Below are positions 1 through 64,000 of a stretch of DNA of 64,000 bases, piece after piece. The stretch is from contig JAQBQP010000001.1 of the NCBI GenBank assembly GCA_028286905.1, positions 15,114 to 79,113 on the forward strand, in the 5' to 3' direction. A program made the position numbers and the translations under genes. Numbering within the stretch: the first letter of the stretch is position 1; every line of letters begins with the position of its first letter. The notes beneath the pieces were generated by a model. That model was not told the DNA's origin, did not search any database, and was given only the letters and a program-made list of their open reading frames with translations. The DNA comes from Candidatus Doudnabacteria bacterium (GTDB taxonomy: Bacteria > Patescibacteriota > Doudnabacteria > UBA920 > VMFF01).

Positions 1-1100
1 ACCACTTTTAATTCTTTATATACGTAATTTTCTTGATTGATTTTGGCATGGTCAATAAATTGATCGATTAAGCCCAACGGGTATTTCATGTTCTTCAGCT
101 TTTTGTTTTTAATCGCTTTCTCCAGTTCTTTTATATAAGGGACTGGGTCTACCATCGGATACCCTCTGCCATGAAAATCTTTGATCTCGGTGCTGACTGG
201 TTTGGTAATACCTAAATTGTTATTTACTTCCCCAAGCATTTGGTAACAGCGTGCAAATAATTCTTGACGTTCTTTCCACGAACTTGAATGCACGATTTTT
301 TCCAACAAGGGTTGAAATTTCTTTGCAGAATCCAACTTCGAGAAAGCAGTCCCAAACCATTTGCGATATGGCGCGTACTTCTTTTCCATTAAGAAAACCA
401 TCTGCATAATCGTTTGAACCATGTGCCCAGCCAAAACCATCGAGCCTAGCTCATCCTCTTCCTCGCCGCTGCGCGCTTGAAAAGCAAGTTCATTAACTAT
501 TTTCCCCCATTGAACCCGCATCGCGTAAATCCAAATATCATTCGGATAATATTCAAATTTATTCCGCATTTTTTCTAGCTCATTCAAGCCATCGTAATAA
601 ATCTCTCCAGCGGTTATTTCTATCAAAGCCTGCTCTGGAAAAATTAACCAATCTTTAAATTCGATTTTATCATCTCTGTCAAAATATATGTAATGTCTTA
701 AAAAAGATTGAATCGTAAAAAATCGGAAGATGTGGTTAACTTCTCCGCTGGTAATAAATTCCGCCCGCTGCTTTAAATAAGCTTCTGGGTCTTCTTTTGA
801 AAAATTAGTTGAAAAGCCTTTGTAAGTATATGGCAGATTCTTACGCAACATTTTATTCACTAATGGCGCATACTTTCGAAAGTCTTTCTTTCGAAAAAAC
901 ATATTTAAATGCGGGCCCCAATTATGGTCCATTGATTTTGGAGTATCGAAGCCCAGAACGTCCGAACCATGGCCATTTAAAGCGGCAGAGTATTTTAAAT
1001 GCGGAAAGTGTTCTTTCATTAAAGGGCCAACTACATCAGCATAAAACATCCTATTCAACTCTAATCCCGGAATAAATTTCGTTGGGTTATTTTTGATCAT
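1..1100 (-). CDS. hypothetical protein, partial; C-terminus runs off the window start. Possible nucleotidyltransferase-like fold.
   Basis: Continuous minus-strand reading frame, hand-translated from ATG at 1100 with no stops down to position 1 (MIKNNPTKFIPGLELNRMFYADVVGPLMKEHFPHLKYSAALNGHGSDVLGFDT...). It is absent from the ORF track because no stop lies inside the window. The plus-strand ORF 809..1075 is its antisense shadow. Confidence 0.4.
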   Translation of the reverse strand, partial: MIKNNPTKFIPGLELNRMFYADVVGPLMKEHFPHLKYSAALNGHGSDVLGFDTPKSMDHNWGPHLNMFFRKKDFRKYAPLVNKMLRKNLPYTYKGFSTNFSKEDPEAYLKQRAEFITSGEVNHIFRFFTIQSFLRHYIYFDRDDKIEFKDWLIFPEQALIEITAGEIYYDGLNELEKMRNKFEYYPNDIWIYAMRVQWGKIVNELAFQARSGEEEDELGSMVLAGHMVQTIMQMVFLMEKKYAPYRKWFGTAFSKLDSAKKFQPLLEKIVHSSSWKERQELFARCYQMLGEVNNNLGITKPVSTEIKDFHGRGYPMVDPVPYIKELEKAIKNKKLKNMKYPLGLIDQFIDHAKINQENYVYKELKV

Positions 1101-2391
1101 AGTCGTTTGCTTTTAATGTTTTTAAGCTAATAACCCCGAACAGCGAAGTCATCTCCTGTGGCGACATCCCTCCGTGAATACCTAACTGGTTAAATTCATA
1201 ATCCTGAAAGTACTGATACCAAACATGGAACCCTTCTCTCGGCAAAATCATGACATTGCCGATTCGGCGTAAAAATTTTACAGCCGGATCATTTAAACCA
1301 AACAAGCCGCGTCGCAAAGCCTCAGCGCTAGAAAGCACTTCCGCTCGATCGCCCAACGTTGCCCTTAAGAACTCGATAACCTCTTCGACTTTATCGGGTT
1401 TAATAAAAAGAAAAACATCATGCGGCGATCCGGTGGGCGGAATTCGCTGGCCTTTTTTATTTTTTTGATAGCGCTCCTCCAAGAATTCAAAATTATTTAG
1501 ATAAATAATTTCTTCATCTCGAATACTTGCTAAGCCGTGATCCGCGGTAAAAGTTAATAAAGCATCATCACTCTTTTCAAAATTGATTTTTTCAACAAAA
1601 TCTTGCATTAAAACCTTAGAAAACTTTTGAACCTCGGCATGATGCTCTTTGCTTCCGGTTCCGTATTGGTGCTGGACGCTGTCAATTTTGGTCCAGTAAA
1701 CAAAGTAATACGCCGGACCCGATTCATTTTCTAATTTTTCTGTAAGTTTTTGCATCAAATCTTTTTCATCAACAAACTCAATCACCGTACTACCTTTCTT
1801 GACCATCTTTGAATACGCTCCTGATGAAATTTCTTCTTGAATAAAAGAAAAACATTTGACTCCATGTAATGCTAAACGTTCGTAAACCGTATCGCCGTTA
1901 TACAACATTTCGCCGGTTCCGCCTTGGCTCAACAAGCTGTCTCTGCCGTGGTCATGATGCGGACGGAATGGCAACGTTTCTATTAGCTGGTCCAACTCTT
2001 CAAAATAAACGGTCCATTCTAGCAAACCATGCTCCTGCGGAGTTAAGCCGGTATGAATGGTTGTTAAAGCGGCGGGGGTTGTAGACGGGAAAGTAGATGT
2101 GATCGGATAAACATTTCCGCGCTCTACGATCCGCTTGAAGAATTCCATTTCGGCATAGTTTTTAAAAAAATAATCATACCCGAACCCATCCAGCATAAAC
2201 AAAATTAATTTTTGGCTCTTCGGCAAATAATGTTTGGAGATCTGTTCAGGAAAAGCGGCGCGCTTCGTATCAATGCCAAACCAACGTAAAAAAGTGGGCA
2301 CTATTTCTGCGACCGAGTATTGCCCATAAGCCGGATACAAATGACCGGCGGCATCTGTAAAAAAATAGCTGCGATTGTTCTCGTGAATCAT
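1087..2391 (-). CDS. alkaline-phosphatase superfamily enzyme (type I phosphodiesterase / nucleotide pyrophosphatase family)
   Basis: 434 aa. Motifs LDGFGYDY (metal ligand), TFPSTTPAALTTIHTG (Thr/Ser nucleophile region) and ADHG, typical of PF01663-like phosphodiesterases. Confidence 0.65.
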   Translation of the reverse strand: MIHENNRSYFFTDAAGHLYPAYGQYSVAEIVPTFLRWFGIDTKRAAFPEQISKHYLPKSQKLILFMLDGFGYDYFFKNYAEMEFFKRIVERGNVYPITSTFPSTTPAALTTIHTGLTPQEHGLLEWTVYFEELDQLIETLPFRPHHDHGRDSLLSQGGTGEMLYNGDTVYERLALHGVKCFSFIQEEISSGAYSKMVKKGSTVIEFVDEKDLMQKLTEKLENESGPAYYFVYWTKIDSVQHQYGTGSKEHHAEVQKFSKVLMQDFVEKINFEKSDDALLTFTADHGLASIRDEEIIYLNNFEFLEERYQKNKKGQRIPPTGSPHDVFLFIKPDKVEEVIEFLRATLGDRAEVLSSAEALRRGLFGLNDPAVKFLRRIGNVMILPREGFHVWYQYFQDYEFNQLGIHGGMSPQEMTSLFGVISLKTLKANDYDQK

Positions 2392-2439
2392 ATTGCTATT
2401 CTATACAAGGTGTTTAGCAATACAATTGTATATTTTATA

Positions 2440-2476
2440 CAAAAACAAAAGCGCCTCGATTTTCAATCGAAGCGCT
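2440..2476 (-). terminator. rho-independent terminator downstream of the GH1-like gene
   Basis: Hairpin gcgcctcgat-tttca-atcgaagcgc (one G-U pair), followed in minus orientation by a T-run. Confidence 0.5.
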
Positions 2477-2503
2477 TCGCTCTATAGTTCTATCAAAACC
2501 TCC

Positions 2504-3919
2504 TTAGATATCGGGTATCGGAATTGACTGGTTCTTCTTGCGGCGATCTTCGCCATTTTCTCCATTGTTCGGCTGCTGCTGCCAGGCCTGATCGTTCCAC
2601 CCTCGGCCAGCCATCAGCCACCAGAAACCACGAATGCTCTTTGCGAGCAACGGCTCGAAAAGATACTGCGGCATTTCGGCGGGAGTCATCGTTCGATTTC
2701 CGATTGCGCTAACCACCTCGGTCATTATCGATACCTCGCGAGTCCGCAAATCGGGACTGAGGTGCACCAGTCCACCTGTTGGATCGCGACGCCGGCACCA
2801 ACGCATTGCGTAATGTGCCCAGGTCACCGAGTCGATCATCGGAAACAAGCAGACCATTCGGATATCCAAGCCGAGCCGTTCCAGATCTTCAACCCAGAGA
2901 AACATCAATTTCATCCAAGTCAGCCGAGCGAAGATCGTGCCGCGAATGTTGATCTCGGAAATCCAAATCGGCTTCCGACCGCAACGCTCCCAGTACTGTT
3001 GCGCAACTTGCACCATCCCAATCGGATTCGGACTTGGGGCGCGCGAGAACCGCTGATAGTACTTCCGTTCGGAATGGGAATAATAATCCAATCCCCAAAC
3101 CACGGTACCCTTCAGCTGGTGCTTTACGGCCCAGTCGATGAAATCCTCGCCGAAACCGAACTTTCGAAGATAGCCGTTATTCTGGCCGTTGCCGAGCACC
3201 AGGTCCATGAACAGAAACCGACGTTCATTCAGCTCCCATTCAAAACTCGGATTGTGCGGCGCCTGGTGATATTCACAGGTGTCGACCCACCAGATCTCTA
3301 CTTCAGGATCCACCCGTTGCAGATCTTCCGCGATCAGCAAAATCGACTTCACCACGATCTCCACCACTGGAAAGAGCTTGCTCTGCACTTCCAGTTTGGT
3401 TTTCTCCGGATCATCCCACCCCTTAACCGTCCAGAACGGCGGCCACTTCCCGAAATGCACTGACAAGAATGTGGTCGCAGTGGGCTCATTGAAAGGGGTG
3501 AACTTCTTCAGCCATGGGAATTCTTTTTTCAACGCCAACGCAAATTGGCGCGACGCTTCGACATAGCGCGGATCGGCAATTCCCAAAGTCATCCAACTTG
3601 GGTGACAAGTGTGATGGTTTAGGTCGATGATCGGATCCAAACCAAGCCGAAGAATTTCCAGCAGCTGTGCACGGACCGGTTCGAAATCAATCTCACCTTC
3701 CTTGCGTTCGCACTTCCACCACGGAATTCCGTAACGGATCAGCCGCATCCCCGCCGACTTTGCCAAAGCAAGGTCTTCGGGATACTTTGGCACAACCCCG
3801 TGCTTCACCGCCCAAGGACTTGGGCTGTGAAAGGTCAGGTCGGCGGTATCCACCTGCATTGGTTTGCGGTTGTGGTATAGCCGAGTGCTTTCGATCCCGG
3901 CGCCCAATGGTGCTCGCAT
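2504..3919 (-). CDS. glycoside hydrolase family 1-like (divergent beta-glucosidase/6-phospho-beta-glycosidase fold); high-GC gene
   Basis: 471 aa. GH1-like motifs RYGIPWWKCERKEGEIDF (cf. RFSISWSRI), FNEPTATT (cf. TLNEP acid/base) and WISEINI (cf. YITENG nucleophile). GGGGGAG SD lies 2 nt before the ATG. GC is about 57% against a ~38% backbone. Confidence 0.6.
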   Translation of the reverse strand: MRAPLGAGIESTRLYHNRKPMQVDTADLTFHSPSPWAVKHGVVPKYPEDLALAKSAGMRLIRYGIPWWKCERKEGEIDFEPVRAQLLEILRLGLDPIIDLNHHTCHPSWMTLGIADPRYVEASRQFALALKKEFPWLKKFTPFNEPTATTFLSVHFGKWPPFWTVKGWDDPEKTKLEVQSKLFPVVEIVVKSILLIAEDLQRVDPEVEIWWVDTCEYHQAPHNPSFEWELNERRFLFMDLVLGNGQNNGYLRKFGFGEDFIDWAVKHQLKGTVVWGLDYYSHSERKYYQRFSRAPSPNPIGMVQVAQQYWERCGRKPIWISEINIRGTIFARLTWMKLMFLWVEDLERLGLDIRMVCLFPMIDSVTWAHYAMRWCRRRDPTGGLVHLSPDLRTREVSIMTEVVSAIGNRTMTPAEMPQYLFEPLLAKSIRGFWWLMAGRGWNDQAWQQQPNNGENGEDRRKKNQSIPIPDI

Positions 3920-4032
3920 TGCTCCCCCTGATAAACGGTGTCTGTTGAAACATTTTCAGCCAAAAAAACTTCGACTGATTTTTGATAGTATCATTCGAAG
4001 CAATTATGGTCAATATGTAATTTTGTGCGAAT

Positions 4033-5025
4033 TTAAAACTGTTTTAAATCAAAGATCGCTAAACCGTATCTCCAGTACTTGGCCAAGTTTTTTGCAAAGG
4101 TTTCCCGAGCTTGATAAAAAAGCAGTAGGTCGCCTTCATAAACAAACCCTGCAGCATGGCCATTCTCACCTGAACCCCAAGAGTCTTGTTTTGGGTCCAT
4201 TATTGGACCGATACTTTCAAAAGGTCCTTCGGGCTTATCAGCAAGTGCAAAGAAAACCCGTTGCCTGGTACCCAATACACCTGTAGGCAAAAAACAAGTA
4301 GCATTTAACAAAATCTTTTTGTTTGGAAGCTCAATTAACTGTGGTCCTTCAATACCCCATTCATAGTCTGGATGATCATATTGGTTATGGTGCCAACTTA
4401 TATCCGCGTGATCTAAAATTTTCCCAGCACGTTCCCAAGGCCCAGCCCATTCATTAGTTTTGCTTTTTGCTAAATAAACATTCGGCTGAATAATAAACTT
4501 TCCTTGCCGGACAATCTCCGGCATCGCCGCATACACTAAATATTTTTGTCCTTGGATTACCGCCGGATGCGGATCGTATAAGCCAGCTTCATCTGTTTTG
4601 CGTCTGGAAAATAAGGTTGTGTTTCGCCAAACAAAAGTATCCCCGTCTGTCGAAGTTAAATATTCAATCGTGCCGCCTGGGCCCATAAATTCGGTCATAA
4701 TGAACATATGGAATAGTCCATTATCAAAAGTTACGCCAGGCGCAGCGACATGTTCTCCGCTAACTAAACCTAAAAATTTTACAGTACTATTTTCAATCCA
4801 AGGGCCTTCTGGTTTCAGCGCGGTGGCGTGCAATGGCTTCCACTTCTCTTCACGGACATTCCCCCCTGAACCAAATTTATGCCAAACCCGGCCATCAAAA
4901 ACCACACAAGGATCTTTAGTGTCCTCATAAAGTTTGGTTTGAATTAACGGTCCGATTTTCTTTTTGGCGATAATTTTTGTTTCGAGCATAGAAGCAATAT
5001 CTACGCTTAGTTTACCCCGATACAT
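4033..5025 (-). CDS. putative glycoside hydrolase, five-bladed beta-propeller type (GH43/GH130/DUF377-like)
   Basis: 330 aa. Composition and motifs (WGSGENGHA, repeated hydrophobic-Gly blades) resemble beta-propeller glycosidases. Adjacent to the GH1-like gene. Confidence 0.4.
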   Translation of the reverse strand: MYRGKLSVDIASMLETKIIAKKKIGPLIQTKLYEDTKDPCVVFDGRVWHKFGSGGNVREEKWKPLHATALKPEGPWIENSTVKFLGLVSGEHVAAPGVTFDNGLFHMFIMTEFMGPGGTIEYLTSTDGDTFVWRNTTLFSRRKTDEAGLYDPHPAVIQGQKYLVYAAMPEIVRQGKFIIQPNVYLAKSKTNEWAGPWERAGKILDHADISWHHNQYDHPDYEWGIEGPQLIELPNKKILLNATCFLPTGVLGTRQRVFFALADKPEGPFESIGPIMDPKQDSWGSGENGHAAGFVYEGDLLLFYQARETFAKNLAKYWRYGLAIFDLKQF

Positions 5026-5112
5026 TTGGCTTGGGAAGAACTTTTTCTTGTGGATACGCGAATAAATTAGACAAAATTAAACAGCAAAATTCGTTAAAAA
5101 TTACAGCCTAAG

Positions 5113-6369
5113 CTATTTTGTAGCTTCTTCAATTCTGTTTATTGCAACGATGTAGGCTGCGCTTCGGTAGGAAGTTTTATATTTAACTTTTGTTTCGTGC
5201 ACTGATTTCCATGCTGCGACCATTAAAGCGTCTAACTTTTTTAGAACGTCTTCCTTGGTCCAGCTTTCATTGTGCATGTTTTGATACCATTCGTAATAAC
5301 TTGTAGCCACTCCGCCGGAGTTAGCTAGAATATCTGGAATAACAACAATTTCTTTTTGTTCAAACAAGCGGTCAGCTTCAGGAGAAGTTGGACCGTTCGC
5401 TAATTCTAAAATTACTTTGGCTTTTACTCGAGCTGCGTTTTCCGCAGTAAGAACATTTTCAAACGCTGCTGGCACTAAAATTGATACGGGCAATTCCAAA
5501 AGCTGTTCATTGGTTATTTCTGTAGTTCCAGCTAATCCCCGCAAAGCACCGGTAGATTTTTTATGCGCCTCTGCAGCAGCAACGTCTATTCCCAATTCAC
5601 TGTACACGCCACCTTTACTATCTGACAAAGCTACAATTTTCAAATTCAATCCGGCAGTGCTTTCAGCAAAGTATGTTGCAACGTTTCCAAATCCTTGAAT
5701 AGCGACAGTTAAATTATCTTTCAGCTCTACGGCATGTTCCTTTAGTACTTCGCGCAAAACATAACCGCCGCCAAAACCAGTAGCTTCGGTGCGGCCTTGT
5801 GAACCGCCGTTTTCCAAGCTCTTACCGGTGAAAGTTGCTGGCGCTTTTGTACCGGTAATTTTTTCGTACTCATCGAGCATCCATCCCATTATCTTTCCAT
5901 TGGTATTTACATCCGGTGCTGGCACATCAAAGCTTGGGCCAATCACTGGATATATTTTCTTAACGTAACCGCGAGACAAGCGCTCTAGCTCTCCTTCTGA
6001 AAGCTCTTTTGGATCAACGATAATTCCACCTTTGCCGCCTCCAAACGGAACATTAACTACAGCATTTTTAAAAGTCATCCAAAAGCTCAACGCTCGCACT
6101 TCATCTAAGCTAACCTGCGGATGGAAACGAATCCCGCCTTTGTAGGGTCCACGCGCATTATTATGCTGCGCTCTAAAGCCTTGAAAAATCTTTTGAGTAC
6201 CATCATCCATTTTTAATGGAATGGTCACTTCGACATACCGATCTGGATATTTGATGGCTTCGATAAAATCAAGGTCCGTACCGGCAACTTTAGCAGCATC
6301 TTCAAGTTGAGAGATAGCTGTTTGAAAAGGATTGATGTTCATAATTTTATTTATAAAATTAAAACCCAA
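5113..6369 (-). CDS. gdhA: NAD(P)-dependent glutamate dehydrogenase
   Basis: 418 aa. Glu/Leu/Phe/Val dehydrogenase signature NVPFGGGKGG, with a Rossmann C-terminal half. Confidence 0.9.
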   Translation of the reverse strand: MGFNFINKIMNINPFQTAISQLEDAAKVAGTDLDFIEAIKYPDRYVEVTIPLKMDDGTQKIFQGFRAQHNNARGPYKGGIRFHPQVSLDEVRALSFWMTFKNAVVNVPFGGGKGGIIVDPKELSEGELERLSRGYVKKIYPVIGPSFDVPAPDVNTNGKIMGWMLDEYEKITGTKAPATFTGKSLENGGSQGRTEATGFGGGYVLREVLKEHAVELKDNLTVAIQGFGNVATYFAESTAGLNLKIVALSDSKGGVYSELGIDVAAAEAHKKSTGALRGLAGTTEITNEQLLELPVSILVPAAFENVLTAENAARVKAKVILELANGPTSPEADRLFEQKEIVVIPDILANSGGVATSYYEWYQNMHNESWTKEDVLKKLDALMVAAWKSVHETKVKYKTSYRSAAYIVAINRIEEATK

Positions 6370-6724
6370 ACGCCAAAGTCATAGCCGCAAAACCAACCCC
6401 TACCAAAGCAGAGCTCGCAACAATAGCTGCTGGGAAATTTCTTGATTGTCTTATTTTGTAAAATAACAACCCTTCGACCGCTGCTACCACTGCAAGATAG
6501 ATACCAATTTTGCTGCAAAAGCTCGATACTGTTCCAGGGGTCCTGCTAGCCCAAACAAGAAGTGAGCCTGTCACAAGTTGTAATCCCAAGCCAACGCCAA
6601 TATTGGCAGCAAAGGATTTTAGATTATTTAAACGGTTTTTCAAAACTGCCAGTAGCGCCGCTAGCATTAAAGCTGCTAGCCCCAAAGCGCCTGCAAGATG
6701 CAACACCAAGATTGTTTTAAGCAT
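6359..6724 (-). CDS. small integral membrane protein, hypothetical
   Basis: 121 aa, 3-4 predicted TM helices. Its stop overlaps the gdhA start by 11 nt. Confidence 0.3.
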   Translation of the reverse strand: MLKTILVLHLAGALGLAALMLAALLAVLKNRLNNLKSFAANIGVGLGLQLVTGSLLVWASRTPGTVSSFCSKIGIYLAVVAAVEGLLFYKIRQSRNFPAAIVASSALVGVGFAAMTLAFGF

Positions 6725-6780
6725 GTAATTAAATATTACGACTTAGTTCTTACTCATTATACCATGATTATTGAGCCGAT

Positions 6781-7170
6781 TTAAAAAGACAAGAATGGAT
6801 CAGGATATAAGTCTAGAATGCGACAAGACTTAATCTTGCCCTTGAGAGTTGTTGCGATGACCTCCGCATTGTCAGAAAATTCAGCAATTTTTTGCCTGCA
6901 TAGTGCGCAGGGATAAGCGGGTTCTTCAATATCTAGAACGATTAGCACTTTTGTAATTTTCTTTTCTCCGGCAGCAATCGCCGTATCGATTGCATTCGTT
7001 TCGCCATGAGTAGTATTTGTGAAAGCAACGCTTTCAACATTGCATCCGCTATAAATTTTCCCGCTCTCGCCTACTACTGCGGCCCCAACTTTAAAATGAG
7101 AGATTGGAGAATGGGCATTCTCTCGCACTTTTTTAGCAGCTTCAATTAATTCAATAGTTTGTGCGTCCAT
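6781..7170 (-). CDS. cdd: cytidine/deoxycytidylate deaminase family protein (cytidine deaminase size class)
   Basis: 129 aa. Zinc-ligand motifs HGE and PCALCRQ (the H/C-x-E ... PCxxC pattern). Confidence 0.7.
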   Translation of the reverse strand: MDAQTIELIEAAKKVRENAHSPISHFKVGAAVVGESGKIYSGCNVESVAFTNTTHGETNAIDTAIAAGEKKITKVLIVLDIEEPAYPCALCRQKIAEFSDNAEVIATTLKGKIKSCRILDLYPDPFLSF

Positions 7171-7177
7171 AAATATA

Positions 7178-7603
7178 TTAATTACTAGTCTTTATCATCG
7201 GTGGCTCCGGGTTGTAATCTGAATATCGCCACCAAGTTGGAACAAATTCTAGAAATATATTTTCCGGTTTATTTTCATATTTCTTTGAAGACGGGTATTT
7301 GGCATAATATATAGATTTAGCATTTTTTAATTCAGTCTCTTCCAAAACCGCTTTAATTTCACCGTCCATTTGAACAGTAATCCATTCATCTTCACTGAAG
7401 CCAACTACCACTGAAGCGCTCGTGCTTTTGCCATCTAACAAACCTTGGCACTTGCGGCTACTTCTCTCCGTGGAAAAAAACAATTTGAAAGGCGTGTCGC
7501 TGTGCGCGTAATGAATAGTTGCAGCGTGCACCCCATGGTCGGGCAAATTTACTGCCATCACGCTAATTCGATGTTCTGTTAAATATTTTAGTAATTCTTC
7601 CAT
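7178..7603 (-). CDS. pyridoxamine 5'-phosphate oxidase-like FMN-binding split-barrel protein
   Basis: 141 aa. Size and pattern fit the PNPOx-like / general stress protein 26 family. Weak assignment. Confidence 0.35.
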   Translation of the reverse strand: MEELLKYLTEHRISVMAVNLPDHGVHAATIHYAHSDTPFKLFFSTERSSRKCQGLLDGKSTSASVVVGFSEDEWITVQMDGEIKAVLEETELKNAKSIYYAKYPSSKKYENKPENIFLEFVPTWWRYSDYNPEPPMIKTSN

Positions 7604-7653
7604 AAATATATTATATCATTGAAACCTCGGTGAACCATAGCTTATTAACAGAG

Positions 7654-8205
7654 TTATACATCAGTCATATGATTCTGATTATAAACCAAAGTATCATAGC
7701 CCTGCATAACACGATCTTCTTTAGAGATCCCCAAAGCAGCTAAGAACTCAAACAACTTATCCTGTTCCTGCGTTTCAATATTTTCTTCAACTAGCTTTTC
7801 AACTTCTATAAAAGATCCCAGCCCTTCCACATCATCCAGACAAATCTCATAATCTTTATACTTAGATTTCTGTCGGGTCTTCAATACGTGTGCATACTCT
7901 TTATAACCCAACAAGTCTATAATATCGGCCATAACTGCCGAATCACTAACTGCGAGTTCTTTTTCTAAACAATCAAGCTCATTAGTAATACTGCGTTTCA
8001 AAGTAAACAAAGCTTTACCATTTTGTACTCTAATTCTTAAAACATTTCCCTGATGTGTCGCCAAACCAATATATTCGGGCAACATGTAAATTCTGTCAGA
8101 CTGCGCAATTGGTTCGTTGAAAACACAACCCAATGCTTTTATAGCCTTCATTGTTTTATTTCGATCTTGAAGCCTTGCTTTAACTTCTATTTCTCTCATG
8201 ATCAC
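7654..8205 (-). CDS. CYTH-domain protein (CyaB-like class IV adenylyl cyclase / triphosphate tunnel metalloenzyme)
   Basis: 183 aa. N-terminal EIEVKARL (ExExK tunnel motif) and later acidic motifs typical of CYTH. Confidence 0.65.
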   Translation of the reverse strand: MIMREIEVKARLQDRNKTMKAIKALGCVFNEPIAQSDRIYMLPEYIGLATHQGNVLRIRVQNGKALFTLKRSITNELDCLEKELAVSDSAVMADIIDLLGYKEYAHVLKTRQKSKYKDYEICLDDVEGLGSFIEVEKLVEENIETQEQDKLFEFLAALGISKEDRVMQGYDTLVYNQNHMTDV

Positions 8206-8270
8206 AGAATAACAAAAAAACGCCCTTTGAGCGATTTTTTGTTCTGAATATGAAGGTTCTTTGGCCTGGT

Positions 8271-8945
8271 CTAATTATAATAGATTATTTTCTTGCAATT
8301 TTTCGCTCCACAATTGCAAATAAATTTTTGAGGTGTTTTGGTACGGCTAGAGAAATCTGCAGTAAGCTCTTCTTCTGCTTTAATATCCTTTTTAGCCACC
8401 ATTATAAAATTATTCACTATCTTACAGTTGGCTGAACAAGAGTGATTTATAAAATCTGATGCATCCAATTCTGATTCTTTTGTTTCCGCCAAATAAAAAC
8501 CTGGATAAAGCTCTAAAGCATAATTAAAAGCAATGCTCTTTGGTAAAGTTTTAATCTCTTTTTTCGTTATAACACGCCCTCCCCAGACTGCCACAACGGA
8601 GCTTTTTTTGATTGTTTGAGCAGCAAAAAGTCCTAAGCCTTGGATCGAGCTGAATCTAGTTTTCGCATAATGGTGAACATACCCATGGACCCGGGGCTTG
8701 CGAGTAACTTGTCTAAGTATTTTATTCAAATTCATAAATTTCTGGACTTTTATATGTTTAAAAGATTTACTCCGTCTTTCAAAATGTGTACCCTTTCTTT
8801 TCCCTAATAAAACTTTATGGTCTTTGATCAACACCACTCCAACACCGACCTGAGGTCTATTTACTAAATCCATAGAAATGGTACCTAATAATCTTAAAAA
8901 ACAATTATCAATCCATTTTATCAAAGCATAACATAGGTCGCTCAA
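8271..8945 (-). CDS. SET-domain protein (putative protein lysine methyltransferase)
   Basis: 224 aa. GLGLFA (GxG), INHSCSANC (NHSCxPN), ELTADF (ELxxDY-like) and post-SET CNCGAKNCKK cysteine cluster. Confidence 0.7.
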   Translation of the reverse strand: MSDLCYALIKWIDNCFLRLLGTISMDLVNRPQVGVGVVLIKDHKVLLGKRKGTHFERRSKSFKHIKVQKFMNLNKILRQVTRKPRVHGYVHHYAKTRFSSIQGLGLFAAQTIKKSSVVAVWGGRVITKKEIKTLPKSIAFNYALELYPGFYLAETKESELDASDFINHSCSANCKIVNNFIMVAKKDIKAEEELTADFSSRTKTPQKFICNCGAKNCKKIIYYN

Positions 8946-9835
8946 AAATTATTTTTATTATTTAACCCTGCGATACTGGGCAATGCCGCTGCGACAATAA
9001 TCAATAGACCGCCTACTACTACACTAACTGTGAGCGATTCATTAAATATCCAAATACCAAAAATTATACTGAACACTATCTCCAACAAACCCAATAACGC
9101 ACCAATACTAGCATCAATGTATTTAAAACCTGCAATAACTAACCAGAATCCTAGCAAAGAAGCCACACTATAACATAGCTGCCAAAACCAGGGCATTGAA
9201 AAACTTAGGCTGATTTGACGTTCTTTAATTACCAACGAAACTATTAAGTTAGTAACGAGAATTATTCCCCAGCTCAAACAGACCACATACAGTGGCGAAT
9301 AATCGCCAGTGAGCTTTTTTGAAAATGCAATTTCGCCGCCACTAGCAATACCATTCAAAACAGCCATCGCTGCCGCGAAAGCAATAAAGTGAGAAATAGA
9401 AAAGGAAAAAATTAAATACATTCCTATTACAGCAAGGACTGCAGACCAGGATTTAATTGCAGTAAACTTTTCTTTAAGAAAGACAGCTCCGATTAAATTC
9501 ATTGTTAAAAACATCGAGACGAAAAATAGAAGTGAGGCCGTACCAATATCCATATGGTTAAAAGCATAAAACAATGGCGCCTGTGTTAGAGATGTAAAAA
9601 CTAAGAAGACAGCTACCCATTTTCTATCTTCGGGTTTTATTTCAACTATTTCTTTACGAATAAGTACAATTGGTGCAAGCAGAACTAAAATAATTAAAGC
9701 CCTGGTCCAACCTTGAAAGAAGCTATCCATTGAAGGACCAATCAAGCGCGACCACACCCCATAACTTCCAAACATCAATGCGGAAAGTAAAACTAGAAGG
9801 TTGCCGATATTTTTAGGCGATTTTTCCATATACAA
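8942..9835 (-). CDS. DMT-superfamily (EamA-like) transporter
   Basis: 297 aa. About 10 TM helices in two repeated halves. Confidence 0.55.
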   Translation of the reverse strand: MYMEKSPKNIGNLLVLLSALMFGSYGVWSRLIGPSMDSFFQGWTRALIILVLLAPIVLIRKEIVEIKPEDRKWVAVFLVFTSLTQAPLFYAFNHMDIGTASLLFFVSMFLTMNLIGAVFLKEKFTAIKSWSAVLAVIGMYLIFSFSISHFIAFAAAMAVLNGIASGGEIAFSKKLTGDYSPLYVVCLSWGIILVTNLIVSLVIKERQISLSFSMPWFWQLCYSVASLLGFWLVIAGFKYIDASIGALLGLLEIVFSIIFGIWIFNESLTVSVVVGGLLIIVAAALPSIAGLNNKNNF

Positions 9836-9958
9836 AGCATAACAGAACTAGCCGAAAGGTTCTAACCACGCATCAGGGATATAAAATCTTCCAGAATTTC
9901 TACCATAGTATGCATTATCTCTTTACTTGCAAAAGCCTTTCTTGTAAGCTATGCATCT

Positions 9959-10297
9959 ATGGAAATAATCAAATCACTAAACTTAGGCGTAGCGTTTTTT
10001 CTAGAGTTACTAATGCTAGCTGTTTTTGGGTATACAGGATTTAGCCTAACCCAAAACACTTATCTTAGAGCGGGCTTCGCAATTGCCATTCCACTCGTTG
10101 CCGTAATACTGTGGGCTTTCTTAGCTGCCCCTAATTCAGGAACAAGACTGCACCAACCTTGGCTGTTGCTATTTCAAGCAATCCTATTTGGTCTCGCCTT
10201 CTATAGCTTGTGTAAATTACACCATCCTAAATTTGCTCTTGCTTTGATCTTTGTTTGGATAATTAGCACGGCTCTTAGCCTGTTTTGGAATCAATAA
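9959..10297 (+). CDS. small membrane protein (YrdB/DUF2568-like)
   Basis: 112 aa, 4 hydrophobic helices. Confidence 0.3.
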   Translation: MEIIKSLNLGVAFFLELLMLAVFGYTGFSLTQNTYLRAGFAIAIPLVAVILWAFLAAPNSGTRLHQPWLLLFQAILFGLAFYSLCKLHHPKFALALIFVWIISTALSLFWNQ

Positions 10298-10439
10298 TTT
10301 CAGTGGCGGAAAAGTTTCGCCTCCCAAAAAACTTAGCTTGCACCAAACTCCCAGTCCTGATAAACTAGTTCAATGTAACTGGGATGATACCCTGCGAAAG
10401 CCGCAGAGATAAGCCCACAAGAACCCAAAGGAGGGTTAA

Positions 10440-10928
10440 GTGAAAACGCTCACGAATGAGCCGCAGGTCCGCACGCCTTCGGAGAAGATCATTCCGGCAA
10501 GTCGCGGAACGTTCTACAGCTATGCCTCCGTGTTCACAATCGCGCGGCCGCTGTTCTGCCTGATGGATTGCAAGGCGAACAAGGCCCGTCCGACAGAAGA
10601 CGCCGAGACGCTCGTCGAAGAAGTCGACATGGTCTTCAATTTCGGTGATCCGGTCCGGCTCCGCTCGCCGAATTCCAGGACGACCCAGATCGCACGCATC
10701 GAGATGAACGACTACGCCTTCGATGAAGTGCGTCAGAAGAAGGACGGCGAGGCTCTGGCCCAGATCGTCCGCCAGCTCATGGCGACCGAACAGGTCACCA
10801 CGGACATGGCACTCGAGCCCGGAATGGTTCTCGGGGTCGCGACGTCGAACAACAAGTTCGGCCTTCTCCGCATCGCCGCGCTGGCCGATTCATTCGTATC
10901 GATCGACGCCTGCCACATCCTCCTGTAA
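10440..10928 (+). CDS. hypothetical protein encoded in a high-GC island, GTG start
   Basis: 162 aa. AAGGAGGG SD lies 5 nt upstream of the GTG. GC is about 60%. Followed by a hairpin terminator. Confidence 0.5.
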   Translation: MKTLTNEPQVRTPSEKIIPASRGTFYSYASVFTIARPLFCLMDCKANKARPTEDAETLVEEVDMVFNFGDPVRLRSPNSRTTQIARIEMNDYAFDEVRQKKDGEALAQIVRQLMATEQVTTDMALEPGMVLGVATSNNKFGLLRIAALADSFVSIDACHILL

Positions 10929-10954
10929 CACGAGGGCGCGGTAAGGCAGCACAA

Positions 10955-10995
10955 AACGCCGTCAGAGGATCAAACCTCTGGCGGCGTTTCTCATA
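10955..10995 (+). terminator. rho-independent terminator of the high-GC 162-aa gene
   Basis: acgccgtcagagg-atcaaa-cctctggcggcgt stem, followed by ttctcatattc. Confidence 0.6.
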
Positions 10996-11081
10996 TTCAT
11001 GAACTACCATGGCAGTGGGATGTGGCAACTGTGCTCCGAGAACATACGAATTATGTTCATGTCCCCGTTATGAAATAGCTA

Positions 11082-11678
11082 CTACTTAAATTTAAAAGTT
11101 GAGAGAATTTGATTAAAAACTTTATCAGCTTCTGAAGCATCAGGTAGGCCATTATTATAGCTAACTTCAATAAAGGAGTTTGGTAAATTTGGGTTTTTAA
11201 TAAAAACATCTGGTCCAGACGAAGGCGAGTCCCCGCTTATTTCATACGCTTCTATCTGAGGAAGATTTAGCTTCTTAACCACGTAATACTCGGAACTTAC
11301 TAAGCTAACATTTTTTACGTCCTGCAGTCCTACATAAATTTCATAACCAGGAATCCAATCCTTTCCCTCCACCCCGGATGGTTTTACCCCTCCCCCATCA
11401 TATATTGGGAGCGAAGTATTACTAATTCGAAAGGTATGATTGAAAGCAGAATCGTTAGTTTTGGTATATAAGTTTTTTGGGTACTTAAACTCAAATTTAT
11501 ATTTACTGTCGGTATAAGTTTGGAGATTTGCATTTAAGCTATTTGGAGGTGTCTCAGAAACAGGATTTTTAGACTGAGTAGTAGCCTTCACTTGATCGGG
11601 GTTATTAACTACTGTATTTGAGTGACATCCCGTTGATAAAAACAAAATACTGGTTACTAATAAAAATATTTTTTTCAT
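11082..11678 (-). CDS. lipoprotein, hypothetical
   Basis: 198 aa. Signal peptide with lipobox LSTGC. Confidence 0.45.
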   Translation of the reverse strand: MKKIFLLVTSILFLSTGCHSNTVVNNPDQVKATTQSKNPVSETPPNSLNANLQTYTDSKYKFEFKYPKNLYTKTNDSAFNHTFRISNTSLPIYDGGGVKPSGVEGKDWIPGYEIYVGLQDVKNVSLVSSEYYVVKKLNLPQIEAYEISGDSPSSGPDVFIKNPNLPNSFIEVSYNNGLPDASEADKVFNQILSTFKFK

Positions 11679-11711
11679 GGCTCACGCAAAATTAATTGCT
11701 TTAAGTATAAC

Positions 11712-11739
11712 AAAAAATCGCCTATTCGGCGATTTTTTT
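11712..11739. terminator. bidirectional hairpin terminator-like module (aaaaaatcgcc-tatt-cggcgattttttt)
   Basis: Perfect stem flanked by an A-run and a T-run. It is immediately followed by a degenerate tRNA-His 3'-end-like sequence tggggtcgcatagcgaaag at 11741..11759. Confidence 0.5.
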
Positions 11740-12036
11740 CTGGGGTCGCATAGCGAAAGATGTGGCAACTGTTCTTCAGCAAACGAAGGAATATGTAGTT
11801 ATTCCTGATCTCAGATAATTTTCTTATACAAACATAGAGAGTACCGTCACCCACCCTCCCCTGGGGGTCAATTTTATTCATTTAGATGGGGTTGTATGCG
11901 AATCGTTTTTTCTGATTTTAAGAAATTTGTGCAGCCACAGCATGGATTCTATTTTTGCATTTAATGGTAAGGACTTAAAGACACTAACATATACTAGCGT
12001 CCTGTGTTTGGATCGCACAGTAGACTACGTTAGAAC

Positions 12037-13974
12037 CTATTTTTTGGCTTGCTTTTTTCGTTTTTTTCTTCGCGGCACAACCCATAAAAACGAAGCTAAT
12101 AAGAGAAGCCCTATTAATAAAAGAAAGATGCGCAGAACGCATCTTTCTTTTATATCTATATTATCTTTCTGTAAGATTGTTGGAGCAGGAGAAGCAACAA
12201 TGACTGTAGCGATGGCAAGATCTTTTACTAAAATACCATTGGCTTGACCAGTTGCTATCGCTGTATTTGTAGTAGTCTTTAAAATCCTCGTAGTACAAGT
12301 GTAGTCCCAAGTCTCAGTAATACCGAGTCTCGAATCACTATTTTTATCACCAGTAACGTATTCGACCGGACTACATTTATCATCAGTGATGTTAACATTA
12401 CTCAGCGCGATTTTTCCAGGGTTGCTAATTTTTTGAACGTAAGTAATCATCCCTCCCCTTACTGGCAAAGTAAATGAGTTCGGAACATTTATAACATGAA
12501 TAATCGGTGTTATAACTATAGCTGGCATTCCGACCACAACCGTGGCGCTTGCAATATCTGTTGCAGAAATATTATTGGCCCAACCAGTCGCGACTGCAAC
12601 ATCAATGTTGGTTTTTGTAAGCCTAACGGAACAACGGTAAATCCATATTTCATTTATATCAAGTACGTCGTCAGAATTAATATCACCGGAAGTAAGATTG
12701 ATAGGCTTACAACTGTTACCAAGTATTGTAATATTGGTCACAGGAACCGTTCCAATATTACGTAACGTGTAAGTGAACGTCACTAAACCCGGGCCGCCAG
12801 GCAAGGCCAAAGGATTTGGAATTTTAATAATATCAATAACCGGTGGGGTCGGAACAACGACCGGAATAAATGGAACAACTGGTGGCGACTGTCCACCAGA
12901 ACCACCACCTCCTGATGAAGGAGGGACAATCAGCGGTGCGATGTCATCATTAATAACTATGCAGAACATCTGGCTGCCAGAAACCACATCGATCCGACCA
13001 GAAGCGTCACAATCTCCGGAAAATTCTTGAGTGTAGTTTACATCTGCAGTCTCTGTCACGGTGTACGATGCAGGTGCCGCAAAGGAATTGGTCTGGCCAG
13101 AAATGACTGACGAGCCATTTACGAACAGCGGAAAGTCAGCCACGACTTTGGTTCGACCATTATCATTGATCACTGTAGCAACGACATTGATCGATGCAGA
13201 TGGTGGTGGAGTGGGAGTTGGACTAGGCGAAGGTGTTGGAGTAGGCGTCGGTGAAGGGCTTGGAGCTGGAGGCGGAGGCGGCGCTGGGGCACTACATGAA
13301 GGCACGGTAATGGAGTTAGTATCAGAGGTTACCGCTTTGCCAAATGCCAGAGCTCTTCCTGTCCATATCGTGCCAGCACCCAACGTCACGGCCGCAGGAT
13401 CAATCACAGTTCCTATAAAAGTTGTTCCGGCACCTAGAGTTACCGCACCAGTCGGCGTCCAAAAAATATCACAAGCCGATGCTCCTCCGGCTAACGCAAT
13501 CGTTATACCAGCTGTAGAATTTAGTGCGCCAACGATCCTGAAGGTGTATGTCCCACTACCGCTAAGAGTGATCCCGGTTGTTATGGAAACAGCACCAGTA
13601 ATACAATACACTCCTGGAATTATTGGTTGAGATAAGGTGGCGAGATCAGTAGCAGCACCAAAAATAAAAGTACAAGTTTCAGCATTTAAGGCGCTCAAAG
13701 CAGTGCCCTGATCTGCTCCTGCCGCCGTATAGGGGTCAGAGGATCCATAATTCGTATGTGTACCAGAAGGTGCAATCGCAGGCGCAACGGTGAAACCGAC
13801 ATCTCCATTGATCGTGGTTGCTGACGTATTGGCGTAAGTACCAGTAAGCACGCCATAAGTTGCCGCTGCTCCCAAAGATGGAGTGGTGGCTGCAGCGTCG
13901 ACTTGTTGTGTACCAAGCCTAAGCACGAAAAAAACGACCAATAAAACCATCAGGATATTAGCAATTCTTTTCAT
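12037..13974 (-). CDS. cell-surface protein: N-terminal ice-binding-like (DUF3494) domain, Pro/Thr/Ser linker, two DUF11-type repeats, C-terminal TM anchor with basic tail
   Basis: 645 aa. LGAAATYGVLTGTYANTSATTINGDVGF resembles the DUF3494 start. PAPPPPPAPSPSPTPTPTPSPSPTPTPPPS linker. Two ~90-aa repeats with the N.TD.KC...GD.NSD..L...E.W.Y.C pattern (DUF11-like). C-terminal IFLLLIGLLLLASFLWVVPRRKKRKK. Confidence 0.55.
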   Translation of the reverse strand: MKRIANILMVLLVVFFVLRLGTQQVDAAATTPSLGAAATYGVLTGTYANTSATTINGDVGFTVAPAIAPSGTHTNYGSSDPYTAAGADQGTALSALNAETCTFIFGAATDLATLSQPIIPGVYCITGAVSITTGITLSGSGTYTFRIVGALNSTAGITIALAGGASACDIFWTPTGAVTLGAGTTFIGTVIDPAAVTLGAGTIWTGRALAFGKAVTSDTNSITVPSCSAPAPPPPPAPSPSPTPTPTPSPSPTPTPPPSASINVVATVINDNGRTKVVADFPLFVNGSSVISGQTNSFAAPASYTVTETADVNYTQEFSGDCDASGRIDVVSGSQMFCIVINDDIAPLIVPPSSGGGGSGGQSPPVVPFIPVVVPTPPVIDIIKIPNPLALPGGPGLVTFTYTLRNIGTVPVTNITILGNSCKPINLTSGDINSDDVLDINEIWIYRCSVRLTKTNIDVAVATGWANNISATDIASATVVVGMPAIVITPIIHVINVPNSFTLPVRGGMITYVQKISNPGKIALSNVNITDDKCSPVEYVTGDKNSDSRLGITETWDYTCTTRILKTTTNTAIATGQANGILVKDLAIATVIVASPAPTILQKDNIDIKERCVLRIFLLLIGLLLLASFLWVVPRRKKRKKQAKK

Positions 13975-14122
13975 ATTTGTTTTTTACCCTTCTAATTAAA
14001 ATACAAAACCGGACAAAGTCCGGTCAAAACTCTAATTTTTGAGTGGAATTTGAAAGTAAGAGTACTTACAACGTAAGTATCGCTTCAATTCAATTAAAAA
14101 ACAATAGGGATCCTTTGCCAAC

Positions 14123-14147
14123 AAAAAACCGCCTTTTCGGCGATTTT
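14123..14147. terminator. hairpin module paralogous to 11712..11739 (aaaaaaccgcc-tttt-cggcgatttt)
   Basis: Same architecture and sequence family as the 11712 hairpin. It is followed 7 nt later by the tRNA-His 3'-end duplicate. Confidence 0.45.
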
Positions 14148-14154
14148 CTATTTA

Positions 14155-14169
14155 TGGGGTGCCCGAAGG
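14155..14169 (-). repeat. 15-bp perfect duplicate of the tRNA-His 3' end (att-like direct repeat)
   Basis: tggggtgcccgaagg is identical to 14299..14313, which is the CCA end plus acceptor and T-stem of tRNA-His. It also forms an inverted repeat with gccttcggcac at 14206..14216. Confidence 0.6.
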
Positions 14170-14260
14170 CTGCTCCTTCCAGTCGCAGCATTTCCTCTTT
14201 GGTTTGCCTTCGGCACAACCACACAGAAGAAGGTCAGGAAAGTTTCGCCTTCATGAACTA

Positions 14261-14301
14261 CCATTACAAAAGCCTCCAATTTTTGGAGGCTTTTGTAATG
14301 G
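14261..14301. other. perfect 19-bp-arm palindrome (ccattacaaaagcctccaa / ttggaggcttttgtaatgg) abutting and overlapping the tRNA-His CCA end
   Basis: Read directly from the sequence. The loop is ttt. The right arm ends in the tgg that encodes the tRNA CCA. Confidence 0.7.
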
Positions 14302-14373
14302 GGTGCCCGAAGGGAATCGGACCCTCGTGACCGCTGCCACAGAGCGGCGTTCTGCCATTGAACTACGGGCACC
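14299..14373 (-). tRNA. tRNA-His (anticodon GUG) with encoded G-1 and encoded CCA
   Basis: Hand-folded. G-1 then GTGCCCG acceptor, GTTC/GAAC D-stem, CCGCT-CTGTGGC-AGCGG anticodon arm (GUG), GAGGG/CCCTT T-stem, CGGGCAC acceptor, discriminator C, CCA. Confidence 0.85.
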
Positions 14374-14411
14374 ATAATATTTTGCGCGACACATAAACAT
14401 CAGTCGCTTTT

Positions 14412-14442
14412 AAAACACAAAACTCTTACACAGATGTAAGAG
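14412..14442 (-). terminator. terminator of the 352-aa membrane protein gene
   Basis: ctcttaca-cag-atgtaagag hairpin, followed in minus orientation by ttttgtgtttt. Confidence 0.5.
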
Positions 14443-14516
14443 CAATAGATTTGTCCGCTGTGTCAGACAAAAGAATCATACGCTTTTTAGACGCTTTAGT
14501 CAATCGCAGTAGCCAC

Positions 14517-15575
14517 TTAGGCAATACGCTTCTGCGCCCATTTCTTCTGAATCCAAGAGTCCAATCCCCACTCCCCACCATTATTAATCATCAAGTACAA
14601 AGCCAAAGCTAATAAAATATAATGCGGCCAAACAGCTTCCTTGAAAAACAGCACCGACATCGCCATCAAAACAAAAGTAATTAAAGTATTTAACCGCGTC
14701 TGAAAACCTAAAATTATTGCGGTACCTACTACGACTTGCGCCAAGCCAGTCCCTAACGCAATCAACAACGGGTCTTGCGGGAACAGCCAATGGAATTGTG
14801 TTAAATGGTATTGTTGAACTATTTCAACAATTATAATCGGATGCAATAATTTTATACTGATCGCCGGATACAAAACTGAAATGCCGTAAGTAATTCTGAT
14901 AATTGCAATTTCATATTGTTTAAATTTTTCCCGCATCCTGCCTAGAGCGGAGCTCGTTCCTTGCAATAATCGATCAACTGAAAAAACTTTAGAACCAAAA
15001 AATATCAAAGCAATAAACTCTCCAAAGTAATTGAAATAAGTTAGAATATAATCCTTATAAACGATCGTTGCCAGAATAAATACCAATAAAGAAACAGCTC
15101 CTATTACTTCGCTAAATAAGCCAATAATCAGCATTATCCCTAATATATAGAGTAAGATGTGAATTAACCCGCCAAAAGGCAGGCTATATACACTAATCTC
15201 TGGCCCAAGATAAGCGTGAGTTTGCGCTGAAGCAATAAAAGAAATGCCTAATGCAAATCTTAAAACAACGCTGCCGAATGGGTCGAACCGCTTAATAAAT
15301 TTATCAAACCGAATTCCCCACTTTGAATGTTGAAAAAGAAAATATAAAACAAACAAAATAAAACTGCCTAAACCAAAAGCCACTCCTATAATCAAGTTGT
15401 GCGGATTTTTTAAAGCATTAAAAACGTTCAAGCTATAATCGCGCATTCCAGCATCAATTTGAGCATGACTTAAAACATAATTTTCGTGTGCGGAACTTGT
15501 AAAAGGCATTGCCCATAAAAAGGCTAGTAAAGCACCGACAATTAACTGAAATTTTATTTTTATTTTGTTTCGCAT
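14517..15575 (-). CDS. polytopic membrane protein, hypothetical
   Basis: 352 aa with a signal-like N-terminus and 8 or more TM helices. Confidence 0.35.
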   Translation of the reverse strand: MRNKIKIKFQLIVGALLAFLWAMPFTSSAHENYVLSHAQIDAGMRDYSLNVFNALKNPHNLIIGVAFGLGSFILFVLYFLFQHSKWGIRFDKFIKRFDPFGSVVLRFALGISFIASAQTHAYLGPEISVYSLPFGGLIHILLYILGIMLIIGLFSEVIGAVSLLVFILATIVYKDYILTYFNYFGEFIALIFFGSKVFSVDRLLQGTSSALGRMREKFKQYEIAIIRITYGISVLYPAISIKLLHPIIIVEIVQQYHLTQFHWLFPQDPLLIALGTGLAQVVVGTAIILGFQTRLNTLITFVLMAMSVLFFKEAVWPHYILLALALYLMINNGGEWGLDSWIQKKWAQKRIA

Positions 15576-15694
15576 AGTTTTCTGACCTCCATATTATAGC
15601 ATCTCTTTGCCTATCGCCACCCTCTTGCGCTCAAACCCGTTTTCTGGCATAATATTGCCAGCGCAGAAAGCGCCTTTTAATTTTAAGATATATT

Positions 15695-17548
15695 ATGAGC
15701 CAACAGACCCGAGACAACATCCGCAATATTGCGATCATTGCTCACGTAGACCACGGCAAAACCACCCTTGTCGACGCGATGCTTAAACAAACCCATACCG
15801 TAAAAGACGGACCAGATGGTGCTGATTTAATCATGGACTCCATGGATTTGGAACGTGAACGCGGAATCACCATTAAGGCTAAAAATGCCAGCGTTGTTTA
15901 CAACGGCATTAAGATTAATATTGTCGATACCCCAGGCCACGCAGACTTCGGCGGAGAAGTTGAACGTACTTTAAAGATGGCTGATGGTGTAATCCTTTTG
16001 GTGGATGCTAAAGAAGGTCCGATGCCTCAGACAAAATTCGTTTTGAAGAAAGCTTTGGAACTTGGCCACCGCGCGATTGTTGTGATCAACAAAGTTGACC
16101 GTCCTGACGCTCAAGCAGATGAAGTAGTAAATAAAACTTTCGATTTATTCGTAGATCTACGCGCAACTGATGACCAACTTGAATTCCCAATCATCTACGC
16201 TTCAGGTATTAATGGTGTTGCCAGCTTAACTCAACCAAAACATCCTGGCGCGCAAGCTTTGGAAGATTTAAACAGCAAAGATTTAATTCCATTATTTGAT
16301 ACAATTTTAAAACATATCCCCGCTCCTCAAGTGAACATGGATGATCCTTTTGCAATGCTTGTACTTGCGATTGCTTACGATGCATACAAAGGCAGAATGG
16401 GCACTGGAAAGATTTTCTCCGGTTCTGTTAAAAAAGGCCAGAACGTTGTTCAAATAAAAGTAGATGGTACAAAAGTTGCTGGAAAAGTTGGCAACATTAT
16501 GAGCTTTGAAGGAATGGCAAAAGTTGAAGTTGATGAAGCTTTGGCTGGCGACATTGTTTCTATTTCTGGTTTTGATGAAATCACAATCGGTGAAACGATC
16601 GCTGATGCTTTAAACCCTGTTCAGCTTACTCCTGTGAAGATTGAAGAACCTACCGTAAGAATGAGCTTCTCAGTTAACAACTCCCCTTTTGCTGGACGTG
16701 AAGGTAAATTCTTAACTTCTAGAAATTTGCGAGAACGTTTGTTTAAAGAATTAGAAACTAATGTTGCTTTGCGCGTTGAAGAAACCGGTACTACAGATTC
16801 TTACCTTGTATCTGGACGCGGTGAATTGCACTTAGGTATTTTAATTGAAACGATGCGCCGTGAAGGTTACGAGTTGCAAGTTTCTCAGCCTGAGGTTATT
16901 TTCAAAACTGAAAATGGCGTGAAATTAGAACCTTACGAAGTTTTGAGCGTTGATGTACCAAGCCAATATCAAGGTCCCGTAATTGAAGAACTTGGTAAGC
17001 GCGGTGGTGAACTACGCCATATGGAAACTAGCCCTTCAGACGAAATCCATGCTGAATACTTAATTCCTACTCGTGGTTTGATTGGTCTTAAGAGCGCATT
17101 GCTTACAAAGACTCGTGGCACAGCGATTGTTAACAACATCTTTGAAGCTTACAAGCCAATGGCAAACATTAGTAGCGAAACAACAGACTCGCACGGTTCA
17201 TTGATTGCTGCTGAAACCGGGGTTTCTAATGCTTACGGTTTGAACAACGCTCAAGAACGCGGAACTCTGTTTATCGGTCCTGCTGTTGAAGTGTACGGCG
17301 GAATGATCGTTGGTAAGAACGCTTTCGATACTGACCTTGAAATCAACGTTAACAGAACTAAAAAACTATCAAACATGCGTTCCTCCGGGGCCGATGATGC
17401 AATCATCCTTACTCCTCCTCGCGAAATAACTTTGGACATGGCTCTTGAATACATCGGAAACGATGAATTAGTAGAGGTTACACCAAAGAGCGTTAGAATG
17501 CGTAAGAAGTTACTAGACCCAAACGAACGCAAGCGCGCCGCCAGATAA
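15695..17548 (+). CDS. typA: translational GTPase TypA/BipA
   Basis: 617 aa. [11 protein letters not shown]1 motif, [16 protein letters not shown]-like domain order of BipA length. Confidence 0.9.
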
Positions 17549-17573
17549 GTTCACCCTCGACTCCAAAATCGTA

Positions 17574-17600
17574 GGTCGTGCCGAAGCGAAGCGCACGGCC
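17574..17600. repeat. conserved hairpin motif, copy 1 (ggtcgtgc-CGAAGCGAAGC-gcacggcc)
   Basis: Core CGAAGCGAAGCGCACG at 17582..17597, identical to 63651..63666 and split in 62899..62930. Flanking bases pair, with a compensatory difference between copies. Confidence 0.5.
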
Positions 17601-17652
17601 GATAGCACCCCTCGGGAGCAACCCTAATTGTGCATAAGTGGATAACAATAAT

Positions 17653-17680
17653 AAAACCGCTCTATCTGTAGAGCGGTTTT
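17653..17680. terminator. bidirectional terminator between typA and holA
   Basis: aaaaccgctc-tatctgta-gagcggtttt, with T-runs on both strands. Confidence 0.7.
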
Positions 17681-17706
17681 ATTTTGCGCACCATTTACCA
17701 CAACTA

Positions 17707-18723
17707 TTATTTCAGCAGTGCTTCTATAATCATCAACATTTGCAAGTTTGCCGGCCCAGAAGTAGTTTTAACTTCCTGGTCCAACGCCTCGAGCTTTCTC
17801 AACGCTTGTCTTACCGCCAACGCTGAGAAATTTCTACCCAGTTTTTTATAAACAAATAATTTGCCGCTAGCAAAGCCGCTTGCCGCCAACATCTCCGGTT
17901 CGCCCATCCCAGAAGCGGCCAAACCTTGAATTAACAAAATGCTTCTGAACTGTTCCGCCAACAAACCCGATAAGCTAATGATCTTGGCTTTCTCGTCGCC
18001 TGGCAAACGATCGATGTACTCGGTTAGCGCTTTGATTGCCGCTGCTTTATTTTTATCGCCCAGTGCGTTGGTTATCGCAAAAATATTTTCATCCAAATTT
18101 TCAGAAATTAAATCTCTAATATTTTCTTCGGTCAGCGCCGCTGCTTTATCTTCAACCGCGGCACCAACAGCTCCACCGCTAAACGCAGCTAGCTTCCGCA
18201 GTTCAGAATCCACCTGCCACAAAGAATAAGCCGGCGCACCAAACGTTGCTGCCCCTCCTCCAGCAAAACTTGAACCTCCAACAAATCCAATCCGTTCCAA
18301 AAACAAATCAAAGCTTCTGCCGCCAAATTTCAAACCGTATAGATTAGCCCGCGCATCAACCCATTTTCTAAATTCTGCTCCCACCAAAGTATTAAACTCC
18401 AAGACTTTTAGCTTGGGGTGCGCTAAAATCTTTTTTGTTTCGGTTTTACGCTTATCCAATTTTTCTTCAAAGAAAACAATTATATTTAAATTTTTAGAAA
18501 TCTCTTCCAAAACCGCTTCATTCACCAAATTCTTAGAAAAGAAATCGTAACCAAAGATAATCTTTCTGCCCCCAAATAGGTTCGCTTCTGTGGCGGTACG
18601 AGCCAAAGCAGCGATACCATCGGTATCATAAAAGACCGCCGGTTCCAACCGTTCTTTAGCTTCCAGCCCCTTTACATACTCCTTTTTGGAGAAATCGTCG
18701 CTGCCTAATAACAGATATATCAT
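17707..18723 (-). CDS. holA: DNA polymerase III delta subunit
   Basis: 338 aa. N-terminal MIYLLLGSDDF (cf. the HolA start) and a helical C-terminal domain. Confidence 0.55.
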   Translation of the reverse strand: MIYLLLGSDDFSKKEYVKGLEAKERLEPAVFYDTDGIAALARTATEANLFGGRKIIFGYDFFSKNLVNEAVLEEISKNLNIIVFFEEKLDKRKTETKKILAHPKLKVLEFNTLVGAEFRKWVDARANLYGLKFGGRSFDLFLERIGFVGGSSFAGGGAATFGAPAYSLWQVDSELRKLAAFSGGAVGAAVEDKAAALTEENIRDLISENLDENIFAITNALGDKNKAAAIKALTEYIDRLPGDEKAKIISLSGLLAEQFRSILLIQGLAASGMGEPEMLAASGFASGKLFVYKKLGRNFSALAVRQALRKLEALDQEVKTTSGPANLQMLMIIEALLK

Positions 18724-18758
18724 ACCCTTGATTTTAGCATAAAAATGTTATACAAAGC

Positions 18759-18989
18759 ATGACGCTAGTTGAACGACTCCAGGAAGCAGAAATGCTGGCA
18801 ACATTTATGGACTATTACGCTCCACCGCAATGGAGCAAGCGTTTTGCCGAGCTCACGGGAAACCGCGGACGCAACATGATTATCACCCTCGCCCATTGGA
18901 AAGAAGATCTCGAAAAACTGCGCGCCAATGTCAAAGCTGAGGCCGAGGCAATGAGCGCGGAGGATCACACCGAGACCGAAGCCGCCTAA
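18759..18989 (+). CDS. small hypothetical protein, moderately GC-enriched (~52%). The true start may be the internal ATG at 18789, which has an AGGAAG SD.
   Basis: 76-aa ORF, followed by a strong terminator at 19043..19077. Confidence 0.3.
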   Translation: MTLVERLQEAEMLATFMDYYAPPQWSKRFAELTGNRGRNMIITLAHWKEDLEKLRANVKAEAEAMSAEDHTETEAA

Positions 18990-19042
18990 CCTAGAAACTT
19001 CATTCGCAACTACTTTCACCCACTTCACCCGGAAACACCAAC

Positions 19043-19077
19043 AGCCGCTTTCTACCAGAGAGCGGCTGTGTTTTTTA
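19043..19077 (+). terminator. rho-independent terminator
   Basis: cagccgct-ttctaccagag-agcggctg followed by tgtttttt. Confidence 0.65.
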
Positions 19078-19127
19078 CGCTCCAATACTCAGCTCACTTC
19101 TGCCTGTTCGGAACCCTTCGTCAAACC

Positions 19128-19162
19128 AAAAGAATGTACCCCAAGTTTGGGGTACATTCTTT
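19128..19162 (-). terminator. terminator hairpin immediately 3' of tRNA-Lys
   Basis: 16-bp perfect stem aaaagaatgtacccca / tggggtacattctttt. Confidence 0.65.
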
Positions 19163-19238
<76 letters not shown>

Positions 19239-19261
19239 GCAATGCTCGAATGCTGAAATCT

Positions 19262-19338
19262 TGGTGCGCCCGGCAGGGGTCGAACCTGCAACCTTGTGGT
19301 CCGAAGCCACACACTCTATCCAGTTGAGCTACGGGCGC
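19262..19338 (-). tRNA. tRNA-Arg (anticodon UCG)
   Basis: Hand-folded. GCGCCCG acceptor, TGTGG-CTTCGGA-CCACA anticodon arm, GCAGG-TTCGACC-CCTGC T-arm, CCA encoded. Confidence 0.9.
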
Positions 19339-19464
19339 AGAATTCGCTTTACAACGAGGCTTTCGCCAGGTACGCACCTAATCTTAACAAATTAGGCCTA
19401 AAATTTCAACCCCAAACCATCGCTCATAACAAGCTGCCAAATCTCAAACTAACAGCAAACAAAA

Positions 19465-19764
19465 TTAGTGCGCTACTGGGATTGGCACCGGGTTAGAAAA
19501 TGGATCGGCGGCACCTATCGAATCTGGACTAGTTCCGGGGTCATAGGTTTGAGCTTTAGTATATCTTTGGATTGCTTGGTCCATCAGTTTAAAATCTACT
19601 CTGACAATATGTTTTTTTATGCTCTGGCTAACGTTTTTATTGTTCAAATTTAAATACAGCTGATACATTAAAAACACTTCGGCCACAATCAATACGAAGA
19701 AGGCCAAGTTTAAAACCAAGCTCAGCACTGTTCGCCAATTAGTTTTTGGAGGTAAAATTTTCAT
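19465..19764 (-). CDS. small membrane-anchored protein, last gene of the pilus operon (function unknown)
   Basis: 99 aa with a single N-terminal TM. Its start abuts the pilO stop at 19764. Confidence 0.3.
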   Translation of the reverse strand: MKILPPKTNWRTVLSLVLNLAFFVLIVAEVFLMYQLYLNLNNKNVSQSIKKHIVRVDFKLMDQAIQRYTKAQTYDPGTSPDSIGAADPFSNPVPIPVAH

Positions 19765-20306
19765 TAACGATAAATGTAAAAATTGGTCAAGATTGTCATT
19801 GTGGCATTGTTCGGTTGGAAATATAAAACGCTAAATGAAACTACTGGAGAAATAAAAGAACTGTTTTCCAAATACTTCATAAAAGTAACTTCGTTAGGAA
19901 AAGGCCCTTTTAAAACAATGGAGTACGGCACCTGAGATAATCCAGAAGCGCTTTGCACCGATTGCGCTTTGTCAGCAGTACCGCTAACAGTTAGGGTTTC
20001 AGTTAAGTTAGTTTTTTCAGCGTATTGCTCAATTTCTTTAATTTCATTAACTAAATGTAAGTCTGAGGTAAACAGATCGCTTGGCTTGATTGGCAGTGTA
20101 TTAACTTTAGTTAAATCGCCTTGAATGTTCTTAAGCGCTTGAACCTGCTCTTTTAAATCTGCTAGCTGGCTAATCTGATCTTGATGATTATTCTGCATGC
20201 TTATCAAACCTTTAGATAACCGCGGCATCACTAAAGTAAAGATTGCTCCGGTCAAAATAACCCAGATAAGCACTGTTAAGGTAATTTTTTTTGTTGGAGA
20301 CATCAT
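19764..20306 (-). CDS. pilO: type IV pilus assembly protein PilO-like
   Basis: 180 aa. N-terminal TM plus coiled coil, positioned after pilN. Overlaps pilN by 4 nt. Confidence 0.55.
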   Translation of the reverse strand: MMSPTKKITLTVLIWVILTGAIFTLVMPRLSKGLISMQNNHQDQISQLADLKEQVQALKNIQGDLTKVNTLPIKPSDLFTSDLHLVNEIKEIEQYAEKTNLTETLTVSGTADKAQSVQSASGLSQVPYSIVLKGPFPNEVTFMKYLENSSFISPVVSFSVLYFQPNNATMTILTNFYIYR

Positions 20307-20857
20307 AGTTTTAACGCTCCATCCGCTAAGTAGAAAGTAAAGTTAAACAGAACATTGCTGGACTTCTGAAGATTTTCCAAAGGCAAATTTATATTTTTAA
20401 ATAATGGCGAGCCGTCTATATTTGAACGTAGCTGCAATACCGCATCGCGAGTTAAACCAACGCCTAAAATATCAATCTTTCCAGATTTAGTGTTTGCGTT
20501 GAATGAAGTTATTACGACTTCTTTCGGTACAAGTTTTGAAAAGCCAATTAAAACTTTTGACCAGTTTGGATTATTTGCTGCAAAATTTATGTAGTCAGTA
20601 TTGGTATTGTTGGTTTTTTGAACTTCTTTGCGAATCGTGTCGTTGTCTTGACGGTCAATTAACGCTTGGTTCTTTTTAATATCAATATCGACGTTGTCTA
20701 AGGTGCTTTGCAAATAAAATCTCCAGCCAATTAAAACCACGATCACTATCGCATAGCTGACTACAGAGGCAATCAAAAACCTCAGCAAGCCGCCATAAAG
20801 CTTTTCTTGCTGCAACACCTTCTGTTCAGATGGGGGAAGTAAGTTAATTAATTTCAT
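20303..20857 (-). CDS. pilN: type IV pilus assembly protein PilN
   Basis: 184 aa. Hallmark N-terminus MKLINLLPP followed by a TM helix. Confidence 0.7.
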   Translation of the reverse strand: MKLINLLPPSEQKVLQQEKLYGGLLRFLIASVVSYAIVIVVLIGWRFYLQSTLDNVDIDIKKNQALIDRQDNDTIRKEVQKTNNTNTDYINFAANNPNWSKVLIGFSKLVPKEVVITSFNANTKSGKIDILGVGLTRDAVLQLRSNIDGSPLFKNINLPLENLQKSSNVLFNFTFYLADGALKL

Positions 20858-21930
20858 TAGTTTACGATTTCTCCGGCATGCATTGCCAACCCAATAGCGG
20901 TGGTGTAACTTAACGAATCCTCGCGCGACAAAGGCGCGCTGACCTTATCTTGGGGATTAAAAACATTTATCCAAGGGTTGCCTAAGGTAATATCAATATG
21001 GTCTAGGTCAGCAAGCTGTTGGTACAAATAACTGGTTAAGTGCAAAAGCTTTGAGGTCCCACCGCACAAAACGATTTGGCTAATCTTTTCTGGATTGTGC
21101 TCATCATGGAATTTGATTATGTTTCTAATTTCCATGACAAGATTATCCACTACGCTAATCAATGCGGCTTTAACGCTCTGGTGTTCTTTCGTATCATCTA
21201 AACCAATCTCTCTTTTTATTGTTTCTGCTTCCTCATCAGTAACGCCCATCGCCCGAGCGATGCTTTGAGTAAAGGCATCCCCTGCGATTGGCACAGTAGA
21301 AGTAAATTGTAGGTTTCCCTTTTCCACCACTACCAAACTGCTACGCAAAGTATCCATGTCTAAAATTAGAACATTTTTAGCACGCATTTCTGCAGAAATT
21401 AAGGCGCGCGTACATGCCGCGGATTCAACCTCAAAAGAGACCGGACGGAAACCAACTGCCTTAAATATTCTCAAAAGAGTGTCAATATAATCTTTAGGCG
21501 CGGCCGTAACTAGCACATCTAATTTTTCATCGCGCTCGCCAATAATTTGCCAATCTAAATACGCCTGGTCCAGTGGAATTGGAATGTATTGCTCGGCTTC
21601 AAAAGGAACCGCGTTCACCGCCTGCTCCTCGCTCATTTTTGGAATCTGCAAAACTCGCACAAAGGCTTTTGATTCTGGTATCGATGCCACAATTTGGTTG
21701 CCGCGCAATTTGCCAAAATTAACATGCTGCAGCATCGCTTTAAGGTGGTTGGTCAGTAAGTCTTCATTTACAATATTATCATTAACAACAACCCCTTTGG
21801 GCAAAGGGTAATCGGAGTAAGCGACAATTTTGTAACTCTTCCCTTTTTTCTGCAGCTGCATTACCTTTATTGATAAATCGCTGAGGTCCAAGCCAAAAGG
21901 AATCTTTTTTTGTTTCCAAATATCAAACAT
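20857..21930 (-). CDS. pilM: type IV pilus assembly protein PilM (actin-like ATPase fold)
   Basis: 357 aa, FtsA/PilM-like. Operon position is directly upstream of pilN, sharing the ATGA overlap. Confidence 0.75.
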   Translation of the reverse strand: MFDIWKQKKIPFGLDLSDLSIKVMQLQKKGKSYKIVAYSDYPLPKGVVVNDNIVNEDLLTNHLKAMLQHVNFGKLRGNQIVASIPESKAFVRVLQIPKMSEEQAVNAVPFEAEQYIPIPLDQAYLDWQIIGERDEKLDVLVTAAPKDYIDTLLRIFKAVGFRPVSFEVESAACTRALISAEMRAKNVLILDMDTLRSSLVVVEKGNLQFTSTVPIAGDAFTQSIARAMGVTDEEAETIKREIGLDDTKEHQSVKAALISVVDNLVMEIRNIIKFHDEHNPEKISQIVLCGGTSKLLHLTSYLYQQLADLDHIDITLGNPWINVFNPQDKVSAPLSREDSLSYTTAIGLAMHAGEIVN

Positions 21931-21948
21931 ATAAATTTATTGTAGCAT

Positions 21949-23160
21949 TTATCCGCCAGCGGAAGAAGTTAAGTTATAAATTGGACTGATCAAAGCAATT
22001 GCTAAGACACCAACCACTCCCCCAATTACCAAAATCATTACCGGTTCGATAATTGAAGACATATTTTTCATAGTATCGTCTACTTCTGATTCATAATGCT
22101 CTGCCATTTCTCCAAGAATTGTTTCGACATTTCCGCTTTCTTCTCCGACCCCAATCATTTGAGTAACTAGATAATCAAACAAGTGCGGATATTTCAGCAA
22201 AGAAGCAGTAATGCTTTTACCAACCCGGACATCCACAGCAATTTGATGAATCGCATCTTGGTATTGGGTGTTGCCCATTGAATCGGCAGCAATGCTTAAA
22301 CTATCTAAAATTGGAGTACCGCTCTTAAGCATCGAGCTCATCGTTCTGGAGAACCTAGCCATATTAATTTTCTTAGCGATTTCGCCAAAGACCGGAGTGT
22401 ACAATAACACTTTATCAAAAGTGCGCTGCCCAACGTTGGTGCGCATTATCGAAATCCCTCCCCCAATCACACCGAATATTATTCCCAAAGCAATAAAAGT
22501 ATGGCCGGACATAAAATCTACAAAGGCAATTACCACCCTGGTCATTAAAGGCAGCTGCATGTTTGAATCTTTGAAAATACCAACCAAAGAAGGCAAAACG
22601 AAGATCGACATCAATACACCCACTAGCAAGATCGCAAACAGCACCACGCTTGGATAGATCATTGCGCCTTTGGTTTTGGACTTCAATTCGTGTTCGCGCT
22701 GCAGCTGAATACTTAGCTGTTCCAAGCTTTTATCCAAAGATCCAGAAAGCTCGCCCACTTTAAACATGCTGATAAAAATATTCTGAAAGATGTTTGGATA
22801 CTTGGCCAGGGCTTCGCCAACGCTCTTCCCCGATTCAACCTCATTATAAATAACGTTTAGGATCTCGCGCATCTTCGGATTCTTTGCCTGGTTTGAAAGA
22901 ATTTTAACTCCGCGGGTCAAAGGAATACCGGCTTTCAACATAATCGAAAGATTTTGCACAAAAAGAATTTTGTCTTGCAAGCTCACACTAGAAAACCGGC
23001 TCATCATTGATGAAGAAAACTTTGGCTTATTTTCATTCATCTCGGTGGGAATCAAACCCTTTTGATGCAAAACACCAACCGCCTCGTGATACGAGCCAGC
23101 TTCGATAGTGTCAGTTTCACTGCCACCGTCTTTATTTATCGCGGTGTATTTAAATTGCAT
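21949..23160 (-). CDS. pilC: type IV pilus inner-membrane platform protein PilC (GspF family)
   Basis: 403 aa. Two GspF repeats and three TM segments. Confidence 0.85.
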   Translation of the reverse strand: MQFKYTAINKDGGSETDTIEAGSYHEAVGVLHQKGLIPTEMNENKPKFSSSMMSRFSSVSLQDKILFVQNLSIMLKAGIPLTRGVKILSNQAKNPKMREILNVIYNEVESGKSVGEALAKYPNIFQNIFISMFKVGELSGSLDKSLEQLSIQLQREHELKSKTKGAMIYPSVVLFAILLVGVLMSIFVLPSLVGIFKDSNMQLPLMTRVVIAFVDFMSGHTFIALGIIFGVIGGGISIMRTNVGQRTFDKVLLYTPVFGEIAKKINMARFSRTMSSMLKSGTPILDSLSIAADSMGNTQYQDAIHQIAVDVRVGKSITASLLKYPHLFDYLVTQMIGVGEESGNVETILGEMAEHYESEVDDTMKNMSSIIEPVMILVIGGVVGVLAIALISPIYNLTSSAGG

Positions 23161-23173
23161 AACGAAGGATTTT

Positions 23174-24913
23174 TTATTCTCTAGAAACTCTTAATATTTC
23201 ATCGATCGTAGTTATACCTAAAGTCGCTTTAATAAATCCATCTTCCCACATTAAGATCATGCCCTGCTCTTCAGCTTTGTCTTGAATCGATTGAGTAGTC
23301 CCGCGGCTAACAATAAGCGCTTGTACTTCCGGACTTACTTCTAATACTTCGTGAATACCAACGCGCCCTCTATAACCAGTACGGGCACATTTAGAACAAC
23401 CGGCGCCTTTATAAAAAGTAAGTTCAGAAATTGATTTCATTTTGCTGGAAACAGCGCCTTCTTGAATCATAATTTTCATCAGCTTATCCAAGTTGAAAAT
23501 CGAAATGCTCTTTAGAGTTTCGGCATCAACCTTCATGCTTTGAATACAGTCAGGACAAATGATACGCACCAAACGTTGAGCGATAACCGCGTTCACTGTA
23601 GAAGCAATCAAATATGGCTCAATACCCATGTCCAACAAGCGCGGCAACGCACCGGCCGCGGAGTTAGTATGCAGCGTAGATAGCACGATGTGCCCGGTCA
23701 TCGCAGCGTGCACCGCTTCTTCCGCGGTTTCCTGGTCGCGGATTTCCCCAATCATAATAATGTTCGGGTCTTGGCGGAGCAAAGCACGCAGCCCCATCGC
23801 AAAGGTTAAGCCAATTTTCGGACTAACCTGCATTTGATTAACGCCAACCATTTTATACTCGACCGGATCTTCAATTGTAGAGATATTTACATTCTTATTA
23901 TTCAACATCGAAAGCACCGAATACAAAGTTGTCGATTTACCCGAACCGGTTGGTCCAGTAACCAGCAAAGCGCCATGCGGCTTTTTAATATTGTTTAGAA
24001 TTTTTCCTAAGTTGCTGCGCTGAAAACCAAGCTGCTCCAAAGTTAAAGCCTTGGCGCTTTCATCCAACAAACGCATAACTACTTTTTCCCCGTCAAAAAT
24101 TGGAATAGTAGAAACACGCAAGGAAACGGCATATTCATCTTTTTCAATTTTAAAACGACCGTCTTGCGGCAAGCGATGCTCGTCAATTTTTAAGTTTGCT
24201 AAAACTTTAACGCGAGCTACCAAAGCTCCCTGAATTACCTTCGGCAGAGTCATGACCTCGTGCAAAATACCGTCGATACGATAACGCACCATTACTTTAT
24301 CTTCTTCCGGTTCAATATGAATATCTGAAGCCTTTTCGAATACCGCATACTCCAAAAGCGTGTCGACAACGCGGATAATCGGGATCTGTTCGGCCATTTT
24401 CTTTAAGGCCTCGTTCAAATCCTGTTCGTTTTTGGCGCCGGTTACTCCCCCATCTTTCAAAAGATTAGTAAACTCTGTTTCAATGCTGCTGTGGTATTTA
24501 GACAAACCGAATTCAATGCTCTTTTTAGAAGCAATGAAGGTTTTTATGGTTAAACCAGTTTTCTTTTTAATGAATTCTTTAGTCTGTAAATCTTCCGGGT
24601 CATACATTGCTAGGCTTAAGTACTCTTTATCTTTTGCAAAAGCAATTATTAAATGCCTGCGGGCAATCGGTTCAGGAATGAGGTTTAAGACCTCGGTGGA
24701 AAATTCCACATTGCGCAATTCAATAATCTGCGCGTTCATTATCTGGCTTTTGAAGTTCAGGATTTGTTCTTCCGTAACAACGCTCTTTTCCAATAACAAA
24801 TCCTCCAAATCCACTTTCTGGCTTTGGGCTTCTCTCCTTAGCTGGTCCAACTGGTCTTTCTTTACCAGGTCTGTATCAACTAAGAATTTTTCTAGTACTT
24901 GAGAAGAAATCAT
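23174..24913 (-). CDS. pilB: type IV pilus assembly ATPase PilB (GspE family)
   Basis: 579 aa. N-terminal GSPII-type domain, Walker A GPTGSGKST, Asp/His boxes, tetracysteine motif CPDC...CSKC. Confidence 0.9.
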   Translation of the reverse strand: MISSQVLEKFLVDTDLVKKDQLDQLRREAQSQKVDLEDLLLEKSVVTEEQILNFKSQIMNAQIIELRNVEFSTEVLNLIPEPIARRHLIIAFAKDKEYLSLAMYDPEDLQTKEFIKKKTGLTIKTFIASKKSIEFGLSKYHSSIETEFTNLLKDGGVTGAKNEQDLNEALKKMAEQIPIIRVVDTLLEYAVFEKASDIHIEPEEDKVMVRYRIDGILHEVMTLPKVIQGALVARVKVLANLKIDEHRLPQDGRFKIEKDEYAVSLRVSTIPIFDGEKVVMRLLDESAKALTLEQLGFQRSNLGKILNNIKKPHGALLVTGPTGSGKSTTLYSVLSMLNNKNVNISTIEDPVEYKMVGVNQMQVSPKIGLTFAMGLRALLRQDPNIIMIGEIRDQETAEEAVHAAMTGHIVLSTLHTNSAAGALPRLLDMGIEPYLIASTVNAVIAQRLVRIICPDCIQSMKVDAETLKSISIFNLDKLMKIMIQEGAVSSKMKSISELTFYKGAGCSKCARTGYRGRVGIHEVLEVSPEVQALIVSRGTTQSIQDKAEEQGMILMWEDGFIKATLGITTIDEILRVSRE

Positions 24914-24994
24914 TTTTGTTTTAGTTTCAGAAAACTGCTATTTTTTAGCGAATTTATAAACTGATTATAGCATATTTTTGCCAAATTTCAAAAA

Positions 24995-25267
24995 TTATTT
25001 CTTGAGTTTTTTAAGTTTAGGACTTTCTTGGTATCCTACCTGGTCTTCTCGAATTTTTAAAGCATTCCGTTCTGCAAAAGTTGCTAATTTTTCGTCTAAA
25101 TAACTTTTTGTGACCACATGGGTCATTTGAGACTCCAATTTATTAAGCCTTCTTTCGATCTGTTCAAAGCGTAAATCCGCGCTTGCTGAGAAATTATTAA
25201 TTGATATTAGAATCTTATCTAACATTGCATACACTTTTTTGAACTCTTTCTTCGTTTCGATATTCAT
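24995..25267 (-). CDS. hypothetical coiled-coil protein
   Basis: 90-aa ORF. No recognisable domain. Confidence 0.25.
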   Translation of the reverse strand: MNIETKKEFKKVYAMLDKILISINNFSASADLRFEQIERRLNKLESQMTHVVTKSYLDEKLATFAERNALKIREDQVGYQESPKLKKLKK

Positions 25268-25438
25268 ACTACTCCACTTTAATTTTGTAGTACCACAATA
25301 ATAAAAGCTAATTATTGAGGGGTCAAATAACTTAATTTTTGCTTAATTTAACTGTTGGATATTATGTACAATTGCTATTAGGCAGCTTAAAGCATATGCT
25401 TATGACATAAGTAACAAAGAAATAACAAGGACACACAA

Positions 25439-25903
25439 ATGAAAAAAATGATAATCATGGGCTCACTAGTGCTTTTACTAGCAGCTGGCTGCAGCAAGAG
25501 CAATGACAACACAAATACATATTCATCGAGTGATAATACTAGCACACCGGTAGATACAAGTACTACAACACCACCAGTTACTCCTCCTCCGGTAGTTAAG
25601 GTCACGCCGCCAGCGCCTACAGCGGGATATACCCAAGCTTTGAAGACCTATGGCACCAACCGCATTGCGTTTGATGAATATTGTACTGCAAAGCCAAATG
25701 CAGTCGTATTCAAAAGCGGGACAAAAGTTATGATCGACAACCGTAGTAATGATCAACGAAAAATTACGGTTGGAACAATAGCTTTAAATGTAAAGCCGTT
25801 CGATTTCCAAATCGTAACAATTCCAACAGTTAAGGCAATAACAACGATTACTGGAGATTGCGCGGACTTACAAAATGTAGTTACAATTACAGTAAATAAA
25901 TAG
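25439..25903 (+). CDS. lipoprotein, hypothetical
   Basis: 154 aa. Signal peptide with lipobox LLAAGC, followed by a T/P-rich linker. Confidence 0.45.
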   Translation: MKKMIIMGSLVLLLAAGCSKSNDNTNTYSSSDNTSTPVDTSTTTPPVTPPPVVKVTPPAPTAGYTQALKTYGTNRIAFDEYCTAKPNAVVFKSGTKVMIDNRSNDQRKITVGTIALNVKPFDFQIVTIPTVKAITTITGDCADLQNVVTITVNK

Positions 25904-25913
25904 TTTAGTAAAT

Positions 25914-25948
25914 AAAAAACACCCCGGCTATATCCGGAGTGTTTTTTA
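25914..25948. terminator. bidirectional terminator
   Basis: aaaaaac-accccgg-ctatat-ccggagtgt-tttttt. Confidence 0.65.
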
Positions 25949-25961
25949 TTTACTCTAATTC

Positions 25962-26966
25962 CTAACCGACAGTCTTATAAACCTGTTCCGAGATATGTTG
26001 AATTGTTGTTTTTAAATCATCTAGATTTTGGCCTTTAGTCATCACACATAATAGGTAAGCCTTTGGCCCATAAACTATTCCACAGTCATGAAGTTCTCGT
26101 TCTGTAGTTTGACCATTGGAGTCTAATGCTGCGTATTCACCAAATTTGTGAGCCACCACGGTACCTTGAGGCACACCTGCCACTATTCCCTCATTAAAAT
26201 CAGACTGCGTCATTAAACCTAAAGCTTGATCGGAAAAATCTTTAGTTAAGTAGGTAGAGTTGTATAGTATTCTAAAAAATAACGAATAATCTTTAACAGA
26301 AATAAAATCTCCTCCTGACAAATCTGTTGGCAATACTATACCTAAGTCCGAAAAAATTTCCGCAAAAGAGTTTTTATCGGTCGCTGCAAATAACGCATAA
26401 GTGGCGTTATTATCTGAATACTTAATCATGTAATCCAATAAACTCTTTACGTCATATTCTTTGCCCGGTTGAGCAAAAGCTGAGGGCTTAATGGATTCAT
26501 TAGCATTCTGATCAGGGCCCTCGTACTTTAGCTTTTTGGACATAATGTTTGGATCCTCTTCGGCGTCCTTCAAATAACCCATTAAAATAGGCACTTTAAA
26601 TAGACTTGCTGGAACGTACTTCTCATTCTCATTAACCCCCACCCAGTTTCCTTTATCTAAGCTACGGTAGTACACAGATGCTTGTGTAAGTTTCCCATTA
26701 CTTTTCTGAGTACTTATATAGCTACTTATCATGTCATGTAATGGCTTGTATTCAGCAATAGTTTTATTTTCGGGGACATCATAAGCCAATAAAGAGCTCA
26801 CATATTTATAGCTTGAGGTTTTATCCCTGATTGGCATAATTGCAGAAAACAGAGTTCTTTGAGCATTTATATCTGAATTATGCGCATAAGAATACCCACC
26901 TGTTATACCAATCACTAAAATAACTACCATTACCAATATTGTGCTTCTATCCTTGTAATTGATCAT
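25962..26966 (-). CDS. class A beta-lactamase-like serine hydrolase (membrane-anchored)
   Basis: 334 aa. SLFK (SxxK), YSDNNAT (SDN) and HKFG (a KTG-like box) in the canonical order. Confidence 0.55.
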   Translation of the reverse strand: MINYKDRSTILVMVVILVIGITGGYSYAHNSDINAQRTLFSAIMPIRDKTSSYKYVSSLLAYDVPENKTIAEYKPLHDMISSYISTQKSNGKLTQASVYYRSLDKGNWVGVNENEKYVPASLFKVPILMGYLKDAEEDPNIMSKKLKYEGPDQNANESIKPSAFAQPGKEYDVKSLLDYMIKYSDNNATYALFAATDKNSFAEIFSDLGIVLPTDLSGGDFISVKDYSLFFRILYNSTYLTKDFSDQALGLMTQSDFNEGIVAGVPQGTVVAHKFGEYAALDSNGQTTERELHDCGIVYGPKAYLLCVMTKGQNLDDLKTTIQHISEQVYKTVG

Positions 26967-27076
26967 ACATTGATGATATTAGAAATTGGAAACCTAAGCA
27001 AATAAAAAAGACACCCTTTGTAGGGTGTCTTTTTGCTAATTTAAAGTTTTAGCAAACCCGGTTCAATAATCAGAGA

Positions 27077-30000
27077 TTATTGTTTGATTGAAAAGCTTCC
27101 TGTTGGGAAGTTGTAAACCAAAGCACCGCTACGAGCAGATAGTGTTCCACCACCAGCTACGTCAGTCCATAGGAAGTTTGTCTGATCAACAGATGTTGAT
27201 ACAGAAACTGTAGCACCAGCAACAACTGTTGCGTTTACTACGCCGTATAGGCTGAATACTTGTGATGTACTAGCAGTGATCAAGAATTCTGGGCTAAATA
27301 CACAATCAACACGAGTGGTTACACCGCTCGCAGTTGTTGCTGTACATGTAGTACCAGAGATTGTTGTTGTACCACTTGCAATGCGGGCAGAAGTGACAGC
27401 CGGACCAACCGACACACCAGAACCACCAACGTTAAAGCGGATTGTACCAACGGAGATGTTACCAGCTGCATCAGCAGTCACTGTAACTTCACCAATCTTG
27501 TTTTCTGCACCTAGAATCAAACCAGACTTTTGAGCTGTATCAACAGACAAAGTAGGTTTAGAACCAACTAGAGTCTGAGTAGGAGCTGCAACGTTTGGAG
27601 TGATAACTGTTGTTGTACCGCCAGCAACGTACTTAACGTAAGTTAAAGCAACGCTGTTAGTTGTAGCAGAAGCTACACCGGTAACACCAACTGGGCTGTA
27701 AGAAACAGTAACTGGAACATTTACACCACCGGAACCGTTAGGAACAGCAATGTTTAAACCAGTTATTGTTGCTACGCCACCTACTACTGGAGCTGTTACG
27801 CCACCAACTTTTACGTTAGTAACACCAGAACCAGTTACTGTGAATCTCAACTCATTGATATTAGCAGTTCCGCTAGTAGCCAAGAAGTTAAAGGAAGCCA
27901 CAGATGCATCAGTAACTCCACTTGCAGTACCGGCAGCAATATATTGTGCCTGTGTTGAAGCAGAAGCTACGATTGTAGGAGGGTTTGTTACAGTTGCTAC
28001 AGCTACAGTCATTGTTTGACCAGTAATAGGAAGAGATGTTGAAGTCTGATTACTATTTTGACCAATTGAAGTAACTGTTAGTGTAGTAATTTCTGTACCA
28101 GTTGTTGCAGATCCCAAGTCGCCAAAGATATCTACTGTACCGCTTGAGCTAACTGGGATTGTAACATTAGGAGAGAAAGAGTTTGAAGCTGTAGGTGAAC
28201 CAACCGTGTTACCAACTTGTGTGCCATTTACGAACACTTTCAAGTTTGTAAGATTAGTTAACGCTGCAGATCCAGAGATACCTACAGTCATAGATGTAAG
28301 ACGGATAGGTTCAGAATTGCTAGATTGCAATACGAATGAACCAAGTTTTACATTTTGATTGTTAGGTGAAACGTTTTGGCTTACGAAACCATTGCTTGCA
28401 GCAATAGTTAACGCAGCTGTACCAACAGTCAAACTGCTAGCTGCAGTTGCTGCAGGAACGTTGTATAGAGTTCCAGAGTAACGACCTTGCGCTGTGTTAG
28501 TAGTGCCAGTGATACTAGCAGTTACTGTACCAGCTGTGTAGTTTAAGTTGTTTGCAGTGATCAAATCAGCACGTACTTCAAGAGTTGAAGATTGACCGGC
28601 TGGGATAATCATTGACGAACCTAAGTTATACACCAAAGCTGTTGAACCGTTGAAATTCTGTGAAGAACCAACCTGGGCGCCATTTACGAACAATGTAACA
28701 TTGTTCAAAGTAGTGTCAGGGTGAGAGATTGTGTAAGCCAAACCTGATGCAGTTGTACCAGCGTAGGTAGCAGACAAAGTCAAAGATGTGTTAGAAGCGA
28801 TTGAAGAAATAGTGTAAGTTACACCACCAATAACAATCTTATCTAAAGCAACGTATGAGCTGAAGTTTGTACCTGTACCAGTTACTGTTGCGCTACCATT
28901 GGTAACAGCAACAGTACCTGTAGGAGCTGTAACTGGAGTTACCAATCCACCAGTGATGGAAGGAGCTAGGGTTAAGCTATTAACTTGCATATCTTCGCCA
29001 TAAGCTTGTACTTTGTAACGAGCAATTGGAGTGTTTGTAGCACCGCCAGTTACTGTTGTTACAACGCCGAAGCTTGGGTCAGAAGAAATTGTAAGAGAAC
29101 CATTACCGATAGTAATTGTACCACCGGAGTTTGCTGTAAATTGAGCACCACCAACGTTAGTTGGAGTGATGTTTACGTTAAACTGAGAATCAGTAACCAT
29201 CAAATCAGCTGCATTTTGCAAGGTGAATTGAACTGTGCGAGTTGCACCAGTTATGAAGTCAGCACGTACATCTAAAGTATGAGAACCAGTATTCATAGTA
29301 GCTGGGGTAGAACCCAAGTCAAATGAAACATAGCTAGAACCATTGATGGAAACTAAGCCAGATGCAGAAGCAACTTTGTTGCCATCTAGATATAGACCAT
29401 AGTTACCCAATGCGTTTGTAGGAGCTGATCCTACTTCACGTAGGGCAAGGCTCTTCAACCATACTACTCTAGTACCAACAGTGATAGGCGCAGACCATAC
29501 TGTCTGAGTTGTGCTACCAGCGTTAATAGAAGAGTTACCAATTGTATTTGTTCCTACTGTTACAGCTGCTGTTGAAGCACCTGAAACTGTAGAAATGTTA
29601 CCGCTTACTGGAACACCAGTAACAGCAAGAGTACCACTCATAGCAGATACCAATTGTACACCTACAGTTTGTCCGGAAATTCCAGAAACCTGAGATACAG
29701 AAGCAATATCAGCACGAACAGAAACGTTAGCTGAACCATTTACTGTAAACAAACCATTTGGGTTTGAGAAAGAAATGTTGCTACCTGTTGTTACAGAAGC
29801 AGCATCAGTTAATCTTGTGTTGCCTTGGTATAGGTATACGTTGTTCAAAGCTGAATCAGAAGAAACTCCGATTCTCTTCAAAGAAACTTGAGTAACAGCG
29901 CCGTTACCGTAGAAGGTAAAGTGACCTAAGTCAGCTGTTGCTTGTCCTGCTACCAAAGTGCTGCCAGCTGGCATATCTGAGCTTGCGCTTACAGATAATG

Positions 30001-30697
30001 AGCTACCAGTTACTGGAGGAATTGTTACACCACCCGCAGCGCCTGTTGGGTTCAATTGACCCATTACGCGCGCTTGCATGATACCAGAGCTCATAGGAAC
30101 TGCGATATCAGCAGCGTTTGCAGGAACTGCTTTTGCGAATGAGTAACCCCATGTGTTGAATACTGATTCAGATGGGATTCCCATTTTTCCACTTGAAGTG
30201 ATCAAGTAGATAGTACCACTTTGGTTAACCAAAGCGCCTGTTGGATGTTGTTGTGAAGAATTGGACAAGATTGTAGCAGAAGGCATGAATGATGTATCAC
30301 CAACCATGACGTTGCTCAATTTGTAACCAAGGCCGTTAAATACAGCCATTGATGTAATACCAGAACGTTGACCATTGTTGATCACGTAGATAGTACCCAT
30401 ATCATTGATAAGGGAACCGTCCATAGGAGGCACGAAGCTTCCTACTGGTAAAGCCAAATCTTCAGCAGATGCTGGCACTACTTGGCTCCATGAATTAAAT
30501 CCATAAGACAAGAACGCGCCACCTGAGGTGTAACCTCTGCGAACGCCGCTTGGATCGATGAAATAAACTGTTCCATTTACGGAAACGTTTGTTCCAACGG
30601 TGTGTACAGTAGCAGTTGCGAAAGACGCAAAGCTAGCAAGTACCAAAGCGGAGGAAGAAGCTACAGCAAAGGCTTTCTTTGCTAAAGTGTTAGACAT
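27077..30697 (-). CDS. giant secreted surface protein (1206 aa). Three tandem ~60-aa N-terminal repeats, followed by a ~950-aa Thr/Ser/Gly/Val/Ala-rich beta-rich region.
   Basis: Signal peptide. Repeats GTVYFIDPSGVRRGYTSGGAFLSYGF, GTIYVINNGQRSGITSMAVFNGLGY and GTIYLITSSGKMGIPSESVFNTWGY. No C-terminal anchor. Confidence 0.5.
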   Translation of the reverse strand: MSNTLAKKAFAVASSSALVLASFASFATATVHTVGTNVSVNGTVYFIDPSGVRRGYTSGGAFLSYGFNSWSQVVPASAEDLALPVGSFVPPMDGSLINDMGTIYVINNGQRSGITSMAVFNGLGYKLSNVMVGDTSFMPSATILSNSSQQHPTGALVNQSGTIYLITSSGKMGIPSESVFNTWGYSFAKAVPANAADIAVPMSSGIMQARVMGQLNPTGAAGGVTIPPVTGSSLSVSASSDMPAGSTLVAGQATADLGHFTFYGNGAVTQVSLKRIGVSSDSALNNVYLYQGNTRLTDAASVTTGSNISFSNPNGLFTVNGSANVSVRADIASVSQVSGISGQTVGVQLVSAMSGTLAVTGVPVSGNISTVSGASTAAVTVGTNTIGNSSINAGSTTQTVWSAPITVGTRVVWLKSLALREVGSAPTNALGNYGLYLDGNKVASASGLVSINGSSYVSFDLGSTPATMNTGSHTLDVRADFITGATRTVQFTLQNAADLMVTDSQFNVNITPTNVGGAQFTANSGGTITIGNGSLTISSDPSFGVVTTVTGGATNTPIARYKVQAYGEDMQVNSLTLAPSITGGLVTPVTAPTGTVAVTNGSATVTGTGTNFSSYVALDKIVIGGVTYTISSIASNTSLTLSATYAGTTASGLAYTISHPDTTLNNVTLFVNGAQVGSSQNFNGSTALVYNLGSSMIIPAGQSSTLEVRADLITANNLNYTAGTVTASITGTTNTAQGRYSGTLYNVPAATAASSLTVGTAALTIAASNGFVSQNVSPNNQNVKLGSFVLQSSNSEPIRLTSMTVGISGSAALTNLTNLKVFVNGTQVGNTVGSPTASNSFSPNVTIPVSSSGTVDIFGDLGSATTGTEITTLTVTSIGQNSNQTSTSLPITGQTMTVAVATVTNPPTIVASASTQAQYIAAGTASGVTDASVASFNFLATSGTANINELRFTVTGSGVTNVKVGGVTAPVVGGVATITGLNIAVPNGSGGVNVPVTVSYSPVGVTGVASATTNSVALTYVKYVAGGTTTVITPNVAAPTQTLVGSKPTLSVDTAQKSGLILGAENKIGEVTVTADAAGNISVGTIRFNVGGSGVSVGPAVTSARIASGTTTISGTTCTATTASGVTTRVDCVFSPEFLITASTSQVFSLYGVVNATVVAGATVSVSTSVDQTNFLWTDVAGGGTLSARSGALVYNFPTGSFSIKQ

Positions 30698-31235
30698 TTT
30701 TTACTCCGTTTTCTAAAATATTGGATTAATTGTTCATATGCGACAATCAATCTTTTTCTTCTAGAAAAAACTATTAAATAATTTATTTTCTGTGTTACCG
30801 ACTCTATTATATAGATAGAGCGTAACGGCGATTCAATTAAACCATGCGTTTTCCCAAGAGATCGACCATCCTTAAATAGTAAATAACTAAGAAACAGTTA
30901 GGTCCGCGGGTTTAATCAACCACGTAATCTCTGACGGCAGTATTTGCATACTGTTACAAAGATTCCTGAAATTAAAAAAATCAGGGAAAAGATACAAACT
31001 TGGCCGGAAACATCACGTTTTGGCCTGTTTAGTAGCTATTCTCTGATTTCTTCGAGTAGTCCGATATTAAGCATAGTGTGGATAACCGCTAAGGTCGCGG
31101 CTAATATGTGAATATTATAGGATGAAAACCCCGGAACGTCAACCTGAGGATAATCACCTACTGTTAGAAGAAACCACTTATGTATATACTACGCGATTTG
31201 CTTACTAAAGTAACTGTGCATATCTTACACAAATT

Positions 31236-31260
31236 AAAATCCCTGATGTTCAGGGATTTT
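31236..31260 (-). terminator. hairpin 3' of tRNA-Gly
   Basis: aaaatccctg-atgtt-cagggatttt. Confidence 0.5.
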
Positions 31261-31264
31261 AATT

Positions 31265-31339
31265 TGGAGCGGGTAGCGGGAGTCGGACCCGCGTCATCAG
31301 TTTGGAAAACTGAGATAATAGCCGTTATACGATACCCGC
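31265..31339 (-). tRNA. tRNA-Gly (anticodon UCC)
   Basis: Hand-folded. GCGGGTA acceptor, TCAGT-TTTCCAA-ACTGA anticodon arm, GCGGG-TCCGACT-CCCGC T-arm, CCA encoded. The D-stem has one mismatch. Confidence 0.75.
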
Positions 31340-31386
31340 AGATCAATTTTGCTTCAAAATATTAACACAGCGGTGCGCTTTTGTCT

Positions 31387-31417
31387 AAACTAAAACCGGC
31401 CTGAGCCGGTTTTAGTT
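31387..31417. terminator. perfect palindromic hairpin (ctaaaaccggc-ctga-gccggttttag)
   Basis: Read from the sequence. Flanked by an A-run and a T-run. Confidence 0.5.
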
Positions 31418-31451
31418 TGTAGCAACTATTCAGTTTTAAAAGTTCTTCTTC

Positions 31452-31601
31452 TTATTCTTCTGAAGAAGAAGAACTACTGTTTGATCTACGTTTGGATCTA
31501 GCCAAACCGCCTAGTTTCCCTGCTCGAGCGTGTCCTGCAGAGTCGCCCTTCCAACCACGACCCTTTGCTCCTTGGGAACTATTATTTCCATTATTTGCCA
31601 T
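31452..31601 (-). CDS. small KGG-repeat (stress-induced acidophilic repeat motif, YciG/GsiB-like) protein, 49 aa
   Basis: MANNGNNSSQGAKGRGWKGDSAGHARAGKLGGLARSKRRSNSSSSSSEE. GGAGGTG SD lies 7 nt upstream. Below the 60-aa cutoff of the ORF track. The 3' end overlaps a palindrome at 31441..31475. Confidence 0.45.
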   Translation of the reverse strand: MANNGNNSSQGAKGRGWKGDSAGHARAGKLGGLARSKRRSNSSSSSSEE

Positions 31602-31635
31602 AAAACTCACCTCCCACAAAACTTTTACTTATTAG

Positions 31636-31744
31636 TGCGCTAATCCATTGAATCTGAATCATAATTGCTATCCGTACCGGACGCATTTCTTTGACTTGAT
31701 TGATCCGATGATGATTGGTCGGATCGGCTTCTGTTATCTTGCAT
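31636..31744 (-). CDS. candidate 36-aa Ser/Asp/Gln-rich peptide with a strong SD
   Basis: ggaggtttcATG start context. Translates to MQDNRSRSDQSSSDQSSQRNASGTDSNYDSDSMD. Confidence 0.2.
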
Positions 31745-31857
31745 GAAACCTCCATTGGTCTTTGATAAGACCTTAATTACTTACATAATGATTGTATCTT
31801 TTAGGTATTTTAAAACAATTGGAATATCAAACAAAAAACACCGCTTTCGCGGGGTTC

Positions 31858-31885
31858 TGTTTTGTGGGTCGATATTAGTGATCGG
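31858..31885 (-). terminator. probable terminator of the tRNA-Pro transcript
   Basis: ccccgcgaaagcggtg hairpin, followed in minus orientation by tgttttttgtttg. Confidence 0.4.
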
Positions 31886-31956
31886 CGTGGCCGCTCGCCT
31901 GCTGGCGAGCTATGCACTCCCTATGAGAACGTCATCTTCGATGACATAAGTTATAG

Positions 31957-32033
31957 TGGTCGGGAACCCGGGACTCGAACCCGGAACCTCTCGCTCCCAA
32001 AGCGAGCGCTCTAGCCAATTGAGCCAGTTCCCG
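31957..32033 (-). tRNA. tRNA-Pro (anticodon UGG)
   Basis: Hand-folded. CGGGAAC acceptor, GCTC/GAGC D-stem, CTCGC-TTTGGGA-GCGAG anticodon arm, CCGGG-TTCGAGT-CCCGG T-arm, CCA encoded. Confidence 0.9.
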
Positions 32034-32067
32034 AAGATTGAGGCTTATTACTAAACCTCAATTGAAA

Positions 32068-32346
32068 TTATGATTTGACTGCTTCTTTTAAACCTTTGCC
32101 GGCACGAAACTTAGGAACTTTCGTTGCAGCGATTTGAATTCTTTCAGTAGGCTTTTGTGGATTTACTCCAGCACGAGCTGCGCGATCGCTTACTGAGAAT
32201 TGTCCGAAACCTGTAATACTAACTTCATCGCCTTTCTTCAAAGTTTCTGTAATGACATCAACTAAGGTGTTTAGCATTTTTTCCGCTTCAGATCTTGGAA
32301 CCGCCAATTTACCTGCTAATGTCTCAATTAAATCATTTTTATTCAT
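32068..32346 (-). CDS. hup: HU-family DNA-binding protein
   Basis: 92 aa. MNKNDLIETLA...GFGQF...R.ARAGVNPQ arm motif. Confidence 0.9.
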   Translation of the reverse strand: MNKNDLIETLAGKLAVPRSEAEKMLNTLVDVITETLKKGDEVSITGFGQFSVSDRAARAGVNPQKPTERIQIAATKVPKFRAGKGLKEAVKS

Positions 32347-32414
32347 ATTTTGAAGTACTCCTTTTTTAGAAATGCCCTACAAGTATAGCTTAAAGGCTTA
32401 GCTTAGGCAACTCC

Positions 32415-32975
32415 CTAGTGAAAGAAGAACTTCTTTAATAAGAGCATCAGCCCTACTCCGCTAGCAGCGGCTACTCCTGCGATTGTTAATCCCTTAAAAG
32501 AACCGCCGCTACCTGCTTCAGGGTTTGAACTTGCGGTTGGTATCGTGCTCGTTGGCGAAGAAATCGCCACTTGGCTATTGTCGGGAGTGGTATTAATAGT
32601 TGCACTATTATTCGGATCGACAACACTTAAATCTGCTGCGGTAACACTATCTGCGGTGGTCGAAACTGCTGGGTCGGTAGCAACAGTTTTATTCTTTTTG
32701 GGCGCTGCCGGTTTCTTGATTTTCTTTGGAGCTTTTGGCGTTTTTGGTTTTGCGGTGCTAGGTTTTTTTGTTTTAGGAATCTTCGGCACAGCCTTGGGTT
32801 TTTTGGTCTTTGTTTTTTTGGGAGTAGGTGTACTGCTATTGCTAGGCGTTCCTAAATTCGCAGTTTGTGTATCTATGCTATAAGCCGAGATCGGAAAAGA
32901 AACTTCTCTAGCCTGGGCAGTTCCTGCTCCAAAAACCAAACTCAAAATCGCAAAAATTGAGAAAAAATATTTCAT
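32415..32975 (-). CDS. secreted Lys/Pro-rich protein with C-terminal TM anchor
   Basis: 186 aa. Signal peptide, PKK/TKK repeats, C-terminal GLTIAGVAAASGVGLMLLLKK. The plus-strand ORF 32545..32883 is an antisense shadow. Confidence 0.4.
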   Translation of the reverse strand: MKYFFSIFAILSLVFGAGTAQAREVSFPISAYSIDTQTANLGTPSNSSTPTPKKTKTKKPKAVPKIPKTKKPSTAKPKTPKAPKKIKKPAAPKKNKTVATDPAVSTTADSVTAADLSVVDPNNSATINTTPDNSQVAISSPTSTIPTASSNPEAGSGGSFKGLTIAGVAAASGVGLMLLLKKFFFH

Positions 32976-33042
32976 TTTAATTAAAACTTAATTTGGATAA
33001 AATAAAACAACCTTCTTGTGAGAAGGTTGTTTTATAGAAGTT

Positions 33043-33489
33043 TTAAGCTTCAGCTTCTGGCTTCGGCTCTTCTTTGTCAGGAAATAATTTTTTAAATAGA
33101 GTTCCGAGCACGCCGTTAACAAATTTACCCGAGGATTCCCCGCCAAACGTTTTGCCCAGTTCAACAGCTTCGTTAATGGCAACTTTAGGAGGAACTTCTT
33201 TGGCAAATAACAGCTCATAGATACCTATTCTCAAGATATTGCGATCAATAACAGTAATCTGGTCTAGCGGCCATTCTGGAGCGGTCTCGACAATAGTTTT
33301 GTCGATTTGTTCCAAGTTCTCAACAATACCGCGAATAAGATCGTAAATGAAAGATGAATCTTCCAATCCCGGAGCTAGCTGCTCAATATTATGTTTAGCT
33401 AGATCTTGAATCGAATCTTTTTGTCCGTTAAAGTCCCACTCATAAAGAGTTTGCATCGTAACGGTTCGCGACAAGTGTCGATTAGCCAT
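33043..33489 (-). CDS. nusB: transcription antitermination factor NusB
   Basis: 148 aa, all-helical NusB pattern. Start at 33489 from the ATG. The track ORF 32988..33218 is spurious. Confidence 0.8.
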
Positions 33490-33505
33490 TTAGTTTGATG
33501 TTAGA

Positions 33506-33682
33506 TTACTTAACTTTTCCAACTAGGCGACCTCTGTAATAGCCGCATTTCTTGCAGACTTCATGTGGTCTAACTGGACCTCCGCAGTTTTTACAAACTG
33601 CTAAAGATTTTTCAACTAGATGATGATGTGAACGTCTCTGATTTCTACCTGATCTGGTTTTGTGCTTTTTTGGTACACCCAT
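33506..33682 (-). CDS. rpmF: 50S ribosomal protein L32
   Basis: 58 aa, hand-translated: MGVPKKHKTRSGRNQRRSHHHLVEKSLAVCKNCGGPVRPHEVCKKCGYYRGRLVGKVK. CxxC...CxxC zinc ribbon. Not in the ORF track. Confidence 0.8.
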   Translation of the reverse strand: MGVPKKHKTRSGRNQRRSHHHLVEKSLAVCKNCGGPVRPHEVCKKCGYYRGRLVGKVK

Positions 33683-34175
33683 GGTTTTATTGATTTAATA
33701 TACAGGGTTAATTTTAAAATAAAACCGCCGAAATGTCAACGTAGCCCAATCGATCTAATTATTCCCCTTCCCTTCTAACTCTTATACTTTTTATAGCTTA
33801 AATATAAATTAAAAAAGATTCGTACTAAGAGCCTAGTAAATATAGCTCCGTACAAATCTTTTGGGCTGCCCCCAAACCGCATAAAGCGAGCTTAGGAGCC
33901 ATGGGTATTTTTGTTTGATTTAGGAGTGTACAGGAAATTGGTGGAAATGTCAAGGCTATAGGCGAACAGTGAATTATTTTACCTGCCCAATTCAGACAAA
34001 TTTTGTTTATAAAAAGAAAGACGCCCACCCTGACTAGAAGTCGGGGCGGGCGTTGATCAGCACTGGGCTGATCGGGCTCTCATGAATCATCCTACGCGGG
34101 ATCCCTGCAACGCGCGCGAGTGCGCATGTGTGAGCTTCCCTCCGAGTCGGTCGCGATGCGCGCGACCGATGATGA

Positions 34176-34505
34176 GGTAGACGGAAACGGCTTTGCGGGC
34201 CGTCTCAGAAGAAACCGTGGGACGACGACGCGCCGCGGAGCTACGAGGCTTCGGAGCTGTTCGCGGCGCGCGAGCCGGTGGCGACCGAGGTCGACGACGA
34301 GCCGATGATGCCGCGCGAGGTGAAGGTCATGGAATTACAGGACACTCTCCGGGTGCTGCGTCCGTGTCGGTCGATGGCTTTGGCCGGCGCGTGGGAACGG
34401 TTCATGATGGTTTCCTCCATGGAATGGTCATCAGAGCTTAGACGGTTTGTCCTTGCTCGACGGTCTCACACCTCATTGAGATGTGTTATCGTTTCGACAT
34501 CATAG
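34176..34505 (+). pseudogene. probable decayed gene remnant inside a 68% GC insert (no start codon or SD; possible frameshift near 34200)
   Basis: The frame with near-100% GC3 is open for ~110 codons (…ASELFAAREPVATEVDDEPMMPREVKVMELQDTLRVLRP…) but lacks an initiation signal. An upstream GC3-rich frame (34120..) is offset by one. An antisense 55-codon ORF with SD shares the same third positions. Confidence 0.25.
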
Positions 34506-34556
34506 CACATCCATAGAAAAAGTCAAGCACTTTACCTAAATTCAACAAAAAACCGC

Positions 34557-34582
34557 TTAAATAAGCGGTTTTCCCATATATA
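34557..34582. terminator. bidirectional terminator downstream of groEL
   Basis: aaaaaaccgctt-aaat-aagcggtttt. Confidence 0.7.
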
Positions 34583-34623
34583 TTCACAATAAGTTTCAGG
34601 TATAGGACGGACCTTAGTACTAA

Positions 34624-36291
<1,668 letters not shown>

Positions 36292-36301
36292 TTACTTTAA
36301 T

Positions 36302-36595
36302 TTATTCCATTACTGCTAAAACGTCGCTGTGATCTTTTTCAGAGCCAACGTATAAGATTTTATATTCTACTTTTTCTACTTCAACATCCTCGCCGGAATA
36401 TTTTCCGAACACGACCATATCGCCTTCTTTAAGGCCAAGCTTTTTTAAATCTTCGCCATTCCCTAAAGCAATAATTTTACCTTGTGCTTTCTTTTCTTTT
36501 TCAGCACTTGCGGGCAATACAATTCCCGAGGCAGTAATTTCTTCTTGCTTCAACGGCTGAACCAGAATTCTGTTTCCGATTGGTTTGATTTGCAT
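36302..36595 (-). CDS. groS: co-chaperonin GroES
   Basis: 97 aa, immediately upstream of groEL. Confidence 0.95.
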   Translation of the reverse strand: MQIKPIGNRILVQPLKQEEITASGIVLPASAEKEKKAQGKIIALGNGEDLKKLGLKEGDMVVFGKYSGEDVEVEKVEYKILYVGSEKDHSDVLAVME

Positions 36596-36772
36596 ATTGT
36601 CCTAATTAAATTAATTAATCGCCTGGCTATTTGGGCCGAGTTTATACTCCATTTTAGCACATTCCCTCAGACATAGGTCAACTTGCATTTTTCCAATGGT
36701 TATGCGATTATGGCCTATGTTCGCAGTACTGTTTTCCCAAACACCTGCGCAAGTGCAGGAGGAAAAGAACAG

Positions 36773-37093
36773 ATGCCGCCAAGGACTGCAAGGGCACGCC
36801 GCGTTCACTTCGAAAAGATCGGACACTCCCGATCGGGTCCGAACTACGCCGGCTGGGTGATCGGCGCAGCATTGCTGCTGCTGGTATTCTTCGCAATGCG
36901 GACCGCGGGCGCCAACAACGAAGCCAAGATCAAGGCAGCGGCTGCGCACGCCGATTCGATTCGGGTGGCGGACTCCACCGCGAAGGCAGTGGCTGCCGAC
37001 TCCGTCAAGAAGGTCGATTCGACCGCCAAGGCCAACGCTGCAGCCAAGCAGCAGGCCAAGCCGACGAAGCACGCCGCCAAGAAGCGCCGCTAG
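36773..37093 (+). CDS. small membrane-anchored Ala/Lys-rich protein encoded in a high-GC island
   Basis: 106 aa from ATG 36773 (GGAGG SD lies 10 nt upstream). The track's TTG start at 36683 is unlikely. One TM (WVIGAALLLLVFFAM), then AKAAAA/KK-rich tail. GC about 63%. Confidence 0.45.
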   Translation: MPPRTARARRVHFEKIGHSRSGPNYAGWVIGAALLLLVFFAMRTAGANNEAKIKAAAAHADSIRVADSTAKAVAADSVKKVDSTAKANAAAKQQAKPTKHAAKKRR

Positions 37094-37118
37094 TGGCTGT
37101 TCAATCAACGTACAACGC

Positions 37119-37160
37119 GAGAGCGCCGAACTGTCTTACAGTCCGGCGCTCTTTCTATTT
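37119..37160 (+). terminator. terminator of the high-GC 106-aa gene
   Basis: gagcgccg-(14 nt loop)-cggcgctc followed by tttctattt. Confidence 0.5.
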
Positions 37161-37181
37161 GATCTTATTGCTTTACTCGAG

Positions 37182-38060
37182 TTAAATTTTAAACGGCACT
37201 CTTTCTAGAATCTGTCGGCCTTTATTGCCGGGATGGAAGCTTAATTCGTCTGGTTCGATAACAATGCTATCTTGAATATGAATTCTGCTTTGCTGCATCT
37301 TACCAATTAACTTTTCTAGGTAATCGCCTACTTTGCCATGGAGCAATCTCTCCATAAAAACCTTCACTCTTGAAGTTGCTAAATCTGGATATTTAACTAG
37401 CTGCGGTTGAATTAAATAGTTTTTAATCCATTCTAAATTATTTTGCTGAAATTTATATATTTGATCCGCGCCATAAAATGGAATTAACGAAACATACTCC
37501 ACCGCAGTGTAAACATGCCGTTCTCGGCCAACATTTTTACCATTTTGTACATAATGGTTTAAGCAAAAACGATTTTCCACAAATTTACCATGCCGGCGTA
37601 CTCCAAATATTTGAAAATAGGCAGTTAAAAACAATCGCGCGGTCCAAATTCGTCCAGGCGCCGTTAAAACTAGCAGGTCAATATCACTGCCCTGTTTGGA
37701 ATTATTTATCGCTTCGGAGCCCGTTAATGCTACTGCGTTAACAAATGGTACAAAACGTACCCTCGGCAAATATTTCTTCGCTCGTTTTAAACGAAAAGTA
37801 GAATAATAATTATTTTCTAACCGGCGCTTCGCGATTTCTGCTCGGCCTTTTAAAAAATAAAAACCTTTAGCGTGCTCAACTTCGGATAATGTCGGTAAAA
37901 TTTGTTGGATTTCTAAAAGTGTTGCCTGTTTGTTATCTGCAGAAACATTTAGCAAATACTTATAAATTTCTAATAATGTTAAAGGGTGATCCTGAACATT
38001 AAAATATTCCAGCGTTTTAACGATCTGATTATTTAAACTATTTGGCGTAGGATCGATCAT
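37182..38060 (-). CDS. nucleotidyltransferase-fold protein
   Basis: 292 aa. GSEAINNSKQGSDIDLLVL matches the GS-x(9-13)-DhDh polymerase-beta-type NTase motif. Confidence 0.5.
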   Translation of the reverse strand: MIDPTPNSLNNQIVKTLEYFNVQDHPLTLLEIYKYLLNVSADNKQATLLEIQQILPTLSEVEHAKGFYFLKGRAEIAKRRLENNYYSTFRLKRAKKYLPRVRFVPFVNAVALTGSEAINNSKQGSDIDLLVLTAPGRIWTARLFLTAYFQIFGVRRHGKFVENRFCLNHYVQNGKNVGRERHVYTAVEYVSLIPFYGADQIYKFQQNNLEWIKNYLIQPQLVKYPDLATSRVKVFMERLLHGKVGDYLEKLIGKMQQSRIHIQDSIVIEPDELSFHPGNKGRQILERVPFKI

Positions 38061-38835
38061 ATAATTCCGATACGGTTACAAACTTATAGCCTTTAGCTTT
38101 TAGGTTTTCGATTATTTGAGGCAGCGCTTTTAACATGTTTGGATGATCGACCCCATGCTTCGCTCCAGAACCGTCATGCAAAACAATAACTCCGCCAGGG
38201 CGTGCAAACTTTTCAATATAACTTACAATCACGCTATCGCTCTTAGCGCTGTAGTCTTGGGTTAGATCATTCCAGGTTACAGTAATTAATTTTGCTGCGC
38301 GCGCTGCACCGAAAGCCCAGGGGCTACGAAAACCAAAGGGTGGCCTGTAAAATCTTGGCATTTGACCGGTATGCGCATAAATAATTTGATTAGTTTCAGT
38401 TAAGTCTTTGTAGATTGCATATTCAGTTTCAAATTGCAGGCTATGCGCGTGATGAGTGCTGTGATTTTCTATTTCGTTGCCGTCAGTAGCGATCTTTTTT
38501 GCAATTGCCGGATAAAATTTAACGTTATCGCCGACCACAAAGAATGTTGCTTTTACATCTTCTTGCTTCAGAATGTCTAAAACTTTTAAAGTTGTTTCGC
38601 CGTTTGGCCCATCGTCAAAAGTTAAAGCAATTACTTTGTCTTTTGTAATTATGCTTTTAAAAACATTGCCATAAAAATTTGAAGCCGGGTCATACGAAAA
38701 ATATGCAGCAATCACTAGGAATGCCAGGATCAAGCCGGTTAGTGCAAAAATTTTGAACCGAAACCTTAATTTGGAAGACTTCACAATCTTAAAAGATTTG
38801 TGCGTTTTGGGCATCCAACTCCTCCCAATCGCCAT
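38038..38835 (-). CDS. polysaccharide deacetylase (NodB-homology domain), membrane-anchored
   Basis: 265 aa. N-terminal TM, then TFDDGP motif and His motifs. Confidence 0.75.
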   Translation of the reverse strand: MAIGRSWMPKTHKSFKIVKSSKLRFRFKIFALTGLILAFLVIAAYFSYDPASNFYGNVFKSIITKDKVIALTFDDGPNGETTLKVLDILKQEDVKATFFVVGDNVKFYPAIAKKIATDGNEIENHSTHHAHSLQFETEYAIYKDLTETNQIIYAHTGQMPRFYRPPFGFRSPWAFGAARAAKLITVTWNDLTQDYSAKSDSVIVSYIEKFARPGGVIVLHDGSGAKHGVDHPNMLKALPQIIENLKAKGYKFVTVSELYDRSYAK

Positions 38836-39055
38836 AGCTTTCTTTATAGAATTTTATTTTAGGTCCAAAATTTAATCTATTCTGGCGGATTACTCTAAAG
38901 GTTCCTTTATCATTTGTGAATTCCAAAATATCTTGGGTACCGTCTTTTAACAAGCCGTCGCGTACTTCCACCAGCATTTCTTCGGTGTAGTAAGAAACAT
39001 TATCAAAGTCGAGCTTTGCTTGTTCGACCAATTTTTCCCATTTATCATCTGTCAT
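38789..39055 (-). CDS. hypothetical small protein
   Basis: 88-aa ORF. Overlaps the deacetylase start region. Confidence 0.3.
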   Translation of the reverse strand: MTDDKWEKLVEQAKLDFDNVSYYTEEMLVEVRDGLLKDGTQDILEFTNDKGTFRVIRQNRLNFGPKIKFYKESYGDWEELDAQNAQIF

Positions 39056-39067
39056 AATCCTAGTATA

Positions 39068-39979
39068 TCACTTCTGGCAATTCGTGCAGAAGGTGCTGGT
39101 ACGACTGCCAATCTTTTGGGCATGCAGCGGCTTGCCGCATCTTGGACAAGGTTTTCCTTCTTTAGCGTAAACCAAATGTTGATCGGAAAATTTTCCAGCA
39201 GTGCCGTTAGTCATCAAAAAACTTTCAATCGATGATCCACCCAACTTAATCGCTTCCTGCAAAACTTTCTGAATTGATTGTAATAACAATTTTTGCTGAT
39301 CCGGCTTTAGGCTACCAACTTTTCTTAATGGACTAATTTTAGATATAAATAATGATTCGTCAGCATATATATTGCCAATTCCGGCAATCACTTCTTGATT
39401 CAGCAGAAAATCTTTGGCGCGCTTTGAAGAATGCCTTTTTATAATTTCTGAAAATTCTTTGAGCTTCAAAGTAAGCGGTTCAGGACCGAGCTTTTGTTGA
39501 CTTAAAACATTTTTCATTTCCTTGTCAGTTACAAAGCGAATATGTCCGAATTGTCGGGTATCATTATAAAATAGCTTATCGCCATTGCTAAATATAAACT
39601 CGACATGGGTATGCTTGCTTGGCAGTGTTTGCTTTATTGCAGTCTTTGCTAAAGAAAGGGTCAATGGGTTTTTTAAGACTTTTTTCGGTAAAAATATTAG
39701 CTGCCCGGACATTCGTAAATGAATCATTAAATTACCGCCACCCGATAATCGAATAATTAAATACTTTGCGCGACGATCTAAGCCTAAAACTCTTTTGTTT
39801 TTTAGCAGAGCCGCGAAGTTCCGCGAAGATTTTTTTGATCCAATTTTAAGGTTTGAAATTTTTGCCGGACCAACCTTAATCATCTTATCCATATATACAA
39901 AAACTTCTTTGATCTGCTTCGATTTCAAAGATTTTTGCAATTGTCTTTTAACTGTTTCAACTTCTGGTAGTTCCGGCAT
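39068..39979 (-). CDS. mutM: formamidopyrimidine-DNA glycosylase
   Basis: 303 aa. N-terminal MPELPEVE, H2TH region, C-terminal zinc finger CPRCG...CTNCQ. Confidence 0.85.
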   Translation of the reverse strand: MPELPEVETVKRQLQKSLKSKQIKEVFVYMDKMIKVGPAKISNLKIGSKKSSRNFAALLKNKRVLGLDRRAKYLIIRLSGGGNLMIHLRMSGQLIFLPKKVLKNPLTLSLAKTAIKQTLPSKHTHVEFIFSNGDKLFYNDTRQFGHIRFVTDKEMKNVLSQQKLGPEPLTLKLKEFSEIIKRHSSKRAKDFLLNQEVIAGIGNIYADESLFISKISPLRKVGSLKPDQQKLLLQSIQKVLQEAIKLGGSSIESFLMTNGTAGKFSDQHLVYAKEGKPCPRCGKPLHAQKIGSRTSTFCTNCQK

Positions 39980-40015
39980 CGCTTTGTTAGAATGAGGTTA
40001 GATTGATCTGATTAT

Positions 40016-41497
40016 ATGAATTTTACCGACTTCTTAAGCAAAATACAATACAAATTTACCGATGAAGAGGAGCAGTTGCTTCAAAAGGCTTTTGATTTTG
40101 CTAAAAAAGCGCATGCCGGCCAAATTCGGTTTTCTGGCGAAGACTACTTTGAACATCCAGTTGAAGCAGCCATAATTTTGGCAGATATTTTACCAAGCGC
40201 ACCAACTGTTGCTGCTACCCTGCTGCACGATGTTCCCGAAGATACCAAAATTACTTTAGATGAAATTCGCAAAGAGTTTGGTGAAGAAATTGCCAGCTTA
40301 GTAGACGGCGTGACAAAACTTGGCAAAGTCCGTTTGAGGAATAGCAAAGACCAGTATTATGTAGAGAACCTCCGTAAAATGTTTATTGCTACCTCAAAAG
40401 ATATTCGGGTAATTTTGATTAAGCTTGCCGACCGCTTGCACAACATGCGTACTTTGCAATTCGTTCGAAAAGAAAAGCAAAAAAGAATTGCTGAAGAAAC
40501 TTTGGAAATTTTCGCTCCAATTGCTAGCAGGCTGGGCATTGGAGAATGGAAAGATGAACTTGAAGATCTTTCTTTCCAAATTGTTTTTCCAGAAGAATTT
40601 AAAAAAACCGAAGCGCTTTTAAAGAATGCTTTGCATGGCCGAGACAAAGCTTTAAAGAAATTGCAAAAAAATGTTGCCGAAATCCTTCGGACCGAAGGAG
40701 TGAAGTTTGAAGATTTGCAGGGACGCGTAAAGCGCGTTTATTCTCTGCATAAAAAACTTGATAAGTACGGCGGGGACATTCACAAAATTTACGATCTTGT
40801 TGCCTTAAGAGTTATTACCAAATCTACGGTGGATTGCTATTCAGCCCTTGGTGCAATTCATAAACACTTGCAGCTGCTGCCCGGCCGAGTTAAAGATTTT
40901 ATCGCGCTGCCAAAGTCGAATGGCTACAAGAGCATTCACACCACCGTTTTTGATAACCATAAAAACATTTTCGAAATCCAGATTCGCACCGAACAAATGC
41001 ATGACGAAGCCGAAAAAGGTATTGCCGCACACTGGTATTATGAAGAGGGCGACAAAGCTGATAAACTGCAAAAGATGCGCGTCCAATGGGTCCAGGATTT
41101 GCACGACATGCAAAACCAAATGAACAACCCGGAAGAATTTCTAAACGCTCTGAAAATTGATTTCTTTCAAAAAAGAATTTTCGTCTTAACTCCTAAGGGC
41201 GACGTCCGTGATTTGCCAGAAGGCGCAACGCCAATTGATTTTGCTTTTTCAATTCATTCGAACCTTGGCTTTTATATGCAAGGCGTTAAAGTAAATGGCA
41301 AAATGGTTAAAATTGATCACGCTTTAAAGAGCGGCGATGTCGTGGAAATTATCAAATCAAAAAAGCCAGTCACTATTTCTAATGACTGGCTGAAGCAGGC
41401 AAAAACTTCCAACGCCCGCTCTAAAATTCGACATTATTTAGAAGAGCATCAGACCGGAATCTTTAACTCTTTAAAGAAACTGATTAACCGTAAATAA
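40016..41497 (+). CDS. RelA/SpoT-homolog (p)ppGpp synthetase/hydrolase, short form (HD + synthetase + TGS, no ACT domain)
   Basis: 493 aa. HD motif region, RelA_SpoT synthetase core, TGS (PKGDVRDLPEGATPIDFA). Confidence 0.8.
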   Translation: MNFTDFLSKIQYKFTDEEEQLLQKAFDFAKKAHAGQIRFSGEDYFEHPVEAAIILADILPSAPTVAATLLHDVPEDTKITLDEIRKEFGEEIASLVDGVTKLGKVRLRNSKDQYYVENLRKMFIATSKDIRVILIKLADRLHNMRTLQFVRKEKQKRIAEETLEIFAPIASRLGIGEWKDELEDLSFQIVFPEEFKKTEALLKNALHGRDKALKKLQKNVAEILRTEGVKFEDLQGRVKRVYSLHKKLDKYGGDIHKIYDLVALRVITKSTVDCYSALGAIHKHLQLLPGRVKDFIALPKSNGYKSIHTTVFDNHKNIFEIQIRTEQMHDEAEKGIAAHWYYEEGDKADKLQKMRVQWVQDLHDMQNQMNNPEEFLNALKIDFFQKRIFVLTPKGDVRDLPEGATPIDFAFSIHSNLGFYMQGVKVNGKMVKIDHALKSGDVVEIIKSKKPVTISNDWLKQAKTSNARSKIRHYLEEHQTGIFNSLKKLINRK

Positions 41498-41498
41498 T

Positions 41499-41993
41499 TT
41501 AGTAAGCGATAGTGTGCTTAGTATAATCTGGCTTGTGGTCTAACAATTCTTCGTCTTTGAACCAGACCTTAATCTCCTGTCCGGCTTCTTCTACGTTTCC
41601 AGAAGCGTGGATCAAATTATTAATGCCAATGTTCTTGCTATCCGCATGTTTAAATGAAACATGGGAGTAGTCGCCACGAATTGTTCCTGGCGCTGCCGAC
41701 TTTGGTTCGGTGGTGCCGACTAATTTGCGAACTAACTCTACTGCTTCGACTCCTTCTAAAACAATTGCAACCACAGGCGCGGTAGAAAGCATTTCGACCA
41801 TCATTTTGCGAACATGTTCGCCACGTCGAATCGAAATATCTTCAGTGTAGTGCTTCATTGCCATTTCTTCATCAGCTTGAACCATTTTCAAGCCAGCAAT
41901 CTTCATGCCAACTTTTTCAAATCTCTGAATTATCTCGCCGATCAAGCCGCGATTAATTGCATCTGGTTTCAACAATATAAGTGTGCGTTCCAT
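41499..41993 (-). CDS. ndk: nucleoside diphosphate kinase
   Basis: 164 aa. NLIHASGNVEEA (NxxHGSD). Confidence 0.9.
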   Translation of the reverse strand: MERTLILLKPDAINRGLIGEIIQRFEKVGMKIAGLKMVQADEEMAMKHYTEDISIRRGEHVRKMMVEMLSTAPVVAIVLEGVEAVELVRKLVGTTEPKSAAPGTIRGDYSHVSFKHADSKNIGINNLIHASGNVEEAGQEIKVWFKDEELLDHKPDYTKHTIAY

Positions 41994-42006
41994 AATTTCC
42001 TTTAAG

Positions 42007-42804
42007 TTATTTTACAGTTGTTACTGTCGCCTTGTTAATTACAATTGGAGTTTTTGGCGAACCATCGTCTGGACCAACCACAGGGTCGATCGGTACAGAA
42101 CCAATTTTATCAACCACATCCATTCCGGCAATTACTTTGCCGAAGATCGTATAGTTGTGTGGAATATCAACATCGGAGATCATTATAAAGAATTGCGAAC
42201 CATTTGTATTTGGGCCGGCATTAGCCATTGCTAATGTTCCTTTTACATAACCAGCTTTGTAAGATGGAGTATTTGGGTTAAGCTCGTCTTCAAACTTACC
42301 GCCATAAACACTTTCACCGCCGGAACCGGTGCCAGTTGGATCCCCTGCTTGAATTACGAAGCCATGCGCAACGCGATGGAATTTAACATTATTGTAATAA
42401 CCTTTTTCTGATAAACAAACAAAGTTCTGCACGGTCTTTGGTGCGTCTTTATCAAACATCTGTAGTTGAATCTTGCCCATTGTTGTATCAAGAGTTACAA
42501 CTTTGTTGGAGATATCTACACTTGGTTTGAAATTGCCATTGGCATCTTTTTGAGAAGCGTCTGAGCAGGCTGCTGTAGCATCAGTCATATTTTTATCTCC
42601 TGTATTAGTTGTCGAATTAGTATTGGTATTCGTTTCGGCTGAAGTGTTGTTTGCGGAGGACTGCTCGGAAGTTTGGCTTGTCTGGTTATTAGTCTGCGCT
42701 GGAGCAGGACTATCTGCTGTTTTATGCTTCACAGAATAAATAATTATTCCACCACCGAGGAATATAATAAGTCCGATCAAAGCATAAATAAATTTTGAAT
42801 TCAT
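42007..42804 (-). CDS. cyclophilin-type peptidyl-prolyl cis-trans isomerase, membrane-anchored with an N/T/S-rich linker
   Basis: 265 aa. FHRV..GFVIQAGDP...G cyclophilin core. Confidence 0.8.
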   Translation of the reverse strand: MNSKFIYALIGLIIFLGGGIIIYSVKHKTADSPAPAQTNNQTSQTSEQSSANNTSAETNTNTNSTTNTGDKNMTDATAACSDASQKDANGNFKPSVDISNKVVTLDTTMGKIQLQMFDKDAPKTVQNFVCLSEKGYYNNVKFHRVAHGFVIQAGDPTGTGSGGESVYGGKFEDELNPNTPSYKAGYVKGTLAMANAGPNTNGSQFFIMISDVDIPHNYTIFGKVIAGMDVVDKIGSVPIDPVVGPDDGSPKTPIVINKATVTTVK

Positions 42805-44123
42805 ATTTGATTATTAATGTTAGGCCTTCTTGCTATCTTTTGTTCACTTCGGCATTTTATCAGATAAAGGACAATTTCTGCAATGTAAATCCCAACTAGC
42901 TGAACTGCAGTTATTTTTGCATAAATAACAGAGTATTTAAACTGCGCCAGGCCATAAACTATCAAGAATAGATAGTTTAAAATTGCCAATAAAATCTTTG
43001 CAAATACTATTTTTAACACTGGCAGACACAGAAAATAACTTAAAGCTAAGATCGGCTCCAACAAAGGTAGAACTAAAAGATTTGCCGGCAAAGCAATTAA
43101 AGACAACTCCTTAAAATAATAAATGGTAATTGGCACAGTTACCAGCTGTGCTGAAATAGTAGTACACAGAATATCTTTAAATAAAAAATAATTTGGGACT
43201 TTATTAAATACTTTTTGTAATATGGGCACAAAATAAATGATACCAAAGATTGAGCTAAAAGAAAGCATAAAACCGATATCGTATTTTATAATCAATGGGT
43301 TTTGAACTACTAATATTACAGCAGTAAACAATAGTGCCGGCAGCATCCGATATTGCCTGCCGTTTATTTTTGCGATCGTGAACATTCCAGACATGATTGC
43401 GGCGCGAACGATTCCGGTAGAAAAATTAGACATCACTAAATAAATAGTTGCAGTGATTATGCAAATCAAATAGGTTTTGTTCCTGCCGATATATTTTGCT
43501 AAACCGGACAAGATAATCATCATCAATGTTAAAACGTATCCGGACAAAGCAATTAAATGCGACGTTCCAGTTGCTCGGAAAGCTTGAATATCGGCATCTG
43601 GCATCTGATCCTTTTGCCCAACTACGATCGCAATCAGCAGCGCGGCTTGTTCCCGAGGCAGTAACGCTTCAAACTTTTCAAAAACAAAATGCTTAACTAC
43701 TAAAGCGTAGTAAATAATTGGGTTTAGTTTGGACTTCCCTACTACAAATACATCCGGATCGCTTATTTGAGCATAAATATTTTTAGTTTGTAAATTTCTA
43801 ATATAATCAAAGTCGTCAAAATTCTTAGGCTGCTTTATTTTCCCAATTAAATATATTTTATCGCCATAATTAAATTTGCTTCTTCCAAAAACGGTTACCT
43901 GAATTTTTTGACTGTATTGAACGGTGGGGATTATTTCGAAGCGCTGGCTGTGCACATGGTAAATTTCCGGATCCGAAACAATATATCCATCAATAATAAC
44001 TTTCTGATCAAAGTAGTTTTGATATTGGTTCGGTTTATCGCCGAGCTGAAACCAATTAACACCGGACCAGATCGCAAATAGAAAAAGAATTAAAAATAAA
44101 ATAAAAATGCTAGACTTGTTCAT
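42801..44123 (-). CDS. comEC: ComEC/Rec2-family DNA-uptake channel protein (lacks the C-terminal metallo-beta-lactamase domain)
   Basis: 440 aa. N-terminal TM, OB-fold DUF4131-like region with FDDFDYIRNL (cf. the ComEC FDY..YL motif), then a polytopic competence domain. Confidence 0.6.
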   Translation of the reverse strand: MNKSSIFILFLILFLFAIWSGVNWFQLGDKPNQYQNYFDQKVIIDGYIVSDPEIYHVHSQRFEIIPTVQYSQKIQVTVFGRSKFNYGDKIYLIGKIKQPKNFDDFDYIRNLQTKNIYAQISDPDVFVVGKSKLNPIIYYALVVKHFVFEKFEALLPREQAALLIAIVVGQKDQMPDADIQAFRATGTSHLIALSGYVLTLMMIILSGLAKYIGRNKTYLICIITATIYLVMSNFSTGIVRAAIMSGMFTIAKINGRQYRMLPALLFTAVILVVQNPLIIKYDIGFMLSFSSIFGIIYFVPILQKVFNKVPNYFLFKDILCTTISAQLVTVPITIYYFKELSLIALPANLLVLPLLEPILALSYFLCLPVLKIVFAKILLAILNYLFLIVYGLAQFKYSVIYAKITAVQLVGIYIAEIVLYLIKCRSEQKIARRPNINNQI

Positions 44124-44177
44124 TAAACAACTCTAGCATTCCAAGATTAAAAGTTTTTAAACTAAGGTTAATACTTA

Positions 44178-45854
44178 CTAAAACGCGTCCATCGCATCAA
44201 TCTTTACCCGTTCTGCAATTATTTTCCCTTTTGGAATTGGGAAAGTTACGGTAAAGGTTGTGCCTTGGTTTACTCCTGGACTATCAAATGAAATTGTTCC
44301 GCCGTGTGATTCCACAATTTTCTTAACGACGTAAATACCAAGCCCGGTGCCTTCACGAGTCAATTCATTTGCCGCAGTTGTTCTAAAGAATTTTTCAAAT
44401 AATTTAGATTTTTCGGCAGGGTCAACGCCAATACCTGTATCTTTAACGGAGAATTGCAGCATCTCTCCAACCTTCATTAAAGTTAGAGTAACGCCGCCCT
44501 TCGGGGTATATTTAATAGAATTATCGATTAGGTTAATGATTACCTGGCGAAGCTTTTCAGCATCGGCGCGGATTTCCGGACAAGACCGATTAATATTGTC
44601 GAAGTATAAATATAAACCTTTGTCTTTTGCCTTCTGCGAAATTTCTGTAATAACGCTCTCAATAATTTCACAAACATTCACTGCGTCAAAATCAAATTCC
44701 ATTCTGCCCGATTCAATTCGAGACAGATCCAATAAATCGCCGACCAATACTGCCAAGCGTTGCGCGGAGTCAAAAATAATCTGAACGCTATCTTTTTGGG
44801 TTTTCTCTACTGGTCCAAAGTCGCCGGACAAGATCATCGAAGCATACCCTTTGATCGCGGTTAGCGGGGTGCGCAATTGGTGCGAAGCCACCGAAAGGAA
44901 TTCAGACTTCGCTTTATCAACTTCCTTCAATTGGATATTTGCAGTCTTTAATTGACCAGACAACAGCTCTAGCTCTTGCCTTTGCTTTGCTTCTTGCTGG
45001 ACGCTTCGAATTAACAATATTCCAACCAAAAGCAGGGTAAAAAATATAAAGACTCTGAAGATTAAATCGTAAATTCCTTTTGAAGTAATAATTTCAAATA
45101 AATTTACAACGATCAGCACCAGAACCAAAACTTCGGTAGAAAAGATTTTTATATTAAACAAACCATGTTTCAATATAGAATAACCCGTAAAAAACACAAA
45201 CGGCAAAATAAATATCGCGCCAAAAGGAATAAAATCAGTTTGGTTAAAAATGGCTGGCAAAATGAGATTAAAACAAATTATCGCCAAGAACATTAAAACC
45301 GTACCCCAGGTGAAATAACGCAGCTGCAAGCGCTCTGCTTTTGGGGTTTTTAAAATTCTTCTAACCAAATAAAATAACCCGGCAGCCACTAGGCTGACTG
45401 CAAATATTCCAAACACTGCAATGCCCATTCCCGGAATGAAAACCGGCGTACCGCTCTGATTAAGCCCATCTATTACTTTAACTACGTAGGGCGACAAAGT
45501 TAGCAAAGAAACCAAAACAACCGCTGGAGTCAAATATCTAACAATCCATTTTGGCAAAGTTATTTTATCTTCAGGGAAAATATAACTGAGCAAAAAAAAT
45601 GTAAAGGCTTGCCAGACCGCAAAAAATAAAACTAACCTGGTTAACCACAGCAGCCAAACAGGGCTTGAGAACTGGTAGGACAGATAATTTACAATTCCCC
45701 ATCCAGAGCTAACTAGTGTAAATGCGAAAAATGTTTTACCAGTAGCGCTATTTCTGTTTTCAAAATAAATTTTATATCCCAACAGAACACTAGCAGCGAT
45801 AGCTATTCCAACTGACAACAAATCTAAGTTCTGCCCAATGTCTAATGAGATCAT
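44178..45854 (-). CDS. sensor histidine kinase (polytopic N-terminus, HisKA + HATPase_c)
   Basis: 558 aa. H-box SHQLRTPLTAIKGY, plus N, G1 and G2 boxes. No adjacent response regulator. Confidence 0.8.
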   Translation of the reverse strand: MISLDIGQNLDLLSVGIAIAASVLLGYKIYFENRNSATGKTFFAFTLVSSGWGIVNYLSYQFSSPVWLLWLTRLVLFFAVWQAFTFFLLSYIFPEDKITLPKWIVRYLTPAVVLVSLLTLSPYVVKVIDGLNQSGTPVFIPGMGIAVFGIFAVSLVAAGLFYLVRRILKTPKAERLQLRYFTWGTVLMFLAIICFNLILPAIFNQTDFIPFGAIFILPFVFFTGYSILKHGLFNIKIFSTEVLVLVLIVVNLFEIITSKGIYDLIFRVFIFFTLLLVGILLIRSVQQEAKQRQELELLSGQLKTANIQLKEVDKAKSEFLSVASHQLRTPLTAIKGYASMILSGDFGPVEKTQKDSVQIIFDSAQRLAVLVGDLLDLSRIESGRMEFDFDAVNVCEIIESVITEISQKAKDKGLYLYFDNINRSCPEIRADAEKLRQVIINLIDNSIKYTPKGGVTLTLMKVGEMLQFSVKDTGIGVDPAEKSKLFEKFFRTTAANELTREGTGLGIYVVKKIVESHGGTISFDSPGVNQGTTFTVTFPIPKGKIIAERVKIDAMDAF

Positions 45855-45893
45855 GCTAATATTATACCCGTTAATAGCTGAATAGCTAAATTT

Positions 45894-47057
45894 TTACAGT
45901 CCCATCATCTTGAGATAGCCTTTTCTCTTTTTATCTCTCTTTTGAACTTGCGATTTGCTTTCAAAAAAAGGCACAAATATAGAATCGAGATTAACCTCAT
46001 ATCGACCCGATTTCAAATCTTCTTTTAAAATTACTTTGCGCGCCAAATATGTCAGTACCGCGCCGCATAAAGTAGCAGCGTTACCAAGCTGCGGCCAGGA
46101 GTAAATGGTTCTGCCAACTTGCATAACCGATTCAATCATTTTTAGGTCGGCAATATTTGCGCCGGCCATCTTTGCGATCGTCCGTGGCAAGTCTTGCGGC
46201 TGAACATGTTTAACGTCTTCTGGAGTCATTTTCCCCAAAATTCCATGCAAAATTGGAGTTTTTTTGTTTAGGTCAAAGCGTTCAATGTCAACAATAATGC
46301 TATCCGCGTTGTCCGCAGCCATAATTATCGGGACGCCATGCGGCTTAGCAATATATCGGGTCTTTAGTTTTAAGTAAGGATTGTCCATTTCTTCGACAAT
46401 CAAATCTAGCTTTGGCGAAAGTATAAATTTTTCAATGTTCGCATCGCTAACCCCTTCAGCAAACAACTCAATTTCTGCATAAGGATTAATTTCCATGATC
46501 TGTCTAGCAACAACGATCATTTTTCCAGTCCCAACATTCTGAAAGCCAGTTCTAATTCGATTTAAGTTTGAGCCGGAAATTATATCTGGATCTGCAAGCT
46601 TAATATGCTTCGCTCCCCCGGTCATAACTATGGTCAGGGCAACGTGGCTACCAACACTCATACCCATGATTCCAACGTTGGAATTGTAAAATCTTTTTTG
46701 CTCATCTTCGTTAATTAAAAAACGGTTTCTTCCGGTGCGTAAATGAAAATGCAAGTCTTCAGGCAAAAAATGGATTACCTGGTTCAACCATGGATAATAA
46801 AACCAATTTCCGGCATGTACAGGATCTTTACCCTTAAAATGTTTATCTAAAAACTTTTGAAAATGAGCCTGATAATCTTTGTTAAAACGATATTCGGGAT
46901 TTTGCAAAAGAAAAGCTTCCTCTGTTAAATCAGCATACTGATCAATTATCCCGACGCCCTTTTTTTGATAAGAATTTAATTCTTTTACAAGTTGGTCTTT
47001 TTTAAGCTTAATCGGTTTCCAAGATTCCCGATCCACTTTTTCTTTTAGGGTTTTCAT
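45894..47057 (-). CDS. ThiF/MoeB/E1-like adenylyltransferase-fold protein with ~110-aa N-terminal and ~140-aa C-terminal extensions
   Basis: 387 aa. VGIMGMSVGSHVALTIVMTGG (GxGxxG Rossmann) and DPDIISGSNLNRI (D-x-D...SNLNRQ-type motif). Confidence 0.6.
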   Translation of the reverse strand: MKTLKEKVDRESWKPIKLKKDQLVKELNSYQKKGVGIIDQYADLTEEAFLLQNPEYRFNKDYQAHFQKFLDKHFKGKDPVHAGNWFYYPWLNQVIHFLPEDLHFHLRTGRNRFLINEDEQKRFYNSNVGIMGMSVGSHVALTIVMTGGAKHIKLADPDIISGSNLNRIRTGFQNVGTGKMIVVARQIMEINPYAEIELFAEGVSDANIEKFILSPKLDLIVEEMDNPYLKLKTRYIAKPHGVPIIMAADNADSIIVDIERFDLNKKTPILHGILGKMTPEDVKHVQPQDLPRTIAKMAGANIADLKMIESVMQVGRTIYSWPQLGNAATLCGAVLTYLARKVILKEDLKSGRYEVNLDSIFVPFFESKSQVQKRDKKRKGYLKMMGL

Positions 47058-47060
47058 ATA

Positions 47061-48575
47061 TTACCTCTTTACCCATTTTTGCTTACCACCTTGGTTAAAA
47101 AATGGTGCGCTTTCATGGGAAATTAGATTAATTTTAGTTTTACGTTTACTTTCTGGAAGTGAGCCATAAGAGTTTTTGAACTCTGAATTCTTTTCCAACA
47201 AAACTGCTAATATCCTCTTCCTTAGCTTCTCAAGCAATTGTTTAGATTTTTTTGTTTTGTTCTTTAATTCAGTATGCACTTCAAGAACTGGGTTATAATT
47301 TTTATCTTCCGATACCTCCACTACAAATTTTCCGCTTAAATGCGATGCGACGCTTTTGTGTTGATGCGCCTCTTTTAAATGTTCTGGGTAAACATTTGCA
47401 CCATACCAAGTAACAACCATATCGCTACGCTCATAAACATAGACGAACGGTAAGTTCCAAATTGTGTCTGCTATTCCCTGCTTTTTTGCTTCTTGGTCCA
47501 AATTAGGAATAACCTTGCGCATATCTTTTAGGCTAACGATTCCTCCGCGATCTTTTAAATCATAGCGGACTAACGGGATACCGCTATCTGCCGAACATAC
47601 TAGATTTCCTGCCAGATCCTCAAAGTAAAACATCTCGGGAATATATTGAGTTAAAGTAGGCAGCCGATGAATCTGGCCGAAAATATTTTTGTAGATCTCT
47701 TTATTTTTTACTGCAATTCTTCTAATTAAAATAGAGACTGGGGTTTCGTATGACATCGTGCCCAAATCTACTGTGCCGTAATGGTTCAGAGTATCTAAGT
47801 AGATATTTTTTAAACCGGTTTTGGAAGCAATGTAATCACGGAATGATTCGCTAAAGCCTTCTGCGGAAAAAACAAGTTTTAAATTAATTTTTTTCCAATT
47901 TAACCCTTGCACAATCCCTTCATCAACGACGTCCTTTAAAAATGGAGGATAAGCGCCAATAATTATTTGATCGTATTCATTTCCAAACTTGCGCACCGCT
48001 TTGATAATTTCGTTTTTATTTACCCCGGTGGTTAGTACACTTAACGCATAATTGCCATTTTGAGTAATATTTTTTAAAGCCTGATAAGTGAATAAGCCGC
48101 CGATCCAAGGCCCCATTGCAAAAGCATCAATATATAAAGTTGTTTTTTTGTGGATTTGAAAATTGGTTCGCAAATACATTTCCGCGGTAAATGCATATTG
48201 CTGGTCCTGCTGATCCGTTCTAGGAAAATAAAATGGTTCGCCGGTTGTTCCAGAGGTTGAAGAAAACACCCAAGGTTGCGAAGCAAATTTGCCGTCCCAA
48301 CATAGCTCAGCCAAAGGATAAGCTTTTAAATAATTTTGCTTATCAATTAAAGGAACTTTTTTAAAGTCCGTAATAGTTTTTATTTTTGAAGGATCAATTT
48401 TATGTTTCTTCAAAAACTTTTTATAAGCGGGCACTCTTTTTGCCATCCGATGAAATAATTCTAGCGCAGCCGCTTCTCCGGCATTGGCCCAATGCGCTTC
48501 TGGCTTGGAACTCAAATCGGAAATAGTTTTTATTGGGTCGTTAAGCATAAATTTTAGTAAATTGTTTTTCTGCAA
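47061..48575 (-). CDS. adenylate-forming enzyme, PaaK / coenzyme F390 synthetase-like
   Basis: 504 aa. SSTSGTTGEPFYFPRT adenylation P-loop. Size and layout of the phenylacetate-CoA ligase family. Confidence 0.55.
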   Translation of the reverse strand: MQKNNLLKFMLNDPIKTISDLSSKPEAHWANAGEAAALELFHRMAKRVPAYKKFLKKHKIDPSKIKTITDFKKVPLIDKQNYLKAYPLAELCWDGKFASQPWVFSSTSGTTGEPFYFPRTDQQDQQYAFTAEMYLRTNFQIHKKTTLYIDAFAMGPWIGGLFTYQALKNITQNGNYALSVLTTGVNKNEIIKAVRKFGNEYDQIIIGAYPPFLKDVVDEGIVQGLNWKKINLKLVFSAEGFSESFRDYIASKTGLKNIYLDTLNHYGTVDLGTMSYETPVSILIRRIAVKNKEIYKNIFGQIHRLPTLTQYIPEMFYFEDLAGNLVCSADSGIPLVRYDLKDRGGIVSLKDMRKVIPNLDQEAKKQGIADTIWNLPFVYVYERSDMVVTWYGANVYPEHLKEAHQHKSVASHLSGKFVVEVSEDKNYNPVLEVHTELKNKTKKSKQLLEKLRKRILAVLLEKNSEFKNSYGSLPESKRKTKINLISHESAPFFNQGGKQKWVKR

Positions 48576-49578
48576 TTTGGTTGGTTACTCGATAGTGTGA
48601 AATTTTCTGGTCCTTTGCAGTTTTCAAAACTTCAAGGCAGGTCTTTTTTAAATCTGATATTCTTTGCATTACTCGCTCTTTATTGTAACCGCCCGGCTCG
48701 AGCTCATCAGCAACATCAATCAAACCTCCGGCATTGGCCAAGTAATCTGGAATGCAAATATATCCCGCTTCAAAAAAACGATCGCCTACTTCTGGGCTTT
48801 GCAACTGATTATTTGCAGTACCGCAAATAATTTTGGCCTTTATTTTTCCTAGTTGCCCTTCGCTTAAATCATCGCCCATCGCACAAGGCGCAAAGATTGT
48901 CGCCGAAATTGAATTAATTTCTTCAACCGGCACAATTTTTATGCTCGGCAAGAATTTTTTAGCATGTTCGGCCACTGCTGGATTTATGTCTGCCCCCACA
49001 ACCACCGCTCCTTCATTAGTTAGAAACCTTGCCAATTCTAAACCAGTTTTACCCAAACCTTTAATAGCCACAGTTACTCGATTTAAATTCGGAGTACCGT
49101 TTACAAAATTTAAAGTTGTTTGAATGCAATAAAAAACTCCCAAGGCAGCATAGGGCGCAGAGTCACCAGCTTTATTTGCTGTGCCTATAAAATAATTACT
49201 GTGCTGCTGCAAAAACGAAAGATCTTTCTGATACATTCCAACATCTTCACCGGTAAAAAAACTGCCTTTGAGCTTATTAACTTCTTCAGCGTACGCCTTT
49301 AACCAAGCGTCATTTTTCACTTCCGGTCTGCCGATTAACACCGCCTTACCACCCCCGTGCGGTAGCTTAGCAATTGCACACTTATAGGTCATCGTTCTGG
49401 CAAGGCGCATTGCATCCTGCAGTGCTTCTTCTTCAGTAGCATAATCGTAAACCCTGGTTGCACCTAATGCCGAGCCAGGTTTAGTTGTATGGATCGCTAT
49501 AAACCCTTTCAAGCCTACATCTGGCCGATCAATTTTGACAATCTGTTCGTAATCTTCAACTTTTAATTTCTTTGACAT
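48541..49578 (-). CDS. Leu/Phe/Val-type amino-acid dehydrogenase (Glu/Leu/Phe/Val DH family, short form)
   Basis: 345 aa. KLPHGGGKAV catalytic-lysine motif, plus a GxGxxG dinucleotide fold. Confidence 0.7.
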   Translation of the reverse strand: MSKKLKVEDYEQIVKIDRPDVGLKGFIAIHTTKPGSALGATRVYDYATEEEALQDAMRLARTMTYKCAIAKLPHGGGKAVLIGRPEVKNDAWLKAYAEEVNKLKGSFFTGEDVGMYQKDLSFLQQHSNYFIGTANKAGDSAPYAALGVFYCIQTTLNFVNGTPNLNRVTVAIKGLGKTGLELARFLTNEGAVVVGADINPAVAEHAKKFLPSIKIVPVEEINSISATIFAPCAMGDDLSEGQLGKIKAKIICGTANNQLQSPEVGDRFFEAGYICIPDYLANAGGLIDVADELEPGGYNKERVMQRISDLKKTCLEVLKTAKDQKISHYRVTNQIAEKQFTKIYA

Positions 49579-49596
49579 TTTGTTACCTTAACAATT

Positions 49597-50595
49597 TTAT
49601 TTAAGCACTTTTTCAATATTCAATCGCGGAGCAAACTTTGCTGTTTTATTTGTATATCCTAAACGTAAAAACATTTGCGGCCTTGTATCAAGGTTTAGAA
49701 CTTTTTGGATATCTTTATAAAATTCTCCTACTTCAATTGGAGCGCCTAGCGGTGATATTTTCACATTCTCTTTTTCTGCCATCAAAGCAATTCTTTCAAA
49801 GACCCTACCAGTATTAACCCAACTTTCTTTATTATCCTCAGCACTGCTAAGAATTACAAAGGCCGGAGTTTTATTTAATAAAACAGTGTCCATTTTCTTT
49901 TGCTGCTTGCCCATTTTGCTATTCTTCAAAATTTTTGGAAAAACTAAAGACAATAAAAAAGGCATCCCTAAAGTGTAGCCGGGCATGCCATCATCATATC
50001 TATTAAGACTCGGCCTGACCCAAGCAGACAGCTCGTTTCTAAAACTTTGATCATCCAAAGCTACTTCGGCTGCACTAGCTACAATCTCTGTGATTTGTTT
50101 CTTCTGAGATTCTGCTATTACAAAATTAACTTGGACCATCGGATCGAGGTTTTTCAGCTTATCTAAGAAATTTTGGTCCGGAATTCTAGGTTCAAAAGGA
50201 AAACGATTGCTTTGACGGGTCAAAATATATTTTACCAAACTAGAGTCTTTTGGAGTTGCTGTCCTAAAATTAAAAATGCTAACAAGATTAGAGTCATTCA
50301 AATTTAAAGGATCGCTACTTACCTCGAAACCAAAGTGTTCTGCCGCAATTATCAAATTCTCAATTGCCGCTCCAATACTCAAATACATTTGTCTTCGCGT
50401 CGGATCGGAATAAGATAACTCCCTGCTTGGATTAATGTAAAGCTCAATCTTGTCTGAAACAATTTTAAAAAGCCATGGTTGAGTGTTATGACTGGATGGT
50501 GCAAGCGCGGCAAATTTAATTAAATGTTTTAACTTTTCTGCTGAGCTTAGACCTGCGAAATATTTCAAATCTAAACTTGGATTTTCCGGACGCAT
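49597..50595 (-). CDS. nitroreductase-superfamily protein, two-domain (Acg-like) form
   Basis: 332 aa. APSSHNTQPW signature near the N-terminus, with a second nitroreductase-like half. Confidence 0.55.
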   Translation of the reverse strand: MRPENPSLDLKYFAGLSSAEKLKHLIKFAALAPSSHNTQPWLFKIVSDKIELYINPSRELSYSDPTRRQMYLSIGAAIENLIIAAEHFGFEVSSDPLNLNDSNLVSIFNFRTATPKDSSLVKYILTRQSNRFPFEPRIPDQNFLDKLKNLDPMVQVNFVIAESQKKQITEIVASAAEVALDDQSFRNELSAWVRPSLNRYDDGMPGYTLGMPFLLSLVFPKILKNSKMGKQQKKMDTVLLNKTPAFVILSSAEDNKESWVNTGRVFERIALMAEKENVKISPLGAPIEVGEFYKDIQKVLNLDTRPQMFLRLGYTNKTAKFAPRLNIEKVLK

Positions 50596-50658
50596 TTATT
50601 TTTGTTTTATTTTCATTAAGGCCTGTTTATAAGGATATTATACCATACTCAGTACGAT

Positions 50659-51987
50659 TTATGACCTCAACAGTTTTTTAACCTGCTTCACTAAATCTTT
50701 AGCTTTTAATTCGACTTGCTTTCTGGTTTTCAAGTCCCGTACAGTGACTTGCCCTTTTTTCTTTTCATTTTCGCCAAACAATATAGCGTAAGGGATAGAT
50801 TTAGCTTCCGCAAAAGTAAACTGCTTTTTCATATCCGCTTGCTGATAGTAAACTTCGGAGTTAATCCCAGCGGCACGAAGTTCGGTAACAATATTTATGT
50901 AGTCTGCTTCCAATTCTTTATTCATATTTAAGATCAGAACATCAACGACATTCTGCTTATCAACCAAATTCAATTCAAGCATTGCGCTAAACAAACGATC
51001 GATACCGATTGAGATACCAACTGCAGGGATATCCTTGCCAGTAAATAAATTAATTAATTTATCATAACGTCCCCCGCCAGCTACAGAACTAAAGCTTCCT
51101 TCTTTGCTCTTTTCTAAAATTGCCGCTTCAAAAATAGTTGAAGTATAATAATCCATCCCTCTAGCTAAGGCCAAATCAATTTCCAGATTTTTAACACCCA
51201 TCTCCTTAAGGACCATAAAAACTTTATTCAACTCTTCAAAACCTTGCTGGCCTTGCGGCTGCTTCAAAATATATTTATTCATAAATACTTTCAACGCACC
51301 GACATCAGGAACTTTTGTTGAGGTTAATCTGATCAATCCTTCTGCTTCATTGACAGTCATGCCAATTTTTTCTTGCAGTTCAGCAGAAACAGCCTTGGCG
51401 CCAATCTTATCTATTTTATCGATTGCCCGAATCGCCACAACAATTTTATCAGCAGGAACTTTGGCAGTCAGCATTATTGCATTCAATATTTTGCGATTGC
51501 TAATTTTAATCTTAAATTTCTTAATACCGAGTTCTCTTATAATTTGCTCGGCGATGGCGATACATTCGGCATCTGCAATACCTACCTCTGCTCCAACAAC
51601 ATCAGCATCACATTGATAAAATTCCCGGTACCGGCCACGTTGGGTATTTTCTGCACGCCAAACCGGCGCAATCTGGTAGCGTTTAAAAAACTTTGGTAAT
51701 TCATTTGAATACTGTGCGACAACGCGTGCCAAAGGAACAGTAAGGTCATAGCGCATTGCAACTTTACGATCGCCATTATCTTTAAAGCGATACATTAACA
51801 TTTCGCCTTCTTCGCCATACTTTCCGGTTAAAACATCTTCATGTTCAAGTACTGGAGTATCAAGCGGCTCAAAGCCAAAACGTTCAAATACTAGTTTGAT
51901 CTTTTCAAGCATTCGGGCACGAACGATCTGATCTTTCGGTAGATAATCTCTAAAGCCCTTTAAATTGCGCGGTTCTATTAATTTCAT
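50659..51987 (-). CDS. hisS: histidine--tRNA ligase
   Basis: 442 aa. Class II motifs and N-terminal RNLKGFRDYLP. Confidence 0.9.
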   Translation of the reverse strand: MKLIEPRNLKGFRDYLPKDQIVRARMLEKIKLVFERFGFEPLDTPVLEHEDVLTGKYGEEGEMLMYRFKDNGDRKVAMRYDLTVPLARVVAQYSNELPKFFKRYQIAPVWRAENTQRGRYREFYQCDADVVGAEVGIADAECIAIAEQIIRELGIKKFKIKISNRKILNAIMLTAKVPADKIVVAIRAIDKIDKIGAKAVSAELQEKIGMTVNEAEGLIRLTSTKVPDVGALKVFMNKYILKQPQGQQGFEELNKVFMVLKEMGVKNLEIDLALARGMDYYTSTIFEAAILEKSKEGSFSSVAGGGRYDKLINLFTGKDIPAVGISIGIDRLFSAMLELNLVDKQNVVDVLILNMNKELEADYINIVTELRAAGINSEVYYQQADMKKQFTFAEAKSIPYAILFGENEKKKGQVTVRDLKTRKQVELKAKDLVKQVKKLLRS

Positions 51988-52003
51988 ATGGTTATTTTAG
52001 CAT

Positions 52004-52048
52004 AAAAAGAAAAGAACCTCACTACACACCTGGAAGGTGTGAGCGAGG
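52004..52048 (-). terminator. terminator of the high-GC lipoprotein gene
   Basis: cctcactacacacc-tggaa-ggtgtgagcgagg hairpin, followed in minus orientation by ttcttttcttttt. Confidence 0.55.
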
Positions 52049-52066
52049 CTCTCTGCTTAGAACGTC

Positions 52067-52828
52067 TTAGTGCTTGATGCGGAGGTGCAGGGTGAACGGA
52101 CAGGTGCCGACACCGACGATCCGAACTCCATGAACCTCGTCAGATTCCAACGTGCCCCACGGTGACTCGCCCCAACTGATTTTGTTGGAGCTGAGGAATG
52201 TGATGTCGTGGAAGATCGTATCGCCCGGCGCACGTACAGTCGTGATCTGGGTTCCCCCGTAGGTTCCCGAAACATTCCGGGCCGTGAACGAGCCAGACTT
52301 GCTCTGGGCGTACAAGGTGTTGCCGAGGATCACATTTGGATTCGGGCTCATCCAGGCGGTATCGTTTGGAATAACGATGTCCGCACAACTGAAGTCACCG
52401 GAGTTCAAACGGAGCGTCGTACTCACCGTCGTGGTAACCACCGGGTTCGAGGATCGGGGATCGCCGGTCGCGGTGATCAAATAGGTAATGATCGACGGCG
52501 TGTTCAAGTTGAAGTCCGCCGGCGGAGCATTTGCCTGATTGACGACGATGCTGTCACAGCCGAAGACCTTCACGGAAATCGGCAGACTAGCGTCCCGACC
52601 CAGAGCATTAGACGGTGTCCGGTCAACCTTGCAGCTGAGGGCATTAGATGCCGCCAGCAGAATGGTCGTAGTCCGGTTCAGCGTCTCGAACTTCGGGGGT
52701 GGCGGAATGACGCCGAGCGTGGGGCTAGCAGGTGGAATGGGGTTCCCGGGCTGGGTAGTTTCGCCTCCCCCTCCACAAGAAACCACCAAGAGCGCTGAAG
52801 CCGCCATGGTGCAAAAAGACTTTCTCAT
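52067..52828 (-). CDS. lipoprotein, hypothetical, encoded in a high-GC island
   Basis: 253 aa from ATG 52828 (AAGGAGGG SD lies 4 nt upstream; the track's start at 52861 lacks an SD). Signal MRKSFCTMAASALLVVSC with lipobox. GC about 57%. The plus-strand ORFs 52208..52798 and others are antisense shadows. Confidence 0.5.
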   Translation of the reverse strand: MRKSFCTMAASALLVVSCGGGGETTQPGNPIPPASPTLGVIPPPPKFETLNRTTTILLAASNALSCKVDRTPSNALGRDASLPISVKVFGCDSIVVNQANAPPADFNLNTPSIITYLITATGDPRSSNPVVTTTVSTTLRLNSGDFSCADIVIPNDTAWMSPNPNVILGNTLYAQSKSGSFTARNVSGTYGGTQITTVRAPGDTIFHDITFLSSNKISWGESPWGTLESDEVHGVRIVGVGTCPFTLHLRIKH

Positions 52829-52998
52829 ACAGCCCTCCTTGGTGGCTGAAGTGTATCGCATTTACGGATCTGTGTATTTAGACCGCGTCGTACCTTATAT
52901 ATACGGTATTTGGCAGTAAATGTCAAGGGGCTGTTTATACAAATGCTGAGAAAGGATGTTACCTTTCCCCTTTTAAAACCGTAATATACACTATAAGC

Positions 52999-53529
52999 AT
53001 GACACAAATAGATGACCAGAGCTTCAACGAGCTTTATGATCTTTATATAACAAAGATCTATAACTTCATTTATTACCGGACTCATCATAAAGAAACCGCT
53101 GAGGACTTAACCAGTAAAACTTTTGTAAAAGCCTGGGAAAATCTAAGCAAGTTTGATGATGAAAAAGGTGCTTTTTCATCATGGATATATTCGATTGCCC
53201 GCAACAACTTAATTGATCATTATCGCAAAGAAAAAGGCACTTCTGATATTGACCAAATAATCAATTTTTCTTCTTCAGAGAACATTGAACACGACACTGG
53301 ACTTAAGCTGCAGCTAGAACAAGTTGAGAAATACCTTAAGGAACTTCCTGCGGACCAAAGAGACATTGTAATTATGCGAGTTTGGGATGACCTTTCTTAC
53401 AAAGAAATCGCGGCAATTCTTAAAAAAAGCGAAGCCAGTTGCAAAATGTCTTTTTATCGAACAATGCAAAAGGTTCAGACCCACTTTCCTATTGCCATAA
53501 CATTACTTTTATTAATTAAAGCTTTCTAA
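52999..53529 (+). CDS. ECF-type RNA polymerase sigma factor (sigma-70 family regions 2 and 4)
   Basis: 176 aa. DLTSKTFVKAW...WIYSIARN (region 2) and C-terminal HTH. Confidence 0.8.
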   Translation: MTQIDDQSFNELYDLYITKIYNFIYYRTHHKETAEDLTSKTFVKAWENLSKFDDEKGAFSSWIYSIARNNLIDHYRKEKGTSDIDQIINFSSSENIEHDTGLKLQLEQVEKYLKELPADQRDIVIMRVWDDLSYKEIAAILKKSEASCKMSFYRTMQKVQTHFPIAITLLLLIKAF

Positions 53530-53531
53530 TT

Positions 53532-55106
53532 ATGAACTTACAACTACAAAACTTATTGGAAGAGCTTTATACTCTTGACCCAACACTTCGAACCCGAGAA
53601 AAAGAACTAAAGCAAATCATCGAGGTTTTACTAAAGTCCAAACCAGATATTAAACTCGATCAGAATTTTCGAGAACGTTTGCGAATCGAATTACAAAATC
53701 ATCAACCAAAACAATCGGTATTTAATTCAATAAACCAAAATAAAATGAAAAAGTTTAATATCTACTTTGGATCAGCGCTATGCCTATTACTTATAGCTGG
53801 GGCAGTAGCGCTTCAAGCAAACAAAAATAAACAGCAGCTGCAATTAGCTAATGGGACAATGCTTGGCGAAGGAAAAATCATTCGCTTGGCAGATAACGCC
53901 TTTGGTTCTCTTAATAACCCCAGTGCTGGCACAGCAGCTAATACTCAGCCAGTAGCCGCTACTCCACTAGCAAAAAGCACCCTTCAGCAAGATGTTTCTA
54001 ATTCCACAGGTTCCGCTCCTTCTTTAAAACCAATGTCTCCGATGTCTTTAAGTACTCCAGCTTCGGTTCCGCCCGCGAACCCCTTACTGAGAATTTACCA
54101 ACCTACAGAGCTGCATTATATTTATGATGGCCCTGCCATCACAATCCCAAGCGATAAATTGGAAGTGCTAAAAAAGACCGCGCTTGACCTTACGAGTACT
54201 CAACTTAATGACTCTTTAAAAAACTTAAACCTTGGGTTAATTGATTTTGGCACTTTTAAGAATCTAAACGTAGATTCATTTACAGTTTCAGAAAAAGACG
54301 GTTATAGCATTACTGTTGATCCAAAAGCCGGCACTATCAATTTATATGCTCAGAACCAAAATTATGGCGGCGGGTGTGCCATCCCATTGGCAAGCCCAAT
54401 GGCCAGTGCTGGTACAAGCTCTAGCAGCAGTGCAAATGCAATAATACGTCCGTGCATGGAATCCCAAATAAAGATTTCGGATGTTCCGGACGATCAAACA
54501 CTTATTGATGCTGCAAACAAATTTATTGCTGATCATCATATAAGTTTAAAAAATTACGGAGCTCCTGAAGTGGTTTCTGATTGGAAAATTCAATATGAGC
54601 AATCTTCTGATAAAGCAACTTTCTATATACCAACCGCTGGGACTGTTCTGTATCCCGCTCAAATTAATGGCATTGGAGTATACGATCAAAATGGCAATAA
54701 AGTTGGCATGGGCGTTGCTTTAAACTTCGCAGATCAAAAAGTTACATCGATCTCTGAACTTAATCTTGGAAATTATCAGAGTTCTCTATACAGCACCGAG
54801 ACAGATATTTCAAAAATAATGGCTATAGTAGAAAAAGGCGGCACTGATACTTATTACCCGGCTGATGCTAATGCCAAAACCGAAGATGTTCAGCTAGGCT
54901 CTCCGAAGCTTCAATTAATGACTTATTGGGATTATCAAAATAATAATTCAACTGAGCTGTTTGTACCGGCATTAATTTTCCCGATTACCAAAGCTCCAGC
55001 GGATGTGCCTATTTATAAAAAGGCTGTCGTAGTTCCTATTATAAAAGACATTTTAAGCGCACTTCCACCCCCATATCAAATTATGTTACCGGGTATAAAA
55101 AAATAA
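53532..55106 (+). CDS. putative membrane-anchored anti-sigma factor with a large extracytoplasmic domain
   Basis: 524 aa. N-terminal cytoplasmic helix, single TM at ~85-105. Translationally coupled to the ECF sigma gene. Confidence 0.4.
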   Translation: MNLQLQNLLEELYTLDPTLRTREKELKQIIEVLLKSKPDIKLDQNFRERLRIELQNHQPKQSVFNSINQNKMKKFNIYFGSALCLLLIAGAVALQANKNKQQLQLANGTMLGEGKIIRLADNAFGSLNNPSAGTAANTQPVAATPLAKSTLQQDVSNSTGSAPSLKPMSPMSLSTPASVPPANPLLRIYQPTELHYIYDGPAITIPSDKLEVLKKTALDLTSTQLNDSLKNLNLGLIDFGTFKNLNVDSFTVSEKDGYSITVDPKAGTINLYAQNQNYGGGCAIPLASPMASAGTSSSSSANAIIRPCMESQIKISDVPDDQTLIDAANKFIADHHISLKNYGAPEVVSDWKIQYEQSSDKATFYIPTAGTVLYPAQINGIGVYDQNGNKVGMGVALNFADQKVTSISELNLGNYQSSLYSTETDISKIMAIVEKGGTDTYYPADANAKTEDVQLGSPKLQLMTYWDYQNNNSTELFVPALIFPITKAPADVPIYKKAVVVPIIKDILSALPPPYQIMLPGIKK

Positions 55107-55154
55107 GCTCAAATAAAAAAACCACCGCAATTGCTGCGGTGGTTTTTTTATTTT

Positions 55155-55619
55155 TTATTTTTGTAAATAAGTTAAGGTTAGACTAGTTTTGCCATCGCTT
55201 TTTTTGTTTGCGACAACATTTACTTCAACGTTATCTTTTATCGCGTAAATGCTTTGGAGATTGGCACTGGTATGATTTTGATTTACAAGGTTATAGCCAT
55301 TGGTTTTAAAATAACTTTGATACAAACCATACAAATCCTTAGGGCTCATAGCGCTAATCAGATTAACTGTATATTGATTCTGCTTGCTGTAGTCCATGTT
55401 ATAGCTTTGATCTGGAGTAGCTTTTGAATCAAGTAACAATTCTCTTGGAAAGCCAACAATAACCTGACCAACTGGCGCATCAGTTTTCTTTGCTAAATCC
55501 TGACGAGCGAGAACGCCAGTATTTTGAGAATGTTTCTTTTGGTAAAGAACTATGCCAGTACCACCAACAATAACTACAGCTGCTAGTGTTATTAAAACAA
55601 TTTTTTGATTGCGATCCAT
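55155..55619 (-). CDS. membrane-anchored hypothetical protein (paralog of 57100..57555)
   Basis: 154 aa. N-terminal TM. C-terminal region aligns with the 151-aa paralog (PKDLYGLYQSYFKTNGY / PKELYDYYLNYVSKAGY). Confidence 0.35.
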   Translation of the reverse strand: MDRNQKIVLITLAAVVIVGGTGIVLYQKKHSQNTGVLARQDLAKKTDAPVGQVIVGFPRELLLDSKATPDQSYNMDYSKQNQYTVNLISAMSPKDLYGLYQSYFKTNGYNLVNQNHTSANLQSIYAIKDNVEVNVVANKKSDGKTSLTLTYLQK

Positions 55620-55683
55620 ACTTTTATCTTTATTTCTTATTAACTTTTGTGTGATCTAATTATATCACAAAAGCCGGGTCAAT

Positions 55684-56301
55684 TTAAAAGTCTATCCCCC
55701 GTTGTGCCAAAATACCTTTGTAATACGGGTGCTTAATCATTTTTATCTCCGAGACTAGATCAGAACAAGCAATAATGTTTTCAAAAGCGTCATGCCCGGT
55801 ATAAGCTAAGTGCAGATGCTTTGGTTTCTGTTTAACAAGCGCGACGACTTCCTTTTCTGAGAACAGGCCCAACTCAACCGCGGAAACTAGTTCATCCAAA
55901 ATAATTAAATCATATTTATCAGAATTAATTATTTTTTTTGCTAGAAGCAATCCTTTATTTGCTTCCTTAATATGCACAGAGCGCTGTTTTTTGTCTCCTA
56001 AAATTCCCACGAAGCCAGCGCCGGTTTGTTCAGTTGTAATTTTGCCGATACTTTTAACGCTGCTTTTTTTAGCAGCGTTAAAAAATAAAATTTCTGATGA
56101 AATCGGCCATTCCCCGCTTTGTAACTTCTGACCTTTGGCAGCCGCTTTAGATTTAACAAACTGCAGGATAAAAACATCCATATCCGCACCGGCAGCCCGA
56201 GCAGCCAAGCCCATTGCCGCAGTGGTCTTTCCTTTGCCCTTGCCGTAATAAAATATATTCAATCCTTTTCGTGTTTTACGAACTAATGGATTACTGCCCA
56301 T
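55684..56301 (-). CDS. cobA: cob(I)yrinic acid a,c-diamide / cob(I)alamin adenosyltransferase (CobA/BtuR type)
   Basis: 205 aa. P-loop YYGKGKGKTTAAMG and LILDEL motif. Confidence 0.7.
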   Translation of the reverse strand: MGSNPLVRKTRKGLNIFYYGKGKGKTTAAMGLAARAAGADMDVFILQFVKSKAAAKGQKLQSGEWPISSEILFFNAAKKSSVKSIGKITTEQTGAGFVGILGDKKQRSVHIKEANKGLLLAKKIINSDKYDLIILDELVSAVELGLFSEKEVVALVKQKPKHLHLAYTGHDAFENIIACSDLVSEIKMIKHPYYKGILAQRGIDF

Positions 56302-56315
56302 ATTTTTAAACTTAG

Positions 56316-57098
56316 CTATCTAACATTCAAATTAGGCGCAGTCACAGCGTGAATCGTGAAGGTTATTTGTTGTGAATTTGAAGAATTACATGTCCTAGAA
56401 TCGGTTGTATAAATATAATTCGCTCTCCAAGGGCCTCCGGGAGGAGAGCTTTGACTTGGAGGAGAGCCACTTGTAACAGCAAAATTATATGTTGCATTCC
56501 CAGGAACGCTAAAAGTTGTGTTGGTTGGATAAGCTCCACCTACACTGCTTGGGCCGCTTATATTAAAATTATTTGTACCACCCAACGAAAAATTCCCATT
56601 ATTTAAATCACCAGCAATGGTAATTGTACAAGTTACTGGAGGAGCCGAATGTTGAACGTAAAAAGTTAAGATATTTGTCCTGTATTGATCTGCAACATAA
56701 CAGCTACAACCTCCGGAATAATAGGTATTGGTATTGGCTCTTAATTGAACAGTATGAGGACCGTTTGGTAAACTTGTGTCATCCACCCCGAATTGAATTC
56801 CGGTACCGCTGTACCAGCCTGGATAATAACTTTGCACAAATAAATTATCGACATAAATTCCGTCCGTTCCATCAGAAGCAAAGCTAACTCCATTTGGCAG
56901 ATTCTGCCAGGTACCATAAACAATTAACCCTGGATCATCGGCTTGAGCACTTGAGGAATTAGTGGCTCCACCAGTAGTATTATTGGCATAATCCAAACTA
57001 CCCATCGAAGGGTAAATCGCATGAGCTGGTTTAACCGAGTAGCCAAACTGATAAACGCAAATTGCTAAAACAATTAGAGAAAATAGTGCTTTTTTCAT
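56316..57098 (-). CDS. secreted Ser/Thr/Gly/Asn-rich hypothetical protein
   Basis: 260 aa with signal peptide. Confidence 0.35.
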   Translation of the reverse strand: MKKALFSLIVLAICVYQFGYSVKPAHAIYPSMGSLDYANNTTGGATNSSSAQADDPGLIVYGTWQNLPNGVSFASDGTDGIYVDNLFVQSYYPGWYSGTGIQFGVDDTSLPNGPHTVQLRANTNTYYSGGCSCYVADQYRTNILTFYVQHSAPPVTCTITIAGDLNNGNFSLGGTNNFNISGPSSVGGAYPTNTTFSVPGNATYNFAVTSGSPPSQSSPPGGPWRANYIYTTDSRTCNSSNSQQITFTIHAVTAPNLNVR

Positions 57099-57099
57099 T

Positions 57100-57555
57100 T
57101 TACTTTTTTTTCTTAATTACGTAACTAACGACCACCTTAACATCTTTAGCTTCTTTTAAGATAACTATATTGACATCGTTAACATCGCTTGTGGCATAGA
57201 TATTGGAAATAGGCAAAGCGTACTTTTTGGTCAAAATTAAATACCCAGCTTTACTTACATAATTCAAGTAGTAATCATAAAGTTCTTTTGGAGTTTGCTG
57301 AGAAAGAATTGTGGTAGTATTGTTCTCAACTTTATCGATATTACTAACCTTACTATCTACTAACGTACCATCCTTCGGCATTAAAGCTGTAGGAAAATCA
57401 GCGGTTAACTTTACTGGCTCAGGGGTTGTATTTTGTGTTTCAGTGTTATTTGCAGCAGGGCTCGTATTCGGACGTGTTTTATAGTAGATTCCGCCAGCTG
57501 CGGCTACTAATATAAATAGCACTATCGGAATAACAATCTTTAAGATTTTACTCAT
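57100..57555 (-). CDS. membrane-anchored hypothetical protein (paralog of 55155..55619)
   Basis: 151 aa, N-terminal TM. Confidence 0.35.
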   Translation of the reverse strand: MSKILKIVIPIVLFILVAAAGGIYYKTRPNTSPAANNTETQNTTPEPVKLTADFPTALMPKDGTLVDSKVSNIDKVENNTTTILSQQTPKELYDYYLNYVSKAGYLILTKKYALPISNIYATSDVNDVNIVILKEAKDVKVVVSYVIKKKK

Positions 57556-57651
57556 TTTATTTTATACGATTATTGTTTTCTATATTATACACTTAAACCT
57601 TGGTTTAACAAAAATCGTCCTATATATTAGGACGATTTTGTTAAGATCAAT

Positions 57652-60357
57652 TTAACCGCACTTTGAGAAACCGCAAGATTCGCATTTCATGCATCCCTCA
57701 GCCATTCTTAGCATCGAGCCACATTCCTGACAAATCGGCACATGCCCAAAATCCGCAACTGACATTTTTCTAGTTTCTGGAACGGTGTTCCCTGTTGCCG
57801 CAGCAACCGGTTCACTGACCTTTATTTTCACCTCTTCAGTAATATTTTCTATCGGTGCTGTTTCTTTAAAGTTCAGCTGCAAACTCTGTTGTTTGCGATT
57901 AATATGTTTTTCCAAAGTCTTAGCAACTCCATCAGGTAGCGAGTAAATTATTTCACCCTGATTAAAAGATACTTCGGTACTGCGGATGCCTTTTAACTGA
58001 GAAATTATTTCATCTACTGAAACGCCGGAACGCAAACCCAATGAAATCATTCGGCACAGTCCTTCGGTTTGAGCAGCAAAGAATCCACCGGATTTTCCTA
58101 ATGTTGCAAATACTTCAAACGGCCCGTGCTCGTCCTCATTGATAGTTACAAACAAATGCCCATAGGTCGTGTTCAGTTTGTAAGTAGTCCCATTCATTTC
58201 TGTTGGACGGTCTCTTGGCACTACTTCATATTTGTGTCCGTTTTGGATTAGCTTTTTTACGATAAATTTATTATTGCCTACATGCAAAAGATCTTCACTC
58301 TTTTCTTCGGTCTTTTCTGCATTAGCCGCACTGTTTGACTGCACAACCGCAGCCGCAATAAGTGCGTCATTCTTATCAGAATCAATCTGCATCTGTTCAG
58401 CAACTTCTTTGCCTAAGCTTTTCTTGTCTGTAGCTAAAATTTGCTCGTCACGGGAACCATCACGATAAATCGTGCCGCCCTTGCAACCTAAGTCATACAT
58501 CAGCTGATAAAGTTTTTCAGTATCTTCTACTGTGTAATTTGAAGGGGCATTACAAGTTTTAGAAATTGCCGAGTCAGTCCAGCGTTGAACTGCAGCTTGA
58601 ACCTTAACATGGTCTTCTGGGGCTAAATCCATTGCAGTAGCAAAGTATTCAGGCAGGTCCTGTCCTTGATGCGCGTCCAACCAATCCTGAGCAAGTTTAA
58701 TCTTCTCTTCGTGGACGCCTAAACGAGATTTGCGGAAATAGCTCCAAGAGAAGAATGGTTCAATTCCAGTAGAAGTTCCAACCATTGTGCCGATCGTTCC
58801 GGTTGGTGCCTGAGTCATAATTGTAACGTTACGAATGCCGTATTGGCGAACCATGCTGCGAATATATTCTGGCATGGTCTTCATGAAGCCGCTCTCCAAA
58901 AACTTTTCAGCATCAAACTGGGAGAAGGCGCCTTTTTCACGCGCAAGCTCTACGGAAGTTTCGTAAGCAGTGACCGCGATAAATTGGTAAAGTTTATCAA
59001 TAAATTTTACGCCTTCTTCACTACCGTATCTGATTCCTAAACGCACAAGCATTTCTGCCAAACCAATCGTGCCCATGCCTACTCTGCGTTCAGACATCTG
59101 CTGTTTAAAGTTCTCATCAAAGAAATAAGGAGTAGCGTCAATAACGTTATCCTGGAAACGAACAGCATACTGCACTGTTTCTTTTAACTTATTCCAATCG
59201 ACATCCTGTCCAAGCAAATGTTTAGAAAGGTTAACGTGGCCAAGATTACAAACGCCCCAAGCAGGCAAAGGCTGCTCACCGCAAGGGTTTGTACATGGCA
59301 AGGAAGCATAGTAATGCGAATTAGACATGTCATTAGCACGGTCGATGAAATACATACCTGGTTCAGCAGAAGACCATGCTGATGAAATAATCTGATTCCA
59401 AACATCTCTCGCCATCACTGTTTTGTGTTTGATTATTTTTCCGCCAAGTTTTTTCCAAGCTCTAATATCCCCTTGAGTATTTGCCCATTCAGTCTTATAT
59501 AAAGGATCGGAGGTATCTGGAAAAACTAAATCCCAAGCTAAATCATTCTTTACGGCATGCATGAAGTCATCAGTGATGCCAACAGAAATATTCGCGTTAG
59601 TAATCTTACCGGCTTCTCTCTTAGCATTTATAAAATCCAAAATATCCGGATGCCAAGCGTTCAAGATCAACATCAAAGCACCGCGGCGAGAGCCACCTTG
59701 TTCTATTAATCCTGTAACGAAGCTGTACAGCGAAGCCCAAGAAACAGATCCAGAGGAGCGTCCGTTAACACCTTTAACGTAAGCATAACGTGGACGCAAA
59801 GTAGAAACGTTAATACCTACACCGCCGCCGCGAGACATTATTTCCGCCATCTGACGAAGAGTGTCAAAAATTCCACCACGAGAATCTTCTGGACATGGAA
59901 TTACATAACAGTTGTAGAAAGTTAAATTCTGGCCGGTGCCTGCACCAGTAAAAATTCTACCTGCTGGTACATATTTCCAGTCATCCATAAGCTCTCGAAA
60001 TTTGCCGTTCCATTCATTCTGTTTTTCTGGAGTTTTTTCAACGCTAGAAATATGCTGAGCGATACGATCAAACATTTGTTCTGGAACTGTCTCCAGCGGT
60101 TTGTCGACATGTTCTAAAGAACGAGTCTCTACTGAACCATCGCGAAGCGTTACCTCAACCTGTTTGGTATTTGAATCAAAAGACTTAACAGTGCCAATTT
60201 CTCTCTGTCCGGTTTTCAAATTTACACAAACAACAACTGTATCCCCTTCGGTTAAAGTTTCTTTTTTTGCATCTTTAACAGCGTAACGATCTAAAAAGAT
60301 CTTTTCTCCTAGGTCGGATAAGGCATTAGTTGTTCTGGTTTGTAAGTTTTCGCTCAT
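57652..60357 (-). CDS. nrdJ: class II adenosylcobalamin-dependent ribonucleotide reductase
   Basis: 901 aa. RNR barrel motifs and C-terminal zinc-ribbon cysteines CQECG...CMKCESCG. Confidence 0.85.
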   Translation of the reverse strand: MSENLQTRTTNALSDLGEKIFLDRYAVKDAKKETLTEGDTVVVCVNLKTGQREIGTVKSFDSNTKQVEVTLRDGSVETRSLEHVDKPLETVPEQMFDRIAQHISSVEKTPEKQNEWNGKFRELMDDWKYVPAGRIFTGAGTGQNLTFYNCYVIPCPEDSRGGIFDTLRQMAEIMSRGGGVGINVSTLRPRYAYVKGVNGRSSGSVSWASLYSFVTGLIEQGGSRRGALMLILNAWHPDILDFINAKREAGKITNANISVGITDDFMHAVKNDLAWDLVFPDTSDPLYKTEWANTQGDIRAWKKLGGKIIKHKTVMARDVWNQIISSAWSSAEPGMYFIDRANDMSNSHYYASLPCTNPCGEQPLPAWGVCNLGHVNLSKHLLGQDVDWNKLKETVQYAVRFQDNVIDATPYFFDENFKQQMSERRVGMGTIGLAEMLVRLGIRYGSEEGVKFIDKLYQFIAVTAYETSVELAREKGAFSQFDAEKFLESGFMKTMPEYIRSMVRQYGIRNVTIMTQAPTGTIGTMVGTSTGIEPFFSWSYFRKSRLGVHEEKIKLAQDWLDAHQGQDLPEYFATAMDLAPEDHVKVQAAVQRWTDSAISKTCNAPSNYTVEDTEKLYQLMYDLGCKGGTIYRDGSRDEQILATDKKSLGKEVAEQMQIDSDKNDALIAAAVVQSNSAANAEKTEEKSEDLLHVGNNKFIVKKLIQNGHKYEVVPRDRPTEMNGTTYKLNTTYGHLFVTINEDEHGPFEVFATLGKSGGFFAAQTEGLCRMISLGLRSGVSVDEIISQLKGIRSTEVSFNQGEIIYSLPDGVAKTLEKHINRKQQSLQLNFKETAPIENITEEVKIKVSEPVAAATGNTVPETRKMSVADFGHVPICQECGSMLRMAEGCMKCESCGFSKCG

Positions 60358-60392
60358 AATTTTAGTAATAGTTAGTTATTTTAGTTTTAGCC

Positions 60393-60836
60393 CTAGAGTT
60401 TCTGTAATTCTGCTTTGAACTCTTCAATGTCTTCGAAACATTTATATACTGATGCGAATCGGACGTATGCGACCTTATCAACCTTTTTCACTTTTTTCAT
60501 AACGATCTCGCCAATTTGAGGGCTGCTTATTTCAGGACTGGCTGTTTTCTGTATTTCTTGTTCAATCTGCGATATTAGCTTCTTAAAGCTTTCCTCTGTA
60601 ATTGGCCGCTTCTCAAAGGCCTTCCTAATTCCTCTTTCCATCTTATCTCGCGAGTAAAGTTCTTTGACTCCATTCCGTTTCACTACGGTTAGGTCTAAAA
60701 TTTCCATTTCCTCATACGTAGAGAAGCGGAAACTGCACGAAACGCACTCCCTTCTGCGCCGAATTGCTACTCCTTCCCCAGCGACACGGGAATCAATGAC
60801 TTTAGTATCTTCATGATTACAATTTACGCAACGCAT
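60393..60836 (-). CDS. nrdR: transcriptional repressor NrdR
   Basis: 147 aa. Zinc ribbon MRCVNCNHEDTKVIDSR plus ATP-cone. Confidence 0.9.
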   Translation of the reverse strand: MRCVNCNHEDTKVIDSRVAGEGVAIRRRRECVSCSFRFSTYEEMEILDLTVVKRNGVKELYSRDKMERGIRKAFEKRPITEESFKKLISQIEQEIQKTASPEISSPQIGEIVMKKVKKVDKVAYVRFASVYKCFEDIEEFKAELQKL

Positions 60837-60954
60837 AGAGTTTATTCTTAATTTTTTTGGCTAAATTTGAGCTGAACAAATAAGCGTTTTCGCCTATAAA
60901 ATAGACTAGAACTTGGATAAAACCTTTGCGAACATTTTTTTTGATATTTGTTTC

Positions 60955-61002
60955 GGACACTAGATGTAGTGTTCTTGTACTTATCTTATCACTATAGGTT
61001 GT
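60955..61002. promoter_or_regulatory. tandem NrdR boxes upstream of nrdR-nrdJ
   Basis: Box 1 ACACTAGATGTAGTGT (60955..60970, perfect palindrome ends). Box 2 TCACTATAGGTTGTGG (60987..61002). Start-to-start spacing is 32 bp, matching the canonical two-box NrdR operator. Confidence 0.6.
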
Positions 61003-61149
61003 GGTACGCAAATAAAAACAAAACCCGCAATTTCCTTAATAAATTAGCGGGTCAAGTTTTTTATCCGGTTTTCGTTCACCTATTTATCCACAAAATTGTT
61101 GCTAGTGCGCTCAAGCAAATTTAATCTAAAATTCTGATATACTTTAGCT

Positions 61150-62025
61150 ATGAAAATTGCCCTATTTACCGGAGGCTTAACCGAAGAACGCCCTGTTTCA
61201 ATAGCCTCTGCCACTAACGTAAACAAATTACTGGACTTTGCTGACACAGAGACCTTTGTAATGCCTGAAGACCTAGAAAAGTTCGTAGCCACTCACAAGA
61301 GCTTTGACTTCGCTATACCCATTATTCATGGTAAAGGCGGAGAAGACGGCGTGATCCAAGGGTTATTTGAATCCTTAAGCATTCCGTATTTATTTTCTGG
61401 GGTCCAAGCCAGCTCGATTGCAATTGATAAAAAAAGAACCAAGCAAATTGCTAAGGCACTTGGATATACTGTTACGAAAGAAAGTTCAGTTGAAAACTCC
61501 TCCTTTCCTCTCTTTGCCAAACCGCGGTTTGGCGGTTCCTCGGTAGCTTCCGGGCTTTGTAAGTCTCAAGCAGACTTAGATAACTTAAAAAAGTTGTGCT
61601 CAGACCCATTTATTTTAGAGCAGCCTCTGAAAGGACGCGAGTTTACAGTAGGAGTAATCGAACAGAATGGGAAAACAATAGCCTTACCTGTTATAGAAAT
61701 TATAACTCCTGAAAATTCATTCTTTGATTTCGAACATAAATACGACCCAAATAACCTCGCGGGCGAAATATGCCCGGCGCAGATCCCCATTGAACTTAAC
61801 TCGGCGCTTCAAGCCGAGGCTTTAGCGATCCATACAGAAATCGGCGCGCGACACATCTCTCGTTCCGATTTTATTGTTACCAATACTAATGAAATATTTT
61901 TCCTCGAAATAAACACTATTCCAGGCATGACCAACACCTCCTTAATCCCTAAGATGGTCGCTGCCGCAGGTTTAAATCTTCGTGATTTATTAAAACAGTG
62001 GGCCAACGAGGCGCTGTCAAATTAA
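61150..62025 (+). CDS. ddl: D-alanine--D-alanine ligase
   Basis: 291 aa, ATP-grasp. N-terminal MKIALFTGG...ERPVSIAS pattern of Ddl. Confidence 0.75.
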   Translation: MKIALFTGGLTEERPVSIASATNVNKLLDFADTETFVMPEDLEKFVATHKSFDFAIPIIHGKGGEDGVIQGLFESLSIPYLFSGVQASSIAIDKKRTKQIAKALGYTVTKESSVENSSFPLFAKPRFGGSSVASGLCKSQADLDNLKKLCSDPFILEQPLKGREFTVGVIEQNGKTIALPVIEIITPENSFFDFEHKYDPNNLAGEICPAQIPIELNSALQAEALAIHTEIGARHISRSDFIVTNTNEIFFLEINTIPGMTNTSLIPKMVAAAGLNLRDLLKQWANEALSN

Positions 62026-62063
62026 CCATAGCAATTCCCATTAGCATTTATTAAAATTCTGCT

Positions 62064-62825
62064 ATGGAAGGACCATCTCTGTTTCTGGCAGTAGAGCAGC
62101 TAATGCCTTTCAAGGGCAAAACCATTTTATCTGTCTCTGGAAACACAAAAATTGGCAAAGAAAGATTAGACCACAAGAAGGTGCTGGATATTTTTTCATG
62201 GTCGAAGCAATTACTTTTTCAATTTGATGACTTTGCATTGCGGACACATTTTTTATTGTATGGAAGCTTTGAGGCCACTGTTGAAGGAAAATCTGTTACT
62301 GGTGATTATAAAAGAACTCGCGACCCCCGATTAACTCTGAACTTTGAAAATGGTCAGCTGAAAATGTACGCTTGTTCGGTTAAGTACGTTGAGGACTCAA
62401 ACCTAAAACGGATTTATGATTTCACTGCAGATGTAATGTCCCCTACCTGGGATGAAAAAGCAGCGCTAAAGAAAATAAAGAATTGCTCGGAAGAACAAAT
62501 AGCCGACGTCTTGATGAATCAAGATATCTTTGGCGGAGTAGGAAATATTATAAAAAACGAAGTTTTATTTATTCACAGAACAAATCCCAGGCAGCTGGTT
62601 AAAGATACTCCGGCAAAGAAAATAAAAGAGATTGCAACAGAAGCTCGAAACTTCTCACATCAATTTTATGAATGGAGAAAAGTATTTCAACTTAAAGCGA
62701 ACTTACAAATTTACAGAAAAAGCATTTGCCCGATCTGTGGCGGAAAAGTAAAACGCGAAAAAATTGGCAAGGGCCAACGAATGAGTTTTTACTGTCCTGT
62801 TGATCAACCGTTTACGACTAAATAA
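62064..62825 (+). CDS. nei: Fpg/Nei-family DNA glycosylase (endonuclease VIII-like)
   Basis: 253 aa. N-terminal MEGP, H2TH (DIFGGVGNIIKNEVLF), C-terminal zinc finger CPICG...CPVDQ. Confidence 0.65.
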   Translation: MEGPSLFLAVEQLMPFKGKTILSVSGNTKIGKERLDHKKVLDIFSWSKQLLFQFDDFALRTHFLLYGSFEATVEGKSVTGDYKRTRDPRLTLNFENGQLKMYACSVKYVEDSNLKRIYDFTADVMSPTWDEKAALKKIKNCSEEQIADVLMNQDIFGGVGNIIKNEVLFIHRTNPRQLVKDTPAKKIKEIATEARNFSHQFYEWRKVFQLKANLQIYRKSICPICGGKVKREKIGKGQRMSFYCPVDQPFTTK

Positions 62826-62856
62826 AAAAACTTACTCTGGAAGAGTAAGTTTTTTT
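62824..62856. terminator. bidirectional terminator
   Basis: aaaaaaa-cttactct-gga-agagtaag-ttttttt. Confidence 0.7.
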
Positions 62857-62898
62857 AACTTCTTTGGCTAGTTGCCGAAGGCAATAGCCTAGTGTTAT

Positions 62899-62930
62899 GT
62901 CGAAGCTTGCACGAAGTGCAAGCGCACGAC
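62899..62930. repeat. conserved hairpin motif, copy 2 (split by an inserted stem-loop)
   Basis: gtCGAAGC-[ttgcac-gaa-gtgcaa]-GCGCACGac. Same flanks as copies 1 and 3, with an internal 8-bp hairpin inserted in the loop. Confidence 0.45.
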
Positions 62931-63056
62931 CTTTCGCTGCAATTTTTTATTTAGTTGTGCTCACGATTTTTGGCTTACGTTTGACCGCACCCTCTCTATG
63001 GCGATTCGCATCGCGACCCTGCACCCTCCGCTGTTCACGCCTAACTCTAGGCAATA

Positions 63057-63464
63057 TTATTTTATCTGGATTACAACGTACTCAGGATTCTGAGTAGTTG
63101 CTCCAAGCACAGCTCCATCTTGCGAAGGAATTGCATATTCTGCAACTGACTGGTTTGGATTAAGCGCTGTGTATCTCGGTTGACCATACTGATAATCAGA
63201 CAGTCCTAAGAACGCAACGACTTGTGGCTTCACAACTTCAGCAGCGCTTGCAACAGACCATTGTAGGTTGTCTGCAATAACCGCAAAAGTATTATCTAAC
63301 TGCGGAGAAATATTTTGCGCAGCAAAAATGTCTGGCAAAGATTTCTCTGTTCCGCTAAAAGAAGCATTGCTGTATGCGACCCCAAACAGGAACATGTTTA
63401 CTATAAGAGCAAACGCAAGTAAAGGCACCACGACATGTGGTTTGTCATCTAAGTGTTCTGGCAT
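63057..63464 (-). CDS. membrane-anchored hypothetical protein
   Basis: 135-aa ORF, one N-terminal TM. Confidence 0.3.
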   Translation of the reverse strand: MPEHLDDKPHVVVPLLAFALIVNMFLFGVAYSNASFSGTEKSLPDIFAAQNISPQLDNTFAVIADNLQWSVASAAEVVKPQVVAFLGLSDYQYGQPRYTALNPNQSVAEYAIPSQDGAVLGATTQNPEYVVIQIK

Positions 63465-63645
63465 ATTTTTTTGTTTTTTTGTTTTATTTTTGTTTCGTGC
63501 CTTTTATTTACTAGATCTCTATAAACAAAAGGCTGTCGGTAATCGACCAATTAAAAACTCTAATGTATTTATTAGAGTTTTTAACATTACATATCTATTA
63601 TAGCAGAAATTTTTGCTTTTGTCTAGCCCCCCAAAAAGTGAGAGA

Positions 63646-63669
63646 GCGATCGAAGCGAAGCGCACGATC
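63646..63669. repeat. conserved hairpin motif, copy 3
   Basis: gcgatCGAAGCGAAGCGCACGatc. Core is identical to copy 1 (17582..17597). Confidence 0.5.
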
Positions 63670-63688
63670 CACCAATATTTTTAGGAAG

Positions 63689-63976
63689 TTAGCCAGGTAA
63701 AATGAAACGCAAAATACAAACGACCAGAGTCAAAATTGCGATTGTTCTAGTCGATGGATTACTCTTAGCTCTTGCCAGAGCGTAAACTGCAAGAACAAAA
63801 GCAATTAACAAAGTTGAGTTTACGAACGGCGCTGATGTTGCTAAAAGATTTGGTTGAGTCAACGCGTTAGCATTGAAAGCCATAATCTTCAAAATTATTC
63901 CTGGCAATAAAACTATTAACAAAGAAAGTACTGCGGCTGCCAAGTCTGCATCGACAGATGCGAAAGTCGGAAACAT
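63689..63976 (-). CDS. small membrane protein, hypothetical
   Basis: 95-aa ORF, 3 hydrophobic helices. Confidence 0.3.
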   Translation of the reverse strand: MFPTFASVDADLAAAVLSLLIVLLPGIILKIMAFNANALTQPNLLATSAPFVNSTLLIAFVLAVYALARAKSNPSTRTIAILTLVVCILRFILPG

Positions 63977-64000
63977 CGCTTTATTTTCTACATGTAGATG

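Follow-up and report, generated by a model that had tools for sequence, protein, structure and literature searches.

A GC-rich cassette between groEL and rpmF in Candidatus Doudnabacteria as a candidate two-cistron mini-gene

Layout of the groEL–rpmF gap

The stretch of DNA analyzed here (the window) comprises 64,000 nucleotides from Candidatus Doudnabacteria, a lineage of the Patescibacteria/CPR. Its NusB and GroEL assign it to this lineage, and a GroEL 100% identical to its own is on record from an NCBI MAG contig of 248,627 nt. Between groEL and rpmF–nusB, it carries a GC-rich block that we call island E. Measured over 200, 300, 400, or 480 nt, this block is the GC peak of the window, whose mean GC content is 40.8%. 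An earlier inspection of the same DNA (the sequence-only reading) had picked it out as the most GC-extreme block, rightly by this measure, but had put its GC content at 68% over positions 34030–34510. That figure describes a core of 200–300 nt within 34091–34390 (68.5% over the 200 nt from 34091, 67.3% over 300 nt). The whole of 34030–34510 has 60.9%, the best 480-nt stretch in the block 61.9%, and the part from 34022 to 34405 65%.

The features of the locus are collected in Table 1. They compose a predicted transcription unit on the minus strand that begins with a promoter matching the σ70 hexamers at 10 of 12 positions, with the TG extension present. The block had been taken to reach the groEL terminator, but this promoter and a 5′ UTR of ordinary composition (GC 0.43 upstream of the ORF1 ATG) intervene. 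At its other edge, the hairpin that had been described as the start of the block is real (arms at 34021–34035 and 34039–34053). On the minus strand, it directly precedes CTTTCTTTTT; because the T-run is present on that strand only, the hairpin is the terminator and marks the end of the unit rather than its start. A terminator-bounded σ70 unit is defined here by −35 and −10 elements at 16–18-nt spacing upstream and a GC-rich hairpin with a T-run downstream on the same strand, and island E has both, as predicted from its sequence. The only promoter-like site on the plus strand inside the cassette (34476–34503) matches at 9 of 12 positions and has a poor −10 element. Downstream, the block is adjoined by a conserved 114-nt element with the look of a structured small RNA (sRNA-like), which we call element X. 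Beyond the cassette terminator, conserved promoters precede both element X and rpmF.

Table 1. Predicted features of island E and its flanks; positions count from the first letter of the window
Feature	Position	Strand	Description
groEL stop	34624	-	Precedes the groEL terminator
groEL intrinsic terminator	34547..34574	-	12-bp stem, then T-run, -13.8 kcal/mol; upstream boundary, outside the cassette
Cassette promoter, sigma-70-type	34499..34526	-	TTGACT, 16-nt spacer, TG-extended TATGAT (TGcTATGAT)
5′ UTR, ~85 nt	34406..34492	-	Two hairpins; from sequence and fold, with the transcription start placed from the -10 hexamer
ORF1 SD, GGAGGA	34418..34413	-	7 nt before the ATG at 34405
ORF1, 54 codons and stop	34241..34405	-	MNRSHAPAKAIDRHGRSTRRVSCNSMTFTSRGIIGSSSTSVATGSRAANSSEAS; ATG 34405..34403, stop 34243..34241; from SD, ATG, and periodicity
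Perfect 9-bp hairpin	34147..34169	-	TCGGTCGCG/CGCGACCGA; -18.2 kcal/mol with flanks; 3-4 nt upstream of the second SD
Second SD, GGAGGG	34143..34138	-	Serves ORF2, spacing 10 nt
ORF2, 11 codons and stop	34127..34092	-	MRTRARCRDPA, Arg-rich; from SD and relatives
7-bp hairpin	34055..34073	-	GATCAGC...GCTGATC; separates ORF2 from the terminator
Intrinsic terminator	34009..34053	-	Stem 34053..34021 (-25.6 kcal/mol), then CTTTCTTTTTAT at 34020..34009
Next promoter downstream of the cassette	33953..33925	-	Promoter of element X
rpmF promoter	33739..33711	-	After element X, before rpmF-nusB

The cassette contains two open reading frames with a ribosome-binding site. The first, ORF1, is the antisense ORF that had been noted behind a perfect SD (ggaggaaaccatcATG), and it is present as described. 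It had also been stated that nothing in the block exceeds 55 codons. This holds among ORFs with a ribosome-binding site, but not otherwise: with GTG and TTG starts counted, three plus-strand ORFs reach 62, 75, and 82 codons, and the minus strand also has a 59-codon ORF that starts with ATG.

Related cassettes and coding signals

We compared ten syntenic loci, all of which have element X and a GroEL 78–89% identical to that of the window, and added more distant loci such as L004. Eight cassettes of the same layout occupy the groEL–rpmF site in seven genomes: the window, L001 (two in tandem), L082, L084, L086, L089, and L090. Island E corresponds in position to L001 c2: the flank with terminator and promoter is 81% identical between the two, the flank with element X is 79% identical, and the groEL terminator of the window is 81% homologous to the terminator that precedes L001 c2. 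The contents of the site vary. In L085, the gap is empty, with the promoter of element X directly after the groEL terminator. A BrnT/BrnA pair accompanies the cassette in L089, and a GT2 glycosyltransferase gene and an EamA gene accompany it in L086. L088 encodes a stress-type protein with KGG repeats as well as an orphan of 60 codons, L004 carries an intact 503-codon GC-rich ORF, and L083 carries only the ORF2-plus-terminator module, which is fused behind groEL and lacks its own promoter. When 90 loci and the window were translated in six frames, no further copy of the ORF1/ORF2 families appeared outside the groEL–rpmF gap, no target-site duplication was seen by eye between the empty L085 and the filled L084, and a metagenome scan with the element X pattern returned a single chance match. 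On these comparisons, the cassettes form a family that is restricted to this lineage and occupies a variable gap between groEL and rpmF–nusB in Candidatus Doudnabacteria. Both flanks of groESL in Doudnabacteria would be hot spots for GC-rich orphan genes.

The layout is the same throughout. All eight cassettes have an SD, an ATG, and a peptide that begins M-x-R, and all eight end in a comparable hairpin and T-run; by the same criteria as in the window, promoter-like sites lie upstream of ORF1 in six. The SD-preceded ORFs of at least 8 codons in the cassettes are ORF1 alone, joined by ORF2 in four loci.

In ORF1 of the window, GC content at the three codon positions is 0.44, 0.69, and 0.85. GC3 of ORF1 is 0.81–0.86 in seven of the eight cassettes and 0.67 in the eighth, versus 0.35 in groEL of the host. 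The periodicity follows the frame set by the SD and ATG and fades near the ORF1 stop; in the 3′ parts of the cassettes (100–785 nt), which are GC-rich and without codon periodicity, GC content at the same phase is 0.47–0.63. Codon 3 is Arg in all eight cassettes, with CGT, CGC, CGG, and CGA all used. Toward the C-terminal part, the peptides also share a loose x-[IL]-G-[GAS] motif, after which the tail varies in length from 1 to ~19 residues. The window peptide is basic, rich in Ser and Thr, and without a hydrophobic segment; it ends SSEAS and is probably disordered. The lengths of ORF1 (21–54 codons) are those expected by chance for an ATG in sequence of 65% GC, and the peptides are barely alignable (17–33% identity to that of the window), so the case for ORF1 rests on its periodicity and its M-x-R start. 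The CAI of ORF1, with the host as reference, is 0.53, below all 44 host genes (0.65–0.78); its codons are ones that are rare for the host.

The same periodicity had been read on the plus strand, as a frame with nearly 100% GC3 for ~110 codons. The periodicity is there (GC 0.90–0.97 at one codon phase, ~34200–34400), but it extends over only ~65 codons and coincides with the antisense ORF, the shared third positions making the plus-strand frame a mirror image of ORF1, as had been recognized. As to the apparent frame switch near 34200, the periodicity ends at the ORF1 stop and does not continue in a shifted frame. The plus-strand frame does lack an SD, as reported, and it lacks a promoter and a homologue as well. 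The sequence-only reading had held that the coding strand could not be decided. The syntenic loci, which were to be searched for an intact version of the block, instead share the minus-strand layout, and stops interrupt the mirror frame on the plus strand in four of the eight cassettes, which points to the minus strand as the coding strand. A decayed plus-strand gene was rejected as a candidate: it has no homologue, it belongs to no family, and every second related cassette interrupts its frame.

ORF2 is recognizable in four loci only (the window, L001 c2, L082, and L083). Its SD spacing in the window, 10 nt, is long. The ORF2 peptide of the window and that of L001 c2 (MRIRTRPRCRSPAS) are identical at 9 of 11 residues, with 12–13 nucleotide differences in 33 nt; these changes give pS 0.88 and pN 0.18 (p ~1e-4, for the same number of changes placed randomly). 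At the corresponding place, L082 encodes MTKRTAPRAPL and L083 encodes MSKRTAPRAPL, a pair with pS 0.63 and pN 0.09 (p ~8e-4). The pN/pS ratio of ~0.2 in two independent pairs shows, at the level of substitution patterns, that purifying selection acts on ORF2. That the ORF2 type of the window and L001 c2 is homologous to that of L082 and L083 is no more than suggestive. Small coding ORFs are recognized here by a ribosome-binding site, in-frame codon periodicity, and conservation of the peptide across synonymous change; judged by sequence, both count as such, ORF1 by its SD, its periodicity, and the varied third base of its Arg codon 3, and ORF2 by its pS and pN; their translation is predicted.

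Maintenance, RNA structure, and competing explanations

Four-fold sites of groEL are only 27–47% identical between these genomes, which is near saturation. Since neutral sites have been replaced to this extent, the features that the cassettes still have in common would be under selection. By this argument, purifying selection is predicted for the promoter, for the SD and M-x-R start of ORF1, for the ORF2 peptide and the hairpin that precedes it, and for the terminator and element X. The poorly alignable interiors of the cassettes would be the outcome of neutral divergence, with no need to invoke hypermutation. The same saturation means that a single old transfer, its signal slowly eroding, cannot account for the GC richness. 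The high GC content is either maintained by selection or renewed by repeated replacement of the cassettes from a GC-rich pool. The puzzle is how a foreign-looking silent-site composition is kept where silent sites of the neighboring genes are saturated, and its two candidate answers are selection that acts, within very small genes, on silent positions or on the fold of the RNA, and an unseen GC-rich gene pool that feeds these episymbionts. Selection on RNA structure through the arrangement of synonymous codons in ORF1 was rejected, as permuting these codons among identical amino acids gave no consistent structural signal (z +2.4 to −2.5).

These observations bear on the proposal that a high-GC gene was captured and that the block is what frameshifts have left of it. 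In this account, island E is the decaying residue of such a gene, on either strand, with no present function. Several features are of the kind it predicts. The codon usage and GC content are foreign, like those of four other islands in the window; other GC-rich genes occupy the same site in relatives (the intact 503-codon ORF of L004 and the KGG-repeat gene of L088); in L084, ~100 codons remain open past ORF1 in the same frame; and the ORF lengths fit chance. A dead copy, however, should drift toward host GC content and be deleted from a compact genome, whereas the expression signals, ORF2, and high GC content of the cassettes persist despite saturated neutral sites. Further, the periodicity ends with ORF1, stops interrupt the plus-strand mirror frame in four of the eight cassettes, and no frame matches any known family or protein; the homology searches for a captured gene (tblastn against plasmids and phages, and protein searches) matched nothing. 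We therefore judge a remnant to be quite unlikely. The combination argues, at the sequence level, for a maintained and translated unit rather than a decaying one.

A second possibility is that the RNA itself is the product, a structured regulatory or dual-function RNA acting in trans or binding protein, in which the function would reside in the GC-rich hairpins and the ORFs are secondary or only regulatory. The transcripts are, as modeled, unusually hairpin-rich. All eight fold better than their dinucleotide shuffles (z −2.1 to −8.0), and the folding excess is greatest in those with the longest 3′ part (z −8.0 in L086, −6.5 in L090). A GC-rich island in an otherwise AT-rich genome is a classic hallmark of an RNA gene, and the 3′ parts of 100–785 nt are rich in GC without being periodic. 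The GGTCGC...GCGACC hairpin recurs at the matching place in L001 c2 with one compensatory change (closing pair C-G to A-U), and L084 has a similar hairpin. Against these points, the two strands of the window cassette fold about equally (z about −4.2 to −4.3 for the transcript, −4.1 for its complement). Beyond that hairpin and the terminator, no structure could be aligned between cassettes; the 3′ parts align only between the window and L001 c2, so no conserved architecture can be demonstrated. Rfam, at gathering and at permissive thresholds (E up to 10), gave at best 14–25 bits for the window block against thresholds of 37–140, and no match in the cassettes of six related loci; ARAGORN found no tmRNA. 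The suggestion of a structured noncoding RNA is thus upheld as to folding but not as to family or wider conservation, and, as the proposed Rfam check shows, no described RNA family explains the block. Moreover, conservation is strongest in a peptide whose codons have changed synonymously, and the periodicity of ORF1 is of the coding type. An RNA product seems unlikely to us.

Third, the cassette could act in cis as a leader, in which translation of ORF1 or ORF2 would sense tRNA charging or stalling and thereby set the read-through into element X and rpmF–nusB. Like the thrL, hisL, and pheL attenuators and antibiotic-responsive leader ORFs, island E has a very short ORF of biased composition, hairpins, and then an intrinsic terminator. 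A tiny ORF lies directly before the terminator in the window, L001 c2, L082, and L083; Arg, or else Thr, Ser, and Ile, abound in the peptides; and the codons of ORF1 are rare for the host. In addition, the small ORFs of L082 and L083 end with RAPL and a stop, and ORF1 of L001 c2 contains RAPIG, which recall the motifs of RAPP/RAPG-type arrest peptides such as ApdA, ApdP, and ApcA (PMC7897499, PMC10951233). Those peptides are defined by a C-terminal RAPP or RAPG (or RGPP) and a downstream gene of the Sec/YidC pathway (PMC7897499, PMC10951233). The window ORFs end SSEAS and RCRDPA and lack the defining motif, and what follows them is an sRNA-like element and rpmF rather than a Sec/YidC gene; an arrest peptide of this type was rejected as an identification of the window ORFs. 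An attenuator requires mutually exclusive terminator and antiterminator pairings tied to a leader ORF and a regulated gene directly downstream that has no promoter of its own. Inspection of the folds revealed no conserved antiterminator pairing, and the downstream units, element X and rpmF, are each equipped with a conserved promoter. The cassette is also dispensable and duplicable (empty gap in L085, tandem copies in L001), and the ORF2 stop lies at no conserved distance from the terminator (~8, 25, or 36 nt, with the stop of L001 c2 ~8 nt from the stem). A cis-acting leader is therefore improbable.

Fourth, the locus could be a type I toxin–antitoxin system or a bacteriocin- or pheromone-type locus, with ORF1 encoding a toxic or exported peptide, for example one processed at a double-glycine-type site at x-[IL]-G-G. 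As in hok/sok, tisB/istR, and fst, the peptide has fewer than 60 residues, its mRNA is long and highly folded, and the site is an accessory one, where presence varies and where L089 carries BrnT/BrnA. The loosely conserved [IL]-G-[GAS] with its variable tail and the fast divergence of the peptides would also fit. A type I system, however, needs a hydrophobic or transmembrane toxin together with a gene for an antisense RNA that overlaps it or lies next to it. The ORF1 peptide is hydrophilic and basic rather than a membrane helix, unlike the known type I toxins, and no convincing antisense promoter or RNA gene is evident, the sole plus-strand site being weak. The double-glycine leader consensus is LSxxELxxIxGG. 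The residues upstream of the motif in ORF1 do not fit it, the defining motif is absent from both window ORFs, and a scan of the nine largest genes and one neighboring gene found no ABC exporter with a C39 peptidase. This fourth possibility is, to us, very improbable.

On balance, we lean toward reading island E as a maintained, independently expressed accessory mini-gene on the minus strand, whose product would be a structured two-cistron mRNA for peptides of 54 and 11 residues. A σ70-type promoter would drive an mRNA of ~480 nt, rich in GC and dense in hairpins, that a strong intrinsic terminator closes. Two ribosome-binding sites on this mRNA would serve ORF1 and the Arg-rich micropeptide ORF2, and both peptides would be made and be the functional products. 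The hairpins would stabilize and terminate the mRNA, insulating the downstream small RNA and the rpmF operon. What the peptides do is only a guess; a role under stress, in which these small basic peptides bind to nucleic acid or to ribosomes, would be in keeping with their composition and with the neighborhood (groESL, and in relatives a KGG protein and a toxin–antitoxin pair at the same site).

By analogy, this mini-gene would come closest in its working to a small RNA that encodes a peptide, or to a gene for a small protein, situated at a genomic hot spot. With dual-function sRNAs such as SgrS/SgrT, RNAIII/hld, and SR1/SR1P, it shares a short structured RNA with its own promoter and terminator and an SD-preceded ORF beside noncoding parts. 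It differs from them in having two ORFs, a GC content extreme relative to its genome, and no relationship in sequence or in Rfam. With horizontally acquired islets at core-gene hot spots, it shares atypical GC content and codons, presence/absence polymorphism, and a site between groEL and rpmF whose cargo varies, from a toxin–antitoxin pair or a glycosyltransferase to a KGG protein or orphan genes. Unlike typical islets, one family persists here across genomes whose silent sites are saturated, with GC3 still foreign-looking.

A bolder version of the mini-gene reading is that cassettes of this type make up an unrecognized family of two-cistron micropeptide RNAs that is found in CPR bacteria only and is actively maintained. 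Its function would lie in the very act of translating host-rare codons from an RNA dense in hairpins, and selection would for that reason hold both the extreme GC3 (0.85 in a genome with 0.35) and the Arg-rich 11-residue ORF. We regard this version as unlikely. If it were true, island E could be, for example, a sensor of translational capacity or tRNA supply between the chaperonin and ribosomal-protein operons, possibly together with element X.

Homology searches and the wider set of islands

The protein searches were uniformly without a match. Pfam, PHROGs, and NCBIfam gave none for ORF1 or the tested plus-strand frames; neither the plus-strand frame nor a three-peptide alignment of ORF1 found a relative among 5.8 billion proteins; a HMMER search with ORF1 of 1.84 billion cluster representatives returned nothing; and tblastn and blastn against plasmids and phages showed no similarity of DNA or protein. 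As no homologue was found, no function can be transferred. ORF1 presumably resembles ribosomal protein L34 at its N terminus (M-x-R-T/S-x-x-P, then R-H-G), but the idea of a degenerate L34 was dropped since Pfam gave no match even at E values up to 10. Island E thus matches neither an Rfam family nor a known protein family, and, as judged from these searches, it lies outside every described RNA or protein family and would be a new family of a known kind.

Repeats likewise do not account for the block. A REP- or MITE-like element was rejected since the 64-kb window contains no second copy of any segment of the block that is 15 nt or longer, as was a single element copied into the five GC-rich islands of the window, since these have no mutual sequence similarity. 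No donor, integrase, or repeat was found for island E.

None of five candidate ORFs from the block occurs as an exact sequence in a collection of 15 billion proteins, in which islands A and G of the same MAG are present, and the unit is therefore apparently unannotated. On the mini-gene reading, an apparent junk insert becomes a defined and testable unit with two unannotated micropeptide ORFs. The reduced genomes of Patescibacteria/CPR leave little room for useless DNA, and island E would be an example of how standard annotation misses units of this kind.

The other GC-rich islands of the window have CAI values of 0.44–0.57, like that of ORF1. Island A encodes a GH1-like hydrolase with distant relatives on plasmids of Deinococcus and Microvirga, and on this account some of the islands look like ordinary acquisitions from GC-rich bacteria.

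A conserved structured RNA beside rpmF

The conserved structured RNA of this region is element X, and not the GC-rich block (island E, the minus-strand cassette between groEL and rpmF-nusB), for which the sequence-only reading had entertained a structured RNA. X lies between the terminator of that cassette and the promoter of rpmF. X is kept in 10 of 10 syntenic loci, and against locus L001 it retains 79% identity while silent sites are saturated. Its 5' tail is A-rich, and it contains a 14-bp hairpin (CUCCUAAGCUCG / CGGUUUGGGGG) together with a terminator helix. When the syntenic loci are compared, 93% of cells pair and compensatory changes occur at 11 pairs, values matched by none of 500 shuffles. 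X has no match in Rfam; it is a candidate for a new small RNA or for a leader of rpmF, the L32 gene.

Coordinates of features in the window and, where a locus is named, in related loci
Feature	Locus	Position	Strand	Description
Glycoside-hydrolase-like gene	window	2504-3919	-	family 1; 471 aa
GC-rich cassette	window	10379-11050		
ORF of this cassette	window	10440-10928	+	162-aa orphan
645-aa protein	window	12037-13974	-	ice-binding-like domain, DUF7507
1206-aa ORF	window	27077-30697	-	
X	window	33811-33924	-	~114 nt
X promoter	window	33953..33925	-	
Second GC-rich island	window	36683-37183		58-67% GC; directly upstream of groES, divergent from it
groES-side orphan ORF	window	36773-37093	+	106 codons; SD GGAGGA; own terminator
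GC-rich cassette	window	52008-52875		
ORF of this cassette	window	52067-52861	-	264 aa; annotated 'hypothetical' (MDB4939633.1)
groEL-rpmF gap	L004	3894-5405		GC-rich ORF, 503 codons
groEL-rpmF gap	L085	5660-5720		empty
groEL-rpmF gap	L086	5701-6810		GT2 glycosyltransferase, EamA transporter
groEL-rpmF gap	L088	5814-6636		KGG-repeat stress protein, 60-aa orphan
groEL-rpmF gap	L089	5713-6262		BrnT/BrnA toxin-antitoxin pair
Reduced cassette	L083	5654-5985		cassette promoter and ORF1 start both missing

Variable islets on both sides of groESL

Judged by its contents in relatives, the groEL-rpmF gap is a textbook accessory-gene hot spot, both flanking genes being highly conserved. In L083, GC-rich hairpins start directly 3' of the groEL stop, and all that is retained of the cassette is the micro-ORF MSKRTAPRAPL, its SD and the terminator, in a block 76% identical to that of L082 over 148 nt, with silent sites near saturation. 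Because this module is retained alone and at such identity, it may be the indispensable part of the cassette.

The second island holds an orphan ORF (GC3 = 0.79) whose product has a single transmembrane segment as well as a tail rich in Ala and Lys; this ORF was absent from the protein collection in both forms tested. Relatives carry other GC-rich orphans at the same place, or nothing. Since this island adds to the gap on the groEL side, both flanks of groESL are variable GC-rich islets.

Other GC-rich genes and large proteins

Two further GC-rich cassettes are each self-contained, with a promoter-like site, SD, ORF and terminator, and codon usage is non-host in both ORFs. Neither product matched anything in Pfam, PHROG, NCBIfam or plasmids; by eye, the 264-aa product looks like a lipoprotein. 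GC content is 52-55% in the glycoside-hydrolase-like gene, against 41% for the genome. This gene was probably acquired from a GC-rich bacterium; its sole plasmid relatives, 23-27% identical, come from Deinococcus, Microvirga, Hymenobacter and Methylocystis.

A Pfam search of the 1206-aa ORF to E 1e-5 returned no domain. Its product and the 645-aa protein are probably large surface proteins, which are frequent in CPR genomes.

Follow-up and report, generated by a model that had tools for sequence, protein, structure and literature searches.

Known oxazolone synthetases and the locus

For the oxazolone synthetases TrzS, TyzBC and OxzB, the conversion of N-acyl amino acids to oxazolones by cyclisation and desaturation has been demonstrated experimentally (PMC12856293, PMC10404671, bioRxiv 10.1101/2020.06.11.147165). 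OxzB, TyzB/TyzC and TrzS act on free N-acyl amino acids, not on peptides (PMC10404671, PMC12856293). [quoted passage not shown] The tyrazolone pathways TyzACB (Rv2336-Rv2338c) and OxzAB of Pseudoalteromonas rubra use aromatic amino acids, and TyzA and OxzA take the acyl group from fatty acyl-CoA. TyzB (ThiF-like) and TyzC (FDO) are encoded by separate adjacent genes. Both pathways belong to Actinomycetota and Pseudomonadota rather than to CPR, and neither has a linked kinase.

We analysed a 64-kb stretch of DNA from Candidatus Doudnabacteria bacterium, hereafter the window. Positions 44178-50595 form a single operon of five genes, including that of a sensor histidine kinase, which is conserved widely among the tiny-genome Patescibacteria (CPR):

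49597..50595, minus strand: nitroreductase-like FDO, Acg-type, 332 aa, first gene of the operon
48541..49578, minus strand: Leu/Phe/Trp-type amino-acid dehydrogenase (AADH), 345 aa
47061..48575, minus strand: PaaK-fold ANL adenylating ligase (PaaKL), 504 aa, TTG start
45894..47057, minus strand: ThiF/E1-like ATP-dependent cyclase (ThiFL), 387 aa
44178..45854, minus strand: 7TM-type sensor histidine kinase (HK), with HisKA_7TM, HisKA and HATPase_c domains

The first four ORFs had been proposed as an uncharacterised cassette in a sequence-only reading; all of them are present at these positions, and the domains assigned there agree with the Pfam and NCBIfam profile results. The gene of PaaKL probably starts at Met10 (position 48548, 495 aa), as in the public annotation of an identical protein. 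Thus its overlap with the AADH gene amounts to 8 nt rather than the 35 nt given earlier.

The window operon shares with TrzAS a ThiF-like cyclase and a nitroreductase-superfamily FDO. However, these are separate genes in the window, similar to the situation in tyzB and tyzC, and the FDO is Acg-type, not Rv1355c-type. The N-acyltransferase of the known systems is absent from the cluster, and in the CPR loci its place is taken by AADH or a lyase together with a PaaK-fold ligase. Another difference from TrzAS is the 7TM histidine kinase in the operon.

Gene linkage and fusions

We compared 144 related loci, almost all of them from Patescibacteria. The most common gene order is AADH>PaaK-like>ThiF-like>FDO>HK, and this is also the order of the pathway proposed below. 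The PaaK-like, ThiF-like, FDO and HK genes occur together in 81 of the 144 loci, far beyond chance. Among 38 well-flanked loci seeded by ThiFL, 37 contain PaaKL, and 33 contain the FDO or a fusion. The neighbourhood is thus strongly conserved in the relatives and the equivalog cutoffs for MoeB, ThiF, PaaK and ScyB are all missed by far, so that the cassette holds as a genuine, conserved and uncharacterised functional unit, not a set of routine housekeeping genes. Each adjacent pair in the most common order is fused somewhere: AADH-PaaKL in L038, PaaKL-ThiFL in L023, ThiF-FDO in L035 and L107, and FDO-HK in L143/L144, although each type comes from one or two assemblies only and may be an assembly artefact. 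Direct observations are the domain identities, the relationship with TrzS by homology, the conservation of catalytic motifs, the gene linkage found in both directions and the fusions. Some related clusters have embedded genes for tailoring enzymes (methyltransferases, hydrolases).

Candidate cyclase and desaturase

The Pfam ThiF domain covers residues 111-290 of ThiFL and leaves additional sequence at both termini. These extensions, earlier considered unusual, are family features of the Rv1355c-type cyclases: residues 10-369 align with positions 8-347 of the Rv1355c family model NF005901 (286 bits), that is, with its whole N-terminal half including the N-terminal extension. The scores with models of the ThiF, MoeB, TcdA and MccB types are only 25-65 bits. 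Among 22 homologs, no variation is seen in the motifs G132MSVGS, S163NLNR and E222EMD225N. D225, the conserved adenylation aspartate, is the motif-level counterpart of the residue mutated in the TrzS work (D217A). The structural neighbours found by Foldseek with the AlphaFold (AF2) model (mean pLDDT 88.2) are AclA, MccB, MoeB, PaaA, ThiF and TcdA. In a CPR relative with the same gene context (L035), a TrzS-like ThiF-FDO fusion scores 534 bits against the Rv1355c family model and passes its cutoff of 476. By sequence comparison, ThiFL is the counterpart, encoded separately, of the N-terminal half of Rv1355c/TrzS, and ThiFL and the FDO together represent the two halves of this fused oxazolone synthetase. 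The pairing of an E1-like and a nitroreductase-fold protein, noted in the sequence-only reading, was the right key clue. However, the closest systems are not TOMM B/C or MccB, as suggested there, but the oxazolone synthetases OxzB, TyzB/TyzC and TrzS (Rv1355c).

The window FDO contains Pfam Nitroreductase matches in two stretches. It scores 240 bits with the NCBIfam model of Acg-family FMN oxidoreductases NF047509 (cutoff 199), and 79 bits with the C-terminal half of the Rv1355c model. The alignment with MsAcg (PDB 2ymv, E 8e-17) covers the full length, both proteins have a single-chain double-nitroreductase architecture, and the window FDO contains the motifs A32PSSHNTQPW and R127QSNR. The mycobacterial members of the Acg family (Rv2032/Acg, Rv3131) are stand-alone genes of the dormancy regulon, whereas the window FDO lies inside a ThiF/PaaK/AADH operon and stands in for the Rv1355c-type FDO. 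We know of no Acg-type enzyme with a known substrate, and thus the function of the window FDO is assigned by operon position only. It also counts against a desaturase role that Acg falls into the FDO-B group, and the characterised oxazolone desaturases into FDO-A (PMC10404671).

This arrangement, with an Acg-type FDO at the front in place of the canonical one, is rare and is common to the window and L146. Locus L145, with flanks identical to those of the window, has a canonical Rv1355c-like FDO after ThiFL. Hence an FDO is retained despite gene replacement. The window FDO is a putative desaturase of the cyclised intermediate.

Amino-acid dehydrogenase and ligase

AADH contains the Pfam domains ELFV_dehydrog_N and ELFV_dehydrog, and its scores are 245 bits with leucine dehydrogenase LeuDH (3vpx) and 232 bits with TrpDH (5b37). 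The catalytic residues K66, K78 and D112 are retained. The position of A113 of LeuDH is occupied by Gly in all 31 cluster AADHs, and the position of V291 by Leu, Ile or Met; the pocket is of the aromatic (Phe/Trp) type. This type recalls the substrates of the tyz and oxz pathways. In 13 relatives AADH is replaced by an aromatic ammonia-lyase: among the 144 loci, 66 have AADH, 13 the lyase, and none has both. However, some of the cluster lyases score best as aminomutases or histidine ammonia-lyases, and thus deamination as the common step is not secure.

No match to PaaKL was found in the Pfam search, and the PaaK/F390-synthetase profile matches are weak (PaaK N-domain, E 1e-13). Nevertheless, the AF2 model (mean pLDDT 87.9) superimposes on PaaK1 with TM-scores of 0.71 (query-normalised) and 0.82 (target-normalised). 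Foldseek finds PaaK1 (2y27) at E 2.5e-24, as well as BT_0428, HCL and the amide/ester ligase ClxA. PaaKL shares the two-domain ANL fold with PaaK1/2 (2Y27, 2Y4O), ClxA/NatL2 of benzoxazole pathways and FlxY of the flexirubin pathway, including the P-loop and the C-terminal lysine motif (conserved motifs T107SGTTGEP, R337YDLKD, G496GKQKW). However, the structure-based identity is only 15-17%, and PaaKL is about 70 residues longer than PaaK. It also weakly resembles FlxY, the ligase that is paired with the tyrosine ammonia-lyase FlxA; in some clusters, PaaKL and an aromatic ammonia-lyase form a pair that parallels FlxA/FlxY. CoA is not required for the amide or ester bonds made by PaaK-fold ligases such as ClxA (PMC9400959, PMC12519233). 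On the other hand, PaaKL may be a plain CoA ligase, which counts against amide ligation. Then an acyltransferase would be needed, and none is conserved in the related loci.

Sensor kinase

HK contains the Pfam HisKA_7TM sensor, HisKA and HATPase_c domains, about eight hydrophobic segments within residues 12-282, H325 and the G1 and G2 boxes. It was previously taken for an orphan. Indeed, no receiver domain is encoded anywhere in the 64-kb window. However, HK is not an unrelated bystander but a conserved fifth member of the module, present in 33 of the 38 well-flanked loci seeded by ThiFL. Conversely, when loci were seeded by the 7TM sensor region of HK alone, FDO was present upstream in 55/55 and ThiFL in 50/55, and PaaKL was present in 48/55. 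Across the related loci no partner is linked to the FDO more tightly than HK: the median gap in 87 pairs is 6 nt, and 28 of the pairs overlap. In a close relative (L143/L144) the two are fused, and the kinase part is 66% identical to the window HK. In many relatives the cluster is adjoined by a single-domain receiver-only protein with no DNA-binding domain. We propose that HK is a receptor or regulator linked to the pathway product.

A similar arrangement is known in agrBDCA, where one transcript covers the genes for biosynthesis of a small cyclised molecule, for a histidine kinase with several membrane passes and for a response regulator. However, in agr the signal is a ribosomally made peptide and AgrA is a DNA-binding protein, whereas the CPR regulator is receiver-only and is missing from the window; there is no homology between the two systems.

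Candidate pathway and alternatives

In the following scheme, the substrates, the formation of an amide by the ligase, the oxazolone as product and the sensing of a ligand by the kinase are inferred. Judging by gene context, AADH would deaminate an aromatic or bulky amino acid to a 2-oxo acid serving as acyl donor, and in some relatives the aromatic ammonia-lyase would instead yield an aryl-acrylic acid. PaaKL may then adenylate the acid and couple it with a second amino acid at the amino group of the latter, a step that would replace the acyl-CoA-dependent N-acyltransferase of the known systems; coupling with CoA is the alternative. Similar to TrzS, TyzB and OxzB, ThiFL would adenylate the carboxylate of the N-acyl amino acid and cyclise it to an oxazol-5(4H)-one, and the ring substituent would be desaturated by the FDO. 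The 7TM kinase, again by gene context, may perceive the hydrophobic product or its formation. The candidate output is the single-domain receiver protein, which adjoins the cluster in many relatives and is absent from the window.

The sequence-only reading allowed for modification of an amino acid or 2-oxoacid, which is close to the oxazolone scheme, and also of a peptide or protein C-terminus. The latter, in the form of a TOMM/MccB-type RiPP or of ubiquitin-like or sulfur-carrier activation, seems very improbable. The peptide-modifying MccB and PaaA are among the structural neighbours of ThiFL, its extra N-terminal domain could be a peptide clamp, and L143 encodes a separate fusion of a nitroreductase and YcaO, about 1.5 kb upstream of HisRS. 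However, the cluster contains no YcaO, E2, JAB, ThiS or MoaD, and, in agreement with the sequence-only reading, no YcaO is found among the annotated ORFs between 40016 and 60836. A search for precursor peptides among ORFs of 12-70 aa, in window positions 36000-60000 and in 142-143 related loci, gave no conserved small ORF in or beside the cluster; the largest family spans 9 loci, and the large families resemble antisense shadows cast by conserved genes. Moreover, ThiFL is far closer to the small-molecule Rv1355c family than to the ThiF, MoeB, TcdA and MccB types, and the PADLOC E1 matches are weak and confined to the Rossmann region. Equally little weight can be given to catabolism or salvage, in which deamination and AMP-forming CoA activation of an aryl acid would feed fermentation, and ThiFL and the FDO would be unrelated housekeeping proteins (e.g. 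of cofactor or tRNA modification). AADH and an acyl-CoA ligase do form the formal start of an amino-acid degradation route, and PaaKL is labelled phenylacetate-CoA ligase by JGI. However, the enzymes and a dedicated kinase are kept together across very divergent CPR lineages, with fusions of each adjacent pair, no downstream catabolic enzymes are conserved in the related loci, and the scores fall far short of the equivalog cutoffs for PaaK and for ThiF/MoeB/TcdA.

Two other explanations concern the kinase. A possible, though clearly weaker, candidate is biosynthesis as proposed, with the product acting as an effector (an antimicrobial, a membrane or host-interaction molecule, or a redox protectant), and HK sensing an unrelated external cue and controlling only the operon or a downstream response. 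Gene linkage fits regulation of the operon by the kinase as well as sensing of the product, and cannot tell them apart. N-acyl tyrosine derivatives of other bacteria have antimicrobial activity, and oxazolones have no established physiological role (PMC12856293, discussion). A connection of the tyz locus with oxidative stress has been made (PMC10404671). However, HK is encoded downstream of the enzymes and apparently translationally coupled, unlike a divergent regulator. The linked regulator is receiver-only, and thus it is not evident that it could control transcription of the operon directly, and the FDO-kinase fusion suggests that the last enzyme and the sensor are physically close. It is unlikely that the FDO is a flavin-based redox or O2 input module of HK, with the other three enzymes making a ligand or cofactor and redox state or O2 being reported rather than cell density or host presence. 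In favour of such a module, the characterised FDOs use and need O2 (PMC10404671, PMC12856293), a point that counts against the oxazolone pathway; the FDO adjoins or is fused to HK, and two non-orthologous FDO types can fill the role. However, in the window and L146 three genes separate the FDO from HK and the module is still kept, and ThiF-FDO fusions are at least as frequent in the sample as the FDO-HK fusion, which links the FDO with a catalytic step that follows the cyclase, similar to TrzS.

Thus the oxazolone reading is preferred: with moderate confidence, we consider that the five-gene operon encodes a small-molecule pathway of the oxazolone-synthetase type together with a sensor kinase of its own, to which the pathway is coupled. 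Its product is most likely a small oxazolone-like molecule derived from amino acids, and this product may be a signal for HK.

The gene cluster in the window

The cluster consists of five minus-strand genes:

49597..50595 (-), FDO, flavin-dependent oxidase of the nitroreductase fold
48541..49578 (-), AADH, amino-acid dehydrogenase
47061..48575 (-), PaaKL, PaaK-fold adenylating ligase
45894..47057 (-), ThiFL, ThiF/E1-like protein
44178..45854 (-), HK, histidine kinase with a 7TM sensor

The source contig, from a Candidatus Doudnabacteria MAG, is 248,627 bp long. The four enzyme ORFs lie exactly where the sequence-only reading had placed them, and its family calls (nitroreductase superfamily, ELFV-type amino-acid dehydrogenase, ThiF family) were borne out by Pfam and NCBIfam searches. 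The PaaKL and AADH genes do overlap as it described, but public annotation starts PaaKL at Met10, which leaves an overlap of 8 nt. Calculated from the coordinates, the gaps along FDO-AADH-PaaKL-ThiFL-HK are 18, −8, 3 and 39 nt. The GC content of the cassette equals that of its surroundings. Counts of promoters and terminators in 41000-53500 were no different from the shuffled expectation; the sole strong minus-strand terminator of this region (41391-41364) follows the NDK gene.

Conservation in related genomes

An alignment of ThiFL homologs was searched against one genome per species, yielding 62 loci. The cluster is kept across these loci, nearly all of them labelled as Patescibacteria (CPR), and the proposed check of neighbourhood conservation is thus positive. 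The labels comprise Doudna-, Magasanik- and Saccharibacteria, Paceibacterota, Parcubacteria, and Wildermuth-, Kaiser-, Harrison-, Nealson- and Liptonbacteria.

CPR-type clusters were also observed under non-CPR labels (Gammaproteobacteria, Pseudomonadales, Polyangiaceae, Myxococcales, Planctomycetota or Chitinophagales) in loci L035, L054, L057, L058, L062, L027, L022, L042 and L004. Several of these contigs have Magasanikbacteria-type flanks (TyrRS, ArgRS, bactofilin, DAGK-like), so the labels are doubtful and probably reflect binning or taxonomy errors.

Presence of cluster genes in the 38 loci that extend 4 kb or more beyond ThiFL on both sides
PaaK-like ligase: 37/38
FDO or ThiF-FDO fusion: 33/38
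Histidine kinase: 33/38
AADH or aromatic ammonia-lyase: 29/38 (L038, scored without both, has an AADH-PaaKL fusion)
Receiver-only response regulator: 17/38

PaaKL, ThiFL, FDO and HK are all present in 81 of 144 loci, and 60 have AADH or the lyase too. The commonest order, AADH-PaaKL-ThiFL-FDO-HK, was found in 39 of the 144. HisRS and ComEC were rejected as module members, being kept only in the closest Doudnabacteria relatives.

Unbiased ORF clustering yielded two recurrent extra families, a receiver of ~130 aa, in many cases encoded divergently and immediately upstream of AADH or immediately behind HK, and an aromatic amino-acid lyase of ~530 aa. Some clusters hold methyltransferase or α/β-hydrolase genes inside. 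ORFs are inserted among the core genes at L003:7669-8469, L041:7604-8416, L043:13728-14480, L039:12209-12928, L062:9042-9857, L048:12232-13146, L013:2618-3355 and L038:12169-13050; by Pfam, those of L003, L043 and L038 are two SAM-dependent methyltransferases and one α/β-hydrolase, the remaining ones being similar by sequence only. The inserted ORFs probably encode tailoring steps; the window has none.

The ThiF-like protein and oxazolone synthetases

In NCBIfam, ThiFL residues 10-369 align with positions 8-347 of NF005901 (Rv1355c family protein) at 286 bits, and the window FDO aligns with positions 371-653, the C-terminal half of the same family, at 79 bits. The equivalog cutoff of 476 bits refers to the full-length ThiF-FDO fusion and is missed in the window, where the genes are split (286 and 79 bits). 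As the alignment spans almost the whole of ThiFL, the N- and C-terminal E1 extensions, earlier regarded as unusual, are family features of Rv1355c-type proteins.

ThiFL is a homolog of the cyclases of the oxazolone synthetase systems OxzAB, TyzACB and TrzAS, that is, of OxzB, TyzB or the N-terminal half of TrzS. The FDO, which in these systems is fused or neighbouring, belongs to the same operon in the window and is adjacent to ThiFL in most relatives. TrzS converts N-acyl tryptophan to N-acyl tryptazolone, using ATP for the cyclisation and O2 for the desaturation (PMC12856293); on N-acyl tyrosine, the same reactions are performed by OxzB and by TyzB and TyzC, which are split (PMC10404671; bioRxiv 10.1101/2020.06.11.147165). 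According to a 2025 review, no ThiF-like chemistry other than oxazolone formation is known to act on a small molecule (PMC12596934). For this cluster we infer an oxazolone product, which in the known systems is an N-acyl 4-alkylidene-oxazol-5-one.

The nucleotide loop G132MSVGS and the motifs S163NLNR and E222EMD225N are invariant across 22 ThiFL homologs. D225 lies in the ThiF adenylation motif, which in TrzS was disrupted by the authors through D217A (PMC12856293), the correspondence of D225 and D217 being at the level of the motif only. The predicted model of ThiFL (mean pLDDT 88.2) has a ThiF/MoeB/TcdA/AclA-like core and an N-terminal domain of ~100 residues.

The closest match to ThiFL, both among solved structures and by sequence, is AclA of Tenacibaculum discolor (PDB 9egb/9egc; E 2.6e-6 by sequence, Foldseek E 7e-13). 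Its structure was solved 'in complex with substrate' and may bear directly on the cyclase chemistry. The single cysteine of ThiFL, C331, is invariant across the 22 homologs in the motif ATLCG, and ThiFL has no CxxC zinc motifs. For TcdA, a cysteine thioester intermediate has been proposed.

The same core is shared with E1-like enzymes of other pathways. The sequence-only reading had pointed to TOMM B/C components and MccB-like adenylation as known pairings of this kind, and had suggested that the cassette could activate and modify an amino acid, a 2-oxoacid or a peptide or protein C-terminus. YcaO is absent both from the cluster and from the annotated window ORFs (40016-60836), and no conserved small ORF accompanies the cluster. 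A RiPP E1 of the MccB/PaaA type would be expected near a peptide gene, and a search of 12-70 aa ORFs in and around the cluster in 143 loci yielded no linked peptide gene that is conserved; all that appeared were antisense shadows of conserved genes, in no more than 9 loci. The similarity of ThiFL to MccB is only 25 bits. The RiPP, TOMM and MccB readings are disfavoured because a conserved small ORF and a cluster YcaO are absent and ThiFL is far nearer to the small-molecule Rv1355c family.

Sulfur-carrier adenylation fares no better, as ThiFL scores 65 bits against a cutoff of 159 for ThiF and 38 against 266 for MoeB, and the search of 12-70 aa ORFs in the 143 loci gave no conserved ThiS/MoaD-like partner. 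TcdA was rejected at 31 bits against 304. Anti-phage E1/E2 (Cap2-like) defence, which would call for an E1-E2 fusion with JAB or CD-NTase partners, is not supported: PADLOC E1-E2 matches reach at most 38 bits and cover the Rossmann segment of ThiFL only, and PADLOC gave zero matches to the other three enzymes.

A nitroreductase-YcaO fusion of 712 aa (Pfam Nitroreductase 141-312, YcaO 375-671) is encoded in the closest Doudnabacteria relative at L143:2498-4636, and also in L144. The gene lies upstream of both HisRS (by about 1.5 kb) and the AADH gene (by 2.8 kb). This CPR genome thus encodes azoline/azole machinery of the TOMM-like kind. No counterpart was found at the syntenic position of the window.

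Two types of flavin-dependent oxidase

The window FDO passes the Acg family NF047509 of NCBIfam (240 bits, cutoff 199, residues 25-331) and matches MsAcg (2ymv; E 8e-17). Acg has been placed in the FDO-B group, and the oxazolone FDOs in the FDO-A subclusters A4, A8 and A23 (PMC10404671). Most loci have an Rv1355c-like FDO (104, against 21 that are Acg-like), whereas the window FDO is Acg-like by family score. Its closest relatives are at most 47% identical, and several of them, on contigs equal in length to those of ThiFL and PaaKL homologs, appear to lie in the same clusters as these.

The window and three relatives share the flanks HisRS and ComEC, PPIase, NDK, and the arrangement of the FDO varies:

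L145: ThiFL 83% identical to that of the window; canonical 353-aa FDO between ThiFL and HK
L143: ThiFL 82% identical; L145-type FDO fused to the kinase, 26% identical to the window FDO
L146: ThiFL 66% identical; Acg-type FDO between HisRS and AADH, ThiFL-HK gap empty, as in the window

Loci with the same flanks carry either type, so two FDO lineages stand in for each other at one locus, which argues that the module needs the FDO function.

The ligase and the proposed supply of acid

PaaKL has no Pfam match and weak similarity to PaaK/F390 synthetase. Its AlphaFold model (mean pLDDT 87.9) superposes on PaaK1 at E 2.5e-24, with a TM-score of 0.71 (query-normalised) or 0.82 (target-normalised); further structural matches are BT_0428, 2-hydroxyisobutyryl-CoA ligase and ClxA. 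The PaaK equivalog TIGR02155 gives 50 bits against a cutoff of 646, in the N-terminal domain only; the fold is PaaK-like. A further weak match of PaaKL is to FlxY, the ligase that is paired with FlxA.

The window AADH has the ELFV dimerisation and NAD(P) domains (Pfam) and the catalytic residues K66, K78 and D112; it misses the ScyB equivalog (293 bits, cutoff 600). The position of LeuDH A113 is Gly in all 31 cluster AADHs aligned, and that of LeuDH V291 is Leu, Ile or Met. This residue pair is shared by tryptophan dehydrogenase 5B37 in the alignment, and phenylalanine dehydrogenase carries it as well (G124/L307). In the leucine dehydrogenases of the alignment, Ala and Val occupy these positions.

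AADH occurs in 66 loci and the aromatic lyase in 13, and the two never co-occur. The cluster lyases (~530 aa) contain the MIO-forming motif, and their best scores vary between FlxA-type tyrosine ammonia-lyase, tyrosine aminomutase/histidine ammonia-lyase and phenylalanine ammonia-lyase. Both AADH and the lyase can make a carboxylic acid lacking the α-amino group from an aromatic amino acid, and such acids are the substrate kind of PaaK-fold ligases.

In OxzAB, TyzACB and TrzAS, the cyclase is accompanied by an adjacent acyl-CoA-dependent N-acyltransferase (OxzA, TyzA, TrzA), whereas the window operon has none, all five genes being otherwise assigned. Beyond the receiver and the lyase, clustering of ORFs from the 62 ThiFL-seeded loci and the window region gave no further conserved family, including acyltransferases of the OxzA/TyzA/TrzA type. 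The PaaK-fold ligases ClxA and NatL2 form amide or ester bonds directly (PMC9400959, PMC12519233). Given these two observations, the most economical reading would be that PaaKL itself builds the N-acyl amino acid from the deaminated acid.

The sensor kinase and gene fusions

The window HK contains the phospho-acceptor H325, G1 and G2 boxes and about eight hydrophobic segments. For the reciprocal search we aligned the 7TM sensor region alone (kinase residues 1-290) from 11 closer sequences, a version with 31 sequences being too divergent. In metagenome contigs the search gave 219 relatives, and the best 80 were taken further. The 55 loci that reach 5 kb or more upstream of the kinase all have FDO; ThiFL is present in 50, PaaKL in 48, and AADH or lyase in 36. 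The kinase, earlier called an orphan, belongs to the module. FDO and HK are adjacent in 87 cases among the 144 loci, with a median gap of 6 nt and overlap in 28 pairs. In the window itself, a six-frame search of the 64 kb with a receiver HMM built from the loci and with CheY (phmmer) found no response regulator. Histidine-kinase frequencies in CPR are the lowest reported (PMC10805038), and therefore a kinase so faithfully linked to a pathway is notable.

Each neighbouring pair of the canonical order exists as a single ORF in some locus.

Fusions of neighbouring cluster genes
AADH-PaaKL: L038, 856 aa
PaaKL-ThiFL: L023, 889 aa
ThiFL-FDO: L035, 743 aa; L107, 732 aa
FDO-7TM kinase: L143 and L144, two assemblies of one Doudnabacteria relative (that with the 82% identical ThiFL), 955 aa

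The L035 fusion passes the Rv1355c family cutoff (534 bits, cutoff 476), and in the L143 fusion the kinase portion shares 66% identity with the window HK. The fusion ORFs may be artefacts, each type coming from one or two assemblies.

Longer kinases of 712-773 aa (L054:6061-8301, L060:10840-13161, L061:701-2890, L062:11014-13152) were observed in clusters without a separate FDO. In them, ~200 additional residues separate the 7TM region from HisKA, and only the kinase core aligns with the window HK. Their sensor may be built differently, to suit a product that is not desaturated.

Other genes near the cluster

The following genes lie upstream of the cluster:

52999-53529 (+), ECF-type sigma factor
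53532-55106 (+), directly following protein of 524 aa, no Pfam match
55684-56301 (-), NrdR
57652-60357 (-), 901-aa ribonucleotide reductase with a TSCPD domain
60393-60836 (-), BtuR/CobA-type corrinoid adenosyltransferase

The 524-aa protein is possibly an anti-sigma factor, and the pair is also kept in L145. The arrangement of NrdR, reductase and adenosyltransferase is syntenic in L145 and L146 and suggests that a B12-dependent ribonucleotide reductase is retained alongside cofactor adenosylation. Pfam gave no match to the ORFs 52067-52861, 55155-55619, 56316-57098 and 57100-57555 (all on the minus strand; 151-264 aa), nor did NCBIfam and PADLOC to 52067-52861 (-). At the position of the latter, L145 has a 289-aa N6/N4 DNA methyltransferase.

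Discussion

Judged from homology and gene context, the cluster would be an oxazolone-synthetase-type pathway acting on aromatic substrates, with three candidate new features: the acyl supply route, the interchangeable FDO, and a dedicated sensor kinase conserved across CPR that may sense a ligand. Homology, motifs, linkage and fusions are what the sequences show, whereas the compounds used by the enzymes, the formation of the amide, an oxazolone as the product and the sensing of a ligand by HK are inferred. Our literature search found no published description of this cluster in Patescibacteria/CPR. These bacteria have minimal genomes with very little biosynthesis, yet the five-gene module is kept in many lineages.

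If this assignment is true, oxazolone chemistry, so far from Actinomycetota and Pseudomonadota, reaches CPR, and deamination followed by an ATP-dependent ligase would be a new route to N-acyl amino acids in place of an acyl-CoA transferase. To our knowledge, CPR are without fatty-acid synthesis, and the ligase-based route would suit such organisms. The window has an Acg-type FDO in place of the Rv1355c-type, and Acg-type FDOs, of interest in tuberculosis dormancy, would be placed in a defined pathway. The physiological role of oxazolones is left as an open question in the work on TrzS and Tyz (PMC12856293, PMC10404671); with a candidate receptor encoded alongside the enzymes, that role could be tested directly. 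The module could also give a handle on cell-cell or host sensing in CPR.

A bolder and rather doubtful possibility is that the module is a self-contained CPR signalling system, with an oxazolone-type autoinducer derived from amino acids and made without acyl-CoA or fatty acids, the 7TM kinase as its dedicated receptor and a CheY-like receiver. If so, the HisKA_7TM sensor class would gain its first assigned ligand, an Acg-type FDO would for the first time have a biochemical role, and population or host-directed behaviour of CPR episymbionts could be coordinated by the system.
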